Shown: positions 1 to 64,000 of the stretch, piece after piece
How positions within the stretch are numbered: position 1 is the first letter of the stretch
Layout: every line of letters begins with the position of its first letter
NCBI GenBank assembly: GCA_965224245.1
Contig: OZ245046.1
Span: 512,001-576,000 of the forward strand
From: Candidatus Eiseniibacteriota bacterium
GTDB taxonomy: Bacteria; Eisenbacteria; RBG-16-71-46; CAZAMP01
Length of the DNA stretch: 64,000 nucleotides
Reading direction: 5' to 3'
The notes under the pieces: model-generated
The model's database searches: none
What the model was told of the DNA's origin: nothing
Seen by the model: the letters and a program-made list of their open reading frames with translations, nothing else
Translations under genes and position numbers: made by a program

Positions 1-1
1 G

Positions 2-394
2 ATCCTCGTGCCGCTCCTGGCGGTGCTGGGCGTCAGCACCTGGAGCCGGCACGTTCCGCGCTCGAGCTCGGCGGCCACGGTCGGCGGGGCCGAGCTGGAT
101 CCGGCGTCGTTCTGCATCGTCATTCGCAACGGGAACGGTCGCCACGGAGAGGCCTCGCGCGCGGCCTCGATGCTTCGTGGGCGCGGCTTCCGGGTGGAGG
201 ACACCCTGAACGCCGATCGGTTCGACTACCCGCACACGCTGGTCGTCGATTGCGGCGGCAACGCCGCGCACGCGGGGGCGGTCGCCGAGGCGCTCGGGGG
301 CGTCGCCGTGGTTCGTCAGCGTCGCGAGTTTCCGTGCGGCGTCGAGGTCGTGCTGGGTGAGGACTGGTCGTCGGTGGACGAGTGGTCGAAGTGA
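2..394 (+). CDS. LytR C-terminal domain protein (5' end probably outside window)
   Basis: Frame is open from the window edge. 'IVIRNGNGRHGEASRAASMLRGRGFRV..TLNAD..Y..TLVV' and 'VEVVLGED' match the LytR_C pattern. Confidence 0.75.
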   Translation: MLVPLLAVLGVSTWSRHVPRSSSAATVGGAELDPASFCIVIRNGNGRHGEASRAASMLRGRGFRVEDTLNADRFDYPHTLVVDCGGNAAHAGAVAEALGGVAVVRQRREFPCGVEVVLGEDWSSVDEWSK

Positions 395-406
395 GGAGTC
401 TCCGAC

Positions 407-601
407 ATGGGACCGTTGGGCTTTCGTGAGCTGCTGATCATCGTGTTTCTGATCGTGATCCTGTTCGGCGCGAGGCGCATTCCCGAGCTGATGCGTTCGC
501 TCGGAACGGGCTTTCGCGAGTTCAAGCAGGGGATCTCCGGCGCGGACGAGAATCCGCCCACCCAGAAGGAGATCGACCAGGAGGAGAAGAAGCACTCGTA
601 G
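407..601 (+). CDS. tatA: Twin-arginine translocase TatA/E subunit
   Basis: N-terminal TM helix, then 'LFGARRIPELMRSLGTGFREFKQG' (FG hinge, amphipathic helix, FK). GAGGAG RBS upstream. Confidence 0.93.
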   Translation: MGPLGFRELLIIVFLIVILFGARRIPELMRSLGTGFREFKQGISGADENPPTQKEIDQEEKKHS

Positions 602-746
602 CGACGCGGGCGCCACCGCGGTTGCAAGGCTCGGAGCACCCTCGGTCGTTCGGAACGCGGTTCGGGTCGGGCGCGATTCCCGCGGATGCGCTATCCTCGT
701 ACGGTTCCCCCACACCCGCACCTCATCCCCCTGGAGGTTTTCAGCC

Positions 747-2549
747 ATGCGTGGCTCCCCACCGTCCCCTGCGATCGTGGCCGTCCTCGCTCTCGTCCTC
801 CTCTCGACCGCGCCCGCGGTCGCCGGCGAGGTCGCCCCCACGTTTCAGATCCGGGAGATCGATGCCGAGCGATCGGCGCGAACCCTCCACTGGCTCGCGG
901 CCGCGCCCGAGGAGCGTGCCGACACCCGGGTCTGGGTATTTCTGACCGACAAGAACGTCTTCGACTCGGAGAGCTGTGATGCACGCCTCGATGCGCTCGA
1001 GGCCACGCTCGATCCCCACGCGGCGCGGCGCCGGCACAGGTCGATGGGAACGCGTCCGGTCGACTTCCACGACCTTCCGGTTGCCGACGTCCACGTGGCC
1101 GCGATCGAGGCGCTCGGTGCCCGCGTGCACCGCCGGAGCCGCTGGCTGAACGCCGTCAGCGTCGAGGCGTCACTCGACGTGCTCGAGCGGGTGGCGTCCG
1201 AGCCCTTCGTGGCCTGGCTCGAGCCGGTTCGCGGCTATCGGTTCACTCCGCCGACACCCGATCTCGACGCACCGGCGCCGCCGCCGTCGACGCGGCGGGT
1301 CGGGGACATCTTCGACTATGGCACCTCGCGCGATCAGCTGGCCGAGATCGGCGTCATCGACGCACACAACCTCGGCTACTCGGGCGCGGGCGTGCGGGTG
1401 GCCATGCTCGACACGGGCTTCTACTACGATCACGAGGCCTTCGCGACGTGCCTGTCCGACGGGCGGCTGATCGCACAGTGGGACTTCATCCAGGACGACG
1501 GCGACACGCAGAACGACGGATCTCCCGCCGACGCCGATCAGCACAACCACGGCACCTACACGTGGTCCACCACCGGCGGCCTGGCCGAGGGCGAGGTGAT
1601 CGGACCCGCCTACGGGGCCGAGTTCCTGCTCGCGAAGACCGAGGAGGTCTACGACGAGCACTCGGGCGAGGAGGACAACTGGGTCGCCGCCCTCGAGTGG
1701 GCCGACACGAACGGGGCCGACGTGATCTCGAGCTCGCTCGGCTGGATCGACTGGTACACCTGGGCCGACCTCGACGGGAACACCGCGCCGTCCACGATCG
1801 CGGTCGATCTGGCGGTCGGGCGCGGGATCGTCGTGTGCAACTCGGCCGGCAACGAGGGCACGCAGGACTGGCACTACGTCATCGTGCCCGCCGACGCCGA
1901 CTCCGTCATCTCGGTGGGCGCCGTCGACGAGTTCAACGTGCTCGCGGACTTCTCGAGCCACGGACCCACCGACGACGGTCGCACCAAGCCCGAGGTGGTT
2001 GCGCGCGGCGTCAGCACGTACTGTGCGATTCCGCCCGAGCTGGGCGCGTCGTACTGGTGGCTCTCGGGCACGTCGCTGTCGTGTCCCCTGGTGTCCGGCT
2101 GCGCGGCGCTCGTCGTCGAGGCGCGCCCGGCGGCATCCGCGGCACAGATCCGCCTGGCGCTGATGGCCACGGCCGACAACGCGTCCACACCCGACAACGA
2201 CCGGGGATGGGGGCGGATCGACGTCGCGGCCGCGATCGAGTACCTCGCCGCGGCGTCGACTCCGGCCACCGGTCCGCTCGTGGCCTCGGGGCTGCGCGCC
2301 ACGCCGAACCCGACGCGCCGGTCGACACGCATCGAGTACCGGCTGCCGGCGACCGGCGGCGACGCCGACCTCGAGCTCTACGGGGCGAACGGACGGCTCG
2401 TGCGGCACTTCGTCGTCACGGCCGGCGGCGGAGGCGTGAGCTGGGACGGTCGCGACGCGGACGGACAGCCGGTCGCCCCCGGCGTCTATCTCGTCCGCCT
2501 CACTGCCGGCGAGTGGCGCGCGACGACGAAGGTGGTCGTGCAGCCGTGA
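747..2549 (+). CDS. Secreted S8 (subtilisin-like) serine peptidase with C-terminal FlgD-Ig/T9SS-like domain
   Basis: Signal peptide. Catalytic motifs AMLDTG, HNHGT and SGTSLSCP, oxyanion SAGN. Tail 'TPNP...LYGANGRLVR...WDGRDADG..VAPGVYLVRL'. GGAGG RBS. Confidence 0.92.
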   Translation: MRGSPPSPAIVAVLALVLLSTAPAVAGEVAPTFQIREIDAERSARTLHWLAAAPEERADTRVWVFLTDKNVFDSESCDARLDALEATLDPHAARRRHRSMGTRPVDFHDLPVADVHVAAIEALGARVHRRSRWLNAVSVEASLDVLERVASEPFVAWLEPVRGYRFTPPTPDLDAPAPPPSTRRVGDIFDYGTSRDQLAEIGVIDAHNLGYSGAGVRVAMLDTGFYYDHEAFATCLSDGRLIAQWDFIQDDGDTQNDGSPADADQHNHGTYTWSTTGGLAEGEVIGPAYGAEFLLAKTEEVYDEHSGEEDNWVAALEWADTNGADVISSSLGWIDWYTWADLDGNTAPSTIAVDLAVGRGIVVCNSAGNEGTQDWHYVIVPADADSVISVGAVDEFNVLADFSSHGPTDDGRTKPEVVARGVSTYCAIPPELGASYWWLSGTSLSCPLVSGCAALVVEARPAASAAQIRLALMATADNASTPDNDRGWGRIDVAAAIEYLAAASTPATGPLVASGLRATPNPTRRSTRIEYRLPATGGDADLELYGANGRLVRHFVVTAGGGGVSWDGRDADGQPVAPGVYLVRLTAGEWRATTKVVVQP

Positions 2550-2556
2550 CTCTCAC

Positions 2557-2601
2557 ATCGGGCCCGATGCGCCGATCGGGCCCGATGCGCCGATCGGCCG
2601 A
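2557..2601. repeat. 18-bp tandem repeat (2 full copies plus a partial third) with palindromic core
   Basis: ATCGGGCCCGATGCGCCG at 2557-2574 and 2575-2592, partial copy at 2593-2601. The core ATCGGGCCCGAT is self-complementary. Confidence 0.8.
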
Positions 2602-2732
2602 CTCCGCGGGGGAGCCGGTGCGATGAAATGAGACGGGCCATCGGTCAGCGCGTCTCGCACGGTCCAGACAGAGGGAAGCCACCACCCACGTCCGTGCGCC
2701 CGGGGCGCTCCAGATCGATCAGCCCGGCCGCG

Positions 2733-3440
2733 TCAGTACTGGAACCGTACCCCACCGCGCAGATAGGTCCCGCTGGCCCGCGCCGTGTATCGGATCGTCG
2801 CGAACCCGTCGTCATCTTCCTTGTGCGGCTGCGAGCGGACGTAGCCGGCCTCGCCGAAGAGGCTCACCTGGTCGTCGATCGGCTGCTCGATGCCGCCTCC
2901 GAGGTGCCAGCCGAGTCCGAAGAACGTGTCGTGGGTGATGCCGCGGTCGGAGCGGCCCGAGTAGTGCAGGGCATCGCCGTCCGCCGCGCGCAGGTGGAGG
3001 ATGTTCCACGAGAGGCCGGCCTCCGCGAAGGGTACGGGCCCCGTGCGGCCGGTCGGGAAGCGCATGCGTCCGACGACGCCGAGCCTGAGCAGGTGGACCG
3101 ACGATGCGTACGCGTTCGTGGATCCCTCGATCGGGATGTCGTACGGCCCGTCGAGGTCCTCGGCCTCGCCCGACGAGTTGTAGCGCGATCGGTAGAAGTA
3201 GTCGGTCGCGAAGCCGAACTCGAACGTCTCGGCCGATCGTGTCGCGAGCTCGAGCCCGCCGTAGATGCCGCCGTCGGCGCCGGTGGCACTGGGGTCGTAC
3301 GCGCCGAGCTTGACCGACGTGACGGTTCCCTGCCCCCAGCTGTGCCAGTGCCGTGCGGACGCGACGCCGGGATCGGTGAGGGTGACCGCGAGCGCGATCA
3401 GCGCGGCGGGGGGTAGCGCTCTGGCGAGATGGCGGGACAT
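2733..3440 (-). CDS. Outer-membrane beta-barrel protein (small, OmpA/OmpW-like)
   Basis: Signal peptide, amphipathic Gly/aromatic beta strands, C-terminal 'YLRGGVRFQY' beta signal, GGAGGAG RBS. Confidence 0.75.
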   Translation of the reverse strand: MSRHLARALPPAALIALAVTLTDPGVASARHWHSWGQGTVTSVKLGAYDPSATGADGGIYGGLELATRSAETFEFGFATDYFYRSRYNSSGEAEDLDGPYDIPIEGSTNAYASSVHLLRLGVVGRMRFPTGRTGPVPFAEAGLSWNILHLRAADGDALHYSGRSDRGITHDTFFGLGWHLGGGIEQPIDDQVSLFGEAGYVRSQPHKEDDDGFATIRYTARASGTYLRGGVRFQY

Positions 3441-3803
3441 GGTGCGCTCCTCCAGGACGTGGTGGTCGACGCGAACGGGAACCGCGAGAGTCCGGGCGCC
3501 AGGGTGTCGGCGAAAGTCGAGGCCCGGACCCTCGCGGCATTCGGCCCCTGGAGCAGCAAGGTGCGGGCCACCGCCGCGCGGAGGAGCCTAACGGAAAGGG
3601 TCGTAACCGTTTGCGGTGAGATCCGGAGGTGCAGCCCGTGGCTCCCACGTGGCAGAGGTGCATCGCGGTGCCGCGACACGTGTGGCGTGCGTGCGACAGT
3701 TTCGGGCCCGCGGGGGGCGAGCGGAGGCGGTCGGGTGCGCCCGACGCCGCCGCGAGTCCGCGGGCGCCGAGCGCTCGGCCGGGGGGCGGTTGCTCCCCGG
3801 CGA

Positions 3804-5654
3804 CTAGAGCGAGGCGGTCCGGACTCGCCGCAGATCGATGATCTTGGCCTCGGAACGCAATCGTTCCAGGTAGCTGGCGAGGATCTCGTTGGCCTTCATG
3901 GTCGAGATGTCGCCGACGAGGCCCGCCGGTGCAGCCGTCGGGTCCTCGGCTCCCTCGACCGCGAGGCTGGCGGGAGCGGGGTCGCGCTCGTCGAGGCGCA
4001 TCACGATGTAGTCGCCGGACTCGATCTGATAAGGACCGGCGACCTCGCCGATCGACATCCCGAACGCCGTGCCCATGATCACCGGGTCCTTGCCGATCCC
4101 CGAGATCGCGGTGTATCGCGCGAACGGATTCGAGGTCTGAAGGCGCAACAGCGAATCGGATTCCGCGATGGTCTCGAGCGTATCGCCCGCCCGGACGCGG
4201 GCCATGATTCCCTCGGCCGCGGACTTGGCCTGTGCCTCGCCTCGCTCGCGGACCATGTCGTTGCGCACGCGGAACTCGACCTCCGACAGGTCGGGAGCGA
4301 CGCCCGGTCCGCGTGAGTCGAGCCGGAACACGTACCAGCCGGCTGCGGACTCGAATGGATCGCTGATCTCGCCCACCTCCGCCGCATGCACGAACGTCTT
4401 CAGCTCGTCGAACACGGCCACCCGCGGGATGAAGAAGCTCTCGCCCGAGATGTCGATCGGCTCTGTCGTGACCAGATGCACGTCCGACGTGTCCGCGATC
4501 GCCTCGAACGACTTGCCCCGGCGGGCCTCCTCGTAGAGCCCGTACATCCGGCCGGCGATGTCGGCGGACGTGGAGGAGGAGACCTTCACACGCTGGCGGA
4601 TGTCCTTGACGCGATACTGGCGCTGATCGCCGTCGGTCTTGACCGAGTCGAGCATCACGATGTGGAACCCGAACTGATCCTGGAAGGGAGACGAGTACGT
4701 GCCCTCCTCCAGCGTGTCGAGCACGGCCTGGAGCTCCAGCGTCATTTCCGGCGAGCTGGAGTCCATGAAGAGGCCCGCCGGACCGCCACGCTGGCTCTGT
4801 GGGGCTTCCGAGTGGATGTTCATGAGGAGGTCGAACTCCTCACCCGCTTGCAGCTCGAGGTACGTGGCCTCGAACAGATCCCGCGTCTCCAGGGTGTCGA
4901 GCGCGCTCGGTGTGCGATCGAAGTGCAGGTACGACAGGACGGCGGACTCCTCCGGCGCGTAGTCCGCGGCGTGGTCGCCGTAGTAGGCCCGAACCTCGTC
5001 CTCGGGCAGCTCCGCCGCGATCCCACCGTACGCGGCGGTCGCGACGCGGATGAACGAGATCGTGGCCTGCTGACGCCGGGCCGCATGCGTCTCGATCGTC
5101 TCGGCGGCGGAGGCGCGGCCGCCGAACTCGATCTGCGCGCGGAGGTTGTCGACCGGGGTGCGGCGCATCCGGCTCTGGATCAGCGCCTCACGGTACTGGG
5201 GCACGCTCAGCGCATCGTAGTAGCGATTGACGTCGAAGCGGCCCTGCGCGTCGAGGAACAGGGGACTGGTGAGGACCTCCGGCGGGGGGTCCTGACTCAG
5301 CTCGCGCAGGACCCGATCGCGATCGGTACCCAGCCCGCGCTTCTCGGCGGCCTGCCTGAGGAGCACGTCTTCGATGAGCTGGTTGTACGTGCGCGCGGCC
5401 ATCTGGACGCGGGCCTGATCGGTTCCGCCTCCCGGCCCGTACACGGACTCGAGCGTCTGCGTGAGGGTCTGCTGATAGAGCTCGTAGGAGATCGGCTCAC
5501 CGTTGACGACGGCCACGGCCCCCGGCATGCCGCTGTTCTCGGGCGCGCAGCCGGTCGATCCTCGACCGATGTCCAGGAAGATGAACCCGACGATGAACGC
5601 AAAGATCGTCACGATGAAGATCGGTTTCGTGTTGTTCCTGAGCGCCTGCATCAT
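3804..5654 (-). CDS. ppiD: PpiD/SurA-N family periplasmic chaperone / parvulin-type peptidyl-prolyl isomerase
   Basis: 'MMQALRNNTK' followed by a TM anchor, SurA-N 'VAVVNGEPIS', parvulin-like 'SSPFQDQFGFHIV' and 'SDPFESAAGWYVFRL', C-terminal 'YLERLRSEAKIID'. Confidence 0.8.
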   Translation of the reverse strand: MMQALRNNTKPIFIVTIFAFIVGFIFLDIGRGSTGCAPENSGMPGAVAVVNGEPISYELYQQTLTQTLESVYGPGGGTDQARVQMAARTYNQLIEDVLLRQAAEKRGLGTDRDRVLRELSQDPPPEVLTSPLFLDAQGRFDVNRYYDALSVPQYREALIQSRMRRTPVDNLRAQIEFGGRASAAETIETHAARRQQATISFIRVATAAYGGIAAELPEDEVRAYYGDHAADYAPEESAVLSYLHFDRTPSALDTLETRDLFEATYLELQAGEEFDLLMNIHSEAPQSQRGGPAGLFMDSSSPEMTLELQAVLDTLEEGTYSSPFQDQFGFHIVMLDSVKTDGDQRQYRVKDIRQRVKVSSSTSADIAGRMYGLYEEARRGKSFEAIADTSDVHLVTTEPIDISGESFFIPRVAVFDELKTFVHAAEVGEISDPFESAAGWYVFRLDSRGPGVAPDLSEVEFRVRNDMVRERGEAQAKSAAEGIMARVRAGDTLETIAESDSLLRLQTSNPFARYTAISGIGKDPVIMGTAFGMSIGEVAGPYQIESGDYIVMRLDERDPAPASLAVEGAEDPTAAPAGLVGDISTMKANEILASYLERLRSEAKIIDLRRVRTASL

Positions 5655-5760
5655 GGCTACGAGTCTCCGGGTTCGGCGCCCGCTCGGCGCCCGCGGTGCC
5701 GAGCATCTTCGCGCGCGGCTCCGAAATCATTCAATGACGAGGGGTTAAACGAGACCAGGG

Positions 5761-5788
5761 AGAGTAACACGAGCCCCCGGCGGGGCAA
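5761..5788 (-). promoter_or_regulatory. Putative sigma-70 promoter for ppiD
   Basis: Minus strand reads TTGCCC-N16-TACTCT with an extended -10 TGn, in the divergent ppiD/trkA intergenic region. Confidence 0.4.
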
Positions 5789-5843
5789 ACTCTTTCTGGG
5801 GCGGCCGCTGGGCCCCCCGCCCGCCGAGTCCCCCGCGGATTGC

Positions 5844-5873
5844 TTGACGGGTCGCGGCCATCCTGCCTACCGT
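5844..5873 (+). promoter_or_regulatory. Putative sigma-70 promoter for the trkA operon
   Basis: TTGACG-N18-TACCGT about 60 bp upstream of the trkA GTG. Confidence 0.5.
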
Positions 5874-5932
5874 ACCCGCGCCCGGATCCTCCGGGTGGAT
5901 CGTCCCGCACACCTCCGGGAGTCAACCGTTAC

Positions 5933-7264
5933 GTGCATGCCGTTGTCGTCGGCGCCGGGATGGTGGGGCAGAACCTCGCGGAAGCCCTCTATCGCGAGGG
6001 CCACAACGTCACGATCGTGGACACGAGCCGCAACGCCCTCGAACGCGCCTCGGAAAACCTCGACATCCAGACCTACCAGGGCCATGGCGCCGACGCCGAC
6101 CTCCTGGCCCAGATCGGCGTTCCCGGGGCTGAGTTCTTCATGGCCGTCACCGACGTCGACGAGATCAATCTCCTGGCCTGTCTGGTGGCCAAGGAGCTGG
6201 GTGCGCTCCTGACCGTCGCGCGCGTGACGAGCCGCGTCTATCTGGGGGGGCGCCGGACTCTCTACCGCAACCTGATGGGCGTGGACATCGCCGTCAGCCC
6301 CGAGAACCTGACCGCCATGGAGATCGGGCGGCACGCCCGGGCGGCCGGCGTCGTCGCGATCCACACGCTCACCGGCGGCCGGCTCGCCTTGCGCGAGGTG
6401 TGCATCTCCGAGCAGACGGCGCCGGTCGGGATCCCGGTGCGCGATCTCGAGCTCGCGTCGGGGACGCTCTTGGCCATGGTCATGCACGATGGGCACGCCA
6501 CCGTCCCCAGCGGCGACGATCTCGTCCAGGCCGGGGACGACGTGTTCCTCCTGGGGCACGCCAAGGAGGTCGAGGAGACGTCCAAGCGGCTCGGCAAGGA
6601 GGTGGGGCGCGTCGCGCGCGCGATCGTGGTGGGTGGCGGGAGCATCGGGCTGCTCGCGGCGCAGTCGCTGGCGGATCTTCGCGTCGACGTGCGCCTGATC
6701 GACAAGGACGCGGCCCGCTGCCGCCAGCTCGCCGACAGCCTCGCGCGCGGCGAGGTGCTGCACGGCGACGGCACCGACGTGACCCTCTTGCGCGAGGCCG
6801 GCATCGAGGACATCGATCTCTTCGTGGCGTCGGCCGGACAGGACGAGCTGAACCTGATCCTGGGCATGCTGGCCACCGAGCTCGGCGCGAAGAAGCGAGT
6901 GGTGCTGGTGAAGCGGAGCGACTTCCAGCCGATCGTGGATCGACTCGGCATGGACGCGGCGATCAGCCCCCGCATGATGACCGCCGAGGCCATCATGCGC
7001 TACATCAAGCGGCGCACGTTCACCCCGCTGGCCAGCGTGGGAGCGAATCACGCGATGATCCTGGACACGGTGCTCAGCTCGAACAGCTCGGTCGTCGAGC
7101 GACCCCTCCACGAGGTCGAGCTCCCCCGGGGAACGCTGATCGGCGCGATCATGCGGGGCGATGATCTCCTGATCCCCGATGGGGCACAGGTCATGAAGCC
7201 CGGCGACAACGTGATCGTGTTTGCCCACGCCGAGCACGTGAGCACCCTCGAAAAGGCGTTCTAG
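5933..7264 (+). CDS. trkA: Trk system potassium uptake regulatory subunit TrkA
   Basis: Two RCK_N domains (VVGAGMVG, VVGGGSIG), each followed by RCK_C. Start moved to GTG 5933 (MHAVVVGAG) after GGGAG. Confidence 0.92.
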   Translation: MHAVVVGAGMVGQNLAEALYREGHNVTIVDTSRNALERASENLDIQTYQGHGADADLLAQIGVPGAEFFMAVTDVDEINLLACLVAKELGALLTVARVTSRVYLGGRRTLYRNLMGVDIAVSPENLTAMEIGRHARAAGVVAIHTLTGGRLALREVCISEQTAPVGIPVRDLELASGTLLAMVMHDGHATVPSGDDLVQAGDDVFLLGHAKEVEETSKRLGKEVGRVARAIVVGGGSIGLLAAQSLADLRVDVRLIDKDAARCRQLADSLARGEVLHGDGTDVTLLREAGIEDIDLFVASAGQDELNLILGMLATELGAKKRVVLVKRSDFQPIVDRLGMDAAISPRMMTAEAIMRYIKRRTFTPLASVGANHAMILDTVLSSNSSVVERPLHEVELPRGTLIGAIMRGDDLLIPDGAQVMKPGDNVIVFAHAEHVSTLEKAF

Positions 7265-7335
7265 ATCGATGCCCACGCGGCCGATCTCGTATACTGACGC
7301 GGGTGTCGGCCCCCGACGTCGATCGAGGAGGTGAG

Positions 7336-8607
7336 TTGGAGGACGCTGCGTCCGCGCCGCCCTGGCTGTTCGCGCTGTTCGTGGTCTTGCTGGTGAGCTC
7401 GGGCTTCTTCTCGGGAACCGAGACGGCGTTGTTCTCGCTGGATCGGATGCAGCGGCGCCACTTCGAGAACGACGGATCGCTCCGGGCGCAGCTCGTCCAC
7501 CGCGTCCTGAAGACGCCGCGCCGGCTCCTGTCGACGCTTCTGTTCGGCAACACGTTCGTGAACGTCGCGCTGTCCGTGGTGGCGACCCTCATCTGCGAGC
7601 GCCTCTTCGGCGAGTACGGCCTGGCGGCCGCGATCGCCGGCGCCACGATCCTCGTGTTGATCTTCGGCGAGCTCGTGCCCAAGACGATCGCCGTGAACGC
7701 GCCGGTCGCGCTGTCCCAGTTCGCCATCATGCCCCTGACCCTCTATTCGCGGCTGGCGTCGCCGGCGGTGAGGATCTTCGACCGCGCCGCGCACGGGCTC
7801 CTGACGCTCCTGAAGGTGCCCGAGGAGGGCGACAGCACGCTCAGCTCGTCCGAGGTCGAGTTCATGCTCGAAGAGGCCGGACGCGCCGAGACGCTGACGC
7901 CCACCGAGACGCGCATCGCCCGCAACATCATGCGGTTCTCCGAGACCACGGCCGAGGAGATCATGACGCCGCGGGTGGACGTCGTCTCCGCGCCGCTGGA
8001 CATCTCGCGCGAGGGGCTCACCGCCCGGATGATCGAGGCCCGGCACTCGCGGATCCCGGTATACGAGGGGGACGTCGACAACATCGTCGGCTTCGTCTCC
8101 ACCAAGGAGTTCTTCCTGAACCCCGAGCGGGAGCTGCGCGAGCTCCTGAAGCCGGTGGCGATCTTCCCCGAGGCGGCGAAGCTGCCGCGCATGATGCGCC
8201 ACATGCAGAAGAATCGCCTGAACATGGCCGTCATCGTGAACGAGTACGGGGAGACGATCGGGATCGTCACCACCGAGGATCTCGTCGAGGAGATCGTCGG
8301 CGAGATCTACGACGAGTACGAGAAGGCCGAGGAGCTGATCAAGCCCGTCGGGCAGGACCGCTGGATCATCTCCGGGCGTGCCGCGGTCGAGGACGTCAAC
8401 GAGGCGCTCGGTCTGGCGCTGCCGGACTCCGACTCGGTCACGATGAACGGCTACCTGTGCGACGAGTTCGGCGAGATCCCCCCTCCGGGACGAACGCTCG
8501 ACCGGGAGGGATACCGGTTCACGGTCCACGAATCGGTGCGGCGCCGCATCGTCAGCTGCCGCGTCGAGCGGCTCGGACCGCGCGAGGTACACGCTCATGA
8601 CGCTTGA
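7336..8607 (+). CDS. CNNM/DUF21-CBS-CorC (HlyC/CorC family) transporter
   Basis: 'SGFFSGTETALFSL', 'LIFGELVPK', CBS pair ('HSRIPVY', 'GIVTTEDLVEEIVGEIYDE'). TTG start after GAGGAGG. Confidence 0.92.
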   Translation: MEDAASAPPWLFALFVVLLVSSGFFSGTETALFSLDRMQRRHFENDGSLRAQLVHRVLKTPRRLLSTLLFGNTFVNVALSVVATLICERLFGEYGLAAAIAGATILVLIFGELVPKTIAVNAPVALSQFAIMPLTLYSRLASPAVRIFDRAAHGLLTLLKVPEEGDSTLSSSEVEFMLEEAGRAETLTPTETRIARNIMRFSETTAEEIMTPRVDVVSAPLDISREGLTARMIEARHSRIPVYEGDVDNIVGFVSTKEFFLNPERELRELLKPVAIFPEAAKLPRMMRHMQKNRLNMAVIVNEYGETIGIVTTEDLVEEIVGEIYDEYEKAEELIKPVGQDRWIISGRAAVEDVNEALGLALPDSDSVTMNGYLCDEFGEIPPPGRTLDREGYRFTVHESVRRRIVSCRVERLGPREVHAHDA

Positions 8608-9850
8608 GACGAGCCTCGCGCTGTTCCTGCTGTGTCTGGTCGGGTCGGCGGTCTCGTCCGGCTCCGAGACGGCGCTGGTGTCGGCAAGCCGGCTCAGGCT
8701 GGAGCCGATTCGCTCGGAGGGACGGCGCGCCGCAGCGCTGGCGCTGGGGCTGCTGGAGCAGCGCGATCGCACGCTGGCCGTGACCCTGATCGCGACCAAC
8801 GCGTTCAACATCGCCGCCGGCGCGGTCGCCACGGTGGTCTTCCAGGACTTCTTCGGCGCGGCCGGCTCGATCGTCGCCACCGTCACGGTGACGGTGCTTC
8901 TCCTCGTGTTCAGCGAGATCACGCCGAAGGCGTACTTCCGCCACCACGCCGAGCCCATGCTGATGCACACCGCGGCGGCCTGGCGCGTGCTCTCGGTGCT
9001 GCTCGTGCCGCTCACCTACCCGACCGGCCTGTTCTCGAGCTTTCTGTACCGGATTCTCGGACGCCAGCCCCGTTCGGTCTTCGTGTCGCGTGAGGAGATC
9101 CGGCTGGTTCTGGGCGACTCGGTCGAGGGCGGGGCCATCCGCGATCACGAGCACGAGATGCTGGAATCGGCGCTCGGCTACTCCGAGACCATCGCCCGCG
9201 AGGTGATGGTGCCGATGGCGGACGTCGCGCTCATCGCCGAGAGCGCACGCACCGAGGACGTGCTCGAACTGGTCGGGACGCGCGGCTACACGCGCATCCC
9301 CGTCTTCCGGGACCGGGTCGATCAGATCGTCGGGCTCATCAACGTGTTCGACATCCTGTACGCCGAGAAGCGCCGGACGTTCGCGCGAGCCTACGTGCGC
9401 CCGGCCCGGCTCGTCCCCGACACCAAGCCGATCGACGAGCTGTTCCTGGAGATGCAGCGCGAGCGCGAGAGCCTCGTGGTGGCGGTCAACGAGTTCGGCG
9501 CCTGCATCGGCGTGGTCTCCACCGAGGACATCATCGAGGAGATCTTCGGGGAGCTGTCCGACGAGCACGAGGACGCCACGCCGGAGATCCGGCGGATCGG
9601 CCCGGGGCAGTACCGGGTCAGCGGCCTCAGCGACATCGACGACCTGAACGCCGAGGCCGGCTGGGAGATCCCGAAGGCCACCTACACCACGGTGGGCGGA
9701 TACGTGCTCTTCCGGCTGGGCAGGATCCCGCACCCCGGCGAGTGGTTCGTGGAGGGGGATCTGCGCGTCCGGGTCGTGGACGCCGATCGCTACTCGGTGA
9801 GGTTGGTCGAGATCACCGACACCCAGGCGACGGGGGAAGCCGGCGACTGA
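8597..9850 (+). CDS. Second CNNM/DUF21-CBS-CorC family transporter
   Basis: 'SGSETAL', 'VFSEITPK', 'YTRIPVF', 'TEDIIEEIFGELSDE'. Overlaps the previous gene's 3' end. Confidence 0.92.
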   Translation: MTLETSLALFLLCLVGSAVSSGSETALVSASRLRLEPIRSEGRRAAALALGLLEQRDRTLAVTLIATNAFNIAAGAVATVVFQDFFGAAGSIVATVTVTVLLLVFSEITPKAYFRHHAEPMLMHTAAAWRVLSVLLVPLTYPTGLFSSFLYRILGRQPRSVFVSREEIRLVLGDSVEGGAIRDHEHEMLESALGYSETIAREVMVPMADVALIAESARTEDVLELVGTRGYTRIPVFRDRVDQIVGLINVFDILYAEKRRTFARAYVRPARLVPDTKPIDELFLEMQRERESLVVAVNEFGACIGVVSTEDIIEEIFGELSDEHEDATPEIRRIGPGQYRVSGLSDIDDLNAEAGWEIPKATYTTVGGYVLFRLGRIPHPGEWFVEGDLRVRVVDADRYSVRLVEITDTQATGEAGD

Positions 9851-9913
9851 TCGGACCCGGGGCCGCGCGGCCCCGACCGCCAGCGGCGCGCGGGACCGGA
9901 CGCACCGCACGCG

Positions 9914-10999
9914 TCAACGGCGGAACTTGATCTCGACCGGCGCGACGTCGGCCATCGCCAGTGTGCTCAGGCGCGCGGCGACGTTGCCGGCCAGCTCGCG
10001 ATAGCTCTCGGCGACCGGGGCCCCACGCTCGGCCAGCACGACGGGCGTGCCCTCGTCTCCGGCCTGGCACACGGCGGGCACGATCGGCAGCTCGCCCAGG
10101 AGCGGAATGTCGAACGACTCGGCCACCTTGCGGCCACCTCCGGAACCGAAGATCGAGTAGCGCGTCCCGGTGTCGGGGGCCTCGAACCAGCTCATGTTCT
10201 CGACCACGCCGAGCACGGGCACCTTGACCTGGGCGAACATCCGGACCGCGCGGTTGACGTCCTCCAGCGCGACGTTCTGCGGCGTGGTCACGATGACGGC
10301 CCCCGACAGCGGACAGGACTGCGCCAGCGTGAGCTGGGCGTCGCCGGTGCCGGGCGGAAGATCGATGACCAGGTAGTCGAGCGCCCCCCAGTCCACGTCC
10401 GACAGGAACTGCTGGATCATGCGGGCCACCAGCGGGCCGCGCCAGATGACCGGCATGCCCTCGTCGGCCAGGAAGCCGAGGCTCATGACCTTGACGCCGT
10501 GCTTCTCGATCGGCACGAGCTTCTCGTCGCGGACCTCGGGGCGTCCGTCGATTCCGAACATGATGGGGGCGCTGGGACCGTAGATGTCCGCGTCCAGGAG
10601 GCCGACGTCCGAGCCCTCGAGCGCGAGCGCGACCGCGAGGTTCGAGGCGACCGTGGACTTGCCGACACCTCCTTTTCCGCTCGCGACCGCGATCGTGTTG
10701 CGGACCCCGGAGAGGACGGTCGTCGTCGGAGCCCCCAGGTTTCGACGCACGTCGGCGGTCATCGTGATCTCCGCACGCTCGACGCCGTCGATCGCCTCGA
10801 CGTGTGTGCGGCACTGCTCGCGAAGCTGATCCTTGACCGGGCAGGCCGGCGTCGTCAGCTCGATCGTCGCGGCCACGCGGGTCCCGTCGATGGTGACGGA
10901 CTTGACGAACCCCAGGGAGACGATGTCGCGGTTGAGATCCGGGTCGACGACGTTCCGGAGGGCGTCGAGAACGCGGTCCTCGGTGATCGGCGCGGTCAT
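9914..10999 (-). CDS. mrp: Mrp/NBP35 (ApbC) Fe-S cluster carrier ATPase with N-terminal DUF59 domain
   Basis: 'VVDPDLNRDIVSLGFV', 'TTPACP', 'ASGKGGVGKST', 'DADIYGPS', 'WRGP', 'DLPPGTGD', 'VENMS'. Start moved to ATG 10999. Confidence 0.95.
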   Translation of the reverse strand: MTAPITEDRVLDALRNVVDPDLNRDIVSLGFVKSVTIDGTRVAATIELTTPACPVKDQLREQCRTHVEAIDGVERAEITMTADVRRNLGAPTTTVLSGVRNTIAVASGKGGVGKSTVASNLAVALALEGSDVGLLDADIYGPSAPIMFGIDGRPEVRDEKLVPIEKHGVKVMSLGFLADEGMPVIWRGPLVARMIQQFLSDVDWGALDYLVIDLPPGTGDAQLTLAQSCPLSGAVIVTTPQNVALEDVNRAVRMFAQVKVPVLGVVENMSWFEAPDTGTRYSIFGSGGGRKVAESFDIPLLGELPIVPAVCQAGDEGTPVVLAERGAPVAESYRELAGNVAARLSTLAMADVAPVEIKFRR

Positions 11000-11081
11000 G
11001 CGGGAGGTCCTCTCGTGCTTGGGATCGGCGGTGTTCCGCGATCGCTCGGCGAGACCGATCGGCCCCGGGCGAAGGCCTCCA

Positions 11082-11110
11082 AAGATAGCGCCGCGCACCG
11101 GGGGAGACAA
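11082..11110 (-). promoter_or_regulatory. Putative sigma-70 promoter for mrp
   Basis: Minus strand reads TTGTCT-N17-TATCTT about 85 bp upstream of the ATG. Confidence 0.55.
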
Positions 11111-11176
11111 GGCGCGGGCCGACGCCCCGGATTCCCCGCGGCGAGACGCCTTCCCGGCCGGCGATCGGGGGGCCGC

Positions 11177-12820
11177 TCAGGACCGGGCGGACTCCAGTCC
11201 CTGCTCGCGCATCTTGCGCCACAGCGTGACCCGGTCGATTCCGAGCGCGGCCGCCGTCTTCGCGATCGCGCCGTCGTGCTCACGCAGCGCGCGCCGGATG
11301 ATGTCCCGCTCGTGCGTGGCGAGCTGCTCGCGTAGCGTGCCGGTTCGGGTCGCCGCGACACCCTCGTCGTGGCGGCCGTGCCCGATCGCCTGCTGAATGT
11401 CGCGCCGGGTGATCCGTGAGCTGGTCGCGAAGATCCGCACGCGCTGCGCGACCTGCCGTAGCTCCTCCACGTTGCCGGGCCAGTCGTAGGCCGACAGCGC
11501 CGTCTCCGCCTCCGGCGACAGTCGCTTCAGCGGGACCTTCGCCTCCTGGCACGACTCCTCGATGAACCGAAGCACCAGGTACACGATGTCGTCCGGTCGC
11601 TCGGACAGGGCCGGCATCGTGAGCCGCAGCTCGCCGAGCCGGTCCAGGAGGTCGGCGCGGAACCGACCCGCCGCGACCTCGGCGTTGAGATCCCGGTTCG
11701 TGGCCGCGATGACCCGGGCACGGCACTCACGGTCCTCGGTCTCCCCGACCCGGCGATACGTCCGTTCGCGGAGCACCTGAAGGAGCTTGCTCTGGGCGCC
11801 GGCGCTCAGGTCGCCGATCTCGTCCAGGAAGAGCGTTCCGTCCTCGGCCGACTCGATGAGGCCGGCCCGGTTCGTGGCGCCGGTGAAGCTCCCGTAGCGG
11901 GTCCCGAACAGCTCGGCCTCGAAGAGATTCGGTGCGATGGACGGGGTGTTGACCGACTTGAACGGCCGACCCGCGCGCAGGCGCGCGTACACCCCGGCCA
12001 CGAGCGTCTTCCCCGACCCGCGCGGGCCGGTGATCAGGATCGTGGCGCTCTCGTCGGCGGTTCGGAGCACGAAGTCGCGCACGCCGCGCATGGCGCGGCT
12101 GATGCCGGGGAGTCGGTCGAGCACCATGCCTGTCCGGAGGTCCTCGACCCGCTCGCGGAGATCGCCGAGCTCTCGGGACTGCGTGCACCGTCTGAGCGCG
12201 TTGCGGATGGCGACCAGGAGCCGCGCCTTGGGCACCGGCTTCTCCAGGAAGTCCTCCGCGCCGAGCTTCATGGCCTCGGCGGTGCGTTCGGTGGTGCCGA
12301 GGCTGGTCAGGATCACCGTGGGGGTCGAGACCAGCATGGCATTGGCATGGGACAGAACCTCGAGCCCGTCTCCATCCGGTAGCCCGATGTCGAGCAGGAT
12401 CAGGTCGAAGACCTGCGAGGCCAGGGCGGCCTTCGCCGCCTTGACGCTGGTCTTCACGTGAAGCGCGTAGCCTTCCTGGTCGAGGATTCGCCTGAGCTCG
12501 TGGATCACCGCCGGATCGTCCTCGACGGCGAGGATCGATCCGGTGACCGTCCGGGCATGCTCGCCGCCGGTTCGAGCCTCGGCGCGGCTCCCGGACGCCC
12601 GGCCCGCCGTTCGAGCGTTGCCGCCGGCTCTGCCGTTCGCGGCACGTCGACCGGTCTCGGAGCCCCCGGCGGCGTTCGATCCGGCCGGTGCGTCGCCGTC
12701 CGGAACCCGGGGCGGACCGGCGAGCGGAGGCGCGTCGGATCCCCGCGAAGCGCGTGGTGTGCCTGGCTGGTCGCTGGCGTCTTGCACCGCTCGGGCCCCC
12801 TCGTGTCGTGCGGGCGTCAC
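11177..12820 (-). CDS. NtrC-family sigma-54-dependent response regulator (REC-AAA+-Fis HTH)
   Basis: REC (VEDD, LLDIGLPDGDG, KP), AAA+ (GPRGSGKT, ELFG..GSFTGA, LFLDEIG, WPGNVEEL), HTH 'AAALGIDRVTLWRKM'. Start uncertain: about 90 low-complexity residues precede REC. Confidence 0.9.
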   Translation of the reverse strand: MTPARHEGARAVQDASDQPGTPRASRGSDAPPLAGPPRVPDGDAPAGSNAAGGSETGRRAANGRAGGNARTAGRASGSRAEARTGGEHARTVTGSILAVEDDPAVIHELRRILDQEGYALHVKTSVKAAKAALASQVFDLILLDIGLPDGDGLEVLSHANAMLVSTPTVILTSLGTTERTAEAMKLGAEDFLEKPVPKARLLVAIRNALRRCTQSRELGDLRERVEDLRTGMVLDRLPGISRAMRGVRDFVLRTADESATILITGPRGSGKTLVAGVYARLRAGRPFKSVNTPSIAPNLFEAELFGTRYGSFTGATNRAGLIESAEDGTLFLDEIGDLSAGAQSKLLQVLRERTYRRVGETEDRECRARVIAATNRDLNAEVAAGRFRADLLDRLGELRLTMPALSERPDDIVYLVLRFIEESCQEAKVPLKRLSPEAETALSAYDWPGNVEELRQVAQRVRIFATSSRITRRDIQQAIGHGRHDEGVAATRTGTLREQLATHERDIIRRALREHDGAIAKTAAALGIDRVTLWRKMREQGLESARS

Positions 12821-12951
12821 TCCGGAGGGAGTGTAGAGGCAATCGGAGCCGGCAGGCGAGGAGCGGTCTGCGGCCTTCGGCGGGCCTCAACAGTGAGAGC
12901 GTTCACGGGTCGCATATACCCGCGGAGCCCCGATTGCCGCTTCCCGGATCT

Positions 12952-12967
12952 AGCAAGCGCGATGCCT
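12952..12967 (-). promoter_or_regulatory. Sigma-54 (-24/-12) promoter facing the response regulator gene
   Basis: Minus strand AGGCATCGCGCTTGCT has GG-N10-GC spacing with TTGCT at -12. Predicted +1 near 12941. Confidence 0.7.
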
Positions 12968-12985
12968 GGACATCCAGTTCGTCAA

Positions 12986-13078
12986 GTTGCCATCACGCAA
13001 CCGGTTGCGTCGCAGGTCGGCAACCGGGAGGCGTCGGTCTGTTTCAATCATACAACATGAATGTTGCGTCAGCGCATC
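12986..13078. promoter_or_regulatory. Three dyad sites, candidate enhancer (UAS) for a sigma-54 activator
   Basis: GTTGC-N6-GCAAC (12986), GTTTC-N6-ACAAC (13041) and GTTGC-N6-GCATC (13063), offset by 55 and 22 bp, in a locally AT-richer stretch. Confidence 0.6.
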
Positions 13079-13081
13079 GTT

Positions 13082-14146
13082 CTAGGCGTCCTGCAGCGGC
13101 AGATGGATCGAGATGGCCGTCCCGTCGCCTTTGCGACTCGTCACGCTCAGCGTCGCACCCATGCGTCCGAGCCAGTGATCGGCCAGCGGAAGCCCGAGGC
13201 CGCTGCCGTCGCGGCGCGTGGACATGAAGAGCTGCCGGCTGCCCAGCCGCTCCGCCTCGTCCATCCCACCGCCGTCGTCGGACACACGGATCACGACGTG
13301 ATCGTCCCGTATCCGTGCCTCGACCCGGATCTCCCCGCCCGTGATCACCGCCTGCGCGGCGTTCGACAGCACCTCGACCATGGCTGCCTCGAACAGATCC
13401 GGGGAGTGGGAGACGGGTCCCAGCGTGCTCTCGAGGGTCTCGCGAAGCTGGATCCGGTCGTGGCACAGGTCTCGGAAGTGCGAGACGATCCGGCGCAGCG
13501 GTCCCGCCAGATCGCCGGTCCGGAGCCGGTCGTCGAGCGCCAGGTTCTGTCTCCACCGCCGGTTGTAGGCTCCGGTGAGCCGCGCGATCCGATCCACCGA
13601 CTGCGACGTGACGTCCAGCCATGCGTCGAGACCGGGGCTGGGCCGATCCAGCCCCAGCTCGTCCACGAGGCTCTCGACGTTCTGCAGCGGCTGGAGCGCG
13701 TTTCGCACGGCGTGCGTCAGTTGCAGTGCTGCAACGACCCACCAGCGGTCGATCGGGTCCCCGGCCGACCGGCGCGTCACGATCCAGCGCAGTGGGGCCG
13801 GCCGCGGTGCAGTCCGGATCGGCTGAGCCTCCAGATCGACGCGCCTCTCCCCGGACGGCGCGTGTCCGGGCAGCGTCCACGGAGTCGTGCCGGCGAGGTA
13901 CCGGGCGAGCTCGTCGTCGGCGTCGCCGACGGCCAGAACGCCCCCGACCGGCCCCGCGGACGGCGGCCATCGCGAGCCGACGGCGAGGATGCGTCCCCGC
14001 CGCGACACGAGTGCGATCGGGAGGGCGCATGCGCCGACGACCCGACGAGTCCGCCGGTCGCAATCGCGGCTGGAGCGCGGGGCCGGTGCGTCGTCCCGCG
14101 CGCGACGGGCCCGGGCACGCGTGGGGCGGAAGCGGCGTGACGCCAT
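13082..14146 (-). CDS. Sensor histidine kinase (soluble, atypical H-box)
   Basis: 'LTHAVRNALQPL' H-box, 'EVLSNAAQA' N-box, 'VSDDGGGM', 'LFMSTRRDGSGLGL'. Start uncertain. Confidence 0.8.
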   Translation of the reverse strand: MASRRFRPTRARARRARDDAPAPRSSRDCDRRTRRVVGACALPIALVSRRGRILAVGSRWPPSAGPVGGVLAVGDADDELARYLAGTTPWTLPGHAPSGERRVDLEAQPIRTAPRPAPLRWIVTRRSAGDPIDRWWVVAALQLTHAVRNALQPLQNVESLVDELGLDRPSPGLDAWLDVTSQSVDRIARLTGAYNRRWRQNLALDDRLRTGDLAGPLRRIVSHFRDLCHDRIQLRETLESTLGPVSHSPDLFEAAMVEVLSNAAQAVITGGEIRVEARIRDDHVVIRVSDDGGGMDEAERLGSRQLFMSTRRDGSGLGLPLADHWLGRMGATLSVTSRKGDGTAISIHLPLQDA

Positions 14147-14363
14147 CGGCGAACCTCTCGGGGGAATCGGTCTCTCGCGTCCCGGATGGTGGGTTCCGGT
14201 GTCCCGCGATGTCCAGCGAAACCACGTGGGGAGGCCCCGCGATTCGGTGTGTTCCGCCGGGGACGGCCGGGCTATACTCGCGTGTTCAGCAATCGGGTGC
14301 CGCTCGGGCTCGAGGCGCTACCCTGCCGCCTCGTCGAGGCGGCACGTTCAAAGGACTCCGACG

Positions 14364-14765
14364 ATGTTGGAACGACTCAGAGACGAGCTGTTCGAGGAGC
14401 CGTCGCGGCGCCGCCACGAGCGACCGATGGTGATCTCGGTTCTGGCCATCTATTACCTGTTGAACCCGCTTCTCTACGTGTTCTCGATCAGCCAGGACAA
14501 GGTCTTTCTGAACTTCGGCGTCCCGGGATGGCGCTTCGCCCTCTTGTATTGCATCGGCGCGCCGCTTCTGGGATACCTCTTGTGGAACCTCCGCGTGCGT
14601 TCCCACGTCGCGCTCTACTGCTTTCTCGCGTTCGAGGTCGTCCGCGGCGCGCGGCACGGCATCTGGAGCGTCGTGCTGGTCGGGCTGGCCGTCCTCATCT
14701 ACGCCGTGCGCGAGCCGATCCGAGAGCTCTTCTCTCCTCGTGGTCGCGAAGCGCATCGGGGCTGA
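14364..14765 (+). CDS. Small multi-pass membrane protein of unknown function
   Basis: AAGGA RBS, ATG 14364 (MLERLRDELF...), about four hydrophobic segments. It is the 3' part of track ORF 13887..14765. Confidence 0.7.
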   Translation: MLERLRDELFEEPSRRRHERPMVISVLAIYYLLNPLLYVFSISQDKVFLNFGVPGWRFALLYCIGAPLLGYLLWNLRVRSHVALYCFLAFEVVRGARHGIWSVVLVGLAVLIYAVREPIRELFSPRGREAHRG

Positions 14766-14885
14766 CGCCGCGCTCCGGCGGTGCCGGCCACCTCGGCCGG
14801 CCCGCGGCCACCGCACCGTGAGATCGACATGCCTCGTGACCGCGACCCACGTCGTGCGCGACCCCGGTCGCGGTGAGGGAGACTG

Positions 14886-17800
14886 ATGCCGGCGCCGTTC
14901 GTCCATCTGCACAATCACTCCCAGTACAGCCTGCTCGACGGCGCGTGCAAGCTGGACCATCTCGTCCGCAGGGCCTCCGAGATGGACATGCCGGCGATTG
15001 CGCTCACCGACCACGGCAACATGTTCGGCGCGGTTCACTTCTACGAGAAGGCGCACAAGGCCGGCGTCAAGCCGATCATCGGGTGCGAGGCGTACGTGGC
15101 CGAAGGGTCGCACACCGACCGCACGCGCAAGACGTCCTATCACCTCGTCCTCCTGGCCGAGAACGAGGTCGGCTACAAGAACCTGATGAAGCTGTGCACG
15201 CGCGCGTACCTGGACGGGTTCTACTACAAGCCGCGCATCGACCTCGATCTCCTGGCCCAGCACGCCGAGGGGCTCATCGGACTGTCGGCCTGCCTGCAGG
15301 GGCAGATCAATCAGGCGCTCCTGCGCGAGGACCTCGCCCGGGCCGAGGCTCTCGCCGGGCGGTTCGTCGAGGTGCTGGGGCGCGGCAACTTCTTCATCGA
15401 GCTGCAGGACCATGGGATCGACGCCGAGCAGCGCCTCCACCGCCCGCAGCTCGAGCTGGCCCGGCGACTCGACATCCCGCTGGTGGCCACGAACGATTGC
15501 CACTACCTCGAGAAGCAGCACGCGGCGGCGCACGACTGCCTCATGTGCATCCAGACGGGCAAGACCATCTCCGACACCAATCGCATGCGGCACGAGACCG
15601 ATGCCCTGTTCATCAAGTCGCCCGAGGAGATGGCCGCGCTGTTCGGAGAGGTACCCGAGTCGCTCTCGAACACGCTGGCCATCGCCGAGCGCTGCAACGT
15701 CACGCTCGACATGTCCACGCTGCACCTGCCGGTGTTCGACCTGCCGGCGGGATTCGACGATGCCGACTCGTACCTGTCGCATCTGTGTCACGAGGGGCTG
15801 GTCCGCCGCTACGGGGCTCCATCGGACACCGTGCGCTCGCGGCTCGACTACGAGCTCGGCGTGATCCGCCAGATGGGCTATGCCGGGTACTTCCTGATCG
15901 TGCAGGACTTCATCCGTCATGCGCGCGAGAACGCCATCCCCGTCGGTCCCGGCCGCGGGTCGGCCGCCGGCTCGCTGGTCGCGTACACGTCGGGCATCAC
16001 GAACATCGATCCGATGCGCTACGACCTGCTCTTCGAGCGCTTCCTCAATCCCGAGCGCGTATCGATGCCCGACATCGACATCGACTTCTCCGATCGCGGC
16101 CGGGCCGACGTGATCGACTACACCGTGGAGAAGTACGGCCAGGACTCCGTGGCGCAGATCATCACCTTCGGAACGATGGCGGCGCGCGCGGTCATCCGGG
16201 ACGTCGGCCGCGCGATGAGCATGTCCTTCTCCGAGGTCGACAAGATCGCCAAGATGGTGCCGGCCGAGCTCGGGATCACGCTCGAGAAGGCCATCGAGAG
16301 CTCACCCGATCTGAAGGAGGCCGCGGCCAAGGACGCCAGGGTGGCCGAGCTGCTCTCGCACGCCCAGGTGCTCGAGGGGCTCTCGCGGCACGCGTCGACA
16401 CACGCCGCGGGCGTCGTGATCACGCCGGGGCCCATCGACGAGTTCGTTCCGCTCTACAAGTCGACCAAGGACGAGATCACCACCCAGTTCGACATGAAGG
16501 CCGTCGAGAAGATCGGCCTGTTGAAGATGGACTTCCTCGGTCTGCGGACGCTGACCGTCATCGAGGACGCCGTGCGCATGATCGCCGAGAACCGGGGCGT
16601 CACGCTCGATCCCGACCAGGTACCGCTGGACGACCCCAAGGTCTTCGATCTGCTCTCGTCGGGGGCCACGGTCGCCGTCTTCCAGTTCGAGTCCAGCGGC
16701 ATGCGCGAGTATCTGCGGAAGCTCAAGCCCGATCGTTTCGAGGACCTGATCGCGATGAACGCGCTGTACCGGCCCGGACCGCTGGGCAGCGGCATGGTCG
16801 ACGACTACATCGAGCGCCGGCACGGCCGGGCCGAGATCGAGTATCTCCACCCGGCGCTCGAGCCGATCCTCGAGTCCACGTACGGCGTCATCTGCTACCA
16901 GGAGCAGGTGATGAAGATCGCGTCGGACCTGGCGGGCTACACGCTGGGAGCGGCCGATCTGCTCCGGCGGGCGATGGGCAAGAAGATCGCCGCCGAGATG
17001 CAGAAGCAGCGCTCGGTCTTCCTCGCGGGCACGACCGAGCGCGGCATCGACAAGCGAACGGCCAACGCCATCTTCGACCTGATGGAGTACTTCGCCGGCT
17101 ACGGGTTCAACAAGAGCCATTCCGCGGGGTACGCGTTCGTGGCCTACCAGACCGCGTACCTGAAGGCCCACCATCCGGTCGAGTTCATGGCCGCCTCGAT
17201 GTCCAGCGAGATGAACAGCTCCGATCGCATCCTGGTGTTCATGAACGACTGCCGGCGGATGTCGGTTCCGGTGGACCCTCCCGACGTCAACGCGTCCGGC
17301 GAGGGATTCGTGGCGGTGGGCGATCGCATTCGCTTCGGTCTGGCCGCGGTCAAGGGCGTGGGGCGTGGCGCGGTACACTCGATCGTGGAGGCCCGCGATC
17401 GGGTCGGGCGCTTCGAGAACCTCGACCACTTCTGCTGGGAGGTCGACCTATCCTCGGTGAACAAGAAGGCCCTCGAGGGCCTCATCCATGCCGGCGCGAT
17501 GGACGCCTTCTGCGACGATCGGGCCCGCCTCGCCGCCGGCATGTCGGACATCGTGGACCGCGTCTCGCGGCGCAAACGCGAAGAGGAGCTCGGTCAGACC
17601 TCGCTCTTCGGCAACCTCGGTGATGCGGGGCCGATCGCGGCCAGCCCTCTGCCGCGGGCCGAGCCGTGGGCGATGGACGAGCGCCTGCGCCTCGAGAAGG
17701 CGGCGCTGGGCTTCTACGTGTCCGGTCACCCGCTGGACGCCGTGGAGCGCGAGCTGAAGTCGCTCTCCAACGTGAACGCGGAGGGACTGGACCACGTCGC

Positions 17801-18338
17801 GGACGGGCATCCGGTCACGATCGGCGGCATCATCACCGGCGTGAAGCGGCAGTTCGACAAGAAGGGCAACACGATGGCTCGGGTGAGCGTCGAGGATTTT
17901 TCCGGATCGTTCACATGTCTGGTGTTCTCGAAGACCTACGAGAGCGTATCCTCGTTGATCGCCGACGAGGCGCGGCTCCTGATCACCGGACGCGCGTCGG
18001 CGCGGGAAGGCGAGCGCGCGACCGTGATCGCCGATTCGTTCACGCCGCTGGCCGAGGCGTTTCGCGGGCTGGATCTGCACATCCGGCTGGCCAGGGCCGA
18101 GGCCGAGTGGTCGCTCGACGATCTGAAGACGCTCCTCGAGGAGTACGAGGGGCGCTCGCGCGTGGTCTTGCACCTGGCCAATCCGGACGACCCGGACGCG
18201 CGGCCGGTGATCATTCGATTGAAGCGAACGTACGTGGATCCCGACCCGGCGCTCGTGGAGCGGCTCAAGGCCGTGCTCGGGGCGGAGTCGGTCTGGCTGG
18301 CCGGTGGAGGCCCGGTGGGAGCGTTGCTGAATGCCTGA
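14886..18338 (+). CDS. dnaE: DNA polymerase III alpha subunit
   Basis: 'FVHLHNHSQYSLLDG' PHP domain, 'GPGRGSAAGS', 'MPDIDIDF', 'KMDFLGLRTL', 'YGFNKSH', OB fold. 1150 aa. Confidence 0.98.
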   Translation: MPAPFVHLHNHSQYSLLDGACKLDHLVRRASEMDMPAIALTDHGNMFGAVHFYEKAHKAGVKPIIGCEAYVAEGSHTDRTRKTSYHLVLLAENEVGYKNLMKLCTRAYLDGFYYKPRIDLDLLAQHAEGLIGLSACLQGQINQALLREDLARAEALAGRFVEVLGRGNFFIELQDHGIDAEQRLHRPQLELARRLDIPLVATNDCHYLEKQHAAAHDCLMCIQTGKTISDTNRMRHETDALFIKSPEEMAALFGEVPESLSNTLAIAERCNVTLDMSTLHLPVFDLPAGFDDADSYLSHLCHEGLVRRYGAPSDTVRSRLDYELGVIRQMGYAGYFLIVQDFIRHARENAIPVGPGRGSAAGSLVAYTSGITNIDPMRYDLLFERFLNPERVSMPDIDIDFSDRGRADVIDYTVEKYGQDSVAQIITFGTMAARAVIRDVGRAMSMSFSEVDKIAKMVPAELGITLEKAIESSPDLKEAAAKDARVAELLSHAQVLEGLSRHASTHAAGVVITPGPIDEFVPLYKSTKDEITTQFDMKAVEKIGLLKMDFLGLRTLTVIEDAVRMIAENRGVTLDPDQVPLDDPKVFDLLSSGATVAVFQFESSGMREYLRKLKPDRFEDLIAMNALYRPGPLGSGMVDDYIERRHGRAEIEYLHPALEPILESTYGVICYQEQVMKIASDLAGYTLGAADLLRRAMGKKIAAEMQKQRSVFLAGTTERGIDKRTANAIFDLMEYFAGYGFNKSHSAGYAFVAYQTAYLKAHHPVEFMAASMSSEMNSSDRILVFMNDCRRMSVPVDPPDVNASGEGFVAVGDRIRFGLAAVKGVGRGAVHSIVEARDRVGRFENLDHFCWEVDLSSVNKKALEGLIHAGAMDAFCDDRARLAAGMSDIVDRVSRRKREEELGQTSLFGNLGDAGPIAASPLPRAEPWAMDERLRLEKAALGFYVSGHPLDAVERELKSLSNVNAEGLDHVADGHPVTIGGIITGVKRQFDKKGNTMARVSVEDFSGSFTCLVFSKTYESVSSLIADEARLLITGRASAREGERATVIADSFTPLAEAFRGLDLHIRLARAEAEWSLDDLKTLLEEYEGRSRVVLHLANPDDPDARPVIIRLKRTYVDPDPALVERLKAVLGAESVWLAGGGPVGALLNA

Positions 18339-19158
18339 TCGTGCGGATCTTCACATGCACTCGCACCATTCCGACGGCCTGCACGAGCCGGAGGCGCTCG
18401 TCGAGATGGCGGTCGGGGCCGGGTTGCGGGCGATCGCGCTGACCGATCATGATACCGTCACCGGCTGGCCGGCCTTCGCCGCCGCCTGTGACGGGGCCGG
18501 GATCGAGGCGATTCCGGGCGTCGAGCTCTCCGGCCGATTCAGGGAGCGCGACGCCCACGTCCTGGGTTACTTCGTACGGCCCGACGACCCCGCGCTCGGG
18601 ACCGCACTGGAGCGGTTTCGCCGGGACCGGGCCGAGCGCGGCCGCGAGATGGTGAGACGGTTGAACGGCATCGGAGTCGGGCTCTCGTACGCGGCCGTCG
18701 AGCGGGGTGCCGGGGACGCCGTCATCGGCCGCCCGCACGTGGCCGACGCCCTCTGCGGGGGCGGTTTCGTGCGGACCTACGACGAGGCGTTCAAGCGCTA
18801 CCTGGGTCTGAACAAGCCGGCCTACGTGGCCAAGACGGCATTCGGGGTCGACGAGGCCATCGCGCTGATCCATGCCGCCGGAGGGCTCGCCGTGCTGGCC
18901 CACCCCGGTGGTCACTACAGCGCGGAGGACATCGAGGACATGGTCGGGAACGGGCTCGACGGGGTCGAGATCGTCCACCCTAGACACACTTCGCAACTCA
19001 CGCAGTTGTATGCGGACATTGCGTATCGACACGGACTCGTCACCACGGGAGGATCGGACTTCCACGGTTCCACCCGCGGGTCCGCTCTGGTGGGAGATCC
19101 GGGGATCGACTACACGGTCGTGGAGACGCTGAAGGAGCGTGCATCATGGGCACGATGA
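18331..19158 (+). CDS. PHP-domain phosphoesterase (TrpH/YciV-like)
   Basis: 'DLHMHSHHSDG', 'ALTDHD', 'GVELS', 'GRPHVA', 'VLAHP', 'TGGSDFHG'. Confidence 0.92.
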   Translation: MPDRADLHMHSHHSDGLHEPEALVEMAVGAGLRAIALTDHDTVTGWPAFAAACDGAGIEAIPGVELSGRFRERDAHVLGYFVRPDDPALGTALERFRRDRAERGREMVRRLNGIGVGLSYAAVERGAGDAVIGRPHVADALCGGGFVRTYDEAFKRYLGLNKPAYVAKTAFGVDEAIALIHAAGGLAVLAHPGGHYSAEDIEDMVGNGLDGVEIVHPRHTSQLTQLYADIAYRHGLVTTGGSDFHGSTRGSALVGDPGIDYTVVETLKERASWAR

Positions 19159-19571
19159 AGTACTGGATCGGTGCGCTGCTGGTGGTCGCCGCGGTCGGCT
19201 ACCTCGCCATCACCGCCGCCGACAAGAACATGGTCACCTACCTGACGATCTCGGACGTGATGGCCGACCCCGCCGTCGCCTCCGATACGGGGGTTCGGGT
19301 CACCGGTCACGTCGCGGAGGGAACGATCCAGGTACGGGGCCCGCGCGAGGTGGCGTTCATCGTCGAGGGCGACGGACACAACCTCCCGGCGGTCTACCGG
19401 GGTGCGGTGCCCGACACGTTCAAGGACGGCGCCGAGGTCGTGCTCGAGGGACGGATGGACGCCAACGGCGAGTTCCAGGCGACCACGCTCCTGGCCAAGT
19501 GCCCGTCGAAGTACGAGGCCGAGGGCTATCCGGACGGTACGCCATACGAGAAGAAGGACGACGGCGTCTGA
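19146..19571 (+). CDS. ccmE: Cytochrome c maturation heme chaperone CcmE, Cys-type (CxxxY)
   Basis: N-terminal TM, 'VRVTGHV', 'YRGAVPDTFKDGAEVVLEG', 'LLAKCPSKY'. Confidence 0.93.
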   Translation: MGTMKYWIGALLVVAAVGYLAITAADKNMVTYLTISDVMADPAVASDTGVRVTGHVAEGTIQVRGPREVAFIVEGDGHNLPAVYRGAVPDTFKDGAEVVLEGRMDANGEFQATTLLAKCPSKYEAEGYPDGTPYEKKDDGV

Positions 19572-19653
19572 TCCGACTCGACGGGGCGGGACCCGGCGAG
19601 CCCGAACCCGAAACCCCAAGGACACACCGACCGAGCGACAGGGGCGCTGACGA

Positions 19654-21660
19654 ATGACCACTCTGGGATCCTGGGCCATCGTGGCCGCACTCTTGACGGC
19701 CGTCTACGCACTCGTGGCGTCGGTGGCCGGTGCCAGGCTCCGGCGCCCCGGGCTCACGCAGAGCGCCGAGAACGCCGTGCTGGCGGTCGCGTTCTTCACC
19801 ACGCTCGCGGTCGCCGGTATCGAGTACGCCATCCACACGAACGACTTCTCGCTCGCGTTCGTGGCATCCAACTCCAGCCGCGACCTTCCCGCGTTCTACA
19901 AGTGGACCGCGCTGTGGGGGGGCATGGAGGGATCGCTCCTGTTCTGGGTGTGGATCCTGTCGCTCTACGCCGGGGCCGTGGTCCTGCAGGGACGCCAGGG
20001 GGTCGAGGCCCTGATGCCGTACACGATCGCGACCCTGATGGTGATCGCGATCTTCTTCCTGTACGTCATCCAGGCCCTGGAGAGCCCGTACGAGCGGCTG
20101 GCGTTCGTCCCGCCCGACGGGCGGGGTCTGAACCCGCTCCTGCAGGACCCTGGGATGTCGTTCCACCCACCGACGCTGTACCTGGGGTTCATCGGGACGT
20201 CGGTGCCGTTCGCGTTCGCGATGGCGGCTCTGTTCACCGGGCGGCTCGACTCGATGTGGATCACCCGAACGCGCAAGTGGGCTCTCTCGGCGTGGATCTT
20301 CCTGACGCTCGGCAACCTGCTCGGTGGGTGGTGGGCCTACCACGTGCTCGGGTGGGGCGGCTACTGGGGCTGGGATCCCGTCGAGAACTCCGCGTTCCTG
20401 CCCTGGCTCGTCATCACGGCCTACCTGCACTCGATTCAGATCGAGGAGCGCCGGGGCATGCTTCGCTCGTGGAACATGCTCCTGATCGTCTTCGCATGGA
20501 TCCTGACCATCCTGGCCACGTTCCTCACCCGCAGCGGCGTGATCACGTCCGTGCACTCGTTCGCCGAGGGGCCCATCGGCCGCTACTTCCTCGGGTTCAT
20601 CATCTTCTCGCTCGCGATCTCGCTGGGGATGATCCTGCACCGGGCGCCGCTGTTGAAGAGCCGCGAGCGGCTTCAGTCGTTGTTCTCGCGTGAAGCCACG
20701 TTCCTCTTGAACAACCTCGTGCTCGTCTGCGGGGCGTTCGCCGTGCTCTGGGGCACGTTGTTCCCGATTCTCTCCGAGGCGGTCACCGGCTCGAAGATCA
20801 CGATCAGCGCGCCGTTCTTCCTCCGGATCATGATCCCGATCGGCATCGTGACGTTGCTGCTGATGGGCATCGGTCCCCTGATCGCCTGGCGCCGGGCCAC
20901 GCGTCACAACGTCCGCCGGAACTTCGTGGTGCCGGGCGTGATCGGCGTGGCGAGCGCGCTGGTGCTCGCGTTCGGGATGGGCGTGCACCGGGTCGACGCG
21001 CTCTTCGCGTGGGCGATCGGCGTGTTCGTGCTCGCGGGGATCGTCATCGAGTTCGAGCGCGGCATTCGCACGCGCATGCGCATGGCACGCGAGAACGCGG
21101 TCAGTGCGGGGGTCCGGATGGTGGCCCGCTCGCGGCGCCGTTTCGGCGGCTACATCGTGCACGTCGGAATCGTGATCACGTTCTGCGGGTTCGCCGGGAG
21201 CGCTTACAACCGCCAGCTGGAGGCCGACATGCACGTGGGCGACACCGCCAGCGTGGCCGGCTACGACTTCGTCTTCGAGGGGCTCCACAGCGACGAGATC
21301 GACAACTACGAGCGCCTGCAAGCCCGGCTCTTGCTCCAGCAGGACGGCCGGTCGGTCGCGCGCCTGTACCCCGAGTTCCGCTTCTACACCCGACCCGAGG
21401 AGCAGCGGCACACCCGGGTCGCGATCCTCTCGAGCTTCTCGCGGGACATCTACGTGTACATGGCCGGCTTCGACGGAGACCTGCTGTCGGTCGACATCCA
21501 CGTCAATCCGCTCGTGTCCTGGGTCTGGGGTGGGGGGATCATCACACTGGCCGGTACGCTGATCGCGATGTGGCCCTCGCGACGGCGCGCGCGAGAGATG
21601 CACGGTATCTACGGCGACACGTTCTCGGAGTCCACCGACGGGCGCGCCCTGTCGGCCTAG
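19654..21660 (+). CDS. ccmF: Cytochrome c heme lyase CcmF
   Basis: 'WGGMEGSLLFW', 'GLNPLLQ', 'FHPP', 'WGGYWGWDPVENS', 'LTRSG..SVHSF', 'VNPLVSWVWGG'. Confidence 0.96.
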   Translation: MTTLGSWAIVAALLTAVYALVASVAGARLRRPGLTQSAENAVLAVAFFTTLAVAGIEYAIHTNDFSLAFVASNSSRDLPAFYKWTALWGGMEGSLLFWVWILSLYAGAVVLQGRQGVEALMPYTIATLMVIAIFFLYVIQALESPYERLAFVPPDGRGLNPLLQDPGMSFHPPTLYLGFIGTSVPFAFAMAALFTGRLDSMWITRTRKWALSAWIFLTLGNLLGGWWAYHVLGWGGYWGWDPVENSAFLPWLVITAYLHSIQIEERRGMLRSWNMLLIVFAWILTILATFLTRSGVITSVHSFAEGPIGRYFLGFIIFSLAISLGMILHRAPLLKSRERLQSLFSREATFLLNNLVLVCGAFAVLWGTLFPILSEAVTGSKITISAPFFLRIMIPIGIVTLLLMGIGPLIAWRRATRHNVRRNFVVPGVIGVASALVLAFGMGVHRVDALFAWAIGVFVLAGIVIEFERGIRTRMRMARENAVSAGVRMVARSRRRFGGYIVHVGIVITFCGFAGSAYNRQLEADMHVGDTASVAGYDFVFEGLHSDEIDNYERLQARLLLQQDGRSVARLYPEFRFYTRPEEQRHTRVAILSSFSRDIYVYMAGFDGDLLSVDIHVNPLVSWVWGGGIITLAGTLIAMWPSRRRAREMHGIYGDTFSESTDGRALSA

Positions 21661-21677
21661 CAGAAGGGACTGCCGTT

Positions 21678-22064
21678 TTGCCCCCGATCTGGTTCCTGTT
21701 CGCGGTGATGTGCGCGCTGTGGGCGCTGTACGTCTTCCGGCCCGTGCTGCGGGCAACGTCGCACGCGGAGAGCGAGCGCACTCGGCTCGAGGAGGAGAAG
21801 CGCGGCCTCCTGTTCGCGATCCGCGACGCCGAGGCCGATCACGTCGCGGGAAAGCTGTCGGACGAGGATCATGCCCGGGCCCGCGACGCACTCGAGCGCC
21901 GTGCCGCCCGGATCATCGCGGCGCTGGACGCACTTCCCGACGCGGGTGGCACCTCGGTGACCTCCCTGGAGGGCGCGCTCCGGCGTCTCCGAGAACGCGG
22001 TGCGGTGTCCGGCCGCGGGCGCAAGGGCCGCTCCCGCGCGACGGTGAAGGTGGATGATGCCTGA
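21678..22064 (+). CDS. Small membrane protein resembling the CcmI N-terminal segment
   Basis: TTG start after AAGGGA. TM helix followed by 'LLFAIRDAEADHVAGKLSDEDHARARDAL'. Lies in the ccm operon. Confidence 0.65.
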   Translation: MPPIWFLFAVMCALWALYVFRPVLRATSHAESERTRLEEEKRGLLFAIRDAEADHVAGKLSDEDHARARDALERRAARIIAALDALPDAGGTSVTSLEGALRRLRERGAVSGRGRKGRSRATVKVDDA

Positions 22065-23223
22065 CGCGTTCATGGCGACCCATCGGTCGCGCGCAGATGT
22101 AGCGAGCGTGCTCGCGACCGCGGCGATCTTGTCGATCGCGGCGATCGTGCCCGGACCGGCCGACGCGGCCGAGCTGACGGGTCGTGTGCTGAACGGATCG
22201 GAGCCGGACTCCGGCGTGGCCGATCTCGAGGTCCGGCTGATGGGCCGGCTGGCCACGGGGGAGCGTCTGGATCGTGTCACGACCACGCGAGCCGACGGCG
22301 GGTTCGGGTTCGCCGAGCTACCCGGCGACACCGCCGACGTGTACGTGCTCAGCACCAACTTCAAGGGCGTCGACTACGTCTCGCGCTTCCTCGACTTCAC
22401 GCTGGGTGTTCCCGGGATCGAGACCAACTTCGTCGTATACGACGTGACGGACGATCCGGGCATCCTCCGGCTGGAAGGGCACCACTACATCGTCGACGCG
22501 CAGTCCGACCCCCGGTCGGTGCTCGTCACCGAGGTGGTCGCGATCGCGAACGACACGGCTCGTACGTTCCAGTCCCACCAGCCGCTGATCTTTCCGCTGC
22601 CCCCGTCGGCCACCAGCTTCGAGGCGCTCGACGGCTTCGACGGCGCCTACGTCGAGCACGGGGGCGTTCACCTGGCCGCGGACATCCAGCCGGGCCGGTT
22701 CGACGCGGCGTTCCGGTATCTCCTTCCCGCATCGGCACCTCTGGAGGTGTCGTTTCCGGGTGGGGGGCTGCCCGCCGACGAGATCAGCCTCCTGATCGCC
22801 CCGACCGACATCGACGTCTCCGGTGACGGCCTGTCGTTCACACGATCGGTCCCTCTTCAGGAGAACATGCTCTTCGATCGCTACGCGGTGACCACGTCGT
22901 CGCCCGCGGGCGCTTTCAGGTTCCGCGCGGCCGTCGAACGCCCGTCGGCCGCAGCGCCGTGGATCATCTCGGTGTGTATGCTGGCCGCGTTCGGACTCCT
23001 CGTCTTCGCGCGCGAGCATCGGGAGGCGCGGGCCCCGCTCAGCGCGGACGTCCGCGCGCTCGTCCGGGACCGGGATCGCCACCTCGCCGCCGTGGTCGAT
23101 CTCGAGCGCGCGCATGCCGCCGGCTCCATCGACGATGCCGCGTTCGAGCGCGACCGCGAGCGACTGATGATCAAGGCGGGAGCGGTCCAGGAGCTTCTCG
23201 AGGCGCGTGCGGAGTCGTCGTGA
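22054..23223 (+). CDS. Exported membrane-anchored protein (carboxypeptidase-regulatory-like beta domain, CcmI-like tail) in ccm operon
   Basis: Signal-like N-terminus, 'LTGRVLNG...TTTRADGGFGF', C-terminal TM then 'HLAAVVDLERAHAAGSIDDAAFERDRERL'. Overlaps both neighbours. Confidence 0.7.
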   Translation: MMPDAFMATHRSRADVASVLATAAILSIAAIVPGPADAAELTGRVLNGSEPDSGVADLEVRLMGRLATGERLDRVTTTRADGGFGFAELPGDTADVYVLSTNFKGVDYVSRFLDFTLGVPGIETNFVVYDVTDDPGILRLEGHHYIVDAQSDPRSVLVTEVVAIANDTARTFQSHQPLIFPLPPSATSFEALDGFDGAYVEHGGVHLAADIQPGRFDAAFRYLLPASAPLEVSFPGGGLPADEISLLIAPTDIDVSGDGLSFTRSVPLQENMLFDRYAVTTSSPAGAFRFRAAVERPSAAAPWIISVCMLAAFGLLVFAREHREARAPLSADVRALVRDRDRHLAAVVDLERAHAAGSIDDAAFERDRERLMIKAGAVQELLEARAESS

Positions 23224-23921
23224 TCGACATTCGCCGGGTGAGTCGCCGCTACCGCGAGCAGATCGCGGTCGCCGACGTGTCGCTGACGATACGGCCGGGA
23301 GAGTCCGTGGCGATCCTGGGCCACAACGGAGCGGGGAAGTCCACGCTCCTGCGCATGGTGGCCGGACTGACCCGTCCGACCACGGGCGAGGTCACGCTGG
23401 ACGGACGGTCACCGCGTGACCCCGCGCGGCGGGGGCGGCTGGGGCTTCTCGCGCACGAGAGCTTCCTCTACGACGCGCTCACCGCGCGGGAGAACCTGCG
23501 CCTGGTCGGTGCGTTGTACGGCCTCCGCGAGGTCGAGTCGCGAATCGACGACGTGCTCGACCAGGTCGGCATCGCGTGGGCGGCGGATCTGCCGGTCGGC
23601 GGCTACAGCCGCGGCATGGCCCAGCGGGCCGCCCTCGCGCGGGTGCTCCTGCCCGATCCGGACGTGCTTCTCCTCGACGAGCCGTTCGCCGGCCTCGATC
23701 ATGCGGCCGATCGCTTCCTGCGCGATCACATTCGCCGTCTGCGCGACCGCGGCAAGACGCTCCTGATGGTGACGCACGACCCGAACTCCGCCTGCGAGCT
23801 CGCCGGTCGGGCGGTCATCCTACGGCGCGGCACGATCGCGTCCGATCGGCCGATCGGGCCGGACGATGCCCGCGAGTTCGCCACGCACTACGTGGCCATT
23901 CTGACCGAGGGGCAGTCGTGA
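23220..23921 (+). CDS. ccmA: Heme export ABC ATPase CcmA
   Basis: GTGA overlap start. 'GHNGAGKST', 'YSRGMAQR', 'LLLDEPF'. ccm context. Confidence 0.88.
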   Translation: MIDIRRVSRRYREQIAVADVSLTIRPGESVAILGHNGAGKSTLLRMVAGLTRPTTGEVTLDGRSPRDPARRGRLGLLAHESFLYDALTARENLRLVGALYGLREVESRIDDVLDQVGIAWAADLPVGGYSRGMAQRAALARVLLPDPDVLLLDEPFAGLDHAADRFLRDHIRRLRDRGKTLLMVTHDPNSACELAGRAVILRRGTIASDRPIGPDDAREFATHYVAILTEGQS

Positions 23922-24604
23922 GGGCGGGACTCGCCGCGCTCGCCGCGCTCGTGGTCAAGGACCTGCGCATCGAGCTCAGAACCAAGGACGTCCTGGTCGT
24001 GATGGCGCTGTTCGCGGTCATGACCGTCGTGCTGTTCCACTTCGCGTTCGACATCGGCCTCGACGAGGAGACGCGGCGCGCCGTGTCCTCGGGGATGTTC
24101 TGGCTGGCCATGGCGTTCTCCGGGGTGCTGGGGCTGTCGCGCTCGGTCGCGCTGGAGCGTCAGAACGAGACCCTCCGGGGGCTTCTGGTCGCGCCCGTGG
24201 ATCGCTCGATCATCTTCGCGGGGAAGCTCCTGGCGAACGTGATCTTCATGTTCGTGGTCGCGATCGTGACCTATCCGGTCCTGGGTACGCTTCTCGACCT
24301 GCCGTGGATGGCCACGTTTCCCGAGGTGCTGCTCGTGTTCGCGCTGGGGATCATCGGGTTCGCGGGACCAGGGACGCTGTTCGCGGCGGCCGGCATCGGG
24401 GCGCGGCTCCGGGATTCGGTGCTGCCGGTGATCCTGTTTCCGATCGTGTTGCCGGCGCTGATCGCCGGCATGGAGGCCACCGCGTCGCTCCTGTCGGGGA
24501 AGAGCTTGGCAGAGATCGGCGTTTGGCTCAGAATACTCGGCTCTTTCGACGTCATCTTCGTCGTTCTGGGCGTCCTACTCTTCGAGTTCACCGTCGACGA
24601 GTAA
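23918..24604 (+). CDS. ccmB: Heme exporter permease CcmB
   Basis: 'KDLRIELR', 'ERQNETLRGL', 'GKLLAN', 'LPVILFPIVLP'. About six TM helices. Confidence 0.93.
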   Translation: MRAGLAALAALVVKDLRIELRTKDVLVVMALFAVMTVVLFHFAFDIGLDEETRRAVSSGMFWLAMAFSGVLGLSRSVALERQNETLRGLLVAPVDRSIIFAGKLLANVIFMFVVAIVTYPVLGTLLDLPWMATFPEVLLVFALGIIGFAGPGTLFAAAGIGARLRDSVLPVILFPIVLPALIAGMEATASLLSGKSLAEIGVWLRILGSFDVIFVVLGVLLFEFTVDE

Positions 24605-24670
24605 TCACATCGACGCGAGCATTGCGGCGGTTCACGTTCGGGTCTCGCTACCGGCGATTGGAGTGTCTCG

Positions 24671-25357
24671 ATGTTGAGCAAGATCGGATGGGCCGTCGTC
24701 CTCGTGGTGCCGCTGTGGGCGCTGTACGCGGTGTTCATGCTCGTGCCCAACGAGGCCACGATGGGCGCGGTCCAGCGCATCTTCTACTTCCACGTGGCCA
24801 GCGCGTTCACCGCGTTCATCGCGTTCTTCGCGGTGATGGTCATGAGCATCGCGTATCTGCGCGGCGGCAACCCCAGCTGGGACCGCCGGGCGCTGGCCGC
24901 GGTCGAGGTCGGCGTGGTGTTCCTGACGATCGTGCTCGTCACCGGTCCCCTGTGGGCGAGGCCGGTCTGGGGGGCGTTCTGGGTCTGGCAGGACGCGCGT
25001 CTCGTGACGACGCTGATCCTGTGGATCTACTTCGTTCTGTACCTGTTTCTGCGGCGCTCGTGGCGCCACGACCCGAGCGGGCTCCGCTTCGCGGCCGTCA
25101 TGGCGATCATCGGGTTCGTGGACGTTCCCATCGTCTACTTTGCGGTGAAGTGGTGGAACTTCACGCACCCGGGGCACGTCATGGGGCCCGCGGGGGGCGG
25201 GCTGCACCCGGCGATGGCCAGAGCGATGCTGATCTCGTTTGCCGCCGTGTTCTCGATCGGCGTCGCGCTCTGGGTCCGGCGCGTGCGTCTGGAGCGACTG
25301 TCGGATCGGGTCGACGACCTCATCGATCGGGCTCAGGCCCGGCCACAGGGCGTCTGA
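24671..25357 (+). CDS. ccmC: Heme exporter/chaperone CcmC
   Basis: 'RIFYFHV', WWD domain 'WARPVWGAFWVWQDARL', 'WWNFTHP'. Confidence 0.95.
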   Translation: MLSKIGWAVVLVVPLWALYAVFMLVPNEATMGAVQRIFYFHVASAFTAFIAFFAVMVMSIAYLRGGNPSWDRRALAAVEVGVVFLTIVLVTGPLWARPVWGAFWVWQDARLVTTLILWIYFVLYLFLRRSWRHDPSGLRFAAVMAIIGFVDVPIVYFAVKWWNFTHPGHVMGPAGGGLHPAMARAMLISFAAVFSIGVALWVRRVRLERLSDRVDDLIDRAQARPQGV

Positions 25358-25385
25358 GGACGCCGTCGAGACGAAAGGAGTGGGC

Positions 25386-25565
25386 ATGGAGGCCGCCATC
25401 GACACGCTGGGTGCCGCCCAGCTCGAGACGATCCCCAAGTTCCCGTATCTGGTGGCCGCCTACGGGGCATTCTTCGTGATCCTGTTGATCTACGTGATCA
25501 CGCTCCAGCGACGCGAGCGAGACATCGCGCGGCGGGTGGAGGCACTGGAACGGCGACTCGACTGA
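25386..25565 (+). CDS. ccmD: CcmD-like small membrane protein
   Basis: AAGGAG RBS. 'YLVAAYG' TM followed by a charged coiled tail, directly after ccmC. Confidence 0.75.
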   Translation: MEAAIDTLGAAQLETIPKFPYLVAAYGAFFVILLIYVITLQRRERDIARRVEALERRLD

Positions 25566-25597
25566 GCCCGGCGCCACGAGCGCTCCGAGGAGACACC

Positions 25598-26671
25598 GTG
25601 AACATCACCGATCGACTCATCCGGCTCGTCGAGATCCCGAGCGTGAGCGGCCATGAGGACGCGATCTGTTCCGAGATCACCGGCTGGTGCGAGGCGGCGA
25701 AGCCCACGTGGCGGCGCCGGCGTCTCGGCAACAACCTCATCGTCGGCCCGGTGCGCGGCGGGGGCGAGGCGTCGCGGCCGTTCATCGGCCTGATCGGCCA
25801 CGTCGACACCGTGCCGCCGCAGGGCAACGCACAGCCGAGCGTGGCCGACGGCGCGGTGTACGGACTGGGATCGTGCGACATGAAGGGCGGCATCGCGGTG
25901 ATGGTCGATCTGATGACGAGCCTTCCCGCCGACGGCCTGCCGGTCGACCTGCTCCTGGTGTTCTACGACAAGGAAGAGGTGGCCTACGACGAGAACGGAC
26001 TGGGACGCGTCCTAGAGGAGATCCCGGAGGTGCGCGAGCTCGACTTCGCCTTCGTGCTCGAGCCCTCGGCCACCGAGTTCGAGGTGGGGTGCAACGGCCA
26101 CGTGAACCTGGAGGTCACGTTCCGCGGAACCGCCGCCCACAGCGCGCGCCCCTGGCTCGGCGACAATGCGGTCCACAACGCGGGCGCGTTCATCGATCGG
26201 ATCCACCGGATCGAGCCGCTTCCGGTCCGGGTCGGCGGCGCCATCTACCGCGAGACGGTCGCCATCACGCTGGCCCGCGGCGGCGCGGCCCGAAACGTCG
26301 TGCCCGATCGGTTCATGGTCAACGTGAATCACCGCTTCCCACCCGGCCGCACCGTGGAGGAGGCGGTCGCCTACCTGACGGGGCTGGTGCCCGAGGGGGC
26401 CGACGCGGTGGTCGTGGACAGCGCCGCCCCGGGAGGGGTTCCGGTGGGCAACCCGGTCTACAACGCATTTCGGGCCCGGTTCTCGCCGGCCATCCACGCC
26501 AAGCAGGGCTGGACCGACGTGGCGCGACTCTCGGAGGCCGGCGTGGATGCCGTCAATTACGGTCCCGGGCATCCCGAGCTGGCCCATCGCGCGGACGAGC
26601 ACTGTCCGATCAAGGAGCTGGAGTTCTGCCGCGACCGACTCCGTGAGTTTCTGACCACCTACGATGGGTGA
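25598..26671 (+). CDS. dapE: Succinyl-diaminopimelate desuccinylase (M20 family)
   Basis: 'GHVDTVP', 'GLGSCDMKGG', 'YDKEEV', 'AHSARPWLG', 'GWTDVAR', 'AHRADE'. Adjacent to dapD. Confidence 0.92.
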   Translation: MNITDRLIRLVEIPSVSGHEDAICSEITGWCEAAKPTWRRRRLGNNLIVGPVRGGGEASRPFIGLIGHVDTVPPQGNAQPSVADGAVYGLGSCDMKGGIAVMVDLMTSLPADGLPVDLLLVFYDKEEVAYDENGLGRVLEEIPEVRELDFAFVLEPSATEFEVGCNGHVNLEVTFRGTAAHSARPWLGDNAVHNAGAFIDRIHRIEPLPVRVGGAIYRETVAITLARGGAARNVVPDRFMVNVNHRFPPGRTVEEAVAYLTGLVPEGADAVVVDSAAPGGVPVGNPVYNAFRARFSPAIHAKQGWTDVARLSEAGVDAVNYGPGHPELAHRADEHCPIKELEFCRDRLREFLTTYDG

Positions 26672-26674
26672 CCC

Positions 26675-27496
26675 ATGACCCACGATGCGCTCGAGTCCAT
26701 CATCACCGCCGCCTGGGCCGACCCCACGGCGCGCCGGTCACCCGAGGTCGTGGAGGCCGTCGAGGCGACGATCGCCGAGCTCGACGCCGGGCGCGTGCGC
26801 GTGGCCGAGCCCGCGGGCGAGGACTGGCGGGTCAACACGTGGGTCAAGGAGGCCGTGTTGATGTACTTCCCGCTCCGCGGCATGACCCGGAGCGAGGCCG
26901 GCCCGTTCGAGTACTGGGACAAGATCCCGCTGAAGACGGGCTACGAGGCCCTGGGCGTGCGCGTGGTCCCGCCGGCGGTGGCCCGCTACGGCGCGTTCCT
27001 GGCTCCCGGCGTGGTGATGATGCCCTCCTACGTCAACATCGGCGCCCACGTGGGCGAGCGTACAATGGTCGACACGTGGGCCACCGTCGGCTCCTGCGCG
27101 CAGATCGGCGCGGACGTCCACCTCTCCGGCGGGGTCGGGATCGGCGGTGTGCTGGAGCCGGTGCAGGCCGCTCCGGTGATCATCGAGGACGGCGCGTTCA
27201 TCGGGAGCCGCTCCATCATCGTCGAGGGCGTTCGCATCGGCCGTGAGGCCATCGTCGCCGCGGGCACCACGCTGAAGGGCTCGACGACGATCCTCGACGT
27301 GACCGGCCCGACGCCGCGCGAGACGCGGGGCGTCGTGCCCCCGCGGGCGGTCGTCATGCCGGGCAGCGTCCCCAAGACGTTCGCCGCGGGTGTCTATCAC
27401 GTGCCCTGTGCGCTGGTCATCGGCCAGCGGCGCGAGTCGAACGATCGCAAGACGTCGCTGAACGCCGCGCTGCGTGAGTTCGACGTGTCCGTCTGA
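26675..27496 (+). CDS. dapD: Tetrahydrodipicolinate N-succinyltransferase
   Basis: 'WRVNTWVKEAVL', 'MPSYVNIGA', 'DTWATVGSCAQIG', 'GGVLEP', 'KTSLN'. Confidence 0.96.
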   Translation: MTHDALESIITAAWADPTARRSPEVVEAVEATIAELDAGRVRVAEPAGEDWRVNTWVKEAVLMYFPLRGMTRSEAGPFEYWDKIPLKTGYEALGVRVVPPAVARYGAFLAPGVVMMPSYVNIGAHVGERTMVDTWATVGSCAQIGADVHLSGGVGIGGVLEPVQAAPVIIEDGAFIGSRSIIVEGVRIGREAIVAAGTTLKGSTTILDVTGPTPRETRGVVPPRAVVMPGSVPKTFAAGVYHVPCALVIGQRRESNDRKTSLNAALREFDVSV

Positions 27497-27506
27497 GGGG
27501 CGGAGC

Positions 27507-28358
27507 GTGCCCGCCGACTCCGGCACGCGACGCGTCGTCAAGCGCCTGCTCGCGCCGCTCGCGAACGGTCGTGTCTACGGACTCATCCAGTCCGGCGTGG
27601 TCGCGCTGGATCTGTCGCGCGGACGGATCGTCCAGCGGGAGCTCGACGTGGTCGATCGTGTGCTCCGGCCGGGCAACGTCGCGATCGACGTGGGGGCGAA
27701 CTTCGGTGTCTACACCGACCGCATGTCCCGTGCCGTGGGGCCTCGGGGGCGGGTTCATGCCTTCGAGCCGATCGCGTACACCCGCACGGTGCTCCGAAAC
27801 GTCTGCCGGCTTCGCCGGCTCGGCAACGTGACCGTGCACCCGGTGGGGGTCGGAGATCGGCGCGGCGAGGTGGAGTTCGTCGTTCCGCGCCAGCGGACCG
27901 GAGCGATCGTGGCGAGTCTGGCCCACATGGCGGAACGGGACGATGCCTCGGGGCCGGTCGATCGCTCCCCGCGCGATGCGAGCGCCCAGCGACTCACCGT
28001 CGAGGTGGTGACGCTCGACGACGAGATGCCGGCGTCGGCGACACCGGCGCTGCTGAAGATCGACGTGGAGGGCGCCGAGACGTCCGTCGTTCGCGGCGCC
28101 GAGCGCGTGTTGACCCGGGCGACGCCCACGATCATCTGCGAGATCAGCAGCTGGGCGCTCCAGGGCTTCGGGTCGTCGCCTCGTGAGCTGATCGGCGTCC
28201 TCGGGGATCTCGGGTACGAGATGTACCGGTGTGAAGACGGCGGACTCACGCGCGCCGACGTCGACGAATCGCGCACCCGGAACTACGTGTTCGTGCACCG
28301 ATCGCGGGCGTCGGACGTGATCGCCGCGATGGAGCGCGAGCGGAACGGCGGCCGGTGA
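27507..28358 (+). CDS. FkbM family SAM-dependent methyltransferase
   Basis: 'IDVGANFG', 'VHAFEP', 'TLDD', 'LKIDVEGAE'. GTG start after GGAG. Confidence 0.9.
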   Translation: MPADSGTRRVVKRLLAPLANGRVYGLIQSGVVALDLSRGRIVQRELDVVDRVLRPGNVAIDVGANFGVYTDRMSRAVGPRGRVHAFEPIAYTRTVLRNVCRLRRLGNVTVHPVGVGDRRGEVEFVVPRQRTGAIVASLAHMAERDDASGPVDRSPRDASAQRLTVEVVTLDDEMPASATPALLKIDVEGAETSVVRGAERVLTRATPTIICEISSWALQGFGSSPRELIGVLGDLGYEMYRCEDGGLTRADVDESRTRNYVFVHRSRASDVIAAMERERNGGR

Positions 28359-28380
28359 GCGGTCACCGCCGCGGTCGGTT

Positions 28381-29202
28381 TCAGAGGGCGCGGGTGGCGG
28401 TGAACCGCGTGACGAGAATCCCCGAGAAGGTCTCGACGCGGGACAGATACGTTCCGAGCGCCACCGAGACCACGCGGCCGCCGGCGTACTCCCCGGGCAG
28501 ATCGCGCGACGCGGCGTGAATCAGCATCGGCGTTCCGTGGGCCGCGTCCACGACCCCGATGTGGCCAACGAGGGCGCCGTTCTCCGACCGGAGTCGGGCC
28601 CCGGCCGGCGACTCCGGGTCGACGACGAAGTACACGATGTCCCCCGTGCGCAGCCGTCCACTCTCGACCCGGGATCGAGGCACGACCGCGACCTCGCCGT
28701 TCGGGATCCGGGAGGACCCGGGATCGGGGCGAGGGCTTCCCACCCGCGACGTGACGTCGATGCCGTACGCTCCCCCGCGCACCATGTCGATGCCGAACCG
28801 GACCCGTTTCGGGTGGTCGTAATCGACGTGCCCGGACCGGCAGGCCTCGCTCGGTGACACGCCCGGAAACCGGCGCCGGAACGCGTCGGCGATCGCCTCG
28901 CGCGGACCGGACGCGTGCGCCAGCTCGACCACCCGGGTCGTCAGAAGCATGCAGTCGGTGCGGACGTCGTCGACCAGGCGTCCCTCGCTGACGTAGCCGC
29001 CCGGGTCGTCTCCGAAGTGGTAGACGGCGTCACCTCGCTCGAGAAAGAAGCGCGCCCAGTACGCGACCCGCTCGGGGAGGGGCCGGGCGCGCACGCGGCC
29101 GAACCCGGCCGAGAGCGCCGCCTGGGGCGTCGCGTGCTCGCGGAGGTTCCGCTCGATCACGTCGTCCGGGAGCGCCGGAAGATCGGTCGGGCGCGCGATC
29201 AC
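28381..29202 (-). CDS. DUF1460/AmiA-like NlpC/P60 amidase
   Basis: 'ERVAYWARFF', 'RTDCML' (Cys), 'GDIVYF', 'GHIGVV', 'LIHAAS'. GTGA overlap with the upstream gene. Confidence 0.65.
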   Translation of the reverse strand: MIARPTDLPALPDDVIERNLREHATPQAALSAGFGRVRARPLPERVAYWARFFLERGDAVYHFGDDPGGYVSEGRLVDDVRTDCMLLTTRVVELAHASGPREAIADAFRRRFPGVSPSEACRSGHVDYDHPKRVRFGIDMVRGGAYGIDVTSRVGSPRPDPGSSRIPNGEVAVVPRSRVESGRLRTGDIVYFVVDPESPAGARLRSENGALVGHIGVVDAAHGTPMLIHAASRDLPGEYAGGRVVSVALGTYLSRVETFSGILVTRFTATRAL

Positions 29203-30269
29203 GCGGTGTCCGCCCGCGCGATCTCGGGGAACGGTTCGCGGCGGGCGCCGCACAGGACGACGAGGTCACGACCCTCTGTGCGGCGATCCCGGGCCCGGGT
29301 CTCACGCCAGCCGGCCACGGCCAGGGCGGCGGCCGGATCCACCTCGTACCCGACGTCCTCCAGCACATCGTTCGCCCGCGCGATCTCCGTCTCGGCCATC
29401 CGGTGCATCGCACCGCCGGTAGCCCGGACCGACACCTCGACCTCGCTGGCGCGGACGGGGTTCACCGAGCCGGCCCCGACGGCCACCGTGGTCGCGGGAT
29501 CGGCCGGTCGCACGGCATGAAGGGCCGGCGACCGCGTCAGCAGACCCGATGCCACGAGGGCCCGGAATCCGTGAAAGAGGCCCAGCAGCAGCGTGCCCTG
29601 TCCGACCGCGAGAAAGATGCGATCCGGGAGCGGATCGAGCTGCTCGGCGATCTCGAACGCGCACGTCGCGGTGCCGATCTGAAACGTCGGCTGGTAGATG
29701 TGGCTCAGGTACAGCGCATCTCGCGCGGCCGCTCGCGCGACCTTGCCCGACTCGGCCCGGGGACCGGCGACGAGGTGCACGTGGCCCCCCAGCGACTCCA
29801 GCATGCGGACGCGCTGGGGGGACGTGAAGAGAGGCGCGAACACGTGAGCCTTCAGCGATCGTGCCCGTGCGTAGGCGGCCAGCGCGGCGGCCGTGTTGCC
29901 GACCGAGTCGACGTGGACCGCGCTCGCGTCCGGCGCCAAGTTGGCCAGAACGGCCATGCCGCGATCCTTGAAGGACCCGGTCGCGTTGCGGTTCTCCTCC
30001 TTCAATCGAACCGGGTGCCCGAAGAGCGTACACCTGGAGATCGAGGTCCAGCCGGTGCCCAGGACGTCGGCGTCGTCGCGCATCGGGAGTAGTCGGCGGT
30101 AGCGTGAGAGATCGGGTCGCGACGCGTCGACGAGATCTCGCCGGTACCGGAGCCCGGCCGGGGCGAAGAGACCTCCGCAGCGGGGGCAGCACCAGTCCGA
30201 CAGCGATCGCTGCGCGTCTCCGCAGCCCCGACAGCGTGTGAAGGGAGAGAAGTCCACGGGTTTCGACAT
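29199..30269 (-). CDS. thrC: Threonine synthase-like PLP-dependent enzyme
   Basis: N-terminal CxxC...CxxC ribbon, 'NATGSFKDRG' PLP lysine, 'GNTAAA', 'AVGQG'. Start moved to ATG 30269. Confidence 0.75.
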   Translation of the reverse strand: MSKPVDFSPFTRCRGCGDAQRSLSDWCCPRCGGLFAPAGLRYRRDLVDASRPDLSRYRRLLPMRDDADVLGTGWTSISRCTLFGHPVRLKEENRNATGSFKDRGMAVLANLAPDASAVHVDSVGNTAAALAAYARARSLKAHVFAPLFTSPQRVRMLESLGGHVHLVAGPRAESGKVARAAARDALYLSHIYQPTFQIGTATCAFEIAEQLDPLPDRIFLAVGQGTLLLGLFHGFRALVASGLLTRSPALHAVRPADPATTVAVGAGSVNPVRASEVEVSVRATGGAMHRMAETEIARANDVLEDVGYEVDPAAALAVAGWRETRARDRRTEGRDLVVLCGARREPFPEIARADTA

Positions 30270-30324
30270 CGGATGATGATCGACGGTTCGGGGGCGAGGC
30301 GTCAACCGGTGACGTGCCGGGGGC

Positions 30325-31539
30325 TCATGACCCGGGGGCGGTGGCGCGTCGCGCCGGAGAGCTCGGGACGAGGCGCCCCACGAGGTCCACGAGCGCGGTC
30401 CGGTCGCGCTCCCAGTTGTACCGGGACGCCACCCGAACCGCGGCCATGCTGCCGAGCGAACGGCGTCGCGCCGGGTCCGCGAGCTCCCGCATCGCGCGGG
30501 CCGCGTCGGCCGGGTCTCCGGACGCGAACACGAGCCCGACCGGACCGTCGCCTGCGACCCGGGCCAGGGGCGCGCAGTCGCTGACCAGCACCGGCCGACC
30601 CATCGCCATGTAGAGAAAGAGCTTGTGCGGGATGGTGGTCTCGGTGTGCGGGGATCTTCGGTGAGGGACGAGCCCGACGTGGCACGCGCCGATCTCCTCG
30701 GCAACCTGCGCCTTCGGCACCCACGGATGCACGGACACGATCGCGCCCACGCTCCGCTCGCGCACCCGCCGCTCGATCTCAGCGCGCGTGTTCCCGTCCC
30801 CGACGAGACGGATCCGGATGGAGCCGTCGGTCGGCAGGTGCGTCGCCGCATCCACGATCGTGTCCAGGCCCCGATGCGGGCCGAAGCCTCCGATGTAGAG
30901 AAACGTGACCGGACCGTCCTCGTCCACGGGTCTCGCCGTCACGTCGTGTCCGAAGTCGACACGATCGGTGTTGGAGACGACGGTCACCCTCGTCGGGTCG
31001 ACCCCGTGGCGCGCGATCGCCGCGCGGGCCTCGTCGACCACGACGACCACGCCGTCGGCCGCACGGCAGACGTCTCGCTCGTATCGCTCCCAGTGGTCGG
31101 CGTCGTAGAGCCACCGTGCGAGGGGATTGCCGAGCAGGCCCCACTCGCGGATCGCCGCGGGGAACATCTCGTGCAGATCCACGATCGAGGGGCGCCCGGC
31201 GCGCCGGGCGATCGAGACGGCCGGACCGGCGATCGGCAGGTCGTGCGCGTGGAGGAGGTCGGGCCGCACGTCCGAGACGAAGCGCGAGATCCATCGCCGC
31301 CACAGCGTCCCGTAGATCGGCGTGCGTACGATCGTCGGGTGGAGCTTCCGGTGGAGCGTTCTCGGAAAGCGGACGCGATGCACCGTGAGCGGTCCCACGC
31401 GCTCGCGCCGGTGGCGATCCCCGAACTCCAGTGCGAGCAGGTGAACGTCGTGTCCCGCGTGCCGGAGCGCGGAGGCTTCCTTCTCCACGCGCAGATCGTC
31501 GGGGTAGTCGTTCTCCAGCACCATGCCGATCGTGGCCAT
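30325..31539 (-). CDS. Glycosyltransferase family 4
   Basis: 'DLRVEKEA', 'DLLHAHDLP', 'YIGGF..HRGL', 'PHKLFLYMAMGRPVLVSD'. Confidence 0.9.
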   Translation of the reverse strand: MATIGMVLENDYPDDLRVEKEASALRHAGHDVHLLALEFGDRHRRERVGPLTVHRVRFPRTLHRKLHPTIVRTPIYGTLWRRWISRFVSDVRPDLLHAHDLPIAGPAVSIARRAGRPSIVDLHEMFPAAIREWGLLGNPLARWLYDADHWERYERDVCRAADGVVVVVDEARAAIARHGVDPTRVTVVSNTDRVDFGHDVTARPVDEDGPVTFLYIGGFGPHRGLDTIVDAATHLPTDGSIRIRLVGDGNTRAEIERRVRERSVGAIVSVHPWVPKAQVAEEIGACHVGLVPHRRSPHTETTIPHKLFLYMAMGRPVLVSDCAPLARVAGDGPVGLVFASGDPADAARAMRELADPARRRSLGSMAAVRVASRYNWERDRTALVDLVGRLVPSSPARRATAPGS

Positions 31540-31623
31540 CAGGTCCCCGCCCGGTCCGTTGATGCCGCGGCGCGTCGCGCCGCCGCGGCGGCGCCGTCGA
31601 TTGCGTGCCCGCTCACGTCGCGG

Positions 31624-33015
31624 CTACACGTGAATGGCGCGACCGCCCACGGCGAGCGCGGCCTCCTTGACGACCTCGGCCAGCGTGGGGTGCGCGTGCG
31701 ACGAGCGGGCCACGTCCTCGGCCGACGCCCCGAACTCGATCGCCACCGCTGCCTCGGCGATGAGATCTCCGGCCCGTGCCCCCAGGATGTGCACACCGAG
31801 GATGCGATCGGTCTCGGCATCGGCCAGGATCTTGACGCGTCCCTCGGTGTGACCGATCGCTCGCGCACGACCGTTCGCCAGGAACGGGAAAGCGCCCTTC
31901 TTGAACGCCACGCCGGCGTCGGTGAGGGCTTCCTCGGTCTTTCCGACCGATGCGACCTCGGGCATCGTGTAGACGATGCTGGGGATCGCGTCGTAGTTGA
32001 CGTGTCCGTAGCCGGTGACGATCGCCTCGACGCACGCGATGCCCTCTTCCTCGGCCTTGTGGGCGAGCATCGGACCCTCGATGACGTCCCCGATCGCGTA
32101 CACGCCCTCAGCCGACGTCCGGAAGTGCCGGTCCACGGGGATGCGGCCCCGCGCATCCACCTCGATCCCGACCGTCTCCAGGCCAAGCCCGTCGGTGTTC
32201 GGGATCCGGCCCACCGCCACCAGCACACGATCGGCATGGATCGGGTCGCGACCCTCCACCTCGACCACGCAGCGGTCGCCGTCGACGCGGGCCGCGGTCA
32301 CCCGCGCACCGAGCACGAACTCGAGCCCCTGCTTGCCGAGGACCCGCTTCGCCTCGGCGGCGATCTCGCCGTCCATCCCGGCGAGAATCCGATCCAAGTA
32401 CTCCAGCACCGTGACGCGCGATCCCAGCCGCGACCACACCGAGCCCAGCTCCAGGCCGATGGCGCCGGCTCCGATCACGACGAGCTCCCCGGGCACCTCC
32501 GCGTACGAGAGCGCCTCGGTGCTGGTCCCGATCCGGTCTCCGTCCTGCTCGACCCCCCCGAGCGGCGCGGAGACGCTCCCGGTGGCCAGCACGACGTGCG
32601 AGGCCTCCAGCGTGTCGGCGCCGTTGTGTCGCTCCACGACGACCCGGCCGGCTCCCTCGAGCCGGCCGCGTCCCTCGTAGCGGGTGACGCGGTTCTTTCG
32701 AAAGAGGCCGTCGACGCCCATGGTCAGCGTCGCGACCGTCTCGTCCTTGCGGGCGAGCATGCGTGCCAGGTCGAGCTCGACGCCCGGGACGCGGATGCCG
32801 TGCGCAGCGAACCCATGTGTCGCCTCGCGGAACAGCTCGGACGACTCGAGCAACGCCTTGGAGGGGATGCACCCGATCCGGAGACAGGTCCCGCCGAGCC
32901 GGGGCTCGACCTCCACGCACGCGGTGTCGAGACCCAGCTGCGCGGCGCGGATGGCGGCCACGTAGCCGCCGGGGCCGCCGCCGATGATGATCAGGTCGTG
33001 CCGTCGATCGGGCAT
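31624..33015 (-). CDS. lpdA: Dihydrolipoyl dehydrogenase (E3)
   Basis: 'GGGPGGY', 'GGTCLRIGCIPSK', 'GAGAIGLE', 'HAHPTLAE'. Confidence 0.97.
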   Translation of the reverse strand: MPDRRHDLIIIGGGPGGYVAAIRAAQLGLDTACVEVEPRLGGTCLRIGCIPSKALLESSELFREATHGFAAHGIRVPGVELDLARMLARKDETVATLTMGVDGLFRKNRVTRYEGRGRLEGAGRVVVERHNGADTLEASHVVLATGSVSAPLGGVEQDGDRIGTSTEALSYAEVPGELVVIGAGAIGLELGSVWSRLGSRVTVLEYLDRILAGMDGEIAAEAKRVLGKQGLEFVLGARVTAARVDGDRCVVEVEGRDPIHADRVLVAVGRIPNTDGLGLETVGIEVDARGRIPVDRHFRTSAEGVYAIGDVIEGPMLAHKAEEEGIACVEAIVTGYGHVNYDAIPSIVYTMPEVASVGKTEEALTDAGVAFKKGAFPFLANGRARAIGHTEGRVKILADAETDRILGVHILGARAGDLIAEAAVAIEFGASAEDVARSSHAHPTLAEVVKEAALAVGGRAIHV

Positions 33016-33018
33016 CGG

Positions 33019-34329
33019 TCAGATCTCCAGCAGAATGCGCGTGGGGTTCTCCACGCACTCCTTGATTCGTTTGAGAAACGTGACCGCCTCCCGGCCGTCG
33101 ATGATGCGGTGATCGTACGTGAGCGCCACGTACATCATCGGCCGGATGACGACCTGTCCGTCGCGCGCCACCGGGCGATCGTCGATTCCGTGGAGACCCA
33201 GGATGCCGCTCTGAGGCGGGTTCACGATCGGCGTGGACAGGAGCGATCCGTACACGCCTCCGTTGGAGATGGTGAATGTCCCGCCCTGCAGCTCGTCCAG
33301 CTCCAGCGTGTTCTCCTGCGCGCGCTTGGCGAAGTCGGCGATGATCGACTCGATCTCCGCGAAGCTGTGCCGCTCGGCGTTCCGAATGACCGGCACCACG
33401 AGCCCACGCCCTCCGCCGACGGCGACCCCGATGTCGTAGTAGTCGTGGTAGACGATGTCGGTGCCGTCGATCCGGGCGTTCACCTCGGGGATCAGCTTGA
33501 GGGCCTCGACGGCGGCCTTCACGAAGAACGACATCAGACCGAGCTTGATGCCGTACCTGGCGGTGAAGGCGTCCTGATGCGTCGCCCTGAGCGCCTTGAC
33601 CTCGCTCATGTCGATCTCGTTGAACGTCGTCAGGAGCGCGGCGGTCTGCTGGGATTCGACGAGCCGCTCGGCGATGCGCTGGCGGAGACGCGTCATCCGC
33701 ACGCGCTCGGTGCGACGTGACGCCTCGGTGGACGGCGCCGGTGCCGTCTCGGGCCCGGGTCGGGACTCGCCGTCCGTGGAGCCGGTGTGCCGTCGAACGT
33801 CCTCCTTGAGGAGGCGCCCGCCGGGCCCCGTGGCCTCGACGTCGCTCGCCGATAGCCCGTGCTCCGCCAGGGCGCGCCGGGCCGCCGGCATCACCCGGAC
33901 GCCGGCGTCCGCGTCGCGATCCGGTGCATCCTCGTGCTCTCGCTCGGGCTCGGCCGGCGTGTCCGCCGCCGGCGGGGAGGTCGCCCGCGACCGTGTCTCG
34001 GCCGACGCGCCGTCCGCCTTCACCGGTGGGGCGGGCGCGTCCGAGCCGGCGTCGGTCGCGGTGGTCGCGCCGCCGCCATCGGCCCTGGCGGCGCTCTCGT
34101 CGATGTAGCCGATCACGTCGCCCACGTCGGCGGTGTCGCCCGTCTTCTTCAGGATCTTCGAGACGGTGCCGGACGCGGGCGCCGGAAGCTCGGCGGTCAC
34201 CTTGTCGGTCTCGAGCACGACGACCGGCTCGTCGGCCTCGACGCTCTCGCCTTCCTTCTTGAGCCACTCGCCCAGATAGGCCTCGGTGACCGACTCTCCA
34301 AACGACGGGATCTTCAGCTCGATCGCCAT
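33019..34329 (-). CDS. sucB: 2-oxoglutarate dehydrogenase E2 (dihydrolipoyl succinyltransferase)
   Basis: Lipoyl 'LETDKVT', E3-binding '[10 protein letters not shown]', catalytic 'TYDHRIIDG'. Confidence 0.97.
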
Positions 34330-34393
34330 GCGAACCGTTCCCTTTCCGAGGCGCGCCGGACGGTGTGTCCGCGCGGGGTGGCGCGCACGTTCG

Positions 34394-37198
34394 TCACGGG
34401 GTCGCGAACGCGCGCGCGATCAGACGTTCCTGCTCCAGCCTGTGACTGGCCGCCGACCCGGTGGCCGGGCTCGCAGACGCTTCACGCGTGATGCCCTCGA
34501 AGCCCCAGCGCCCGAGAAGTCGCTCTCCGAAGCGAGCCCGGAGGTGACACCACGCGCCGGCATTCTCGGGCTCTTCCTGTACCCAGACGACGGGCACCGT
34601 GTCCGGGTACGGCGCGAGCGCCTCCCCGAGCACCTCGTCGGCGAGCGGGTAGAGCTGCTCGCACCGGAGGATGGCCACGTCGTCGTGCCCGAACTCGAGG
34701 CGCGCGGCATCCAGCTCGTAGTAGATCTTACCCGAGCACAGGAGCACCCGGCGCGCGCGGGTGGGGTCGACCGGAAGCGCATCGTCGATGATGCGCCGGA
34801 AACGACCCGTCGTGAAGTCGTCGAGCGGGGATACCGCACTCGCGTGGCGGAGCAGGCTCTTGGGCGTCATGACCACCAGGGGCTTTCGCCACGTCCGCAC
34901 GACCTGACGTCTCAGCGCGTGGAAGTACTGCGCGGGGGTCGTGGGATTCACGATCTGGATGTTGTCCTCCGCCGTCAGGGTCAGGAAGCGCTCGAGCCGG
35001 GCGCTCGAGTGCTCTGGGCCGTTGCCCTCGAAGCCGTGCGGCAGGAGGAGGACGAGCCCGGAGAGGCGGTTCCACTTGTCCTCGGCGCTGATGATGAACT
35101 GGTCGATGATCACCTGGGCCACGTTGCAGAAGTCGCCGAACTGTGCCTCCCACATGACCAGTCCGCTCGGATGATCGAGGCTGTACCCGTACTCGAATCC
35201 GAGCACGCCGACCTCCGAGAGCGGGCTGTTGATGATGTCCACCGGCGCCTGCTCGCTCGCGACGTGCTGGAGCGGGACGTACGGGGCTCCGGTCTCTTGA
35301 TCGTGCAGGATGGCGTGCCGGTGGCTGAAGGTCCCGCGGCCGGAGTCCTGTCCGGCCAGGCGCACGCGATGACCCTCCGCCGCCAGTGATGCGAGCGCGA
35401 GCGCCTCGCCGTTGGCCCAGTCCAGGTGCTTCTGTCCGCTCGCCATGGCCAGCCGGGCGTTCAGGAATCGCCGCAGCTTCGGGTGGAGCTGGAAGCCGTC
35501 GGGGACGTGGGCCTGCTCCTCCAGGAGCGCCGCACACGTCTCTCCCGGGACGCCGGTGTCGACGTCGGGCGCGTCCGCTTCCGGTCCGCCGCGGTACGTG
35601 TGCCAGACGCCCGCGAGCGTGTCGGGCGTCCCCGAGTACTCCGGGCTCCGCGCCACCGTGAGCTCGCGATCGAGCATCTCCCGGCGTTCGGTCACGATCT
35701 CCCGGGCCTCGTCCTTCGAGACGCCACCGAGTCGCATGAGTCGCTCGAGGTACGTCTCGCTGATCGGACGCCGCGCCCGGATCGCCTCGTACATGCGGGG
35801 CTGCGTGAACGCGGGCTCGTCGCCCTCGTTGTGCCCGTGGCGACGGTAGCAGTACATGTCGATCACGACGTCGCGGTGGAAGCGCTGGCGGAAGTCCATC
35901 GCGATCCGGAGTACCTGCGCGACCGCCTCGGGGTCCTCGCCGTTCACGTGGAAGATCGGGATCTGGAGCATCTTGGCCACGCCCGACGCGTAGATCGTCG
36001 AGCGCGCCTCGGAGGGGCCGGTCGTGAACCCGATCTGGTTGTTGACGATGACGTGCAGCGTACCGCCGGTCGTGTAGCCGTCGAGCTCGCTGAGGTTCAG
36101 CGTCTCCTGGATGACCCCTTGCCCGGCGAACGCCGCGTCGCCGTGGATCAGGATGACCATGCCGTCGGCGCCGCTGCCCCCGAGGCGCGCGGCATCCTGC
36201 TTGGCCCGCATGCGTCCCAGCGCGACCGGGTTGACGAACTCGAGGTGGCTGGGGTTGAAGCACAGCGAGAGGTGAACGTCGTTGCCCGAGAACGTCTTCT
36301 GGACGCGTGAGAAACCGAGGTGGTACTTCACGTCGCCGCCGCCCAGGTAGCGCTCGGGGTCGGCGTCCTCGAACTCCCAGAAGATCTGGGCCGGCGACTT
36401 GCCGATGATGTTCGCGAGCACGTTGAGCCGGCCCCGGTGGGCCATCCCGAACACGATCTCCGCCAGTCCCTCCTCTCCGGCCCGATGGATCGCCATGTCC
36501 AGGAGCGGGATCAGGCTCTCGGCGCCCTCGAGCGAGAAGCGCTTGGCGCCCAGGTACTTCTTCTGGATGAACTCCTCGAACATGACCGCGTCGGTGAGCT
36601 TGCGCAGGATCCGCAGCTGCTCTTCGCGCCGGAGCGAGATGCGATTCTGCGTGCTCTCCATGCGCGTCTGGAGCCACATCTTGATCTCGATGTCGTCGAT
36701 GTGCATGTACTGCACGCCGATGTAGCGGCAGTAGGTGTTGCGGAGCCGCTCCAGGATCTCGGCCAGGGTCAGCGTGTCGGGAGACCCGGCCAGCGTGCGG
36801 CTCGAGAAGCGGCGCTCGTGGTCCTCGGGGGTGAGTCCGTAGTACTCCGGCTCCAGCTCGGGATGCTGCGTGCGCGGCAGCTGGAGCGGATCGAACCGGG
36901 CCACGAGGTGTCCGCGCACCCGGTACGCCCGGATCAGCTGGTCCACCCGATCCTGCAGCTCCACGAGCCGGGAGAGATCGACCGGGCCCGAGCCGTTCGG
37001 GGTGGGAGAGGCCGGGTTGAACACGCTCCGGGGCGTGAACGCGGGACGTCGCGCACCGGCGGCCGGGCCGTCGCCGTCCATGGACGCGAAGTACGCACGC
37101 CAGCTCGCCGACACCGACGCTGGATCGCGACGGTACGCCTCGTACACGTCCTCGACGAAGGCGAGGTTCGTCATGCTCGGCAGGTCGTGGCGGGTCAT
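34394..37198 (-). CDS. sucA: 2-oxoglutarate dehydrogenase E1
   Basis: 'KRFSLEG', 'GMAHRGRLN', 'GDVKYH', 'HGDAAF', 'WEAQFGDF', 'PEHSSAR', 'SPATG'. Confidence 0.98.
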
Positions 37199-37368
37199 GG
37201 TTCCGGATGTCCCTTCGGGAATCGGGCGATGACTCGAGAAGCGTCCGAGTGTACGCGTTCGGGCTGCGCCGGTCCACGCCCTGCGGCCCCACGCCCTGCC
37301 GGTCCGCCCGGGAGCCCCCGCTCACGGACGCCGGGGGGTTCCGGCTGGGGCCGCCGGACGGATCCCCA

Positions 37369-37398
37369 TTGCCCGGCCGGACTCGCGATTGGTAGCGT
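37369..37398 (+). promoter_or_regulatory. Putative sigma-70 promoter for nadE (possibly leaderless)
   Basis: TTGCCC-N18-TAGCGT with extended TGn. The -10 ends 7 nt before the ATG at 37406. Confidence 0.5.
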
Positions 37399-37405
37399 CT
37401 CGGTC

Positions 37406-39142
37406 ATGAACTCACTCCGCATCGCGCTCGCGCAGATCAACACGACCGTCGGCGACGTCGCCGGAAACGCCCTTCTCGTCCGCCAGGGCATCGAACGAGC
37501 CCGCGGCGAGGGCGCCGAGCTCGTCGTGTTTCCCGAGGCGACCCTGCCCGGATACCCCGCCGACGATCTCGTCCTGAAGACGAGCTTCGTGGTCGCCACG
37601 CAGACGGCGGTGGCGGAGCTCGCCCCGTCGTCGCGGGGGCTGACCGTCCTCGTCGGCTTCGTCGACGACGTCGACGGGGGTATCGGCAACGCTGTTGCGA
37701 TCCTGCACGACGGCCGGCACGTCGGCACCGTGTTGAAGCACCACCTGCCCAACTACGGCGTCTTCGACGAGCGCCGCTACTTCACCCCCGCGACGCGTCC
37801 GGTACTCCTGTGCCGCGGGGGGGTTAGACTGGGTTTGACGATCTGTGAGGACATTTGGATTCGTCCGAGTCCCGCCGAGATCCAGTGCCGGGACGGCGGC
37901 GCCGACATCCTCGTGAACCTGTCCGCGTCCCCGTACGCGATCGGCAAACCGGCTCGCCGGGAGGCGCTGTTCGGCGCCCTGGCGGCGGAGCTCGGCGTGC
38001 ATCTCCTCGTGTGCAACCTGGTCGGGGGGCAGGACGAGCTCGTCTTCGACGGGACCTCGCTGGCGATCGGTCCGGACGGGTCGATGCTGGCCCGCGCGTC
38101 CAGCTTCTCCGAGGATCTCGTCGTGCTGGACGTTCCCGCGCGGGTCCACGCGTCGCCGCCGCCCGACCGAACCACGCTTCGAACGTTCGAGGTGGAGCCG
38201 ATCGACACGGGGGACGGAGTGGGGAGCGGGCGCATCCGCGTCGCGAAGGAGCCGGCCGAGAGGCTCGCGGTCGTCCGCGGGGGGCGCTGCGCCCCGCTCG
38301 CGGGCGTCGAGGAGACCTACGCGGCGCTCGTGCTGGGGACCCGCGACTACACCCTCAAGAACGGCTTCGAGCACGTCGTTCTCGGGCTCTCGGGCGGGAT
38401 CGACTCCGCGCTCGTGGCCGTGGTCGCTGCGGACGCGCTCGGACCCGCGCACGTGACCGCGATCGGGATGCCCTCCCCCTTCAGCTCCCCGGGCAGCGTG
38501 ACCGACGCACGCGCCCTCTCCGAGGCGCTCGGCATCGAGTTCCGGGTGATCGAGATCGATCGGGTGTACGAGGCACTCATCGAGGCGCTCGAGCCGTCGT
38601 TCCAGGGGTTGCCGTTCGGCCTCGCCGAGGAGAACCTCCAGGCTCGCGTGCGCGGGAATCTCCTGATGGCGCTGTCGAACAAGTTCGGGTGGCTCGTCCT
38701 GACCACGGGCAACAAGTCCGAGACCGCGGTCGGGTACTCGACGCTCTACGGGGACACCGCGGGCGGGTTCGCGGTCATCAAGGACCTCTACAAGACCAGC
38801 GTCTACGAGCACGCTCGGCATCGGAACGCATCGGGCGCCGTCATTCCCGAGTCGATCCTGACGAAGGCCCCGTCGGCCGAGCTGCGCCCCGATCAGAAGG
38901 ACTCCGATTCGCTCCCGCCGTACGACGTCCTCGATCGCATTCTGGTCGCGTACGTCGAGCGGGATCAGTCGATCGACGAGATCGCATCGGAGGAAACCGA
39001 CCGCGAGCTGGTCGCCCGCGTGACCGGGCTCGTGGACCGCGCGGAGTACAAGCGGCGACAGAGCCCGCCCGGCATCAAGATCACCACCCGCGCATTCGGC
39101 AAGGACCGCCGGCTTCCGATCACCAACCGCTGGGGTGGGTGA
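37406..39142 (+). CDS. nadE: Glutamine-dependent NAD+ synthetase
   Basis: Nitrilase domain ('FPE', 'KHHLPNYGVFDE', 'ICEDIW') plus synthetase domain ('LSGGIDS', 'NLQAR', 'TGNKSE', 'PSAEL', 'EYKRRQ'). Real start is 37406, not 36320. Confidence 0.96.
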   Translation: MNSLRIALAQINTTVGDVAGNALLVRQGIERARGEGAELVVFPEATLPGYPADDLVLKTSFVVATQTAVAELAPSSRGLTVLVGFVDDVDGGIGNAVAILHDGRHVGTVLKHHLPNYGVFDERRYFTPATRPVLLCRGGVRLGLTICEDIWIRPSPAEIQCRDGGADILVNLSASPYAIGKPARREALFGALAAELGVHLLVCNLVGGQDELVFDGTSLAIGPDGSMLARASSFSEDLVVLDVPARVHASPPPDRTTLRTFEVEPIDTGDGVGSGRIRVAKEPAERLAVVRGGRCAPLAGVEETYAALVLGTRDYTLKNGFEHVVLGLSGGIDSALVAVVAADALGPAHVTAIGMPSPFSSPGSVTDARALSEALGIEFRVIEIDRVYEALIEALEPSFQGLPFGLAEENLQARVRGNLLMALSNKFGWLVLTTGNKSETAVGYSTLYGDTAGGFAVIKDLYKTSVYEHARHRNASGAVIPESILTKAPSAELRPDQKDSDSLPPYDVLDRILVAYVERDQSIDEIASEETDRELVARVTGLVDRAEYKRRQSPPGIKITTRAFGKDRRLPITNRWGG

Positions 39143-39474
39143 TGGGATCGGCTCCGCGCTGGCACCGCCTGCTCGGTGAGCGACACGAGTACGACGAGGA
39201 GTGGGAGCGCGCGATCCGTTGCTATCTGGTCGCGCTCGATCAGGAGCCCGACGACCTCGAGACCTACTACCGCCTCGCGCGAATCTACGCGAAGCTGGGT
39301 GTCGAGAACGCGAACCTGGATCTCCTGGAGCAGGCCGGCAAGGTGGGCCGCGCCGGCCGCCGCCGGGCCGAGCCCGGAAGCGACTGGTTCCAGCGCTTCG
39401 ACGCGTTGCTCGGCGAGCTGGGACCGGCCTGGGAGGCCGCGGGCGGTGACACGGAAGACGTCGAGCCGAGGTAA
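39142..39474 (+). CDS. Small TPR-like protein
   Basis: TGATG coupling to nadE. 'WERAIRCYLVALDQEPDDLETYYRLARIYAKLG' is TPR-like. Confidence 0.7.
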   Translation: MGSAPRWHRLLGERHEYDEEWERAIRCYLVALDQEPDDLETYYRLARIYAKLGVENANLDLLEQAGKVGRAGRRRAEPGSDWFQRFDALLGELGPAWEAAGGDTEDVEPR

Positions 39475-39623
39475 ATCATTGTAGGATAATAATCAAGACG
39501 GATCAGTGTCTTTTCCGGCTCGGATCCTGTTCGGTCCTCGCGATTTCGGCGTTGGTGCGGGCGCAACGAGCCGCCGTCCCGATCACGGCGTCGCCCAGAC
39601 CATACGAAAAAGCGAGGCATGGC

Positions 39624-42600
39624 ATGTCGGTCCCGTCGTTTCGTCGCGCCACGCGCCCACGGGCGCTCTTCACGTTCACCACGGTGCTCGCGATGCTGCT
39701 CGCGCTGGCGGTCGTCGGGACCGTGGCGTCCGCGACGTCCGTCGCGGACGCGGTGGAGAAGCCGGCGCCCGGGATGCTGACGATCCCCGCCCCGACCTCC
39801 GACACCCCCGCGCCGCTCCTCGAGGAGCTCCGCCAGGCGAAGCGCGCCGGCGACGTCGCGGCGGCTCACGCGCTGCACGAGACGCTGGGCTGGACGAGCG
39901 AGGCTCGAGCCGGCGACGCCGCCACGACGGCGGCGACCGTGACCCGCGCCGTCAGGCGCTCGGGACTCCCCGGCGGCCCCGATCCGCTGCTCTACGATCA
40001 GCTCGTGAACCAGCCGGCCTGGTCGTCGGGGGCACCGGCGATCGCGAGCACGAACGACGGCGTTCTCTACGCCGTCGTCGAGGACCTCAACGGCGCGTAC
40101 CTGGACATCTACCGGTCCGACAGCGGTGGCTACTCGTGGACGTACGAGCTGAGCCTGACCGGGGTCGATCCGGTCCAGCCGGCGATCGCGATCGCCGAAG
40201 GCAACGAGAACCGGCTCCTCGTCGTGTACGTCGACGGAAGCACGACGGCGTCGGCCGCGATCAAGTCGTTCCGGATGGACATCGACACCGGTACCTCGGC
40301 GACGTCCACCATCTTCGCGCAGGCCTACGCGGTCCTGTCCGACCCGCACATCGCGCTGGACAGTCCCGAGTACGCGTACTGGTACCCCTACGTGACGTGG
40401 ATCCGCGGCACGGTCGGGCGCGGGGTCTCGTACGGCGTCGACTTCAGCCGATCGCTCGACTACGGCGAGACGTGGACGTCGTCCACGACGCTGGCCACCA
40501 GTGCGACGAGCGATCTCGAGCACGACGTCGACTTCGGGGCGTCCACGCTGCACGTGGCCTACACGGTGACCGCCGCGCCGGGTAACCGCGACGTATACCT
40601 GCGCCGGAGCACCGACTTCGGCGGGTCATTCGCCGCCGGGAGCGGCGTGGCCACCGCCTCCCAGGACGAGTACGAGCCGACCGTGGGCGCGACGCGCGAC
40701 GGGAGCCTGGTCGCGGTCGCGTTCACGAAGGCCTACACCGTGAGCAACACCGACGCCGAGGCGGTCGTGTCGATCGACGGCACGAGCTGGTCGCTGACGT
40801 ACCTGCCGTACGACGGCTTGCTGGAAGGGCAGGTCGATCTGGCCGCCAGCGAGAACGCGCCCATCGTTCACGCGGTCTATCGCCGGGATCCCGGTCGCGT
40901 GGCCACGACGTCGATGCACGCGGAGATCCTGAGCTGGGACCCCGCGCATCGCGTGAACGAGTCCGCGCTGGCCGATCCGACCTACGGCCCCGCCGTGGTG
41001 GCCACGCCGGTTCGCGCGCAGGAGGCGGGTGTCGTCTGGACCACCCAGGGCCCCGACGCGAAGCGCGTGATGTTCGACGCGGACTACCCGGTCGGAGATC
41101 TCGTCGTGGTGCTCGCCGATCCCTCGCTGGCCACGGCCGTCGCCGGGTACCGGAGCTGGAAGGAGTCGATCGGCTATCGGGTCGTGGTGACCGACGTGCC
41201 GGCGATCCTGGCTGCATATCCGTCCGGTGACGACGCGGAGCGGATCTTCGCCTACCTCGCCGATCACAGTGACGCCACTCGCCACGTGATGCTGGTCGGA
41301 GACGTGGACCTCCTCCCGATGCGGCTCCTCTATCCGGACGACAAGGGACTCGCGTACGGCTCGGACTTCTACTACGCCAGCGTGGGGACACTGGTGTGGG
41401 ACTCGGATGGGGACGATCGATGGGGGGAGTTCGTGGACGACGGCCTCGATCCCAACCCGGATCTCATCGTGGCCCGGCTCCCGTTCGACGACGCGACCAG
41501 CGTGGAGGCCGCCTGTACGAACATGGTCGCGTTCGAGCAGGCGACCGGCGCCTGGAAGCGCAGCGTGGTTCTGGCCAACGGGTTCATGGACCACGTAGAG
41601 AATACGCCGGCCGATCCGGTCACCGACGCCGCCTACTCGGGTGAGGCCACCCGCGCCGACTGCCTGACGCCGATGGGATGGGGCTCGACCCGTCTCTACG
41701 AGGAGGGCGGGATCTCGACCTCGGTGTTCACGGTCGACACACCGCTCAGCCAGACCGCCTATCGCGCCGAGCTCGGATGGGGCATGCACGGAATCGTGAA
41801 CAACATCGCGCACGGCAATCCCACGGGGATGGCAGGAGTCGTCTGGGACGCCGACCTCAACGAGAGCTTCACCCGCGACCTGCCCGAGGAGTGGAGCTAC
41901 AACTGGTTCAGCAACTCCGGCGACATCTCGACCGACCCCGCGGCCGGGGTCGTGTGCCTGTGGGGGTGCTCGACCGCTCACCTGTTCGGGCAGTGCAACG
42001 CCTTCTCGAGCTCACCCCTGCGATCGCGGTTCCTGATCCGCGAGACGCGATCGGACATGATGCTCAAGGAGTATCTCCGGAACGGTGCGGGCGCGGTCAT
42101 CGCCGCGACTGCGGGGAGCGACTACGGCGCCGGGTGGACGACGCCGGCGCAGGGCCATCAGCAGTCGCTCGCGTACTACCTCTTCTCGGAGATCGAGGGC
42201 GGGCGGAGACGCATGGGGGACGCGTTCCACGCGGCGGCCGCGCGCTACGCGTCCACTCACGGGCTCGCGCGAGGCATCCGGGTCTTCCACGCGTTCGGCG
42301 ACCCGACGCTCTCGCTGGACGACGTCGAGATCCCGGCCGGCGCCGAGCGCGTGGCGGGGCCGGTCGCCGCCCACGTGACGGTCGACCGGAGCGGCACCGA
42401 GCGTGGGGGGGATTGCGACCTGCCCGTCGACTCGGTCGACTGGTCTGCGCCGGTCGAGCTTCCCGGCGGGATGTCCATCCAGACGTTCGCGATCTCCGGC
42501 TACGATCTCTTCGCCGGCGGGATCAGCTCCGATGAGACGGGCACCCGCGGCAGCGTCTATCACAGTCCCGACGGCGGCCTCCTGTGGACGCGCCACGACG

Positions 42601-43706
42601 TGCCCGGCGCGCGCTCGATTCGCGTGATCGAGCCCACGCGCGCCGGCGCGCTGATCGCCGCCGGGATGTCCGAGGAGGACGGCGCGTACCCGGCCGCGAT
42701 CTATCGTTCCACCGACGGTGCGGTCTCGTGGACCCCGACGTGGTTCGGTGTCGAGGGTGTCGTCACCGACGTGGTCGAGCGCGCCGACGGCCGTCTGGTG
42801 GCCGTGACCGGGTGGGACGGCGAGGTTCTCGAATCCGAGGACGACGGTGAGAGCTGGATGGCGATCGCCGATCTGGGCCCCGGTGTCTCGATCAGCTCGA
42901 TCTCCGAGGTCGACGGCGAGCTCTTCGCCACGCTGGATGCGCCAATGGGGCTGTCGCCGGTTCTTCACTCGTCGGACGGCGCGTCCTGGGGCCCGGTCGC
43001 CGGGCTGGAGACCGTGGAAGCCGCGTACGACCTCGTGCGCGGGGGCGACGGCGACCTCTACGCGGGCGTTCGCGACCTCGGAGGCGCCGGCGTCGTGTAC
43101 CGGTCGTCGACGGCCGGCGAGCTCTGGGAGCCGACCACGGAGTTTCCCGATCCCGGGGCGGTGCGGGTCCGCACGCTCCTGGAGGGTCCCGACGGATCGA
43201 TCTACGCCGGCGCATCGAGTGCGCTCGGGGTGGCGAGCACGCGCGTGTATCGACTGGAGCCCGGTGGCACCGACTGGGAGCGTGTCGGCTCCGAGGTGGA
43301 CCTGGCCAACGACGTGCATGCCATGACGGTGTACGGTCCGAACGTCTACGCCGGCACCGGCGACCTCTACGGCAGGGTCTACCTGATCTCGCACGGCGTG
43401 CTCCTGGCGGCTCCGGCCACGACGCCCGAGATCGCGCTCCGCGTCGACGCGGTGGCGCCGAACCCGTTCACCACCACGACCGCGTTCCGCTACACGATCG
43501 GCGCTCCCGCGGACGTCACCCTGGACGTCTTCGATGCGATGGGCCGGCTCGTGCGGCAGCTGACCGATCACGCAGCGGCGGGATCGCACACGATCGGGTG
43601 GGACGGGACGAACGCAGCCGGCGAGGCGGTCTCCACGGGCGTGTACTTCTATCGCCTGCGTGCCGGCGGACTCGAGGAACGGGGCCGTGTGGTCGTGGCC
43701 CGGTGA
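39624..43706 (+). CDS. Large secreted C25 (gingipain-family) peptidase with Asp-box propeller regions and FlgD-Ig/T9SS-like tail
   Basis: Signal peptide, Asp-boxes (SLDYGETW, STDFGGSF, STDGAVSW), C25 motifs (WKESIGY, MLVGD, SDFYY, VARLP, IAHG, WGCST, FGDP), 'PNPF...WDGTN..G..V.TGVYFYRL' tail. Confidence 0.82.
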   Translation: MSVPSFRRATRPRALFTFTTVLAMLLALAVVGTVASATSVADAVEKPAPGMLTIPAPTSDTPAPLLEELRQAKRAGDVAAAHALHETLGWTSEARAGDAATTAATVTRAVRRSGLPGGPDPLLYDQLVNQPAWSSGAPAIASTNDGVLYAVVEDLNGAYLDIYRSDSGGYSWTYELSLTGVDPVQPAIAIAEGNENRLLVVYVDGSTTASAAIKSFRMDIDTGTSATSTIFAQAYAVLSDPHIALDSPEYAYWYPYVTWIRGTVGRGVSYGVDFSRSLDYGETWTSSTTLATSATSDLEHDVDFGASTLHVAYTVTAAPGNRDVYLRRSTDFGGSFAAGSGVATASQDEYEPTVGATRDGSLVAVAFTKAYTVSNTDAEAVVSIDGTSWSLTYLPYDGLLEGQVDLAASENAPIVHAVYRRDPGRVATTSMHAEILSWDPAHRVNESALADPTYGPAVVATPVRAQEAGVVWTTQGPDAKRVMFDADYPVGDLVVVLADPSLATAVAGYRSWKESIGYRVVVTDVPAILAAYPSGDDAERIFAYLADHSDATRHVMLVGDVDLLPMRLLYPDDKGLAYGSDFYYASVGTLVWDSDGDDRWGEFVDDGLDPNPDLIVARLPFDDATSVEAACTNMVAFEQATGAWKRSVVLANGFMDHVENTPADPVTDAAYSGEATRADCLTPMGWGSTRLYEEGGISTSVFTVDTPLSQTAYRAELGWGMHGIVNNIAHGNPTGMAGVVWDADLNESFTRDLPEEWSYNWFSNSGDISTDPAAGVVCLWGCSTAHLFGQCNAFSSSPLRSRFLIRETRSDMMLKEYLRNGAGAVIAATAGSDYGAGWTTPAQGHQQSLAYYLFSEIEGGRRRMGDAFHAAAARYASTHGLARGIRVFHAFGDPTLSLDDVEIPAGAERVAGPVAAHVTVDRSGTERGGDCDLPVDSVDWSAPVELPGGMSIQTFAISGYDLFAGGISSDETGTRGSVYHSPDGGLLWTRHDVPGARSIRVIEPTRAGALIAAGMSEEDGAYPAAIYRSTDGAVSWTPTWFGVEGVVTDVVERADGRLVAVTGWDGEVLESEDDGESWMAIADLGPGVSISSISEVDGELFATLDAPMGLSPVLHSSDGASWGPVAGLETVEAAYDLVRGGDGDLYAGVRDLGGAGVVYRSSTAGELWEPTTEFPDPGAVRVRTLLEGPDGSIYAGASSALGVASTRVYRLEPGGTDWERVGSEVDLANDVHAMTVYGPNVYAGTGDLYGRVYLISHGVLLAAPATTPEIALRVDAVAPNPFTTTTAFRYTIGAPADVTLDVFDAMGRLVRQLTDHAAAGSHTIGWDGTNAAGEAVSTGVYFYRLRAGGLEERGRVVVAR

Positions 43707-43804
43707 GAGCGAAGCCGACGCGCACTTTCCTGTGAGCGTCAGATCGTCGATACTTGCGGAGCGGGTGGGTAGTTCGGCTCGCCTGCTCCGTGAGGAGTAC
43801 GACG

Positions 43805-44386
43805 ATGTCCGAGACGCCCAGCCCCGCCGAGTCCTCGATCGAGCTCATCCGGCGCGTGCAGGCGGGCGACGACGACGCGCTGAACCGGCTCTGTGCCCGC
43901 TACCTGCCCATCCTCCAGCGGTGGGCGTCGGGCCGACTCCCGGCGCGTGCTCGCCAGGCCGTGGAGACCGCCGACCTCGTGCAGGACACGCTGGTGCAGA
44001 CGCTGGGCAACCTCGGCCCGTTCGAGCACCGGCGGGAGGGAGCGATCCTGGCGTACCTCAGGACCGCGCTCAGCAACCGCATCCGGAGCCAGATTCGCCG
44101 CGTGGATCGGCGTCCGGAAGAGGTGGACCTGGACGAGCGTCTGAACGCGCACCCGTCGCCCACGCCGATCGATACGCTCATCGGGTCGGAGAACGCGCGC
44201 CGGTACGAGACCGCGCTCGCGTCGCTGCGTCCGGTCGAGCGCGAGGTGATCATCGCGCGGCTCGAGTTCGGGCTGTCGTTCGCCGAACTGGCCGACGCGC
44301 TCGAGAAGCCGAGCGCCGACTCGGCGCGCATGTTCTTTCGCCGGGCCGTGCTGCGTCTGGCCGAGGCGATGCGCGATGACGCGTGA
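43805..44386 (+). CDS. ECF-type RNA polymerase sigma factor
   Basis: 'AGDDDALNRL', 'DLVQDT', 'YLRTALSNRIR', region 4 'LRPVEREVI...GLSFAELADAL'. GAGGAG RBS. Confidence 0.9.
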   Translation: MSETPSPAESSIELIRRVQAGDDDALNRLCARYLPILQRWASGRLPARARQAVETADLVQDTLVQTLGNLGPFEHRREGAILAYLRTALSNRIRSQIRRVDRRPEEVDLDERLNAHPSPTPIDTLIGSENARRYETALASLRPVEREVIIARLEFGLSFAELADALEKPSADSARMFFRRAVLRLAEAMRDDA

Positions 44387-47300
44387 TCCGACCGTCGAGC
44401 ACGTGCTGTCCGCGATCGCCGATCGCGACGCGGTGGACTGGGAGCACACGTTCTCGAAGTCCGGTGACGAGCCCACCCGGCGCACGCTCGAGGCGCTCCG
44501 GGTGATCGCGCGCATGCAGCAGCTCCCCGACCCCGGCGGGGTCTCTGATCCCGGCGGGACCTCCGACGCCGCCGGAGACGTGCCCACGCACTGGGGCACG
44601 CTGGAGATTCTCGAGCGCATCGGTGCCGGGAGCTTCGGCACGGTCTACCGCGCGCGGGATCCGGCGCTGGATCTCGAGGTCGCGCTGAAGGTGCTCCACG
44701 CCGCGAGCGAGGCGTCGAACGTCGCGATCCTCGAGGAGGGACGCTGGCTGGCCAAGCTCCGCCACCCGAACGTCGTGCGCGTGTACGGGGTGGACGAGCG
44801 CGACGGTCGGATCGGCCTCCGGATGGAGCTCATCCGCGGACGGTCGCTGGACCGGATCGTGCGCGAGGAAGGACCGATCGGTCCCTACGAGGTCACGCGC
44901 ATCGGCATGGACCTCTGTCACGCGCTCTCGGTGGTGCACGGGGCGGGACTGGTTCACGGCGATCTGAAGGCCCAGAACGTCATGCGTGACGACGACGGTC
45001 GCATCGTGCTGATGGACTTCGGGGCCGGATCACGCGTGGGCGACGAGGATGCATCGACGCCGACCCTGCGCGGCACGCCGATCTACCTGGCCCCCGAGGT
45101 GATCGCCGGGGGGGCGCGAACCACGGCCTCGGACATCTACGCGCTGGGGACCACGCTCTACTTTCTCGTCTCCGGACGCTTTCCGATCGAGGCCTCGACG
45201 CTCGCCGAGGTCGACGCGGCGCACGCGGAAGCCCGCGTGACGTCGCTGGCGGCGGTGAGCCCGGATCTGCCCGATGCGTTCGTGGCCGTCGTGGCGCATG
45301 CCACCGATCCGTCGCCCGACGCACGCCAGGCATCCGCGGCCGAGCTGGCGCGCGCGCTGGCTCGCGTGCTGGTGGTGCCGAGCGAAGGTGCGCGAGGAGA
45401 CTCGGCCACGCCGACGAACCTGCCGCCGAGCATGACGCGATTCATCGGGCGACGGCGGGCCCTCGAGGAGCTCTCGGCCCTGGCGAGCGAGCACCGACTG
45501 GTCACGCTGACGGGGCCGGGGGGATCGGGCAAGACGCGTCTGGCCGTCGAGCTCGGCGCCTCGCTCCTGGACGCGTTCGCCGACGGCGTGTGGATGGTCC
45601 CGCTGGCGCCGGTCCGGGACGCGGCCGGCGTCATCTCGGCGATCGAGCGCGTTCTCGGGGTGCCCGAGCAGTCGGGGGAGGCGTCGGTCGACGCGATCGC
45701 GAAGTCGATCGACGCCATCGCGCGGCACCTCGACGGTCGTCACATGCTGCTGCTCCTGGACAACTGCGAGCGCGTCGCCGGGGTGCTGGCCGATCACGTG
45801 ACCCGGCTGCTCTCACGCGGCACGTCGGCCAGGATCCTCGCCACCAGCCGCGAGCCGATCGGGATCCCCGGCGAGTGGATCTACGGCGTTTCCCCGCTGG
45901 ACGTCCCCGCCTCGATCGAGGCCGGGCGATCGGTCACCGGTGATGCCGCCGCGGTCGATCCCGACGAGCTCGTACGCACCGAGTCGATCCAGCTGTTCGT
46001 GGACCGAGCCCGCGCCGCCGCCGGTCGGTTCGAGCTGACCGACGCCAACCGGGACGCGGTCGCGAACATCTGTCGCCGCCTCGACGGGCTGCCGCTCGCG
46101 CTGGAGCTCGCAGCCGCCCAGGTACGCTCGCTCCCGGTGGACGAGCTGGCCCGGCGCCTGGAGACGCGGCTGGACGTACTCCGGGACCGTGGTGCGCCCG
46201 AGCCGGCGCATCACGAGACCCTGGGGACGTCGATCTCTTGGAGCCTCGATCGATTGACGCCACGCGACCGGGAGGCGCTCGTCGTCCTGTCCACGTTCGT
46301 GGGTGGATGGTCGCTGGAGGCGGCGGAGACCGTCTTGCCGGAGGCCTGCGGGATGCCCGAATCGGAGGTGATCGACGTGCTGTCGAGCGTCACGTCGAAG
46401 TCGCTCGTGCATCTGACGGACTCCGGAGGCGCGGGAGTGCGCTACGAGATGCTCGAGACGGTCCGGGAGTACACGCAGAGCCGGCCCGGCTCCGATGCCA
46501 CGCGAGACGCCGCACGGCCCGCCTTCGTCTCTTACTACCTGGCGCTGGCCACGTCGAGCAATCAGGCGCTCATGAGCGCCGGCGACGTGGAGGCACTGGC
46601 GCGGCTGGAGTCCGAGCGACACAACCTGCTCGCGGCGGTCCGCGCCTCTGTCGAGACGGACGACCTGGAGACCGCGATGCTCATCGCCGGCGCCCTCGGC
46701 CGATACTGGATGGTCAGCGCGCGAACGCGGGAGGGACTCTCGCTCTGCCGGGAGCTCCTCGCGCATCCGGCGTCGTCACGGCGCTCGCCGGCTCGCGCCA
46801 CCGTCGCGTCGTGGTGCGCGGTGTTCGTGAAGAACGCCGACGGGACCGCGTCGCGGCGGTACTGGGAGGAGGCTCTGTCCATTCGCCGTGACGCGGGCGA
46901 CCAGAGGGGCATCGCGTCCGTGTTGAATGGCCTGGCCGTCCTGGAGTACGACGCGGGAAACACCGCACGCGCCCGCGATCTGTACGACGAGAGCCTCGCG
47001 CTGCGACGGGAGCTCGACGAGGAGCGCGGCATCGCGCAGTCGCTGACGAATCTCGCGCTGTGCAGCGTCGCCGAGGGGCGCCTCGACGACGCGGCCGCGG
47101 AGTTCGAGGAAGCCCTGGCGATCCACCGCCGCCGCGAGAACGTCTGGGGCGTTGCCCACGTGACCGGCCAGCTCGGGTTCGTGCGGGCGCGCGCCGGAGC
47201 GCTCGACGAAGGCCGGCGTCTTCTGGAGGAGGCGATCGCGATTCACGAGGACCTGGGTCCCGAGGTCGCACTGAGCGTGCGCCTCGGCTTCGTGTACCTG

Positions 47301-47609
47301 TGGTCGGCGCTCTTCGAGGCGGCACGCGAGCGCTTTCGGATGGCCGTCCGGGTCAACGAGGCCACCGGTGACGACATGCCCCCATCGGAGGCGCTCCGCG
47401 GTCTGGCCCTCGTGGCGCTTCACCACGGCGAGCACGAGCAGGCCGCGCGACTCCTGGGCGCATCGGCCCGGAATCGCTTCGTGTCGCTCGATGCGTTCCA
47501 GCGCGCGGAGACCGAGAAGGCCGAACGGGCCCTGCGCGAAGCGCTCGGAGATGCCATCTACGAACGCGCGTGGACCGAGGGCGCCGACGATCCCGATCCC
47601 GCGGTGTAG
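44376..47609 (+). CDS. Ser/Thr protein kinase fused to NB-ARC/STAND-like ATPase and TPR repeats
   Basis: Kinase (IGAGSFGTVY, VALK, HGDLKAQN, DFG, APE), 'FIGRRR', 'GPGGSGKTRLA', 'LLLDNCE', 'GLPLALELAA', C-terminal TPRs. No TM segment. Confidence 0.9.
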   Translation: MTRDPTVEHVLSAIADRDAVDWEHTFSKSGDEPTRRTLEALRVIARMQQLPDPGGVSDPGGTSDAAGDVPTHWGTLEILERIGAGSFGTVYRARDPALDLEVALKVLHAASEASNVAILEEGRWLAKLRHPNVVRVYGVDERDGRIGLRMELIRGRSLDRIVREEGPIGPYEVTRIGMDLCHALSVVHGAGLVHGDLKAQNVMRDDDGRIVLMDFGAGSRVGDEDASTPTLRGTPIYLAPEVIAGGARTTASDIYALGTTLYFLVSGRFPIEASTLAEVDAAHAEARVTSLAAVSPDLPDAFVAVVAHATDPSPDARQASAAELARALARVLVVPSEGARGDSATPTNLPPSMTRFIGRRRALEELSALASEHRLVTLTGPGGSGKTRLAVELGASLLDAFADGVWMVPLAPVRDAAGVISAIERVLGVPEQSGEASVDAIAKSIDAIARHLDGRHMLLLLDNCERVAGVLADHVTRLLSRGTSARILATSREPIGIPGEWIYGVSPLDVPASIEAGRSVTGDAAAVDPDELVRTESIQLFVDRARAAAGRFELTDANRDAVANICRRLDGLPLALELAAAQVRSLPVDELARRLETRLDVLRDRGAPEPAHHETLGTSISWSLDRLTPRDREALVVLSTFVGGWSLEAAETVLPEACGMPESEVIDVLSSVTSKSLVHLTDSGGAGVRYEMLETVREYTQSRPGSDATRDAARPAFVSYYLALATSSNQALMSAGDVEALARLESERHNLLAAVRASVETDDLETAMLIAGALGRYWMVSARTREGLSLCRELLAHPASSRRSPARATVASWCAVFVKNADGTASRRYWEEALSIRRDAGDQRGIASVLNGLAVLEYDAGNTARARDLYDESLALRRELDEERGIAQSLTNLALCSVAEGRLDDAAAEFEEALAIHRRRENVWGVAHVTGQLGFVRARAGALDEGRRLLEEAIAIHEDLGPEVALSVRLGFVYLWSALFEAARERFRMAVRVNEATGDDMPPSEALRGLALVALHHGEHEQAARLLGASARNRFVSLDAFQRAETEKAERALREALGDAIYERAWTEGADDPDPAV

Positions 47610-47729
47610 GCGACCGATCCCACCGGCACCGAGACGTTCCCTCTCCCCTCGCGCCCCCCAAGCGCCCATCGTGCCCGGTTGTGCTAGTCTGTCGCCGCAG
47701 GCTGATGGGGAAGGTGTGAGGAGGACACG

Positions 47730-48668
47730 ATGTTTCGTCCGTTGTCGTTCACGTTGGCCGCCACGGTCGCCTCGGGGGTTGCGCTCGGGGCGACGACGAT
47801 GGAGCCCCGTATCGGGCTTCCCTTCCAGCTGACCAGCGGACCCGCGCACGACACCAACCCGACCTGGTCGCCCGACGGGGCGTCGATCGCGTACGAGTCC
47901 ACGTCGACCGGATCCACCGCCGACATCTGGATCGTGCCGTCGGGTGGGGGAACGGCGGAGCCGCTCACCACGGGATCGCCCGCCGACACCGAGCCCACGT
48001 GGTCCCCGGACGGGTCCCAGGTGGCGTATGCATCGCAGACCATCTCCGCCTGGGACCTCTACGCGACCCCGGTGCTCGGTGGGTCGCCGACGCGTCTGAC
48101 GTTCTTCGGCGGCGCCGAGACCGACGCCGACTGGTCGTCCGGCGGCATCGCATTCGAGTCGGGCCGGAGCGGGAACGGCGACATCTGGGTGCTGGACATG
48201 GGCCCTCCGAGCGGCTCCGCCACCCAGATCACGTTCTCCCTGGACGAGGACCGCGATCCGACCTGGTCGCCGGACGGGTCGGAGATCGCGTTCGCATCCG
48301 ACCGGGACGTGGACTTGACCTTCGACATCTGGGTGATCCCTGCGACCGGGGGAGGCGCCGAGCAGCTCACCCGGACGATCGGCGACGCACTCGAGCCCGC
48401 GTGGTCACCCGACGGCCTCTGGATCGCGTTCACGCTGCGTCAGACCACGACGACCGACATCTGGATCGTCCCCGCCGCGGGTGGCAATCCGGTGCGCATC
48501 ACCACCGATCCCGCCCAGGACGAGGCGCCGACCTGGTCGCCCGATGGGAGTCAGCTCGCGTTCAGCTCGGATCGGGGTGGGAGCGCCGACATCTGGATCG
48601 TCGGCGTGGACGAGGTCCCGACGGTGCGTACGTCGTGGGCCGGCCTCAAGAGCCGGCATCGCGAATGA
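47730..48668 (+). CDS. Secreted PD40/TolB-like beta-propeller protein
   Basis: Signal peptide, about six repeats of 'P.WSPDG..IA...DIW', C-terminus 'VPTVRTSWAGLKSRHRE'. GAGGAGG RBS. Confidence 0.88.
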   Translation: MFRPLSFTLAATVASGVALGATTMEPRIGLPFQLTSGPAHDTNPTWSPDGASIAYESTSTGSTADIWIVPSGGGTAEPLTTGSPADTEPTWSPDGSQVAYASQTISAWDLYATPVLGGSPTRLTFFGGAETDADWSSGGIAFESGRSGNGDIWVLDMGPPSGSATQITFSLDEDRDPTWSPDGSEIAFASDRDVDLTFDIWVIPATGGGAEQLTRTIGDALEPAWSPDGLWIAFTLRQTTTTDIWIVPAAGGNPVRITTDPAQDEAPTWSPDGSQLAFSSDRGGSADIWIVGVDEVPTVRTSWAGLKSRHRE

Positions 48669-48692
48669 GTCGCCTCCCCGTCGGCGGTCCTT

Positions 48693-49976
48693 TCACCTGA
48701 TCAGCGCGACCTTCTCGTCGACGTGCCCGGATGCGGTCGACACGCGAACCGTGTACACACCCGCGGACAGACGTCGCCCGCCCGCGTCGCGCCCGTCCCA
48801 CACCTGCGTCGAGGTGCCCTCGCCGACGACGCCACGGTCCAGCGTGGCGACGCGGCGGCCGCGCGCGTCATAGACGGCGAAGTCGACGATCGTGCCGGGC
48901 TCCAGGTCGGCGACGTCCAGCTCGAACCGGATCGGTGCGCCGGCCCGCGCCGGGTTCGGCGATGCGTGGAGCGCGAGGGGGGTGCCCGGGCCGACCATGC
49001 CGTCGGCGACGTCGACCACCAGGGGCTGAGGTGCGTGATACGGCGTCGCCGAGCCGCCGGTCTTGATCAGCCAACCGTCGTGAACGTGGATGTCGATCAC
49101 GGGCTGGGCGAACCACGGAAGATCGGCGGTGTAGTCGTCCCAGGTCACGTAATCGGACGTGAAGAAGATCGAGCCCGCGCCGCCGCCGTTGCTCGACGCA
49201 CCGGCGACGAGCCGGCCGTCGTCGGCGATCTCCATCGCGGTGAGGTTGTAGGTGGTCGGGACGGTCGTGATCTCGGTCCAGGTGGCACCGTAGTCGGACG
49301 AACGCCACAGCGACCCGATACCGGCTCCATGGTAGACGTCGACCAGGAGCTCGCCCTCGCGGTACACGTGCGAGGAGATCTGCGTGGCGCCGGTGGGCGT
49401 GGTGGTGCTGGTCCAGCTCGCACCGAGATCGGTCGAGCGGTGAATGTCCGAGCCCGAGATCGCGCAGAGGGCGCTGCCGGCGGTGAAGATGTCCCACGTG
49501 GCATCGCCACCCGGGAGCGCCACCTCGACCCACGTGAGGCCGGCATCGTCGGATCGACGGAGCACGCCGTCGGCGGTTCCGAAGAGCGTGTCGCCGATCA
49601 CCAGGAGCATCGACAAGGTGGCGTCCTGAAACACGATCGGCTCCCAGGGGCCCCAGACGGCGCCGTCACGCAGGGACCGGAAGTTGAGATCCTCGAACGA
49701 CGCGCGGCCCATCACGAACACGTCGCCGACGCGCGCGAGCGACTGGACGGGGGCGTAGTCGTCCGAGAACACGCTGGCGATCGCCGCCCAGCTGTCGCCG
49801 TGGTCGTCGGAGGCGTAGACCGTGCCGGAGATCGAGCCGGCGTACAGCGCCTCGGATCCCGCGTAGAACATCTGGATGTGGTCGAACGAGCCGGGCTGTG
49901 ACACCTCCGTCCACTGGGCCGACGCAACCGACGTCACGATGGCGGCGGGAATCAACGACGCAAGAACGGCACGCAT
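48693..49976 (-). CDS. Secreted Asp-box/BNR beta-propeller protein with FlgD-Ig/T9SS-like tail
   Basis: Signal peptide ending 'ASA-QW', repeats SDDHGDSW, SDDAGLTW, STDLGASW, SSDYGATW. Tail 'SPNP...YDARGRRV..L...WDGRD.GG..L.AGVY'. Confidence 0.85.
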   Translation of the reverse strand: MRAVLASLIPAAIVTSVASAQWTEVSQPGSFDHIQMFYAGSEALYAGSISGTVYASDDHGDSWAAIASVFSDDYAPVQSLARVGDVFVMGRASFEDLNFRSLRDGAVWGPWEPIVFQDATLSMLLVIGDTLFGTADGVLRRSDDAGLTWVEVALPGGDATWDIFTAGSALCAISGSDIHRSTDLGASWTSTTTPTGATQISSHVYREGELLVDVYHGAGIGSLWRSSDYGATWTEITTVPTTYNLTAMEIADDGRLVAGASSNGGGAGSIFFTSDYVTWDDYTADLPWFAQPVIDIHVHDGWLIKTGGSATPYHAPQPLVVDVADGMVGPGTPLALHASPNPARAGAPIRFELDVADLEPGTIVDFAVYDARGRRVATLDRGVVGEGTSTQVWDGRDAGGRRLSAGVYTVRVSTASGHVDEKVALIR

Positions 49977-50139
49977 GCAATCCTCCGTTTCGGATGGGGA
50001 CCTCGACGCCCGGTCGACCGCCCGCACCAGTCTAGCGGATTCGCCACACGGGCCGGGCCGTGAACCGATCGGCACGCGTCGCGTGGTGGGCCTCCTCTGC
50101 CTGGACGCGTCGGAGGTCCGGTTTGATACCGGCGCGCCT

Positions 50140-52512
50140 TCAGCGGAGGACGAGCACCGGGCGCGTCACCCGATGGCCGCCGGCGTCGAGCTCCAGGAGG
50201 TACCGGCCCGACGGCACCGGCCGGTCCGCGTCCAGCGACCAGTCCACACGCTGTATACCCGGTCCGGCCGGGCCGGTGTGCAGGCGGAGTCGGCGACCGG
50301 TGACGTCGTAGAGCGCCACGCGGACCGAACGAACGTTCGCCCTCACCCGGTAGCGCACGACGAGTCGAGTGTCGCTCGCGCGCACGTCCACGACGTCGGC
50401 CGTTGGTGGGGCGACCGCCGGACCGTCGGGGTCGTCGCCGATGGGTGTGTAGTCCGGCGGACGCTCCAGACCCGTGCCCGGAAAGATCTCCACGTCGTCG
50501 ATGGCGGCCTCCACGATCGACGGTCCTGCGCGATCGGCGATCACGAAGCGAAAGCGCATCGCGCTCGTGATGTCCGCGTGGTCGTCGAGCCGGTAGTCGA
50601 CCTGGACCCAGCGGTGGTCCGAGCGTGCGCGCTCCTCGACGAGGCGCCACGTGATGCCGCCGTCGGCGGAGATCCACGCCTCGAACCGATCCCCGTCGGG
50701 GATCTCGTCTTCCCAGCGTGCGTCGAGCGAGAGCCATCGGTAGTAGCGGAAGATTGGATCCTCGACGCCGAGCAGGTCGATGACGGGGCTCGTGAGCGTG
50801 GTGCGTCCGCCATCCACGTCCGCGACGTCCAGCCAGTCGCCGGGCGCGCCGTTGCCGGTCACGAACGCGTGAGTGCCCGGCGGCGGCGTCTCGTCCGCGA
50901 GCGGCTGCACGTAGCCCGCCGCCGTGCCCACCGGCATCGCCCGGGTCCAGGTGCCCGCGGTGGCGTCGTCGTCGGGGCCGCCCACGAGCCAGCCGTTCTC
51001 GCTCTCGAACGTGTGGGTGTACACCGAGGCCGACAGGAAGAAGTCGCGCCGGGTCGTCTGCCCGGGCTCGACCGTGATCGGCACCTGGCTCGTGGCCGAT
51101 CCCATCGCGTCGACCTCGACGAGGTAGTCGCCGGCGGGCACCTGGGGCAGGAAGTAGTCTCCGGTGAGCTGGGCGGGGAACGCGATCGGGGTGTCGAGGA
51201 GCCGCACGATCGTGCCCTCCGGGTGTGCGGTGAGGGAGGGAAGCGTGATGGTGCCCCGAACCTCACCCGTCGGTCGCGGAACGAGCCCGCGGTCGAGCGG
51301 TATGGCCTCGCCCGGGCCCGTCTCCACGACGACCTCGTCGTCGAAGAAGCCGAACTTCACGAGCTCGATCTCGCGCGTGCCCGGCGGGACCCGGAGCCGG
51401 AACGCCCCCAGGGCCGACGTAATCGTGGACCGTCCCGAGGCGACGTCGCGCACGCGCACGTCGGGACAGAGTGCGCCCGTCCCGTCGTCGCGAACGAAGC
51501 CCTCCAGGAGCGCCCACCGATCGTCCAGAGCCAGCGTAACCAGGCCCAGCGTCGCGTCGCACGCGAAGAGGACGTCCGGGGTGCGCGCGAACGCGACCGC
51601 GCGAAGCTCCGAGCCGACCGCGCGCGATGCGACGGCTACCGGGTGCTCGAGGTCGGTGGTGTCGTAGACGTCGATCCGCGCGCTCTCCCACGCCACCGCG
51701 ATCCGGTCCCGCTGGCGCGCCACCGCGACCGGCGCACCGGACGCACCGTCGTCGTCTCCGATGCTCGCGACGAGCCGGATGTCCGAGAGGCGGGCGGTGC
51801 TCAGCAGAGACACGCGATCGCCGTCCGCGACCGCGAGCGCCGGCGAGAGCGATAATCGCCTCGCGTCGTCGGCCAGCGCGTGGGGCGTCGCACCCGGGTA
51901 CGTGATCCAGGCCACGAGATCGGGCGTCGACGCGAGATTCACCAGCGCCGACGAGACGCCGGTCGCGACGTGGGCCAGTCCCCCCAGTGGCACGACGTCG
52001 AGCACGTCGAACGCCGAGAACGGGGTCGTCCACGCGGGCTCCGGCAGGGTGGGATCGTCGATGGACAGCGCGTGGAGCCCAGTGGGTGTCCCGAACACCA
52101 GGAGGCGGTCCAGCACCGGATCGCGGACGATCCCGAGAGCGGTCTCGAACCACGTCTCGATCTCGTCCACCACCGACGGAGCGTCGGGCCGGGACCAGTC
52201 GACGATCTGGAGTCCACCGCCGCCGTCGGAGACCGCGTAGACGTGGTCGTCGTGCCACACGGCGTCGCGACGAGTCGCCGGGGGACCCGGAACGAATGCG
52301 ATCTCGACCGGCTCGCCGGGGACGGTGACGTCCACGAGCGCGACGCCGGACTCGGCCGTGATGAGGATGCCACCTGGCGCATCCCGTACCGAGAGGCACG
52401 GCGCCCGCGTGTCCAGCCATCCGAGTACGTCCAGCGAGGTGTCGGCCACGGCGCCCGGCGGCCCCAGACACGCCGCCGCGAGCGAGGTCGCGACGGCGGT
52501 GAGCGCTCTCAT
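50140..52512 (-). CDS. Secreted LVIVD/choice-of-anchor-B-like propeller protein with carboxypeptidase-regulatory-like domains and degenerate sorting tail
   Basis: ATGA-coupled start at 52512. 'GVALVDVT.P', 'GLQIVDWS.P', two Ig-like domains, a jelly-roll-like region ('DVDGGRTTLTSP', 'VEAAIDD'), tail 'LYDVTGRRLR...PSGRYLLEL'. Confidence 0.75.
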   Translation of the reverse strand: MRALTAVATSLAAACLGPPGAVADTSLDVLGWLDTRAPCLSVRDAPGGILITAESGVALVDVTVPGEPVEIAFVPGPPATRRDAVWHDDHVYAVSDGGGGLQIVDWSRPDAPSVVDEIETWFETALGIVRDPVLDRLLVFGTPTGLHALSIDDPTLPEPAWTTPFSAFDVLDVVPLGGLAHVATGVSSALVNLASTPDLVAWITYPGATPHALADDARRLSLSPALAVADGDRVSLLSTARLSDIRLVASIGDDDGASGAPVAVARQRDRIAVAWESARIDVYDTTDLEHPVAVASRAVGSELRAVAFARTPDVLFACDATLGLVTLALDDRWALLEGFVRDDGTGALCPDVRVRDVASGRSTITSALGAFRLRVPPGTREIELVKFGFFDDEVVVETGPGEAIPLDRGLVPRPTGEVRGTITLPSLTAHPEGTIVRLLDTPIAFPAQLTGDYFLPQVPAGDYLVEVDAMGSATSQVPITVEPGQTTRRDFFLSASVYTHTFESENGWLVGGPDDDATAGTWTRAMPVGTAAGYVQPLADETPPPGTHAFVTGNGAPGDWLDVADVDGGRTTLTSPVIDLLGVEDPIFRYYRWLSLDARWEDEIPDGDRFEAWISADGGITWRLVEERARSDHRWVQVDYRLDDHADITSAMRFRFVIADRAGPSIVEAAIDDVEIFPGTGLERPPDYTPIGDDPDGPAVAPPTADVVDVRASDTRLVVRYRVRANVRSVRVALYDVTGRRLRLHTGPAGPGIQRVDWSLDADRPVPSGRYLLELDAGGHRVTRPVLVLR

Positions 52513-55274
52513 TTCAGCAGGATCGACTTCTGCTCGAGACGCCGGGAGTCCGTCTCCAGGCGCGTCAGGTAGACGCCGCTCGGGAGGCCCGTGCCGCCGT
52601 CGTCGAGACCGTCCCAGACGATCTCGTGGCGACCGGCCGCGAGCACGTCGTCCACGAGCGTCCGCACGAGCCGGCCCGAGGCGTCGAACACCACGAGGCG
52701 CGCCGATCCTGGCGCAGGCAGGTCGAAGGCGTATGTCGTGCGCGGGTTGAACGGGTTGGGGTGGTTCTGCGCGAGCCGCACCGACGAGGGTACCGAGGTC
52801 GTGCTCGGCGCGTCGATCATGTCCACCGAGAACACGTAGAGCCCGCGCTGGATGTCCGACACCAGCACGTTTCCGCTGGGAAGATGCGAGAAGATTCCCC
52901 ACGCGCCGGCGTAGACGGGCGCATCGCTCTCGGGATGCGTGTCGAAGTAGCCGATCTCGCCGACCGCCATCGGGTCGGACGCGTCGAAGACCCGGAGCCC
53001 GCTGGTGTAGTTGGCCTCGAAGATCAACGACCCCGCCACCATCAGGTTGTGATCGATCGACGTCAGCCCGTTCGTGAACGTGGTCACGAGGGTCGGGTTG
53101 GTCAGGTCGGACACGTCGAAGACGTAGGTCGTGGTGGTGCTTCCGAACTCCTCCTCGTCCAGCTCGTCGCCGAGGTAGAACGTGTTCAGATCGGTGCTGA
53201 GCCAGCCCTGGTGGGCGTACGTCGTGCCCGGGTAGATCAGGGACGCGAGCTCGAACATGGCCGCCTTGCTCGTGACGTCCACGATCGCCAGCCCGAAGCC
53301 CTCCTGGGCCAGAAACGCGATCTCGCGGTCGGCATAGGCGGCGTGATCGGACGGGTAGGTGACGACGTAGCAGTCGTGAACTCTCGCCTCCCCGGTGTCG
53401 TAGGTGGCGGTCAGGACGGGAGCGGACGGGGTCGACAGGTCGACGACCGGGAGCCCACTCTCGGTGTTCGGGAGGCTCAGGTAGGCGAAGCCGCTGGCGG
53501 CGTTGACGGTGATGTTGTGCGCGTCGTCGATTCCGTCGAGCACGAAGTCGCCGACCTTCGTCACGACGCCCGAGTCGATGTCGGTCAGATCGAACACCTG
53601 GATGCCGTCACCACCACCGAAGCGCCACTGGTTCACGTTGTAGGCGTACTCGTCGTACACCGCCTGATCGCTCCACAGCGTCGTCTGGTCGTCGAACACG
53701 GCGAGCACCACGGGGCTCGCGGGGACCGTCACGTCGACGAAGCCCGTACCATGACCCAGACCCACGAGTGCGTACTCGCGGCCGGACGGAGAGACGTAGC
53801 CCCAGACGTCGTTCAGGTGGACACCGCATGCGAAGTCGCGGGTCGGGACGTGTCCGAGAAGCGTGACCCCGCTCGCGTCGAAGGGCTCGGGGCATCCCTC
53901 GTCGACGGCACCCACGAGCGCCCCGCACGTGCTGGCGGCGGCCCGGAGCGGTGAGGTCGGGTCGAGCGCGTAGTCGGCCCGGAAGAGCCCATCGACCGAG
54001 TAGAGCGGCGCCAGGTCGCAGCACGCCGGCTGACAGAACAACGGATCGACCGACGTGGATGCGGCGTCGAACGTCACGGAGCCGGGTCCCTCGATCCCGG
54101 TCAGGTCGACGTTGCTGCAATCGAAGTCGAGGCTCGAGCCGGCCGCCGCGTACACGGCGTCTCCGGCCCCGTCGGCACAGTTGCTCCACACGATCGTCCG
54201 ATCCGCTCCGGGCACGAGCGCCGACGGGCCGGCGCACACGCCGCCGCCCGAGCCGGTCGCACGGTTGTCGGCGATCGTGCACGAGTCGAGATCGCAGAGA
54301 CCGTCGGTGTAGACGCCGCCGCCGTCGGCGCCCGAGAGGTTCGTGACGATCACGGTCCCCGAGACGCTCGGACCCGCGTCGGCGCCCTCGACGAACAGGC
54401 CGCCGCCCCGGAGCCCCGACTCGTTGCCGATGAACGAGCCACCCTCGATCGACAGGAAGAGGTTGCTGACCGCGGCCAGTCCGCCGCCGTCGGTCCCCGC
54501 GGCGTTCTCGCGGAACTGGCAGTCGATGAAGCGGTGAAACGGGCTCGATCCGCCGGGAAGGAGCTCGGCCCCGCCCCCCGCACTCGTGGCGCCGTTGAAG
54601 CGGAAGATGACGTTCGTGAACGTACTGGACGACGGACCGCCCCCGGCGATGGCGAGGCCGCCACCGGCGCCGGCCACGTTGCTCGCGATCGTGGAGCTCT
54701 CGACCTCGACCGCGGACGTCTCGTCCACGAACAGCCCACCGCCTCGCACCGTGCCCGCGTTTGACGTGACGACCGTGCCCTGAATCAGCGGGAACGAGCC
54801 GGCGGTGGCCGCCACGCCGCCCCCGTGCGACCCGACCGCGTTGATGATCGTGCAGCCGACGATGGTCGGGGACGCCCCCTCGAGCAGAATCGCGCCCCCG
54901 GGTCCTCCACCGGCGTCGCCGTCGCGCAGCAGGAAGCCCTCGATGCGGGCGAGGCGCGTCTCGCCGCCGTGCAGATGAAAGAGGCGGCTCGTGCCGTCGG
55001 CGTCGATGGCCGTCGCGCTCCGCCCGTGTACCGAGCGAACGGTGATGTCCTTCCCGCCGAAGTCGAGGTTCACGTTACCCGCGCCGGAGTAGGTTCCGTC
55101 GTCGACCTCCACGACGTCGCCGTCGGCGGCGGCATCGATGGCCGCCTGAATCGTCCCGTACTCGGACGGTACCGAGAGAATCGGAGATCCGGCTCGTCCG
55201 GTGTCGATGAGTGCGGAAGCGGCCGAGAACGTGAACGCCACGGCCAGAACGCGAAGCGAGGCGGTCGGCGGCAT
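52509..55274 (-). CDS. Secreted protein: right-handed beta-helix + choice-of-anchor B propeller + FlgD-Ig/T9SS-like tail
   Basis: 'VPSEYGTIQAAIDAA..GD', GGG/N beta-helix repeats, 'NDVWGY..PSGREYAL', 'AHNI', 'AHQGW', 'DELDE', 'IDHN', 'QNHPNPFNPRT...WDG.D..G..L.SGVY'. AGGAG RBS. Confidence 0.85.
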   Translation of the reverse strand: MPPTASLRVLAVAFTFSAASALIDTGRAGSPILSVPSEYGTIQAAIDAAADGDVVEVDDGTYSGAGNVNLDFGGKDITVRSVHGRSATAIDADGTSRLFHLHGGETRLARIEGFLLRDGDAGGGPGGAILLEGASPTIVGCTIINAVGSHGGGVAATAGSFPLIQGTVVTSNAGTVRGGGLFVDETSAVEVESSTIASNVAGAGGGLAIAGGGPSSSTFTNVIFRFNGATSAGGGAELLPGGSSPFHRFIDCQFRENAAGTDGGGLAAVSNLFLSIEGGSFIGNESGLRGGGLFVEGADAGPSVSGTVIVTNLSGADGGGVYTDGLCDLDSCTIADNRATGSGGGVCAGPSALVPGADRTIVWSNCADGAGDAVYAAAGSSLDFDCSNVDLTGIEGPGSVTFDAASTSVDPLFCQPACCDLAPLYSVDGLFRADYALDPTSPLRAAASTCGALVGAVDEGCPEPFDASGVTLLGHVPTRDFACGVHLNDVWGYVSPSGREYALVGLGHGTGFVDVTVPASPVVLAVFDDQTTLWSDQAVYDEYAYNVNQWRFGGGDGIQVFDLTDIDSGVVTKVGDFVLDGIDDAHNITVNAASGFAYLSLPNTESGLPVVDLSTPSAPVLTATYDTGEARVHDCYVVTYPSDHAAYADREIAFLAQEGFGLAIVDVTSKAAMFELASLIYPGTTYAHQGWLSTDLNTFYLGDELDEEEFGSTTTTYVFDVSDLTNPTLVTTFTNGLTSIDHNLMVAGSLIFEANYTSGLRVFDASDPMAVGEIGYFDTHPESDAPVYAGAWGIFSHLPSGNVLVSDIQRGLYVFSVDMIDAPSTTSVPSSVRLAQNHPNPFNPRTTYAFDLPAPGSARLVVFDASGRLVRTLVDDVLAAGRHEIVWDGLDDGGTGLPSGVYLTRLETDSRRLEQKSILLK

Positions 55275-55480
55275 GGAGCTCTCCTGGTATCGTCCGCGGA
55301 CGGACGTGATCGACGGGGCGGGCATCGAGCGCGGCCCGGGTCCGTGTTCGGGACTGTCGTGAGAGCCGCCTCGCCACATACTGTGCGGGAACGGTACGAT
55401 GTCGGTATTGTATCGTATCCGCGGCCGGGACTGCCAGGTATGGGGTCCTCGCGAGCTCGCGCGCACCCGATGGAGGATGG

Positions 55481-58063
55481 ATGCAGGCATCATCACGATC
55501 GACATCGCATTGGTTCGAGTGCTCGGAGCTCCGCCACCTACCGACCCGCCGCGCGCGGAATCCGATCGTGGGTGTGCTGGCGATCACGATCCTCGCCGCG
55601 TCGGGCTGCGGGACTCCGGACGACCGGACCCCGACCCCGACCGTGACCGACGACGCGCACAGGCCGCACTTCACGGACGTCACGCGAGCCGCCGGGATCG
55701 ACCACACGCACTCGAAGCCGCGCCTCGATCCGAAGCTCGACAACATCATGCCGTGGGTCTCCAGCGTGGGAGCCGCCGCGGCGGCCGGCGACGTCGACGG
55801 TGACGGATGGATCGATCTCTACGTGACCACGTCTCGCAAGGGCGCCCAGAACCTCCTCTATCGGAACCAGGGCGACGGAACGTTCACGAACGTGGCGAGC
55901 ACGGCCGGCGTCGCCGACGTGAACGACGACGACGGGGTCAGCATCGACTGCATCTTCGGAGACGTCGACGACGACGGATGGACCGATCTCTACCTGGTCC
56001 GGTGGGGTCGCGACCGTCTGTTCCTGAACGACGGAGACGGCACGTTCACCGAGGTCACGCGCGAGCGCTTCACCCGGCGCGACGGCATGCCGGGCACGGA
56101 CTGGGCGAACGGGTGCGGTGCGGTCTTCCTCGACTACGATCGGGACGGCCGTCTGGACATCTACGTCGCGAACTACTTCCGCGACGTCGATCTGTGGGAT
56201 CTGACGTCGACTCGAATCATGCACGACGACTTCGAGCACTCTCGAAACGGGGGAGAGAACTTTCTCTACCACCAGGAGCCCGACGGCACGTTCCGGGAGG
56301 TCGCCTCGTCGCTGGGGATGGAGGATCCCGGCTGGACGCTCGCCGTCGGGTCCGCGGACGTCGACAACGACGGGTGGCTGGACGTCTACTGTGCGAACGA
56401 CTTCGGGCCCGACCAGCTCTTCCTCAACCAGGCGGACGGCACGTTCTCGAACGTGTCGGACGTCGCGCTCGAGTACGATACGAAGAAGGGCATGAACGTC
56501 GACTTCGGAGACGTCAACAACGACGGATGGCTCGACATCTACGTCACGAACATCACCACGGCCGAGTACCTCCGCGAGGGGAACATGCTCTGGCACAACA
56601 ACGGCCCGTCGGACGAGGCGCGCGTCGACTTCGTCGACATCGCCACCGTCTCCGACACGTACGACGGGGGCTGGGGCTGGGGCGCAAAGTTCTTCGACGC
56701 CGACAACGACGGGAGCCTCGACCTCGTGGCCGGAAACGGCTTCATCAGCGCCGGGGAAGGCGAGTACTGGTTCGAGCTGGCCTCCTGGACGGTCATCGCC
56801 GAGGATCCGGCCGACGCCGCCAACTGGCCCGCCATCGGAGAGCGCTCCTTCTCGGGGTTCGAGCCCATTCGATTCTGGCTCAATCGAGAAGGAACCTTCG
56901 TGGAGTCGGCAGCGGCCTCGGGGCTCACGACCCGACGCGACGAACGGGGCGTGGTCACGATCGACTACGACAACGACGGGGATCTGGATCTCTATCTCGC
57001 GAATCAGGGGCAGCCTCCCTGCCTGTACCGCAACGACACACCTGCCCGCCACCACTGGCTCACCGTGGCCCTCGAGGGACGGAGTGACGCGATCGGCGCG
57101 CGTGTGACCGTCGTGACGCCGGACGCCACACGCATCCGGGAGCGCGACGGAGGGAACGGCTACTCCGGTCAGAGCGATCCCCGCATTCACGTCGGGCTGG
57201 GCGAGAACGAGTTGGTCGAGCTCGTGGAGGTCCGCTGGTCGGACGGTGGGCTGCAGTACCTCGAGAATCTGCCGGTGGATCAGATCGTCACCGTCGAGCA
57301 GGATCGGGCGCGCTACGTGGCCAGCGTCCCGCGCGTCGCGGCGATGCCCGAGCGCATCGTGCTCGACACCGCCGAGTCGGAGACGCCGGCGATCGATCCC
57401 GCCGAGCTGGACGAGCTCTTGACGGAGCTCGAGACCGCCATCCGCTCGGGGGACACGACGCTCCGGACCACGAGCCTCTATCGAAACCGCTGCATCACGT
57501 ACGGCGTACACGAGCGTTCGGTGCGCTTCTTCGAGGCGCTCGTGAACGAGCACCCCGACCAGAGCCGCCATCGAGTGAACCTCGCGCTGGCCTACGTGGA
57601 CAAGATCCCGACCTGCGGTGGGGTGGCCGCGGTCGTCAGCAAGGGTACGCTGGCTCGAAAGTCGCTCGACGAGGTGACGCGTGTGATCGATCATGACGGC
57701 GGCACGTGGCTGACACACTACATCCGGGGCATGAACCATCTGCACTGGCCGCGCGCGCTCCGCCACTCCGACGATGCGGCCGCCGAGTTCGAACGCTGCC
57801 TCGAGATCCAGAGCGCGGCGTCGGATCCCCGCGATTACTTCGTACGTACGCATGTAGCACTGGGCGACGCTTATGCCAAGGATGGCCACGCCGATCGCGC
57901 GCGCGCCGTCTGGAGGGCGGCCCTCGAGCACTACCCGGACGCCGAGGCGATCTCGACGCGACTCGGGATCACCGACGACGACGCGCTGCTCGATTTCGTC
58001 GAGGACGCGCGGAGCATCGACCGTCCGATCGATACGGACATGTCGTTCGTCGAGCGGTACTGA
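55481..58063 (+). CDS. CRTAC1/ASPIC-UnbV family lipoprotein (FG-GAP repeats) fused to C-terminal TPR-like domain
   Basis: Lipobox-like 'ILAASGC', 'IMPWVSSVGAAAAAGDVDGDG', many DxDxDGxxD repeats, ASPIC/UnbV 'AIGARV...GGNGYSGQSDPRIHVGLG....VEVRWSDG', helical tail from about 57390. Confidence 0.9.
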   Translation: MQASSRSTSHWFECSELRHLPTRRARNPIVGVLAITILAASGCGTPDDRTPTPTVTDDAHRPHFTDVTRAAGIDHTHSKPRLDPKLDNIMPWVSSVGAAAAAGDVDGDGWIDLYVTTSRKGAQNLLYRNQGDGTFTNVASTAGVADVNDDDGVSIDCIFGDVDDDGWTDLYLVRWGRDRLFLNDGDGTFTEVTRERFTRRDGMPGTDWANGCGAVFLDYDRDGRLDIYVANYFRDVDLWDLTSTRIMHDDFEHSRNGGENFLYHQEPDGTFREVASSLGMEDPGWTLAVGSADVDNDGWLDVYCANDFGPDQLFLNQADGTFSNVSDVALEYDTKKGMNVDFGDVNNDGWLDIYVTNITTAEYLREGNMLWHNNGPSDEARVDFVDIATVSDTYDGGWGWGAKFFDADNDGSLDLVAGNGFISAGEGEYWFELASWTVIAEDPADAANWPAIGERSFSGFEPIRFWLNREGTFVESAAASGLTTRRDERGVVTIDYDNDGDLDLYLANQGQPPCLYRNDTPARHHWLTVALEGRSDAIGARVTVVTPDATRIRERDGGNGYSGQSDPRIHVGLGENELVELVEVRWSDGGLQYLENLPVDQIVTVEQDRARYVASVPRVAAMPERIVLDTAESETPAIDPAELDELLTELETAIRSGDTTLRTTSLYRNRCITYGVHERSVRFFEALVNEHPDQSRHRVNLALAYVDKIPTCGGVAAVVSKGTLARKSLDEVTRVIDHDGGTWLTHYIRGMNHLHWPRALRHSDDAAAEFERCLEIQSAASDPRDYFVRTHVALGDAYAKDGHADRARAVWRAALEHYPDAEAISTRLGITDDDALLDFVEDARSIDRPIDTDMSFVERY

Positions 58064-58074
58064 CTCCGAGTGCC

Positions 58075-58218
58075 GGGGCGGCAGGCGTGGTGTCTCCTCC
58101 GCTCAAACCTGCCGGCGTGGCCCTCGGGGAAGGTGGGGGTGTCGTTTCGTGCGGGAGCGGTGACGGAGACGTGCTGGTCGCATCCATTCGCTCACCCCGA
58201 CACCACGCCTGCCGCCCC
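58075..58218. repeat. 144-bp segment bounded by a perfect 20-bp inverted repeat
   Basis: GGGGCGGCAGGCGTGGTGTC at 58075-58094 and its exact reverse complement GACACCACGCCTGCCGCCCC at 58199-58218. Confidence 0.85.
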
Positions 58219-58380
58219 TGTGTCGGGGGATCGACCGGCGCCCGGATGTCGAGGTGTGGGGGATGGTGCGGATCTCCCGGAACTCGGACGCCATCCGATG
58301 TAGAGTGCGCTCCGGCTTGGGCATGACACGGAGGTTGGGGCGGCGGTGTCGGGGGATCGAACGGGGTCGGTCCGAAGAGA

Positions 58381-58415
58381 AATGAAAAGGGGCGATGCCG
58401 GGGTGGCATCGCCCC
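58381..58415 (-). terminator. Intrinsic terminator of the 58438-60003 gene
   Basis: 11-bp stem GGGGCGATGCC / GGCATCGCCCC with a 5-nt loop, followed on the minus strand by TTTTCATTT, about 22 nt after the stop. Confidence 0.85.
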
Positions 58416-58437
58416 ATCGACACGATGGTCGTGTTCG

Positions 58438-60003
58438 CTACTTCAGCATGACCGCCTGTCGCGTCTCGACGACGTGACCGTCCACGACCAGCTCGTAGAA
58501 GTACGTTCCGGAGGCCAGGAGACGGCCGGATTCGTCGCGACCGTCCCAGTTCACCCGATGCGATCCCGCGCTCACGTGCGCGTCCACGAGCGTGCGCAGG
58601 AGGCGCCCCGTCGCGTCGTAGATGCGGATCTGCGCGGTGCCGGCGTTCTCCAGCACGAAGGGGAGCGCCGTCGAGGGGTGGAACGGGTTCGGCCGAGGCG
58701 CCAGCAGCCGCGTACCGGCGGCGACCCCGGTCTGCGGGCTGGAGAGCGGCGTCACGTCGCCGGTGCCCATGCGGACGGTGCCGACGGTGGACCCGCCCAG
58801 GCCCTCGAGAATGCTGCCCGGTGCACCCTGGAAGTCGATCCGGTAGGCGATGTCGAAGAAGCTGTCGACCTGGAAGTCGCCGCTGGGTAGCTGCGTCAGC
58901 GTCGTGTGTCCCGGGCTCGGGAGACCGAACTCGGTACCGCCGGTGATGCCGAGGAACTCGAAGTCCGGATCTCCGAACAGCTTACCCTGCAGCCGCACCA
59001 TGTCGTTGTCGAACTCCTGGACCGGGTCGCCCGGCGTCCGCGGACCGGTGTGCACCTCGCACTGGATCGGGATGATCATCGTGCGTGCGTAGCCCTCGAG
59101 GTCGCCGGTGCCGTTGAGCGTCATCGTCAGCTGCGACTGGAACTGCTCGATCTCGCCGCCCAGCGTGCCGCCCGGTGTCGCGACCACGTTGAAGAACCGG
59201 TCGTGAATCGGGTCGAACTCGATCGTCGTTCCCGGTGGAAGGCCGTCGATGATCATGTGGACCTGGTCCGGCGACAGGTACTGACAGCCGTCGGGCGGCA
59301 GGCGGACGGTACCCGTCCCGTCGTCGGCGACCACGCACGGGTTGTCGGGAGCCGGCTCGCCGCCCTGCATCCGTACGGTTCCCTCGGTCGGGCCGCCGAA
59401 GCCCTCGAGGATGCTTCCCGGCGCGCCCTGGAACTCGATCCGGTAGGCGATGTCGAAGAAGCTGTCGACGTTGAAGTTGCCGTTGGGGAGCTGCGTGAGC
59501 GTCGTCTGACCGGGGCTCGGGAGGCCGAACGACGAGCCCGCGACGATCTGGATGAAGTCGAAGTCCGGGTCGCCGAAGAGCTGGCCCTGGAGCTGCACCA
59601 TCTCGTTCGGAAACGTCTGCACGGGGTCGCCGGGCGAGCGCGGACCGGTGTGAACCTCGCACGCGATCGGGATCGCCATCGTTCGGGCAAACCCGGCCAG
59701 ATCGCCGGTTCCCGTCATCTGCATGAACAGGAACGACTGGAACTGCTCGACCTCGCCGCCGAGCGACCCGCCCGGGAATCGCACCTCGTTGAAGAACTTC
59801 GCGTGCTCGGCCGCGACGTGGATCTCGGTGCCCGCCGGGAGGTTGCCGATCATGATGTGCAGATCGTCCGGAGAGACGTATCCGCATCCGGGCGGTGGCA
59901 GGTCGACGGTCCCGGTGCCATTGTCGGGTACCTCGCACACGTCCGCTCTCGCGATCGAGCCGACCAGCGCGGCCATACATACGACGCTCCAAAGACGCGA
60001 CAT
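58438..60003 (-). CDS. Secreted protein with two tandem 200-aa domains of unknown family and FlgD-Ig/T9SS-like tail
   Basis: AGGAGG RBS, signal peptide, repeats starting at C23 and C223 sharing 'CEVHTGPR.PGDPVQ.F', 'FGLPSPG.TTL', 'VDSFFDIAYRI.FQGAPGS'. Tail 'PNPF...YDATGRLLRTL...WDGRDESG..LASGTYFY'. Confidence 0.88.
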   Translation of the reverse strand: MSRLWSVVCMAALVGSIARADVCEVPDNGTGTVDLPPPGCGYVSPDDLHIMIGNLPAGTEIHVAAEHAKFFNEVRFPGGSLGGEVEQFQSFLFMQMTGTGDLAGFARTMAIPIACEVHTGPRSPGDPVQTFPNEMVQLQGQLFGDPDFDFIQIVAGSSFGLPSPGQTTLTQLPNGNFNVDSFFDIAYRIEFQGAPGSILEGFGGPTEGTVRMQGGEPAPDNPCVVADDGTGTVRLPPDGCQYLSPDQVHMIIDGLPPGTTIEFDPIHDRFFNVVATPGGTLGGEIEQFQSQLTMTLNGTGDLEGYARTMIIPIQCEVHTGPRTPGDPVQEFDNDMVRLQGKLFGDPDFEFLGITGGTEFGLPSPGHTTLTQLPSGDFQVDSFFDIAYRIDFQGAPGSILEGLGGSTVGTVRMGTGDVTPLSSPQTGVAAGTRLLAPRPNPFHPSTALPFVLENAGTAQIRIYDATGRLLRTLVDAHVSAGSHRVNWDGRDESGRLLASGTYFYELVVDGHVVETRQAVMLK

Positions 60004-60207
60004 CGTCTAACCTCCTGCCGTCGACACCGCGCCGTTCGTCTCTCGTACGGCGAACGATCTCCGGCCAACGGTTTTGTAGGATGATGCGGGCGCATCACGC
60101 GAACGCGATTCGATCCGGTCCGAATGCCCTCGACCGGCTCGAAGGACGGCCACGATCCGAGGAAGCGGGTGACCCCAAAAAACGGCCATCGGGAAACTCT
60201 CATCGAA

Positions 60208-60237
60208 ATGATACTGTGTTGCCCGGAAACTGGACAA
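60208..60237 (-). promoter_or_regulatory. Putative sigma-70 promoter for the tandem-repeat protein gene
   Basis: Minus strand TTGTCC-N18-TATCAT in an AT-richer divergent region. Implies a leader of about 200 nt. Confidence 0.45.
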
Positions 60238-60287
60238 GCACGTGCTGAGGATCTTGCCCCGCGAGGACCGAGATCGATGATCCTGGC

Positions 60288-62978
60288 ATGAAATCGCGCC
60301 ATGCGCCGCCGACGCGTCCACGCCCGCTCCCGTGGGGGTGGAGCCTCTCGCATCCCACGCTTATTCTCCTGTTCGTCGCGGTTGTGACCGCGTTTCTGGG
60401 AGCCGGGCTGGGTCGGCTGCGGCTGCGGACCGATGGACACGCCCTGATTCCGGCCGAGCGGGCCGAGATCGTCGAGGACGCCGAGATCCGTGAGCGGTTC
60501 GGCGTTCGGGATCCCGTGATCGTCCTGGTGCGGTCGTCGAGCCCGGAGGGGATCTACACGGTCCCGGCGCTGGCGGCGCTGGTCGAGCTCTCGGACTCGC
60601 TGTCGGCGCTGGCCGGGCCCGGGTCCGTGATGAGCCTGGCCACCGAGCGCGGCGATCGCTTCGAGCGGGGCACGCTCAGGTATCGCCGCTTTCTGTCACC
60701 ACTGCCGGCATCCGAGGGGGCGATCGACACGCTTCGCTCCGACCTGGCCGCGCTCGCCCTGCCGGTGGGGACGCTCGTCTCCGACGACGGAGCCGGCGCC
60801 GCCATCTACGTGGACGTCGATCCGGGGGCGGAGCGGAGCGCGTTCCTGGCCCGGGTCATGGACCTGGTCGCCCGACACCGCACCGAGGATCTACGGCTCG
60901 ACGTCATCGGGGCTCCGATCGCGGAGAGCCTGCTCGGGCTGCACATCCTCGCCGACCTTGGATTGCCCGGGGCGGCGCGCGCCCACGCCGACGACGTCGA
61001 CCCCGATCGGCCCGCCGCCGGGTGGGAGCGGACACGTGACGTGATCACGCGGCCCGGCCTCGTTCCGATCGCCATCGTCATCATGTTCGTCGTGTTCGTG
61101 GTCGCGTTCCGGAGTGTTCCCGCGGCAGTTCTGCCCTTGATCGAGGTGCTCGCCTGTCTGATCTCGGTGCTCGGGCTCATGGGCTGGATGGGCGTGCCGT
61201 TCTACCTGACGATCGCGCCGATGCCCGTGATCCTGACCATGATGGGGGTCGCGGACGAGGTCCATCTGTTCGCACGTCATGCGCGCCTCCGCACCGAAGA
61301 CCCCAGTGCCGACCCGAGGGAGGTCGTCGACGCCACGATGCGCGACCTCGTGCGACCGGTCGTGTGGACCTCGGTGACGACGGCGATCGGGTTCGCGTCG
61401 TTCGCGCTGTCGCCGATCGCACCGGTGCGTGCGTTCGGGGTGTTCACGGCGCTGGGCGTGATGTATTGCCTGGGATGGTCGCTTCTGGTCACGCCGGCGC
61501 TCCTCGTGCGTCTACCCGCGTCACAGGTGGGAGATCCACGGCTGCCATCGGCGCCGCTCGATCGGCTGGGTCGTCTGGTCACCGGTCACCCGAAGGCGAC
61601 GCTGGGGGTGGCCGGGCTCGTCGTGCTCCTGTCGATACCGGGACTGGTGCGGCTGAAGGTGCAGGACAGCTGGATCTCGGGCTTCTCGGAGCGGAGCCGG
61701 TTTCGATCCGCGACCGAATGGTACGACGCGCACTTCCTCGGGATGCACCGGCTCTTGATCGAGGTCCGGGGCGAGCCCGTCGACGTGGTCGGCGCGATCC
61801 CCGTAGACCGACTCGAGCGGCATCGGCTGACGCTGCCGTCCGGGAGCGTCTCCGATCCCGGGCGGCTGGTCGGCTGCCGGATCGCGCTGTCCCCGGACGG
61901 CTGGCGTCACGACGAACCCGAGCAACGCTGGGAGTCGTGGATCGTGCTCGCCGAGGAGACCGCCGACGGCCTCGTGCTGATGACGCCCCGCCGCGATGGG
62001 TCTGCGCGGATGCGCTTCGGGGATCAGCTCACGGGCGTGGTGAGATACGAGATCCGGTCGCGGACGTTCTCCTGGCACGAGCACCTCCGCCGTGTCGAGG
62101 CGTTCGAGGCGGTCGTGGCATCGCGGCGGGACGACACCGTGGGGGGCGTGATCGGCGCCGCCGCCCACGTTGCCACCGCCGACTACGTGGTGACGCGTCG
62201 CGATTCCACCGCACGCGAGGTTCCTGACGACCCCGATCGCGTGGGCTGGCTGCTAAGCCAGTACGGGCGCGTTCACGGCGAGCGCCGTCTCCGCGCCATC
62301 GTGGATCCCGACCTCGAGCGCGCGCTCGTGACCGTCTTCATGCGCGCCGCGAACTACCGGGCCACCGCGTCGTTGATGCGGGAGACCCGGGCCTACGCGC
62401 GAGAGCATCTCGAGCCCGCCGGGCTGTCGATCCGATTCGCCGGTGACGTCGCGGTGAGCCAGACGCTGATCGAGTCCATCGTCAGCACCCAGCGACGCTC
62501 TCTGGGGCTCTCGCTCGTGGGGATCCTGGTCGTGCTCGTGGGCCTGATGCGATCGCCGGTGCGCGCCGTCATGGGCGTGCTGCCATCGGCGATGGCCGTC
62601 GGCATCGGGCTGGCCATGCTGGGCGCGACCGGGCGCTCGCTCGGGGTGTCCACGTCCATGTTCGCCGGCATGACGCTCGGTGTGGGCGTCGACTTCTCCA
62701 TTCACCTGCTGGCGGCGCATGCGCGGGCGGTCGGGACCCGTGCCGAGCGGATCCGGCTCGCACTGGCCGATGCCGGTCCCGCGATGACGATCGATGCGCT
62801 GGCGGTTGCGCTCGGGTTCGGCGTGCTGTGTGTGTCGGGGGTGCCGGCCAACGTCGCGCTGGGGTCCCTGGCCCTGGTGTGCATTCTGACCTGCCTGGCC
62901 GTCACGCTCGGGGTGGTGCCGGCGCTCCTGTCCCTCGGTGCCGGCGGGAATGGACCGGAGGACGGGTCGAGCGCATAG
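60288..62978 (+). CDS. MMPL/RND-family exporter
   Basis: Two repeats of TM + large loop + TM bundle. 'MGVADEVH', 'TSVTTAIGF.SF', 'GVGVDFSIH', 'ALGFGVL'. Start uncertain. Confidence 0.9.
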   Translation: MKSRHAPPTRPRPLPWGWSLSHPTLILLFVAVVTAFLGAGLGRLRLRTDGHALIPAERAEIVEDAEIRERFGVRDPVIVLVRSSSPEGIYTVPALAALVELSDSLSALAGPGSVMSLATERGDRFERGTLRYRRFLSPLPASEGAIDTLRSDLAALALPVGTLVSDDGAGAAIYVDVDPGAERSAFLARVMDLVARHRTEDLRLDVIGAPIAESLLGLHILADLGLPGAARAHADDVDPDRPAAGWERTRDVITRPGLVPIAIVIMFVVFVVAFRSVPAAVLPLIEVLACLISVLGLMGWMGVPFYLTIAPMPVILTMMGVADEVHLFARHARLRTEDPSADPREVVDATMRDLVRPVVWTSVTTAIGFASFALSPIAPVRAFGVFTALGVMYCLGWSLLVTPALLVRLPASQVGDPRLPSAPLDRLGRLVTGHPKATLGVAGLVVLLSIPGLVRLKVQDSWISGFSERSRFRSATEWYDAHFLGMHRLLIEVRGEPVDVVGAIPVDRLERHRLTLPSGSVSDPGRLVGCRIALSPDGWRHDEPEQRWESWIVLAEETADGLVLMTPRRDGSARMRFGDQLTGVVRYEIRSRTFSWHEHLRRVEAFEAVVASRRDDTVGGVIGAAAHVATADYVVTRRDSTAREVPDDPDRVGWLLSQYGRVHGERRLRAIVDPDLERALVTVFMRAANYRATASLMRETRAYAREHLEPAGLSIRFAGDVAVSQTLIESIVSTQRRSLGLSLVGILVVLVGLMRSPVRAVMGVLPSAMAVGIGLAMLGATGRSLGVSTSMFAGMTLGVGVDFSIHLLAAHARAVGTRAERIRLALADAGPAMTIDALAVALGFGVLCVSGVPANVALGSLALVCILTCLAVTLGVVPALLSLGAGGNGPEDGSSA

Positions 62979-63132
62979 GGACCTGGTATCACCGACGCGA
63001 TCGCGTTTATACTGATCTTTCCGTTCGGCGGTCCCTTTTTGGCGGCCCGTCCCGTGCCGGCGGCGTCGGCGCTCGACCCGGGAACCATCACGAACGGTCA
63101 TCTCGCTGGCCCGCGAGGAGCAGGTTTCACAC

Positions 63133-64000
63133 GTGAAGACGCTTCCGACGCTGCGCCGGCGGCTCTTCGGCATCTCCAGCGCCGAAGCCGAGTTCGCGCG
63201 ACGCGGTTTTGAGCCGACCACCGGCGCCAAGCAACGCGTCCTCGAGACCGCCGGCGCGACGTTCATCGAGGGATACAACCGTGCGATCGCGCACGGACGC
63301 GGCACCGGCGTGGCCGACCTTCTCTTCGACGTCGATCCGAGCCGGCTGGGGTTCGCGTTCGAAGGAGCCGCCATGGCGCTCGCACTTCTCGACCGGCTCC
63401 TGCCGTGGCGCGGCACTCGCCTCCAGACCCTGCTCGCCGGAGACGGCGATCCCCACCGGTACATGGTGTTCGTCGGTGCGGGCTGGGCGCTGGCCAGGCT
63501 GCGTCGATCGCCGCGTTCGCTTCTGGGCCTCGATCCCATTCTAGGCTGGCTCGCCGTGGACGGAATGGGATTCCACGACGCGTACTTCCACCCGGATCGG
63601 ACGATCGGCCGGGCCGAGCGGTCGGCGCGCGCGATGGGTGTCGCCGCTCACGTGTTCGACCAGGGTGTCGGACGGGCGATGTGGTTCGTGTGCGGGGCGA
63701 ACGTCACCCGGACGTCGTCGACCGTGTCGGGATTCTCGGCCGAGCGGCACGCCGATCTGTGGAGTGGGGTCGGGCTCGCGGCCACGTACGCCGGTGCGGT
63801 CGATCGTGACGAGCTCCTCGCGTTGCGCGAGGCGTCGGGAGAGCATGCCTCGCATCTCGGTCAGGGATCGGCGTTCGCCGCCAAGGCGCGGATGCGAGCC
63901 GCGAATCCGACGCCGCACGTCGACGCGGCGACCGACGTGCTCTGCGGGCTCTCGTGCGGAGCCGCTGCCGATCTGACCGACGAGGCGCTGTCGGCCACCC
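63133..64000 (+). CDS. DUF1702 family protein (UnbL / enediyne E3-like), 3' end outside window
   Basis: Not in the ORF track. GAGGAG then GTG 63133, open to the window end. Hand translation: 'FARRGF', 'FIEGYN', 'GFAFEGAAM', 'HRYMVFVGAGWALARL', 'WLAVDGMGFHDAYF', 'DQGVGRAMWF', 'DLWSGVGLAATYAG', 'QGSAFAAKAR'. Confidence 0.88.
   Translation, partial: MKTLPTLRRRLFGISSAEAEFARRGFEPTTGAKQRVLETAGATFIEGYNRAIAHGRGTGVADLLFDVDPSRLGFAFEGAAMALALLDRLLPWRGTRLQTLLAGDGDPHRYMVFVGAGWALARLRRSPRSLLGLDPILGWLAVDGMGFHDAYFHPDRTIGRAERSARAMGVAAHVFDQGVGRAMWFVCGANVTRTSSTVSGFSAERHADLWSGVGLAATYAGAVDRDELLALREASGEHASHLGQGSAFAAKARMRAANPTPHVDAATDVLCGLSCGAAADLTDEALSAT

Follow-up and report, generated by a model that had tools for sequence, protein, structure and literature searches.

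Does the end of this stretch of DNA hold the start of an enediyne-type cluster, and what would such a cluster make? The question arises in the last 8.5 kb of the window (the whole 64,000-nucleotide stretch analysed, from a Candidatus Eiseniibacteriota contig). Here, a first-pass annotation had placed an FG-GAP/ASPIC lipoprotein, an opposite-strand repeat protein, an MMPL transporter and a DUF1702 protein, and had proposed the left edge of an enediyne- or polyene-type cluster in an outer-membrane-bearing host. All four genes lie as annotated and have strong family matches. LpxC is present in the genome, so the host makes lipid A. We find a compact cluster around an enediyne-type iterative polyketide synthase (PKSE), spanning 55.5-64 kb of the window and the following 6.6 kb. 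On balance, we consider its product more likely to be an exported or envelope polyene or polyyne lipid than a cyclised enediyne.

E3/UnbL (DUF1702, PF08012; 322 aa) occupies 63133..64000 on the forward strand and is cut by the window end. The full gene (L002:8134-9102) ends at extrapolated position 64102, 102 nt past the window. Its window part matches DUF1702 with E 6.6e-99, and the full-length protein matches PF08012 with E 2.4e-103 and 345.8 bits (cut-off 25). DUF1702 is single-copy in the genome, and E3 shares about 41% identity with Streptomyces copies. The AF2 model of E3 is all-alpha (pLDDT 91), and no informative solved relative was found.

Directly after E3, beyond the window, the PKSE (2045 aa; extrapolated 64098-70235, L002:9099-15236) follows in the same operon, and then the E10-type hot-dog thioesterase (141 aa; extrapolated 70222-70647, L002:15223-15648), which bears out the proposed left edge. 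The E3 stop overlaps the PKSE start as ATGA, and the GTG start of the thioesterase overlaps the PKSE end by 14 nt. In Pfam, the synthase (scanned as a 2060-aa ORF) has the domain order KS-AT-ACP-KR-DH-PPTase. Compared with 8 other PKSEs, all catalytic motifs are conserved (KS Cys/His/His, AT GHSLG, ACP Ser, KR TGGGKGI, DH His and PPTase), and the AT region matches that of DynE8 with E 3.5e-53. The thioesterase matches 4HBT_2 (E 1.5e-10). Its best solved relatives are DynE7 (1.9e-41), CalE7 (9.1e-41) and the "ACP-polyene thioesterase" 4i4j (1.1e-37), and the next PDB family reaches only 5.6e-05. Judged by sequence, it belongs to the DynE7/CalE7/SgcE10 family. Three members of the minimal cassette are thus in place: the PKSE, an adjoining E10-type thioesterase, and E3. 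The E3-E5 helpers are described in the literature as genes of unknown function. Passages of PMC4480864 and PMC9992847 state that PKSE and thioesterase yield a heptaene, and a 2024 paper concerns, by its title, a diiodotetrayne intermediate.

UnbU/E5 and a second UnbV had also been expected, and neither was found. The 20-kb locus gave no match to UnbU/E5, and tblastn detected no E4 or E5 remnants in it. Searching the genome with a profile built from 60 UnbUs returned a single match, an RnfD-family gene (90.5 bits) located 3.85 Mb away and adjoining DUF2330 and an ECF sigma factor. We rejected it as UnbU because of its distance, its identity of about 30% to any UnbU, and a score for the general RnfD family higher than that of the UnbUs themselves. 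E5 is therefore very likely absent from the genome (97.4% complete, 27 contigs). The related assemblies behind loci L017, L065 and L007 likewise gave no UnbU match.

A true enediyne producer would make a cyclised 9- or 10-membered core, with E5 either dispensable or replaced by the MMPL transporter or the distant RnfD-like gene. In its favour, the genome has a counterpart of some kind for four of the five cassette functions, the synthase is intact, and the RnfD-family membrane protein does match the UnbU profile; variant E5 genes accompany variant E4 genes in L070, L073 and L084. Against this, the RnfD-like gene outscores the UnbUs on the general RnfD family, and MMPL is no systematic substitute for E5, as three cassettes (G021, L046 and L073) have both. 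Neither epoxide hydrolase nor P450 genes were found beside the operon; genes for tailoring, sugars, resistance or an apoprotein are likewise missing from the locus, and downstream of the thioesterase no further cluster-like gene was found. We hold this alternative to be very unlikely. Because E5 and the tailoring, sugar, resistance and apoprotein genes are absent, we favour the polyene or polyyne lipid over a 9- or 10-membered enediyne.

Could the locus be a decaying or silent remnant of an ancestral E3-E4-E5-PKSE-thioesterase cassette that lost E4 and E5 and is losing the rest? In the class-mate genome G021 the canonical order is complete, and the PKSE there is the sister of ours (KS-AT regions, support 95 in FastTree). 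E3 abuts the PKSE at the exact position of E4 and E5, and DUF1702 is present in only 1 of 40 relatives. Such decay is nevertheless highly improbable: all reading frames are open, every PKSE motif is conserved, the genes are tightly coupled, and E4 or E5 remnants are not found. Further, E3 directly followed by PKSE recurs in seven other loci (L017, L056, L065, L066, L073, L084 and L086), and the three assemblies named above also lack an UnbU match.

The lipoprotein (860 aa; 55481..58063, forward strand) had been taken as UnbV. Its ATG is preceded by GGAGGA at 5 nt, and its long leader carries an RR motif and the lipobox LAASGC at Cys43. The FG-GAP/UnbV_ASPIC core lies at about residues 60-610 (FG-GAP_3 five times, E 1.2e-47; UnbV_ASPIC, E 4.6e-21), and the motif quoted in the first-pass annotation is MPWVSSVGAAAAAGDVDGDGW. 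A C-terminal TPR-like domain (Ex) covers about residues 626-860; Ex is a separate, adjacent gene in the contig of L017 and in L070, L073 and L084. As UnbV_ASPIC occurs 22 times in 17 ORFs of the genome, domain proximity alone is weak evidence. The assignment to E4 held in part. For all 11 E4 or E4-variant queries, the 860-aa protein is the best match in its genome by a large margin. In FastTree, however, it is basal to, and not within, the canonical E4 clade to which the Streptomyces proteins belong (support 100, stem 1.8), and its relatives lie mostly away from PKS genes. We thus refer to it as an E4 variant.

Its neighbourhoods bear on a more serious alternative, in which MMPL, E3, PKSE and thioesterase alone form the functional unit and the lipoprotein and repeat protein lie upstream by chance in a region rich in secreted proteins. 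Besides the 17 ASPIC-domain ORFs, the metagenome loci point this way: among the 22 that extend 5 kb or more to each side of the E4-variant/Ex gene, 3 contain E3, PKSE or thioesterase and 19 lack a PKS neighbour. In seven long loci (L107, L108, L111, L120, L124, L135 and L144), the neighbours that were sampled are ordinary genes with a variety of functions and include no PKS gene. The link of this family to PKSE is facultative, which counts against our main reading. On the other side, relatives of the 860-aa protein stand beside E3, PKSE or thioesterase far more often than expected of a random gene. This is the case in 8 of 80 metagenome loci, one of them with the order PKSE-TE-MMPL-E4vEx (L158), and E4-variant genes also adjoin E3, PKSE or thioesterase in L017, L073 and L084, and E3 in L070.

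The same alternative has to be weighed for the repeat protein (521 aa; 58438..60003, reverse strand). Its signal peptide is followed by a pair of ~195-aa repeats with 69% identity to each other (repeat 1, 59356-59943; repeat 2, 58753-59340) and by a C-terminal FlgD_ig/T9SS type A sorting domain (about 58441-58695). The latter matches PF13860 with 44.3 bits (cut-off 27; residues 437-513 of 521) and TIGR04183 with 24.9 bits (cut-off 23). Many FlgD_ig-tailed secreted proteins are encoded elsewhere in the window. A terminator-like hairpin (58389..58415, reverse strand; 11 pairs, 9 of them GC, T-rich tail) sits directly past the stop; it comes from a consensus scan that found 4 sites in the region against 3.7 expected. 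We considered the neocarzinostatin family of Pfam, the apoprotein family of enediyne chromoproteins, and rejected it: Pfam gave only FlgD_ig on the 521-aa protein and nothing on repeat 1 at E <= 0.1. The AF2 model of the repeat domain is an all-beta, up-and-down beta-barrel of modest confidence (pLDDT 73). Its best fold matches are 8-stranded barrels with Z 6.8-8.4, within the noise range, and Foldseek gave no match at E <= 0.001.

The repeat domain is widespread, with 3079 representatives at E <= 0.001, and occurs in 7 class-mate genomes without DUF1702; an own-genome paralog adjoins a multiheme cytochrome. This breadth counts against our main reading and, with the abundance of FlgD_ig-tailed proteins in the window, fits a chance neighbour. 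Its placement speaks for a link. The domain adjoins E3 in G021, L046, L075, L019, L012 and L074, and a first-pass profile placed it beside E3 in 5 of 80 loci, all from other phyla; those five genomes have only one or two carriers each, and in every case the cassette locus contains the best of them. In G021, the closest homologue sits between MMPL and E3, and a comparison of 40 kb of G021 with 110 kb of our region found nothing shared besides the cassette genes. The repeat domain and the E4 variant are also adjacent in three further loci (L134, L147 and L149; 43-61% identity). We therefore regard a unit of only four genes as unlikely and retain the E4 variant and the repeat protein as candidate partners of the cluster.

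The transporter (896 aa; 60288..62978, forward strand) is the first gene of the predicted MMPL-E3-PKSE-TE transcription unit. A weak sigma-70-like promoter match (60208..60237, reverse strand; 9 of 12 positions) lies in the 285-nt spacer between it and the divergent repeat-protein gene. The protein matches Pfam MMPL (PF03176) in two stretches with 72.8 bits (cut-off 20.5), which gives two membrane modules of the MMPL/RND type, and Patched SSD with 57.3 bits. MmpL/HpnN-type RND transporters are envelope lipid exporters, and the likeness to them lies in these MMPL and sterol-sensing/Patched-type domains. The nearest NCBIfam models are HAE3, ActII-type MMPL and HpnN; however, the transporter stays far below every subfamily cut-off (HAE3, 152.6 bits against 351.9; HpnN-like, 69 bits). 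It shares only 24-25% identity with the two other RND paralogs that it retrieved as a query from the genome. MMPL homologues with 39-48% identity stand beside the cassette in G021, L073, L007 and L046. MMPL accompanies the cassette in five other loci in all, which is only 5 of 80, and in 5 further genomes no homologue was found in the vicinity of the cassette. The idea that the cluster has its own export and secreted components is borne out by G021, in which MMPL and repeat protein travel with the cassette.

From the genes present, their order and coupling, the intact motifs, the protein families and the recurrence of partners elsewhere, we infer a route that would run as follows in chemistry, transport direction and surface-protein role. 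In the cytoplasm, the self-phosphopantetheinylating PKSE would build a conjugated polyene thioester. The E10-type thioesterase would release the polyene, which in characterised systems is a C15 heptaene, and the co-translated E3 may act on it. The MMPL/RND pump would then extract the product, which is hydrophobic, from the inner membrane. Outside the cytoplasm, the product may meet the E4-variant FG-GAP lipoprotein, which is exported and joined to the TPR protein that usually accompanies it, as well as the secreted surface protein with its two repeats, a possible binder or carrier of the product.

A bolder reading is an E5-independent, envelope-directed branch of enediyne-type chemistry in diderms, in which a dedicated MMPL transporter exports the E3-processed polyene of PKSE and thioesterase to a tandem beta-barrel carrier anchored at the surface and to an FG-GAP/TPR lipoprotein. 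We consider this quite unlikely. If true, the cell surface would bear a protein-bound polyene or polyyne that serves as a pigment, an antioxidant or a contact weapon. This would parallel, in diderms, the chromoprotein idea of actinomycetes, and the ~195-aa domain would be a new and widespread type of module that carries such lipids. Taken alone, the finding demonstrates neither a new enediyne nor a new type of system. Unusual here are the missing E5, the basal E4 variant, the unmodelled secreted ~195-aa domain and the MMPL exporter. The naturally reduced cluster, which kept E3, PKSE and thioesterase, dropped E5, has a basal E4 and added an exporter, is a small, defined gene set. With it, the roles of E3 and E4 in the absence of E5 can be addressed, as can the products of these widespread clusters in diderms. 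The secreted domain that recurs beside E3 and lacks annotation offers a concrete new lead on the extracellular handling of a very hydrophobic, reactive polyene.

How does the locus compare with known systems? The first-pass annotation implied rarity outside actinomycetes, which does not stand. Enediyne-like synthases have been reported there before (Singh et al. 2023, PMC10308959; a passage of PMC4480864), and in that passage Shen et al. 2015 count 7 of 61 cassettes outside Actinomycetales. No product is reported for the non-actinomycete clusters in PMC10308959. Species-representative genomes hold at least 376 confirmed DUF1702 loci. The best 80 of these span more than 10 phyla, including Acidobacteriota, Cyanobacteriota, Planctomycetota, Chloroflexota, Verrucomicrobiota, Myxococcota, Pseudomonadota, Gemmatimonadota and Eisenbacteria, and 50 of them (50 of the 69 judgeable) have the canonical E3-E4-E5 order. 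On sequence grounds, our locus belongs with these non-actinomycete PKSE cassettes. Most of them keep the E3-E4-...-E5 order, whereas our locus does not and its genome is without E5.

DynF of the dynemicin pathway (PDB 6ubl) is, according to a section of PMC8725005, an eight-stranded beta-barrel that binds palmitate and is a proposed polyene binder. The model of the repeat domain is also a beta-barrel, and both proteins are encoded in PKSE clusters. DynF ranks 8 among its matches (Z 6.8, rmsd 3.4, 122 aligned; barrels at Z 5-8.4), a Z in the range of common arrangements and below those of PagL, OmpW and NspA. The two have no sequence similarity and, unlike DynF, the repeat domain is secreted, tandem and surface-sorted.

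The cassette of G021 (in L088 and L089) holds MMPL, repeat protein, E3, E4, E5, PKSE and thioesterase together. Identities to our proteins are 39% (MMPL), 57-65% (repeat protein), 49% (E3), 47% (PKSE) and 52% (thioesterase). It differs in the canonical E4 and E5 between E3 and PKSE, in three repeats instead of two, and in gene orientations. In the DUF1702 tree, the two E3 proteins do not group together. With the minimal cassette of actinomycetes, for which we compared Streptomyces clavuligerus pSCL4 (L093) and Streptomyces sp. NBC_01216 (L094), our locus shares the PKSE domain order, the DynE7/CalE7-type thioesterase directly after the PKSE, DUF1702 directly before it, and an FG-GAP/ASPIC protein nearby. 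Unlike ours, the Streptomyces loci encode a P450, a flavin reductase, regulators and an MFS pump, and the repeat domain was not found there. Our locus is without E5, and its E4 variant is non-canonical, TPR-fused and sits 5 kb upstream instead of separating E3 from PKSE; in turn, it carries an MMPL pump and a T9SS-tagged surface protein.

The first-pass annotation had placed UnbV-like, secreted repeat, MMPL and DUF1702 genes near the right end of the window, and domain scans and the sequence itself confirmed all four. The first gene (55481-58063, + strand) encodes an 860-aa variant of E4, the UnbV-like FG-GAP/ASPIC protein, with five FG-GAP_3 repeats, a UnbV_ASPIC domain and C-terminal TPR repeats in the domain scan. 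The quoted motif WVSSVGAA...GDVDGDG is present, as are a lipobox ending at Cys43 and an RR motif in the leader, and GGAGGA lies 5 nt 5' of the ATG. In the leader (55481-55609), 42 residues stand ahead of the lipobox Cys, and TRRARNP precedes the hydrophobic stretch. If this leader is a twin-arginine signal, as it resembles, the protein would be exported in folded form. The second gene (58438-60003, − strand) encodes a secreted 521-aa protein with a signal peptide, two ~195-aa repeats (69% identity) and a FlgD_ig/T9SS type A sorting domain. By family models, the third gene (60288-62978, + strand) encodes an MMPL/HAE3-like RND transporter, and the fourth (+ strand), which starts at 63133 and is cut by the window end, encodes DUF1702 (UnbL, E3).

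We read 60 kb beyond the window end for the continuation of the cluster. The complete DUF1702 protein has 322 aa (E 2.4e-103). The predicted enediyne-type synthase (PKSE) is the ORF right after it. Its KS, AT, ACP, KR, DH and PPTase domains follow the order by which enediyne synthases are defined, and its ATG and the DUF1702 stop codon overlap in the sequence ATGA. The predicted hot-dog thioesterase (TE) is also there, as a 141-aa gene with a 14-nt overlap with the PKSE end. Among proteins of solved structure it is closest to DynE7, CalE7 and the "ACP-polyene thioesterase" 4i4j (E 1e-37 to 2e-41), and the next family follows at 5.6e-05. All catalytic motifs of the PKSE are conserved in an alignment with eight other PKSEs, two of them from Streptomyces. 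The MMPL-E3-PKSE-TE operon is real, intact and translationally coupled.

The cluster is followed on its 3' side by a convergent GT9 glycosyltransferase, DoxX, phosphate transporters, CBM48, GH97 and an aldehyde dehydrogenase, and is preceded on its 5' side by secreted beta-helix, BNR and C25-type proteins and an ECF sigma/kinase pair. We set its extent at ~15 kb because none of these flanking genes recurs in related loci. ORFs were called crudely (longest frames), and flanks reached at most 10 kb. At 39552-47609 of the window, genes for an ECF sigma factor and a 1077-aa Ser/Thr kinase-STAND-TPR protein come after that of a 1384-aa C25-peptidase-like protein, which carries BNR repeats and a FlgD_ig tail; this set is absent from related cassette loci. 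GC content is ~69% across the whole window, which spans G000:C1:512001-576000, T9SS-type tails are frequent in its proteins, and LpxC is present in the source genome. When RpoB was compared with five named assemblies, the Eisenbacteria assembly gave no match and the other four gave 53-58% identity.

Among 40 relatives, DUF1702 was found in one, G021, which belongs to the same class and another family. There the order is MMPL (− strand), a three-repeat homologue of the 521-aa protein (57-65% identity), E3, canonical E4, canonical E5 (UnbU, 505 bits), PKSE and TE. When 40 kb of G021 were compared with a 110-kb stretch that includes the source locus, only the cassette, MMPL and repeat genes matched (E <= 1e-10). 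The KS-AT regions of the two genomes are sisters with branch support of 95 (FastTree, 59 rows; PKSE fragments with <850 aligned residues dropped), and the two E3s are not grouped (quick IQ-TREE, 86 rows). MMPL homologues also adjoin the cassette at three gene loci of other genomes (L073, L007 and L046; 39-48% identity) and, at 28%, at the metagenome locus L158. For E3, a fold search returned short helical matches only (Z <= 6.4), and no solved sequence relative was found. Comparison with a protein atlas gave scores of 0.83-0.88, under the lead level of 0.9.

The UnbU that had also been predicted did not appear: the 20-kb locus contains no match, and tblastn with three UnbUs gave a best E of 0.48. 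A profile of 60 UnbUs, searched against all stop-to-stop ORFs of the source genome, returned one match (90.5 bits) at 4.43 Mb of contig C1. This 324-aa RnfD-like protein is ~30% identical to canonical and to variant UnbUs and scores better against the general RnfD family than UnbUs do. Within G000:C1:4429797-4432056 (L087:9797-12056), its gene runs into the 5' end of a DUF2330 gene, and the two form a stand-alone RnfD-like/DUF2330 pair; an ECF sigma factor gene is divergent from it, and several MscS-like channel genes adjoin. A UnbU in trans was rejected, as this sole match is a general RnfD-family protein by DUF2330 and an ECF sigma factor and is probably unrelated. The MMPL protein was likewise rejected as an E5 substitute: both occur together in G021, L046 and L073, and no such MMPL lies near the cassette in five further genomes. 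A search with a 10-sequence alignment found no UnbU in the assemblies of L017, L065 and L007 (completeness not stated) and found matches in those of L066 and L067. Neither the quick IQ-TREE of DUF1702 nor the FastTree of KS-AT regions groups the E5-less loci in a single clade; many branches of these trees are poorly supported. Most of our trees are quick or FastTree ones, and characterized Sgc, Cal, Dyn and Tnm sequences are not among their rows.

By family, the PKSE and TE should release a conjugated polyene (PMC4480864, PMC9992847 and PMC8725005). We infer every step after this release. Since E5 is missing and there are no tailoring or resistance genes, the most economical reading is that the product would be an exported linear polyene- or polyyne-type lipid, handled by the exported lipoprotein and the surface protein. 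A true enediyne is a possible product. It is also possible that the cassette is in decay.

UnbV_ASPIC matches the source genome 22 times, in 17 ORFs, and the 860-aa protein was the top match among them for all 11 E4 or E4-like queries by a wide margin (214 vs 94 bits for the next match with the G021 E4; 541 vs 225 with L017). In a FastTree phylogeny of 84 rows, canonical E4s including those of Streptomyces form a clade with support of 100 and a stem of 1.8. The 860-aa protein, L017 and L070 branch below this clade, between it and the paralogs of the source genome, and E4 and variants together split from these paralogs at 100. Matches with <400 aligned residues, including the fragmented L073 and L084 copies, were dropped from this tree, and 12 of the 16 paralogs were kept. 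The C-terminal ~235 aa (TPR) correspond to a separate 340-370-aa gene that adjoins the variant E4 in the contig of L017 (38% identity) and in L084, L073 and L070; the 860-aa gene thus joins a variant E4 and its usual TPR partner in one fused protein. The partner domain is single-copy in the source genome. In L070, L073 and L084, the variant E4 is followed by a divergent UnbU (58-61% identical to one another).

When metagenomes were scanned with an alignment of four variant E4s, 591 loci were confirmed, and the best 80 were taken (40-64% identity, with the fused length covered in most). E3, PKSE or TE lies within reach in 8 of these 80 (L105, L130, L139, L150, L155, L157, L158 and L161); among the 22 loci with flanks of >=5 kb at either end, the count is 3. 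Discrete KS genes take their place in six loci (L126, L147, L148, L149, L162 and L167). Neighbors sampled in seven long PKS-free loci include amidohydrolase, GNAT, signal peptidase II, HisRS, KARI, BamB-like, O-antigen ligase and multiheme cytochrome genes and more FG-GAP/TPR proteins. Because of these counts and mixed neighbors, the E4-variant family is enriched near PKSE-type genes and not dedicated to them at this range. No synteny with the upstream genes of the window was found in the E4-variant loci. In L070:9980-20920 and in L147 and L149 (about 3000-18500), the variant E4 and its TPR partner lie beside discrete FabF-like KS genes with no PKSE; L070 also has a variant UnbU and DUF1702, and L147 and L149 have a 60-61% homologue of the window repeat protein. 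It is possible that the lipoprotein and repeat-protein genes are bystander neighbors of the operon.

For the repeat domain, no Pfam model matched. An initial profile, built from copies of the source class only, matched at L046, L075, L019, L012 and L074. L046:1-9855 (Pedosphaera MAG) has an ORF of >3284 aa with >=15 tandem copies and HYR domains; only 23 nt separate its end from DUF1702, the next gene, which is part of a canonical cassette. L075 has a 258-aa repeat-domain protein with PEP-CTERM directly before E3, and L019 combines M10 peptidase, repeat domain and PEP-CTERM in one protein. The five genomes, which were picked because of this match, have 1-2 carrier proteins per 5-10 Mb, and the best copy is always at the cassette. 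Rough arithmetic, assuming two copies per 6-Mb genome, gives ~0.5 per 80 loci for random placement. Iterating the profile on a small database added L017, L027, L076, L016, L024 and L047. The domain also adjoins variant E4 in L134, L147 and L149 (43-61% identity), and it is absent from two Streptomyces loci.

The repeat domain is not exclusive to cassette genomes: of 41 class genomes, 9 carry it, and 7 of these lack DUF1702. Its family has 3079 representatives (E <= 0.001), often large surface proteins in which 2-12 tandem copies accompany HYR, beta-helix or Ig domains. The only paralog in the source genome (G000:C1:313280-316946; L103:5280-8946) has 565 aa, two repeats and a FlgD_ig tail and directly follows a 617-aa multiheme cytochrome c gene. 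The spread in DUF1702-free genomes, the cytochrome-side paralog and the family size are evidence against a dedicated role. The AlphaFold model of the domain is all-beta (pLDDT 73), and Foldseek found no match for it. A wide fold search returned small up-and-down barrels, namely PagL (Z 8.4), OmpW (8.0), NspA (7.4) and DynF (6.8), then avidins and nitrobindin, all inside the tool's "common arrangement" range. DynF is the palmitate-binding barrel of the dynemicin cluster, for which polyene binding is proposed only (PMC8725005). The modeled likeness to DynF may serve as a lead, not as a result.

Related cassettes are frequent. DUF1702 homologues number at least 1494 among 7999 scored candidates, with none >55% identical to the source protein. 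A species-level scan (one genome per species) confirmed at least 376 DUF1702 loci, the best 80 of which were examined. These come from Acidobacteriota (many Pyrinomonadaceae), Cyanobacteriota, Planctomycetota, Chloroflexota, Armatimonadota, Verrucomicrobiota, Myxococcota, Pseudomonadota, Gemmatimonadota, Ignavibacteriota, Eisenbacteria and others. Searched with the source proteins against crude ORFs, the best 80 contain UnbV-like in 73, PKSE in 67, TE in at least 46 and MMPL in at least 5, the last two being lower bounds because the flank stops near TE. Of the 80, 65 encode an RnfD-like membrane protein of the UnbU type, which is divergent in three. The gene order, judgeable in 69 of them, is E3-E4-...-E5 in 50, E3 then PKSE directly in 8 (one of which is an ORF-calling artefact) and other in 11. 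L032, a contig binned as Rhizobium sp., has DUF1702, E4 and PKSE almost identical to those of L042 from the cyanobacterium Microseira wollei (branch lengths 0.007-0.04), as would result from misbinning or a very recent transfer.

Our literature search found no paper that treats UnbL, UnbV and PKSE together, and DUF1702 was mentioned just incidentally; E5-less cassettes may already be present in the supplements of a 2016 neighborhood survey and a 2024 E3-E5 chemistry paper. Two Streptomyces plasmid loci have the same canonical order, and in one the third gene is annotated "enediyne biosynthesis protein UnbU". In L094:12001-14059, on a plasmid of Streptomyces sp. NBC_01216, two tandem DUF1702 genes, one on a long branch, lie ahead of E4. 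According to PMC4480864, the five-gene cassette is common to all known enediyne clusters, and 54 of 61 cassettes are in Actinomycetales. Given the wide phylum spread and the print record, it is not new to find an enediyne-like cassette in a diderm outside the actinomycetes, and the present cluster is best classed as one of a known, widespread and chemically uncharacterized kind, in a variant form.
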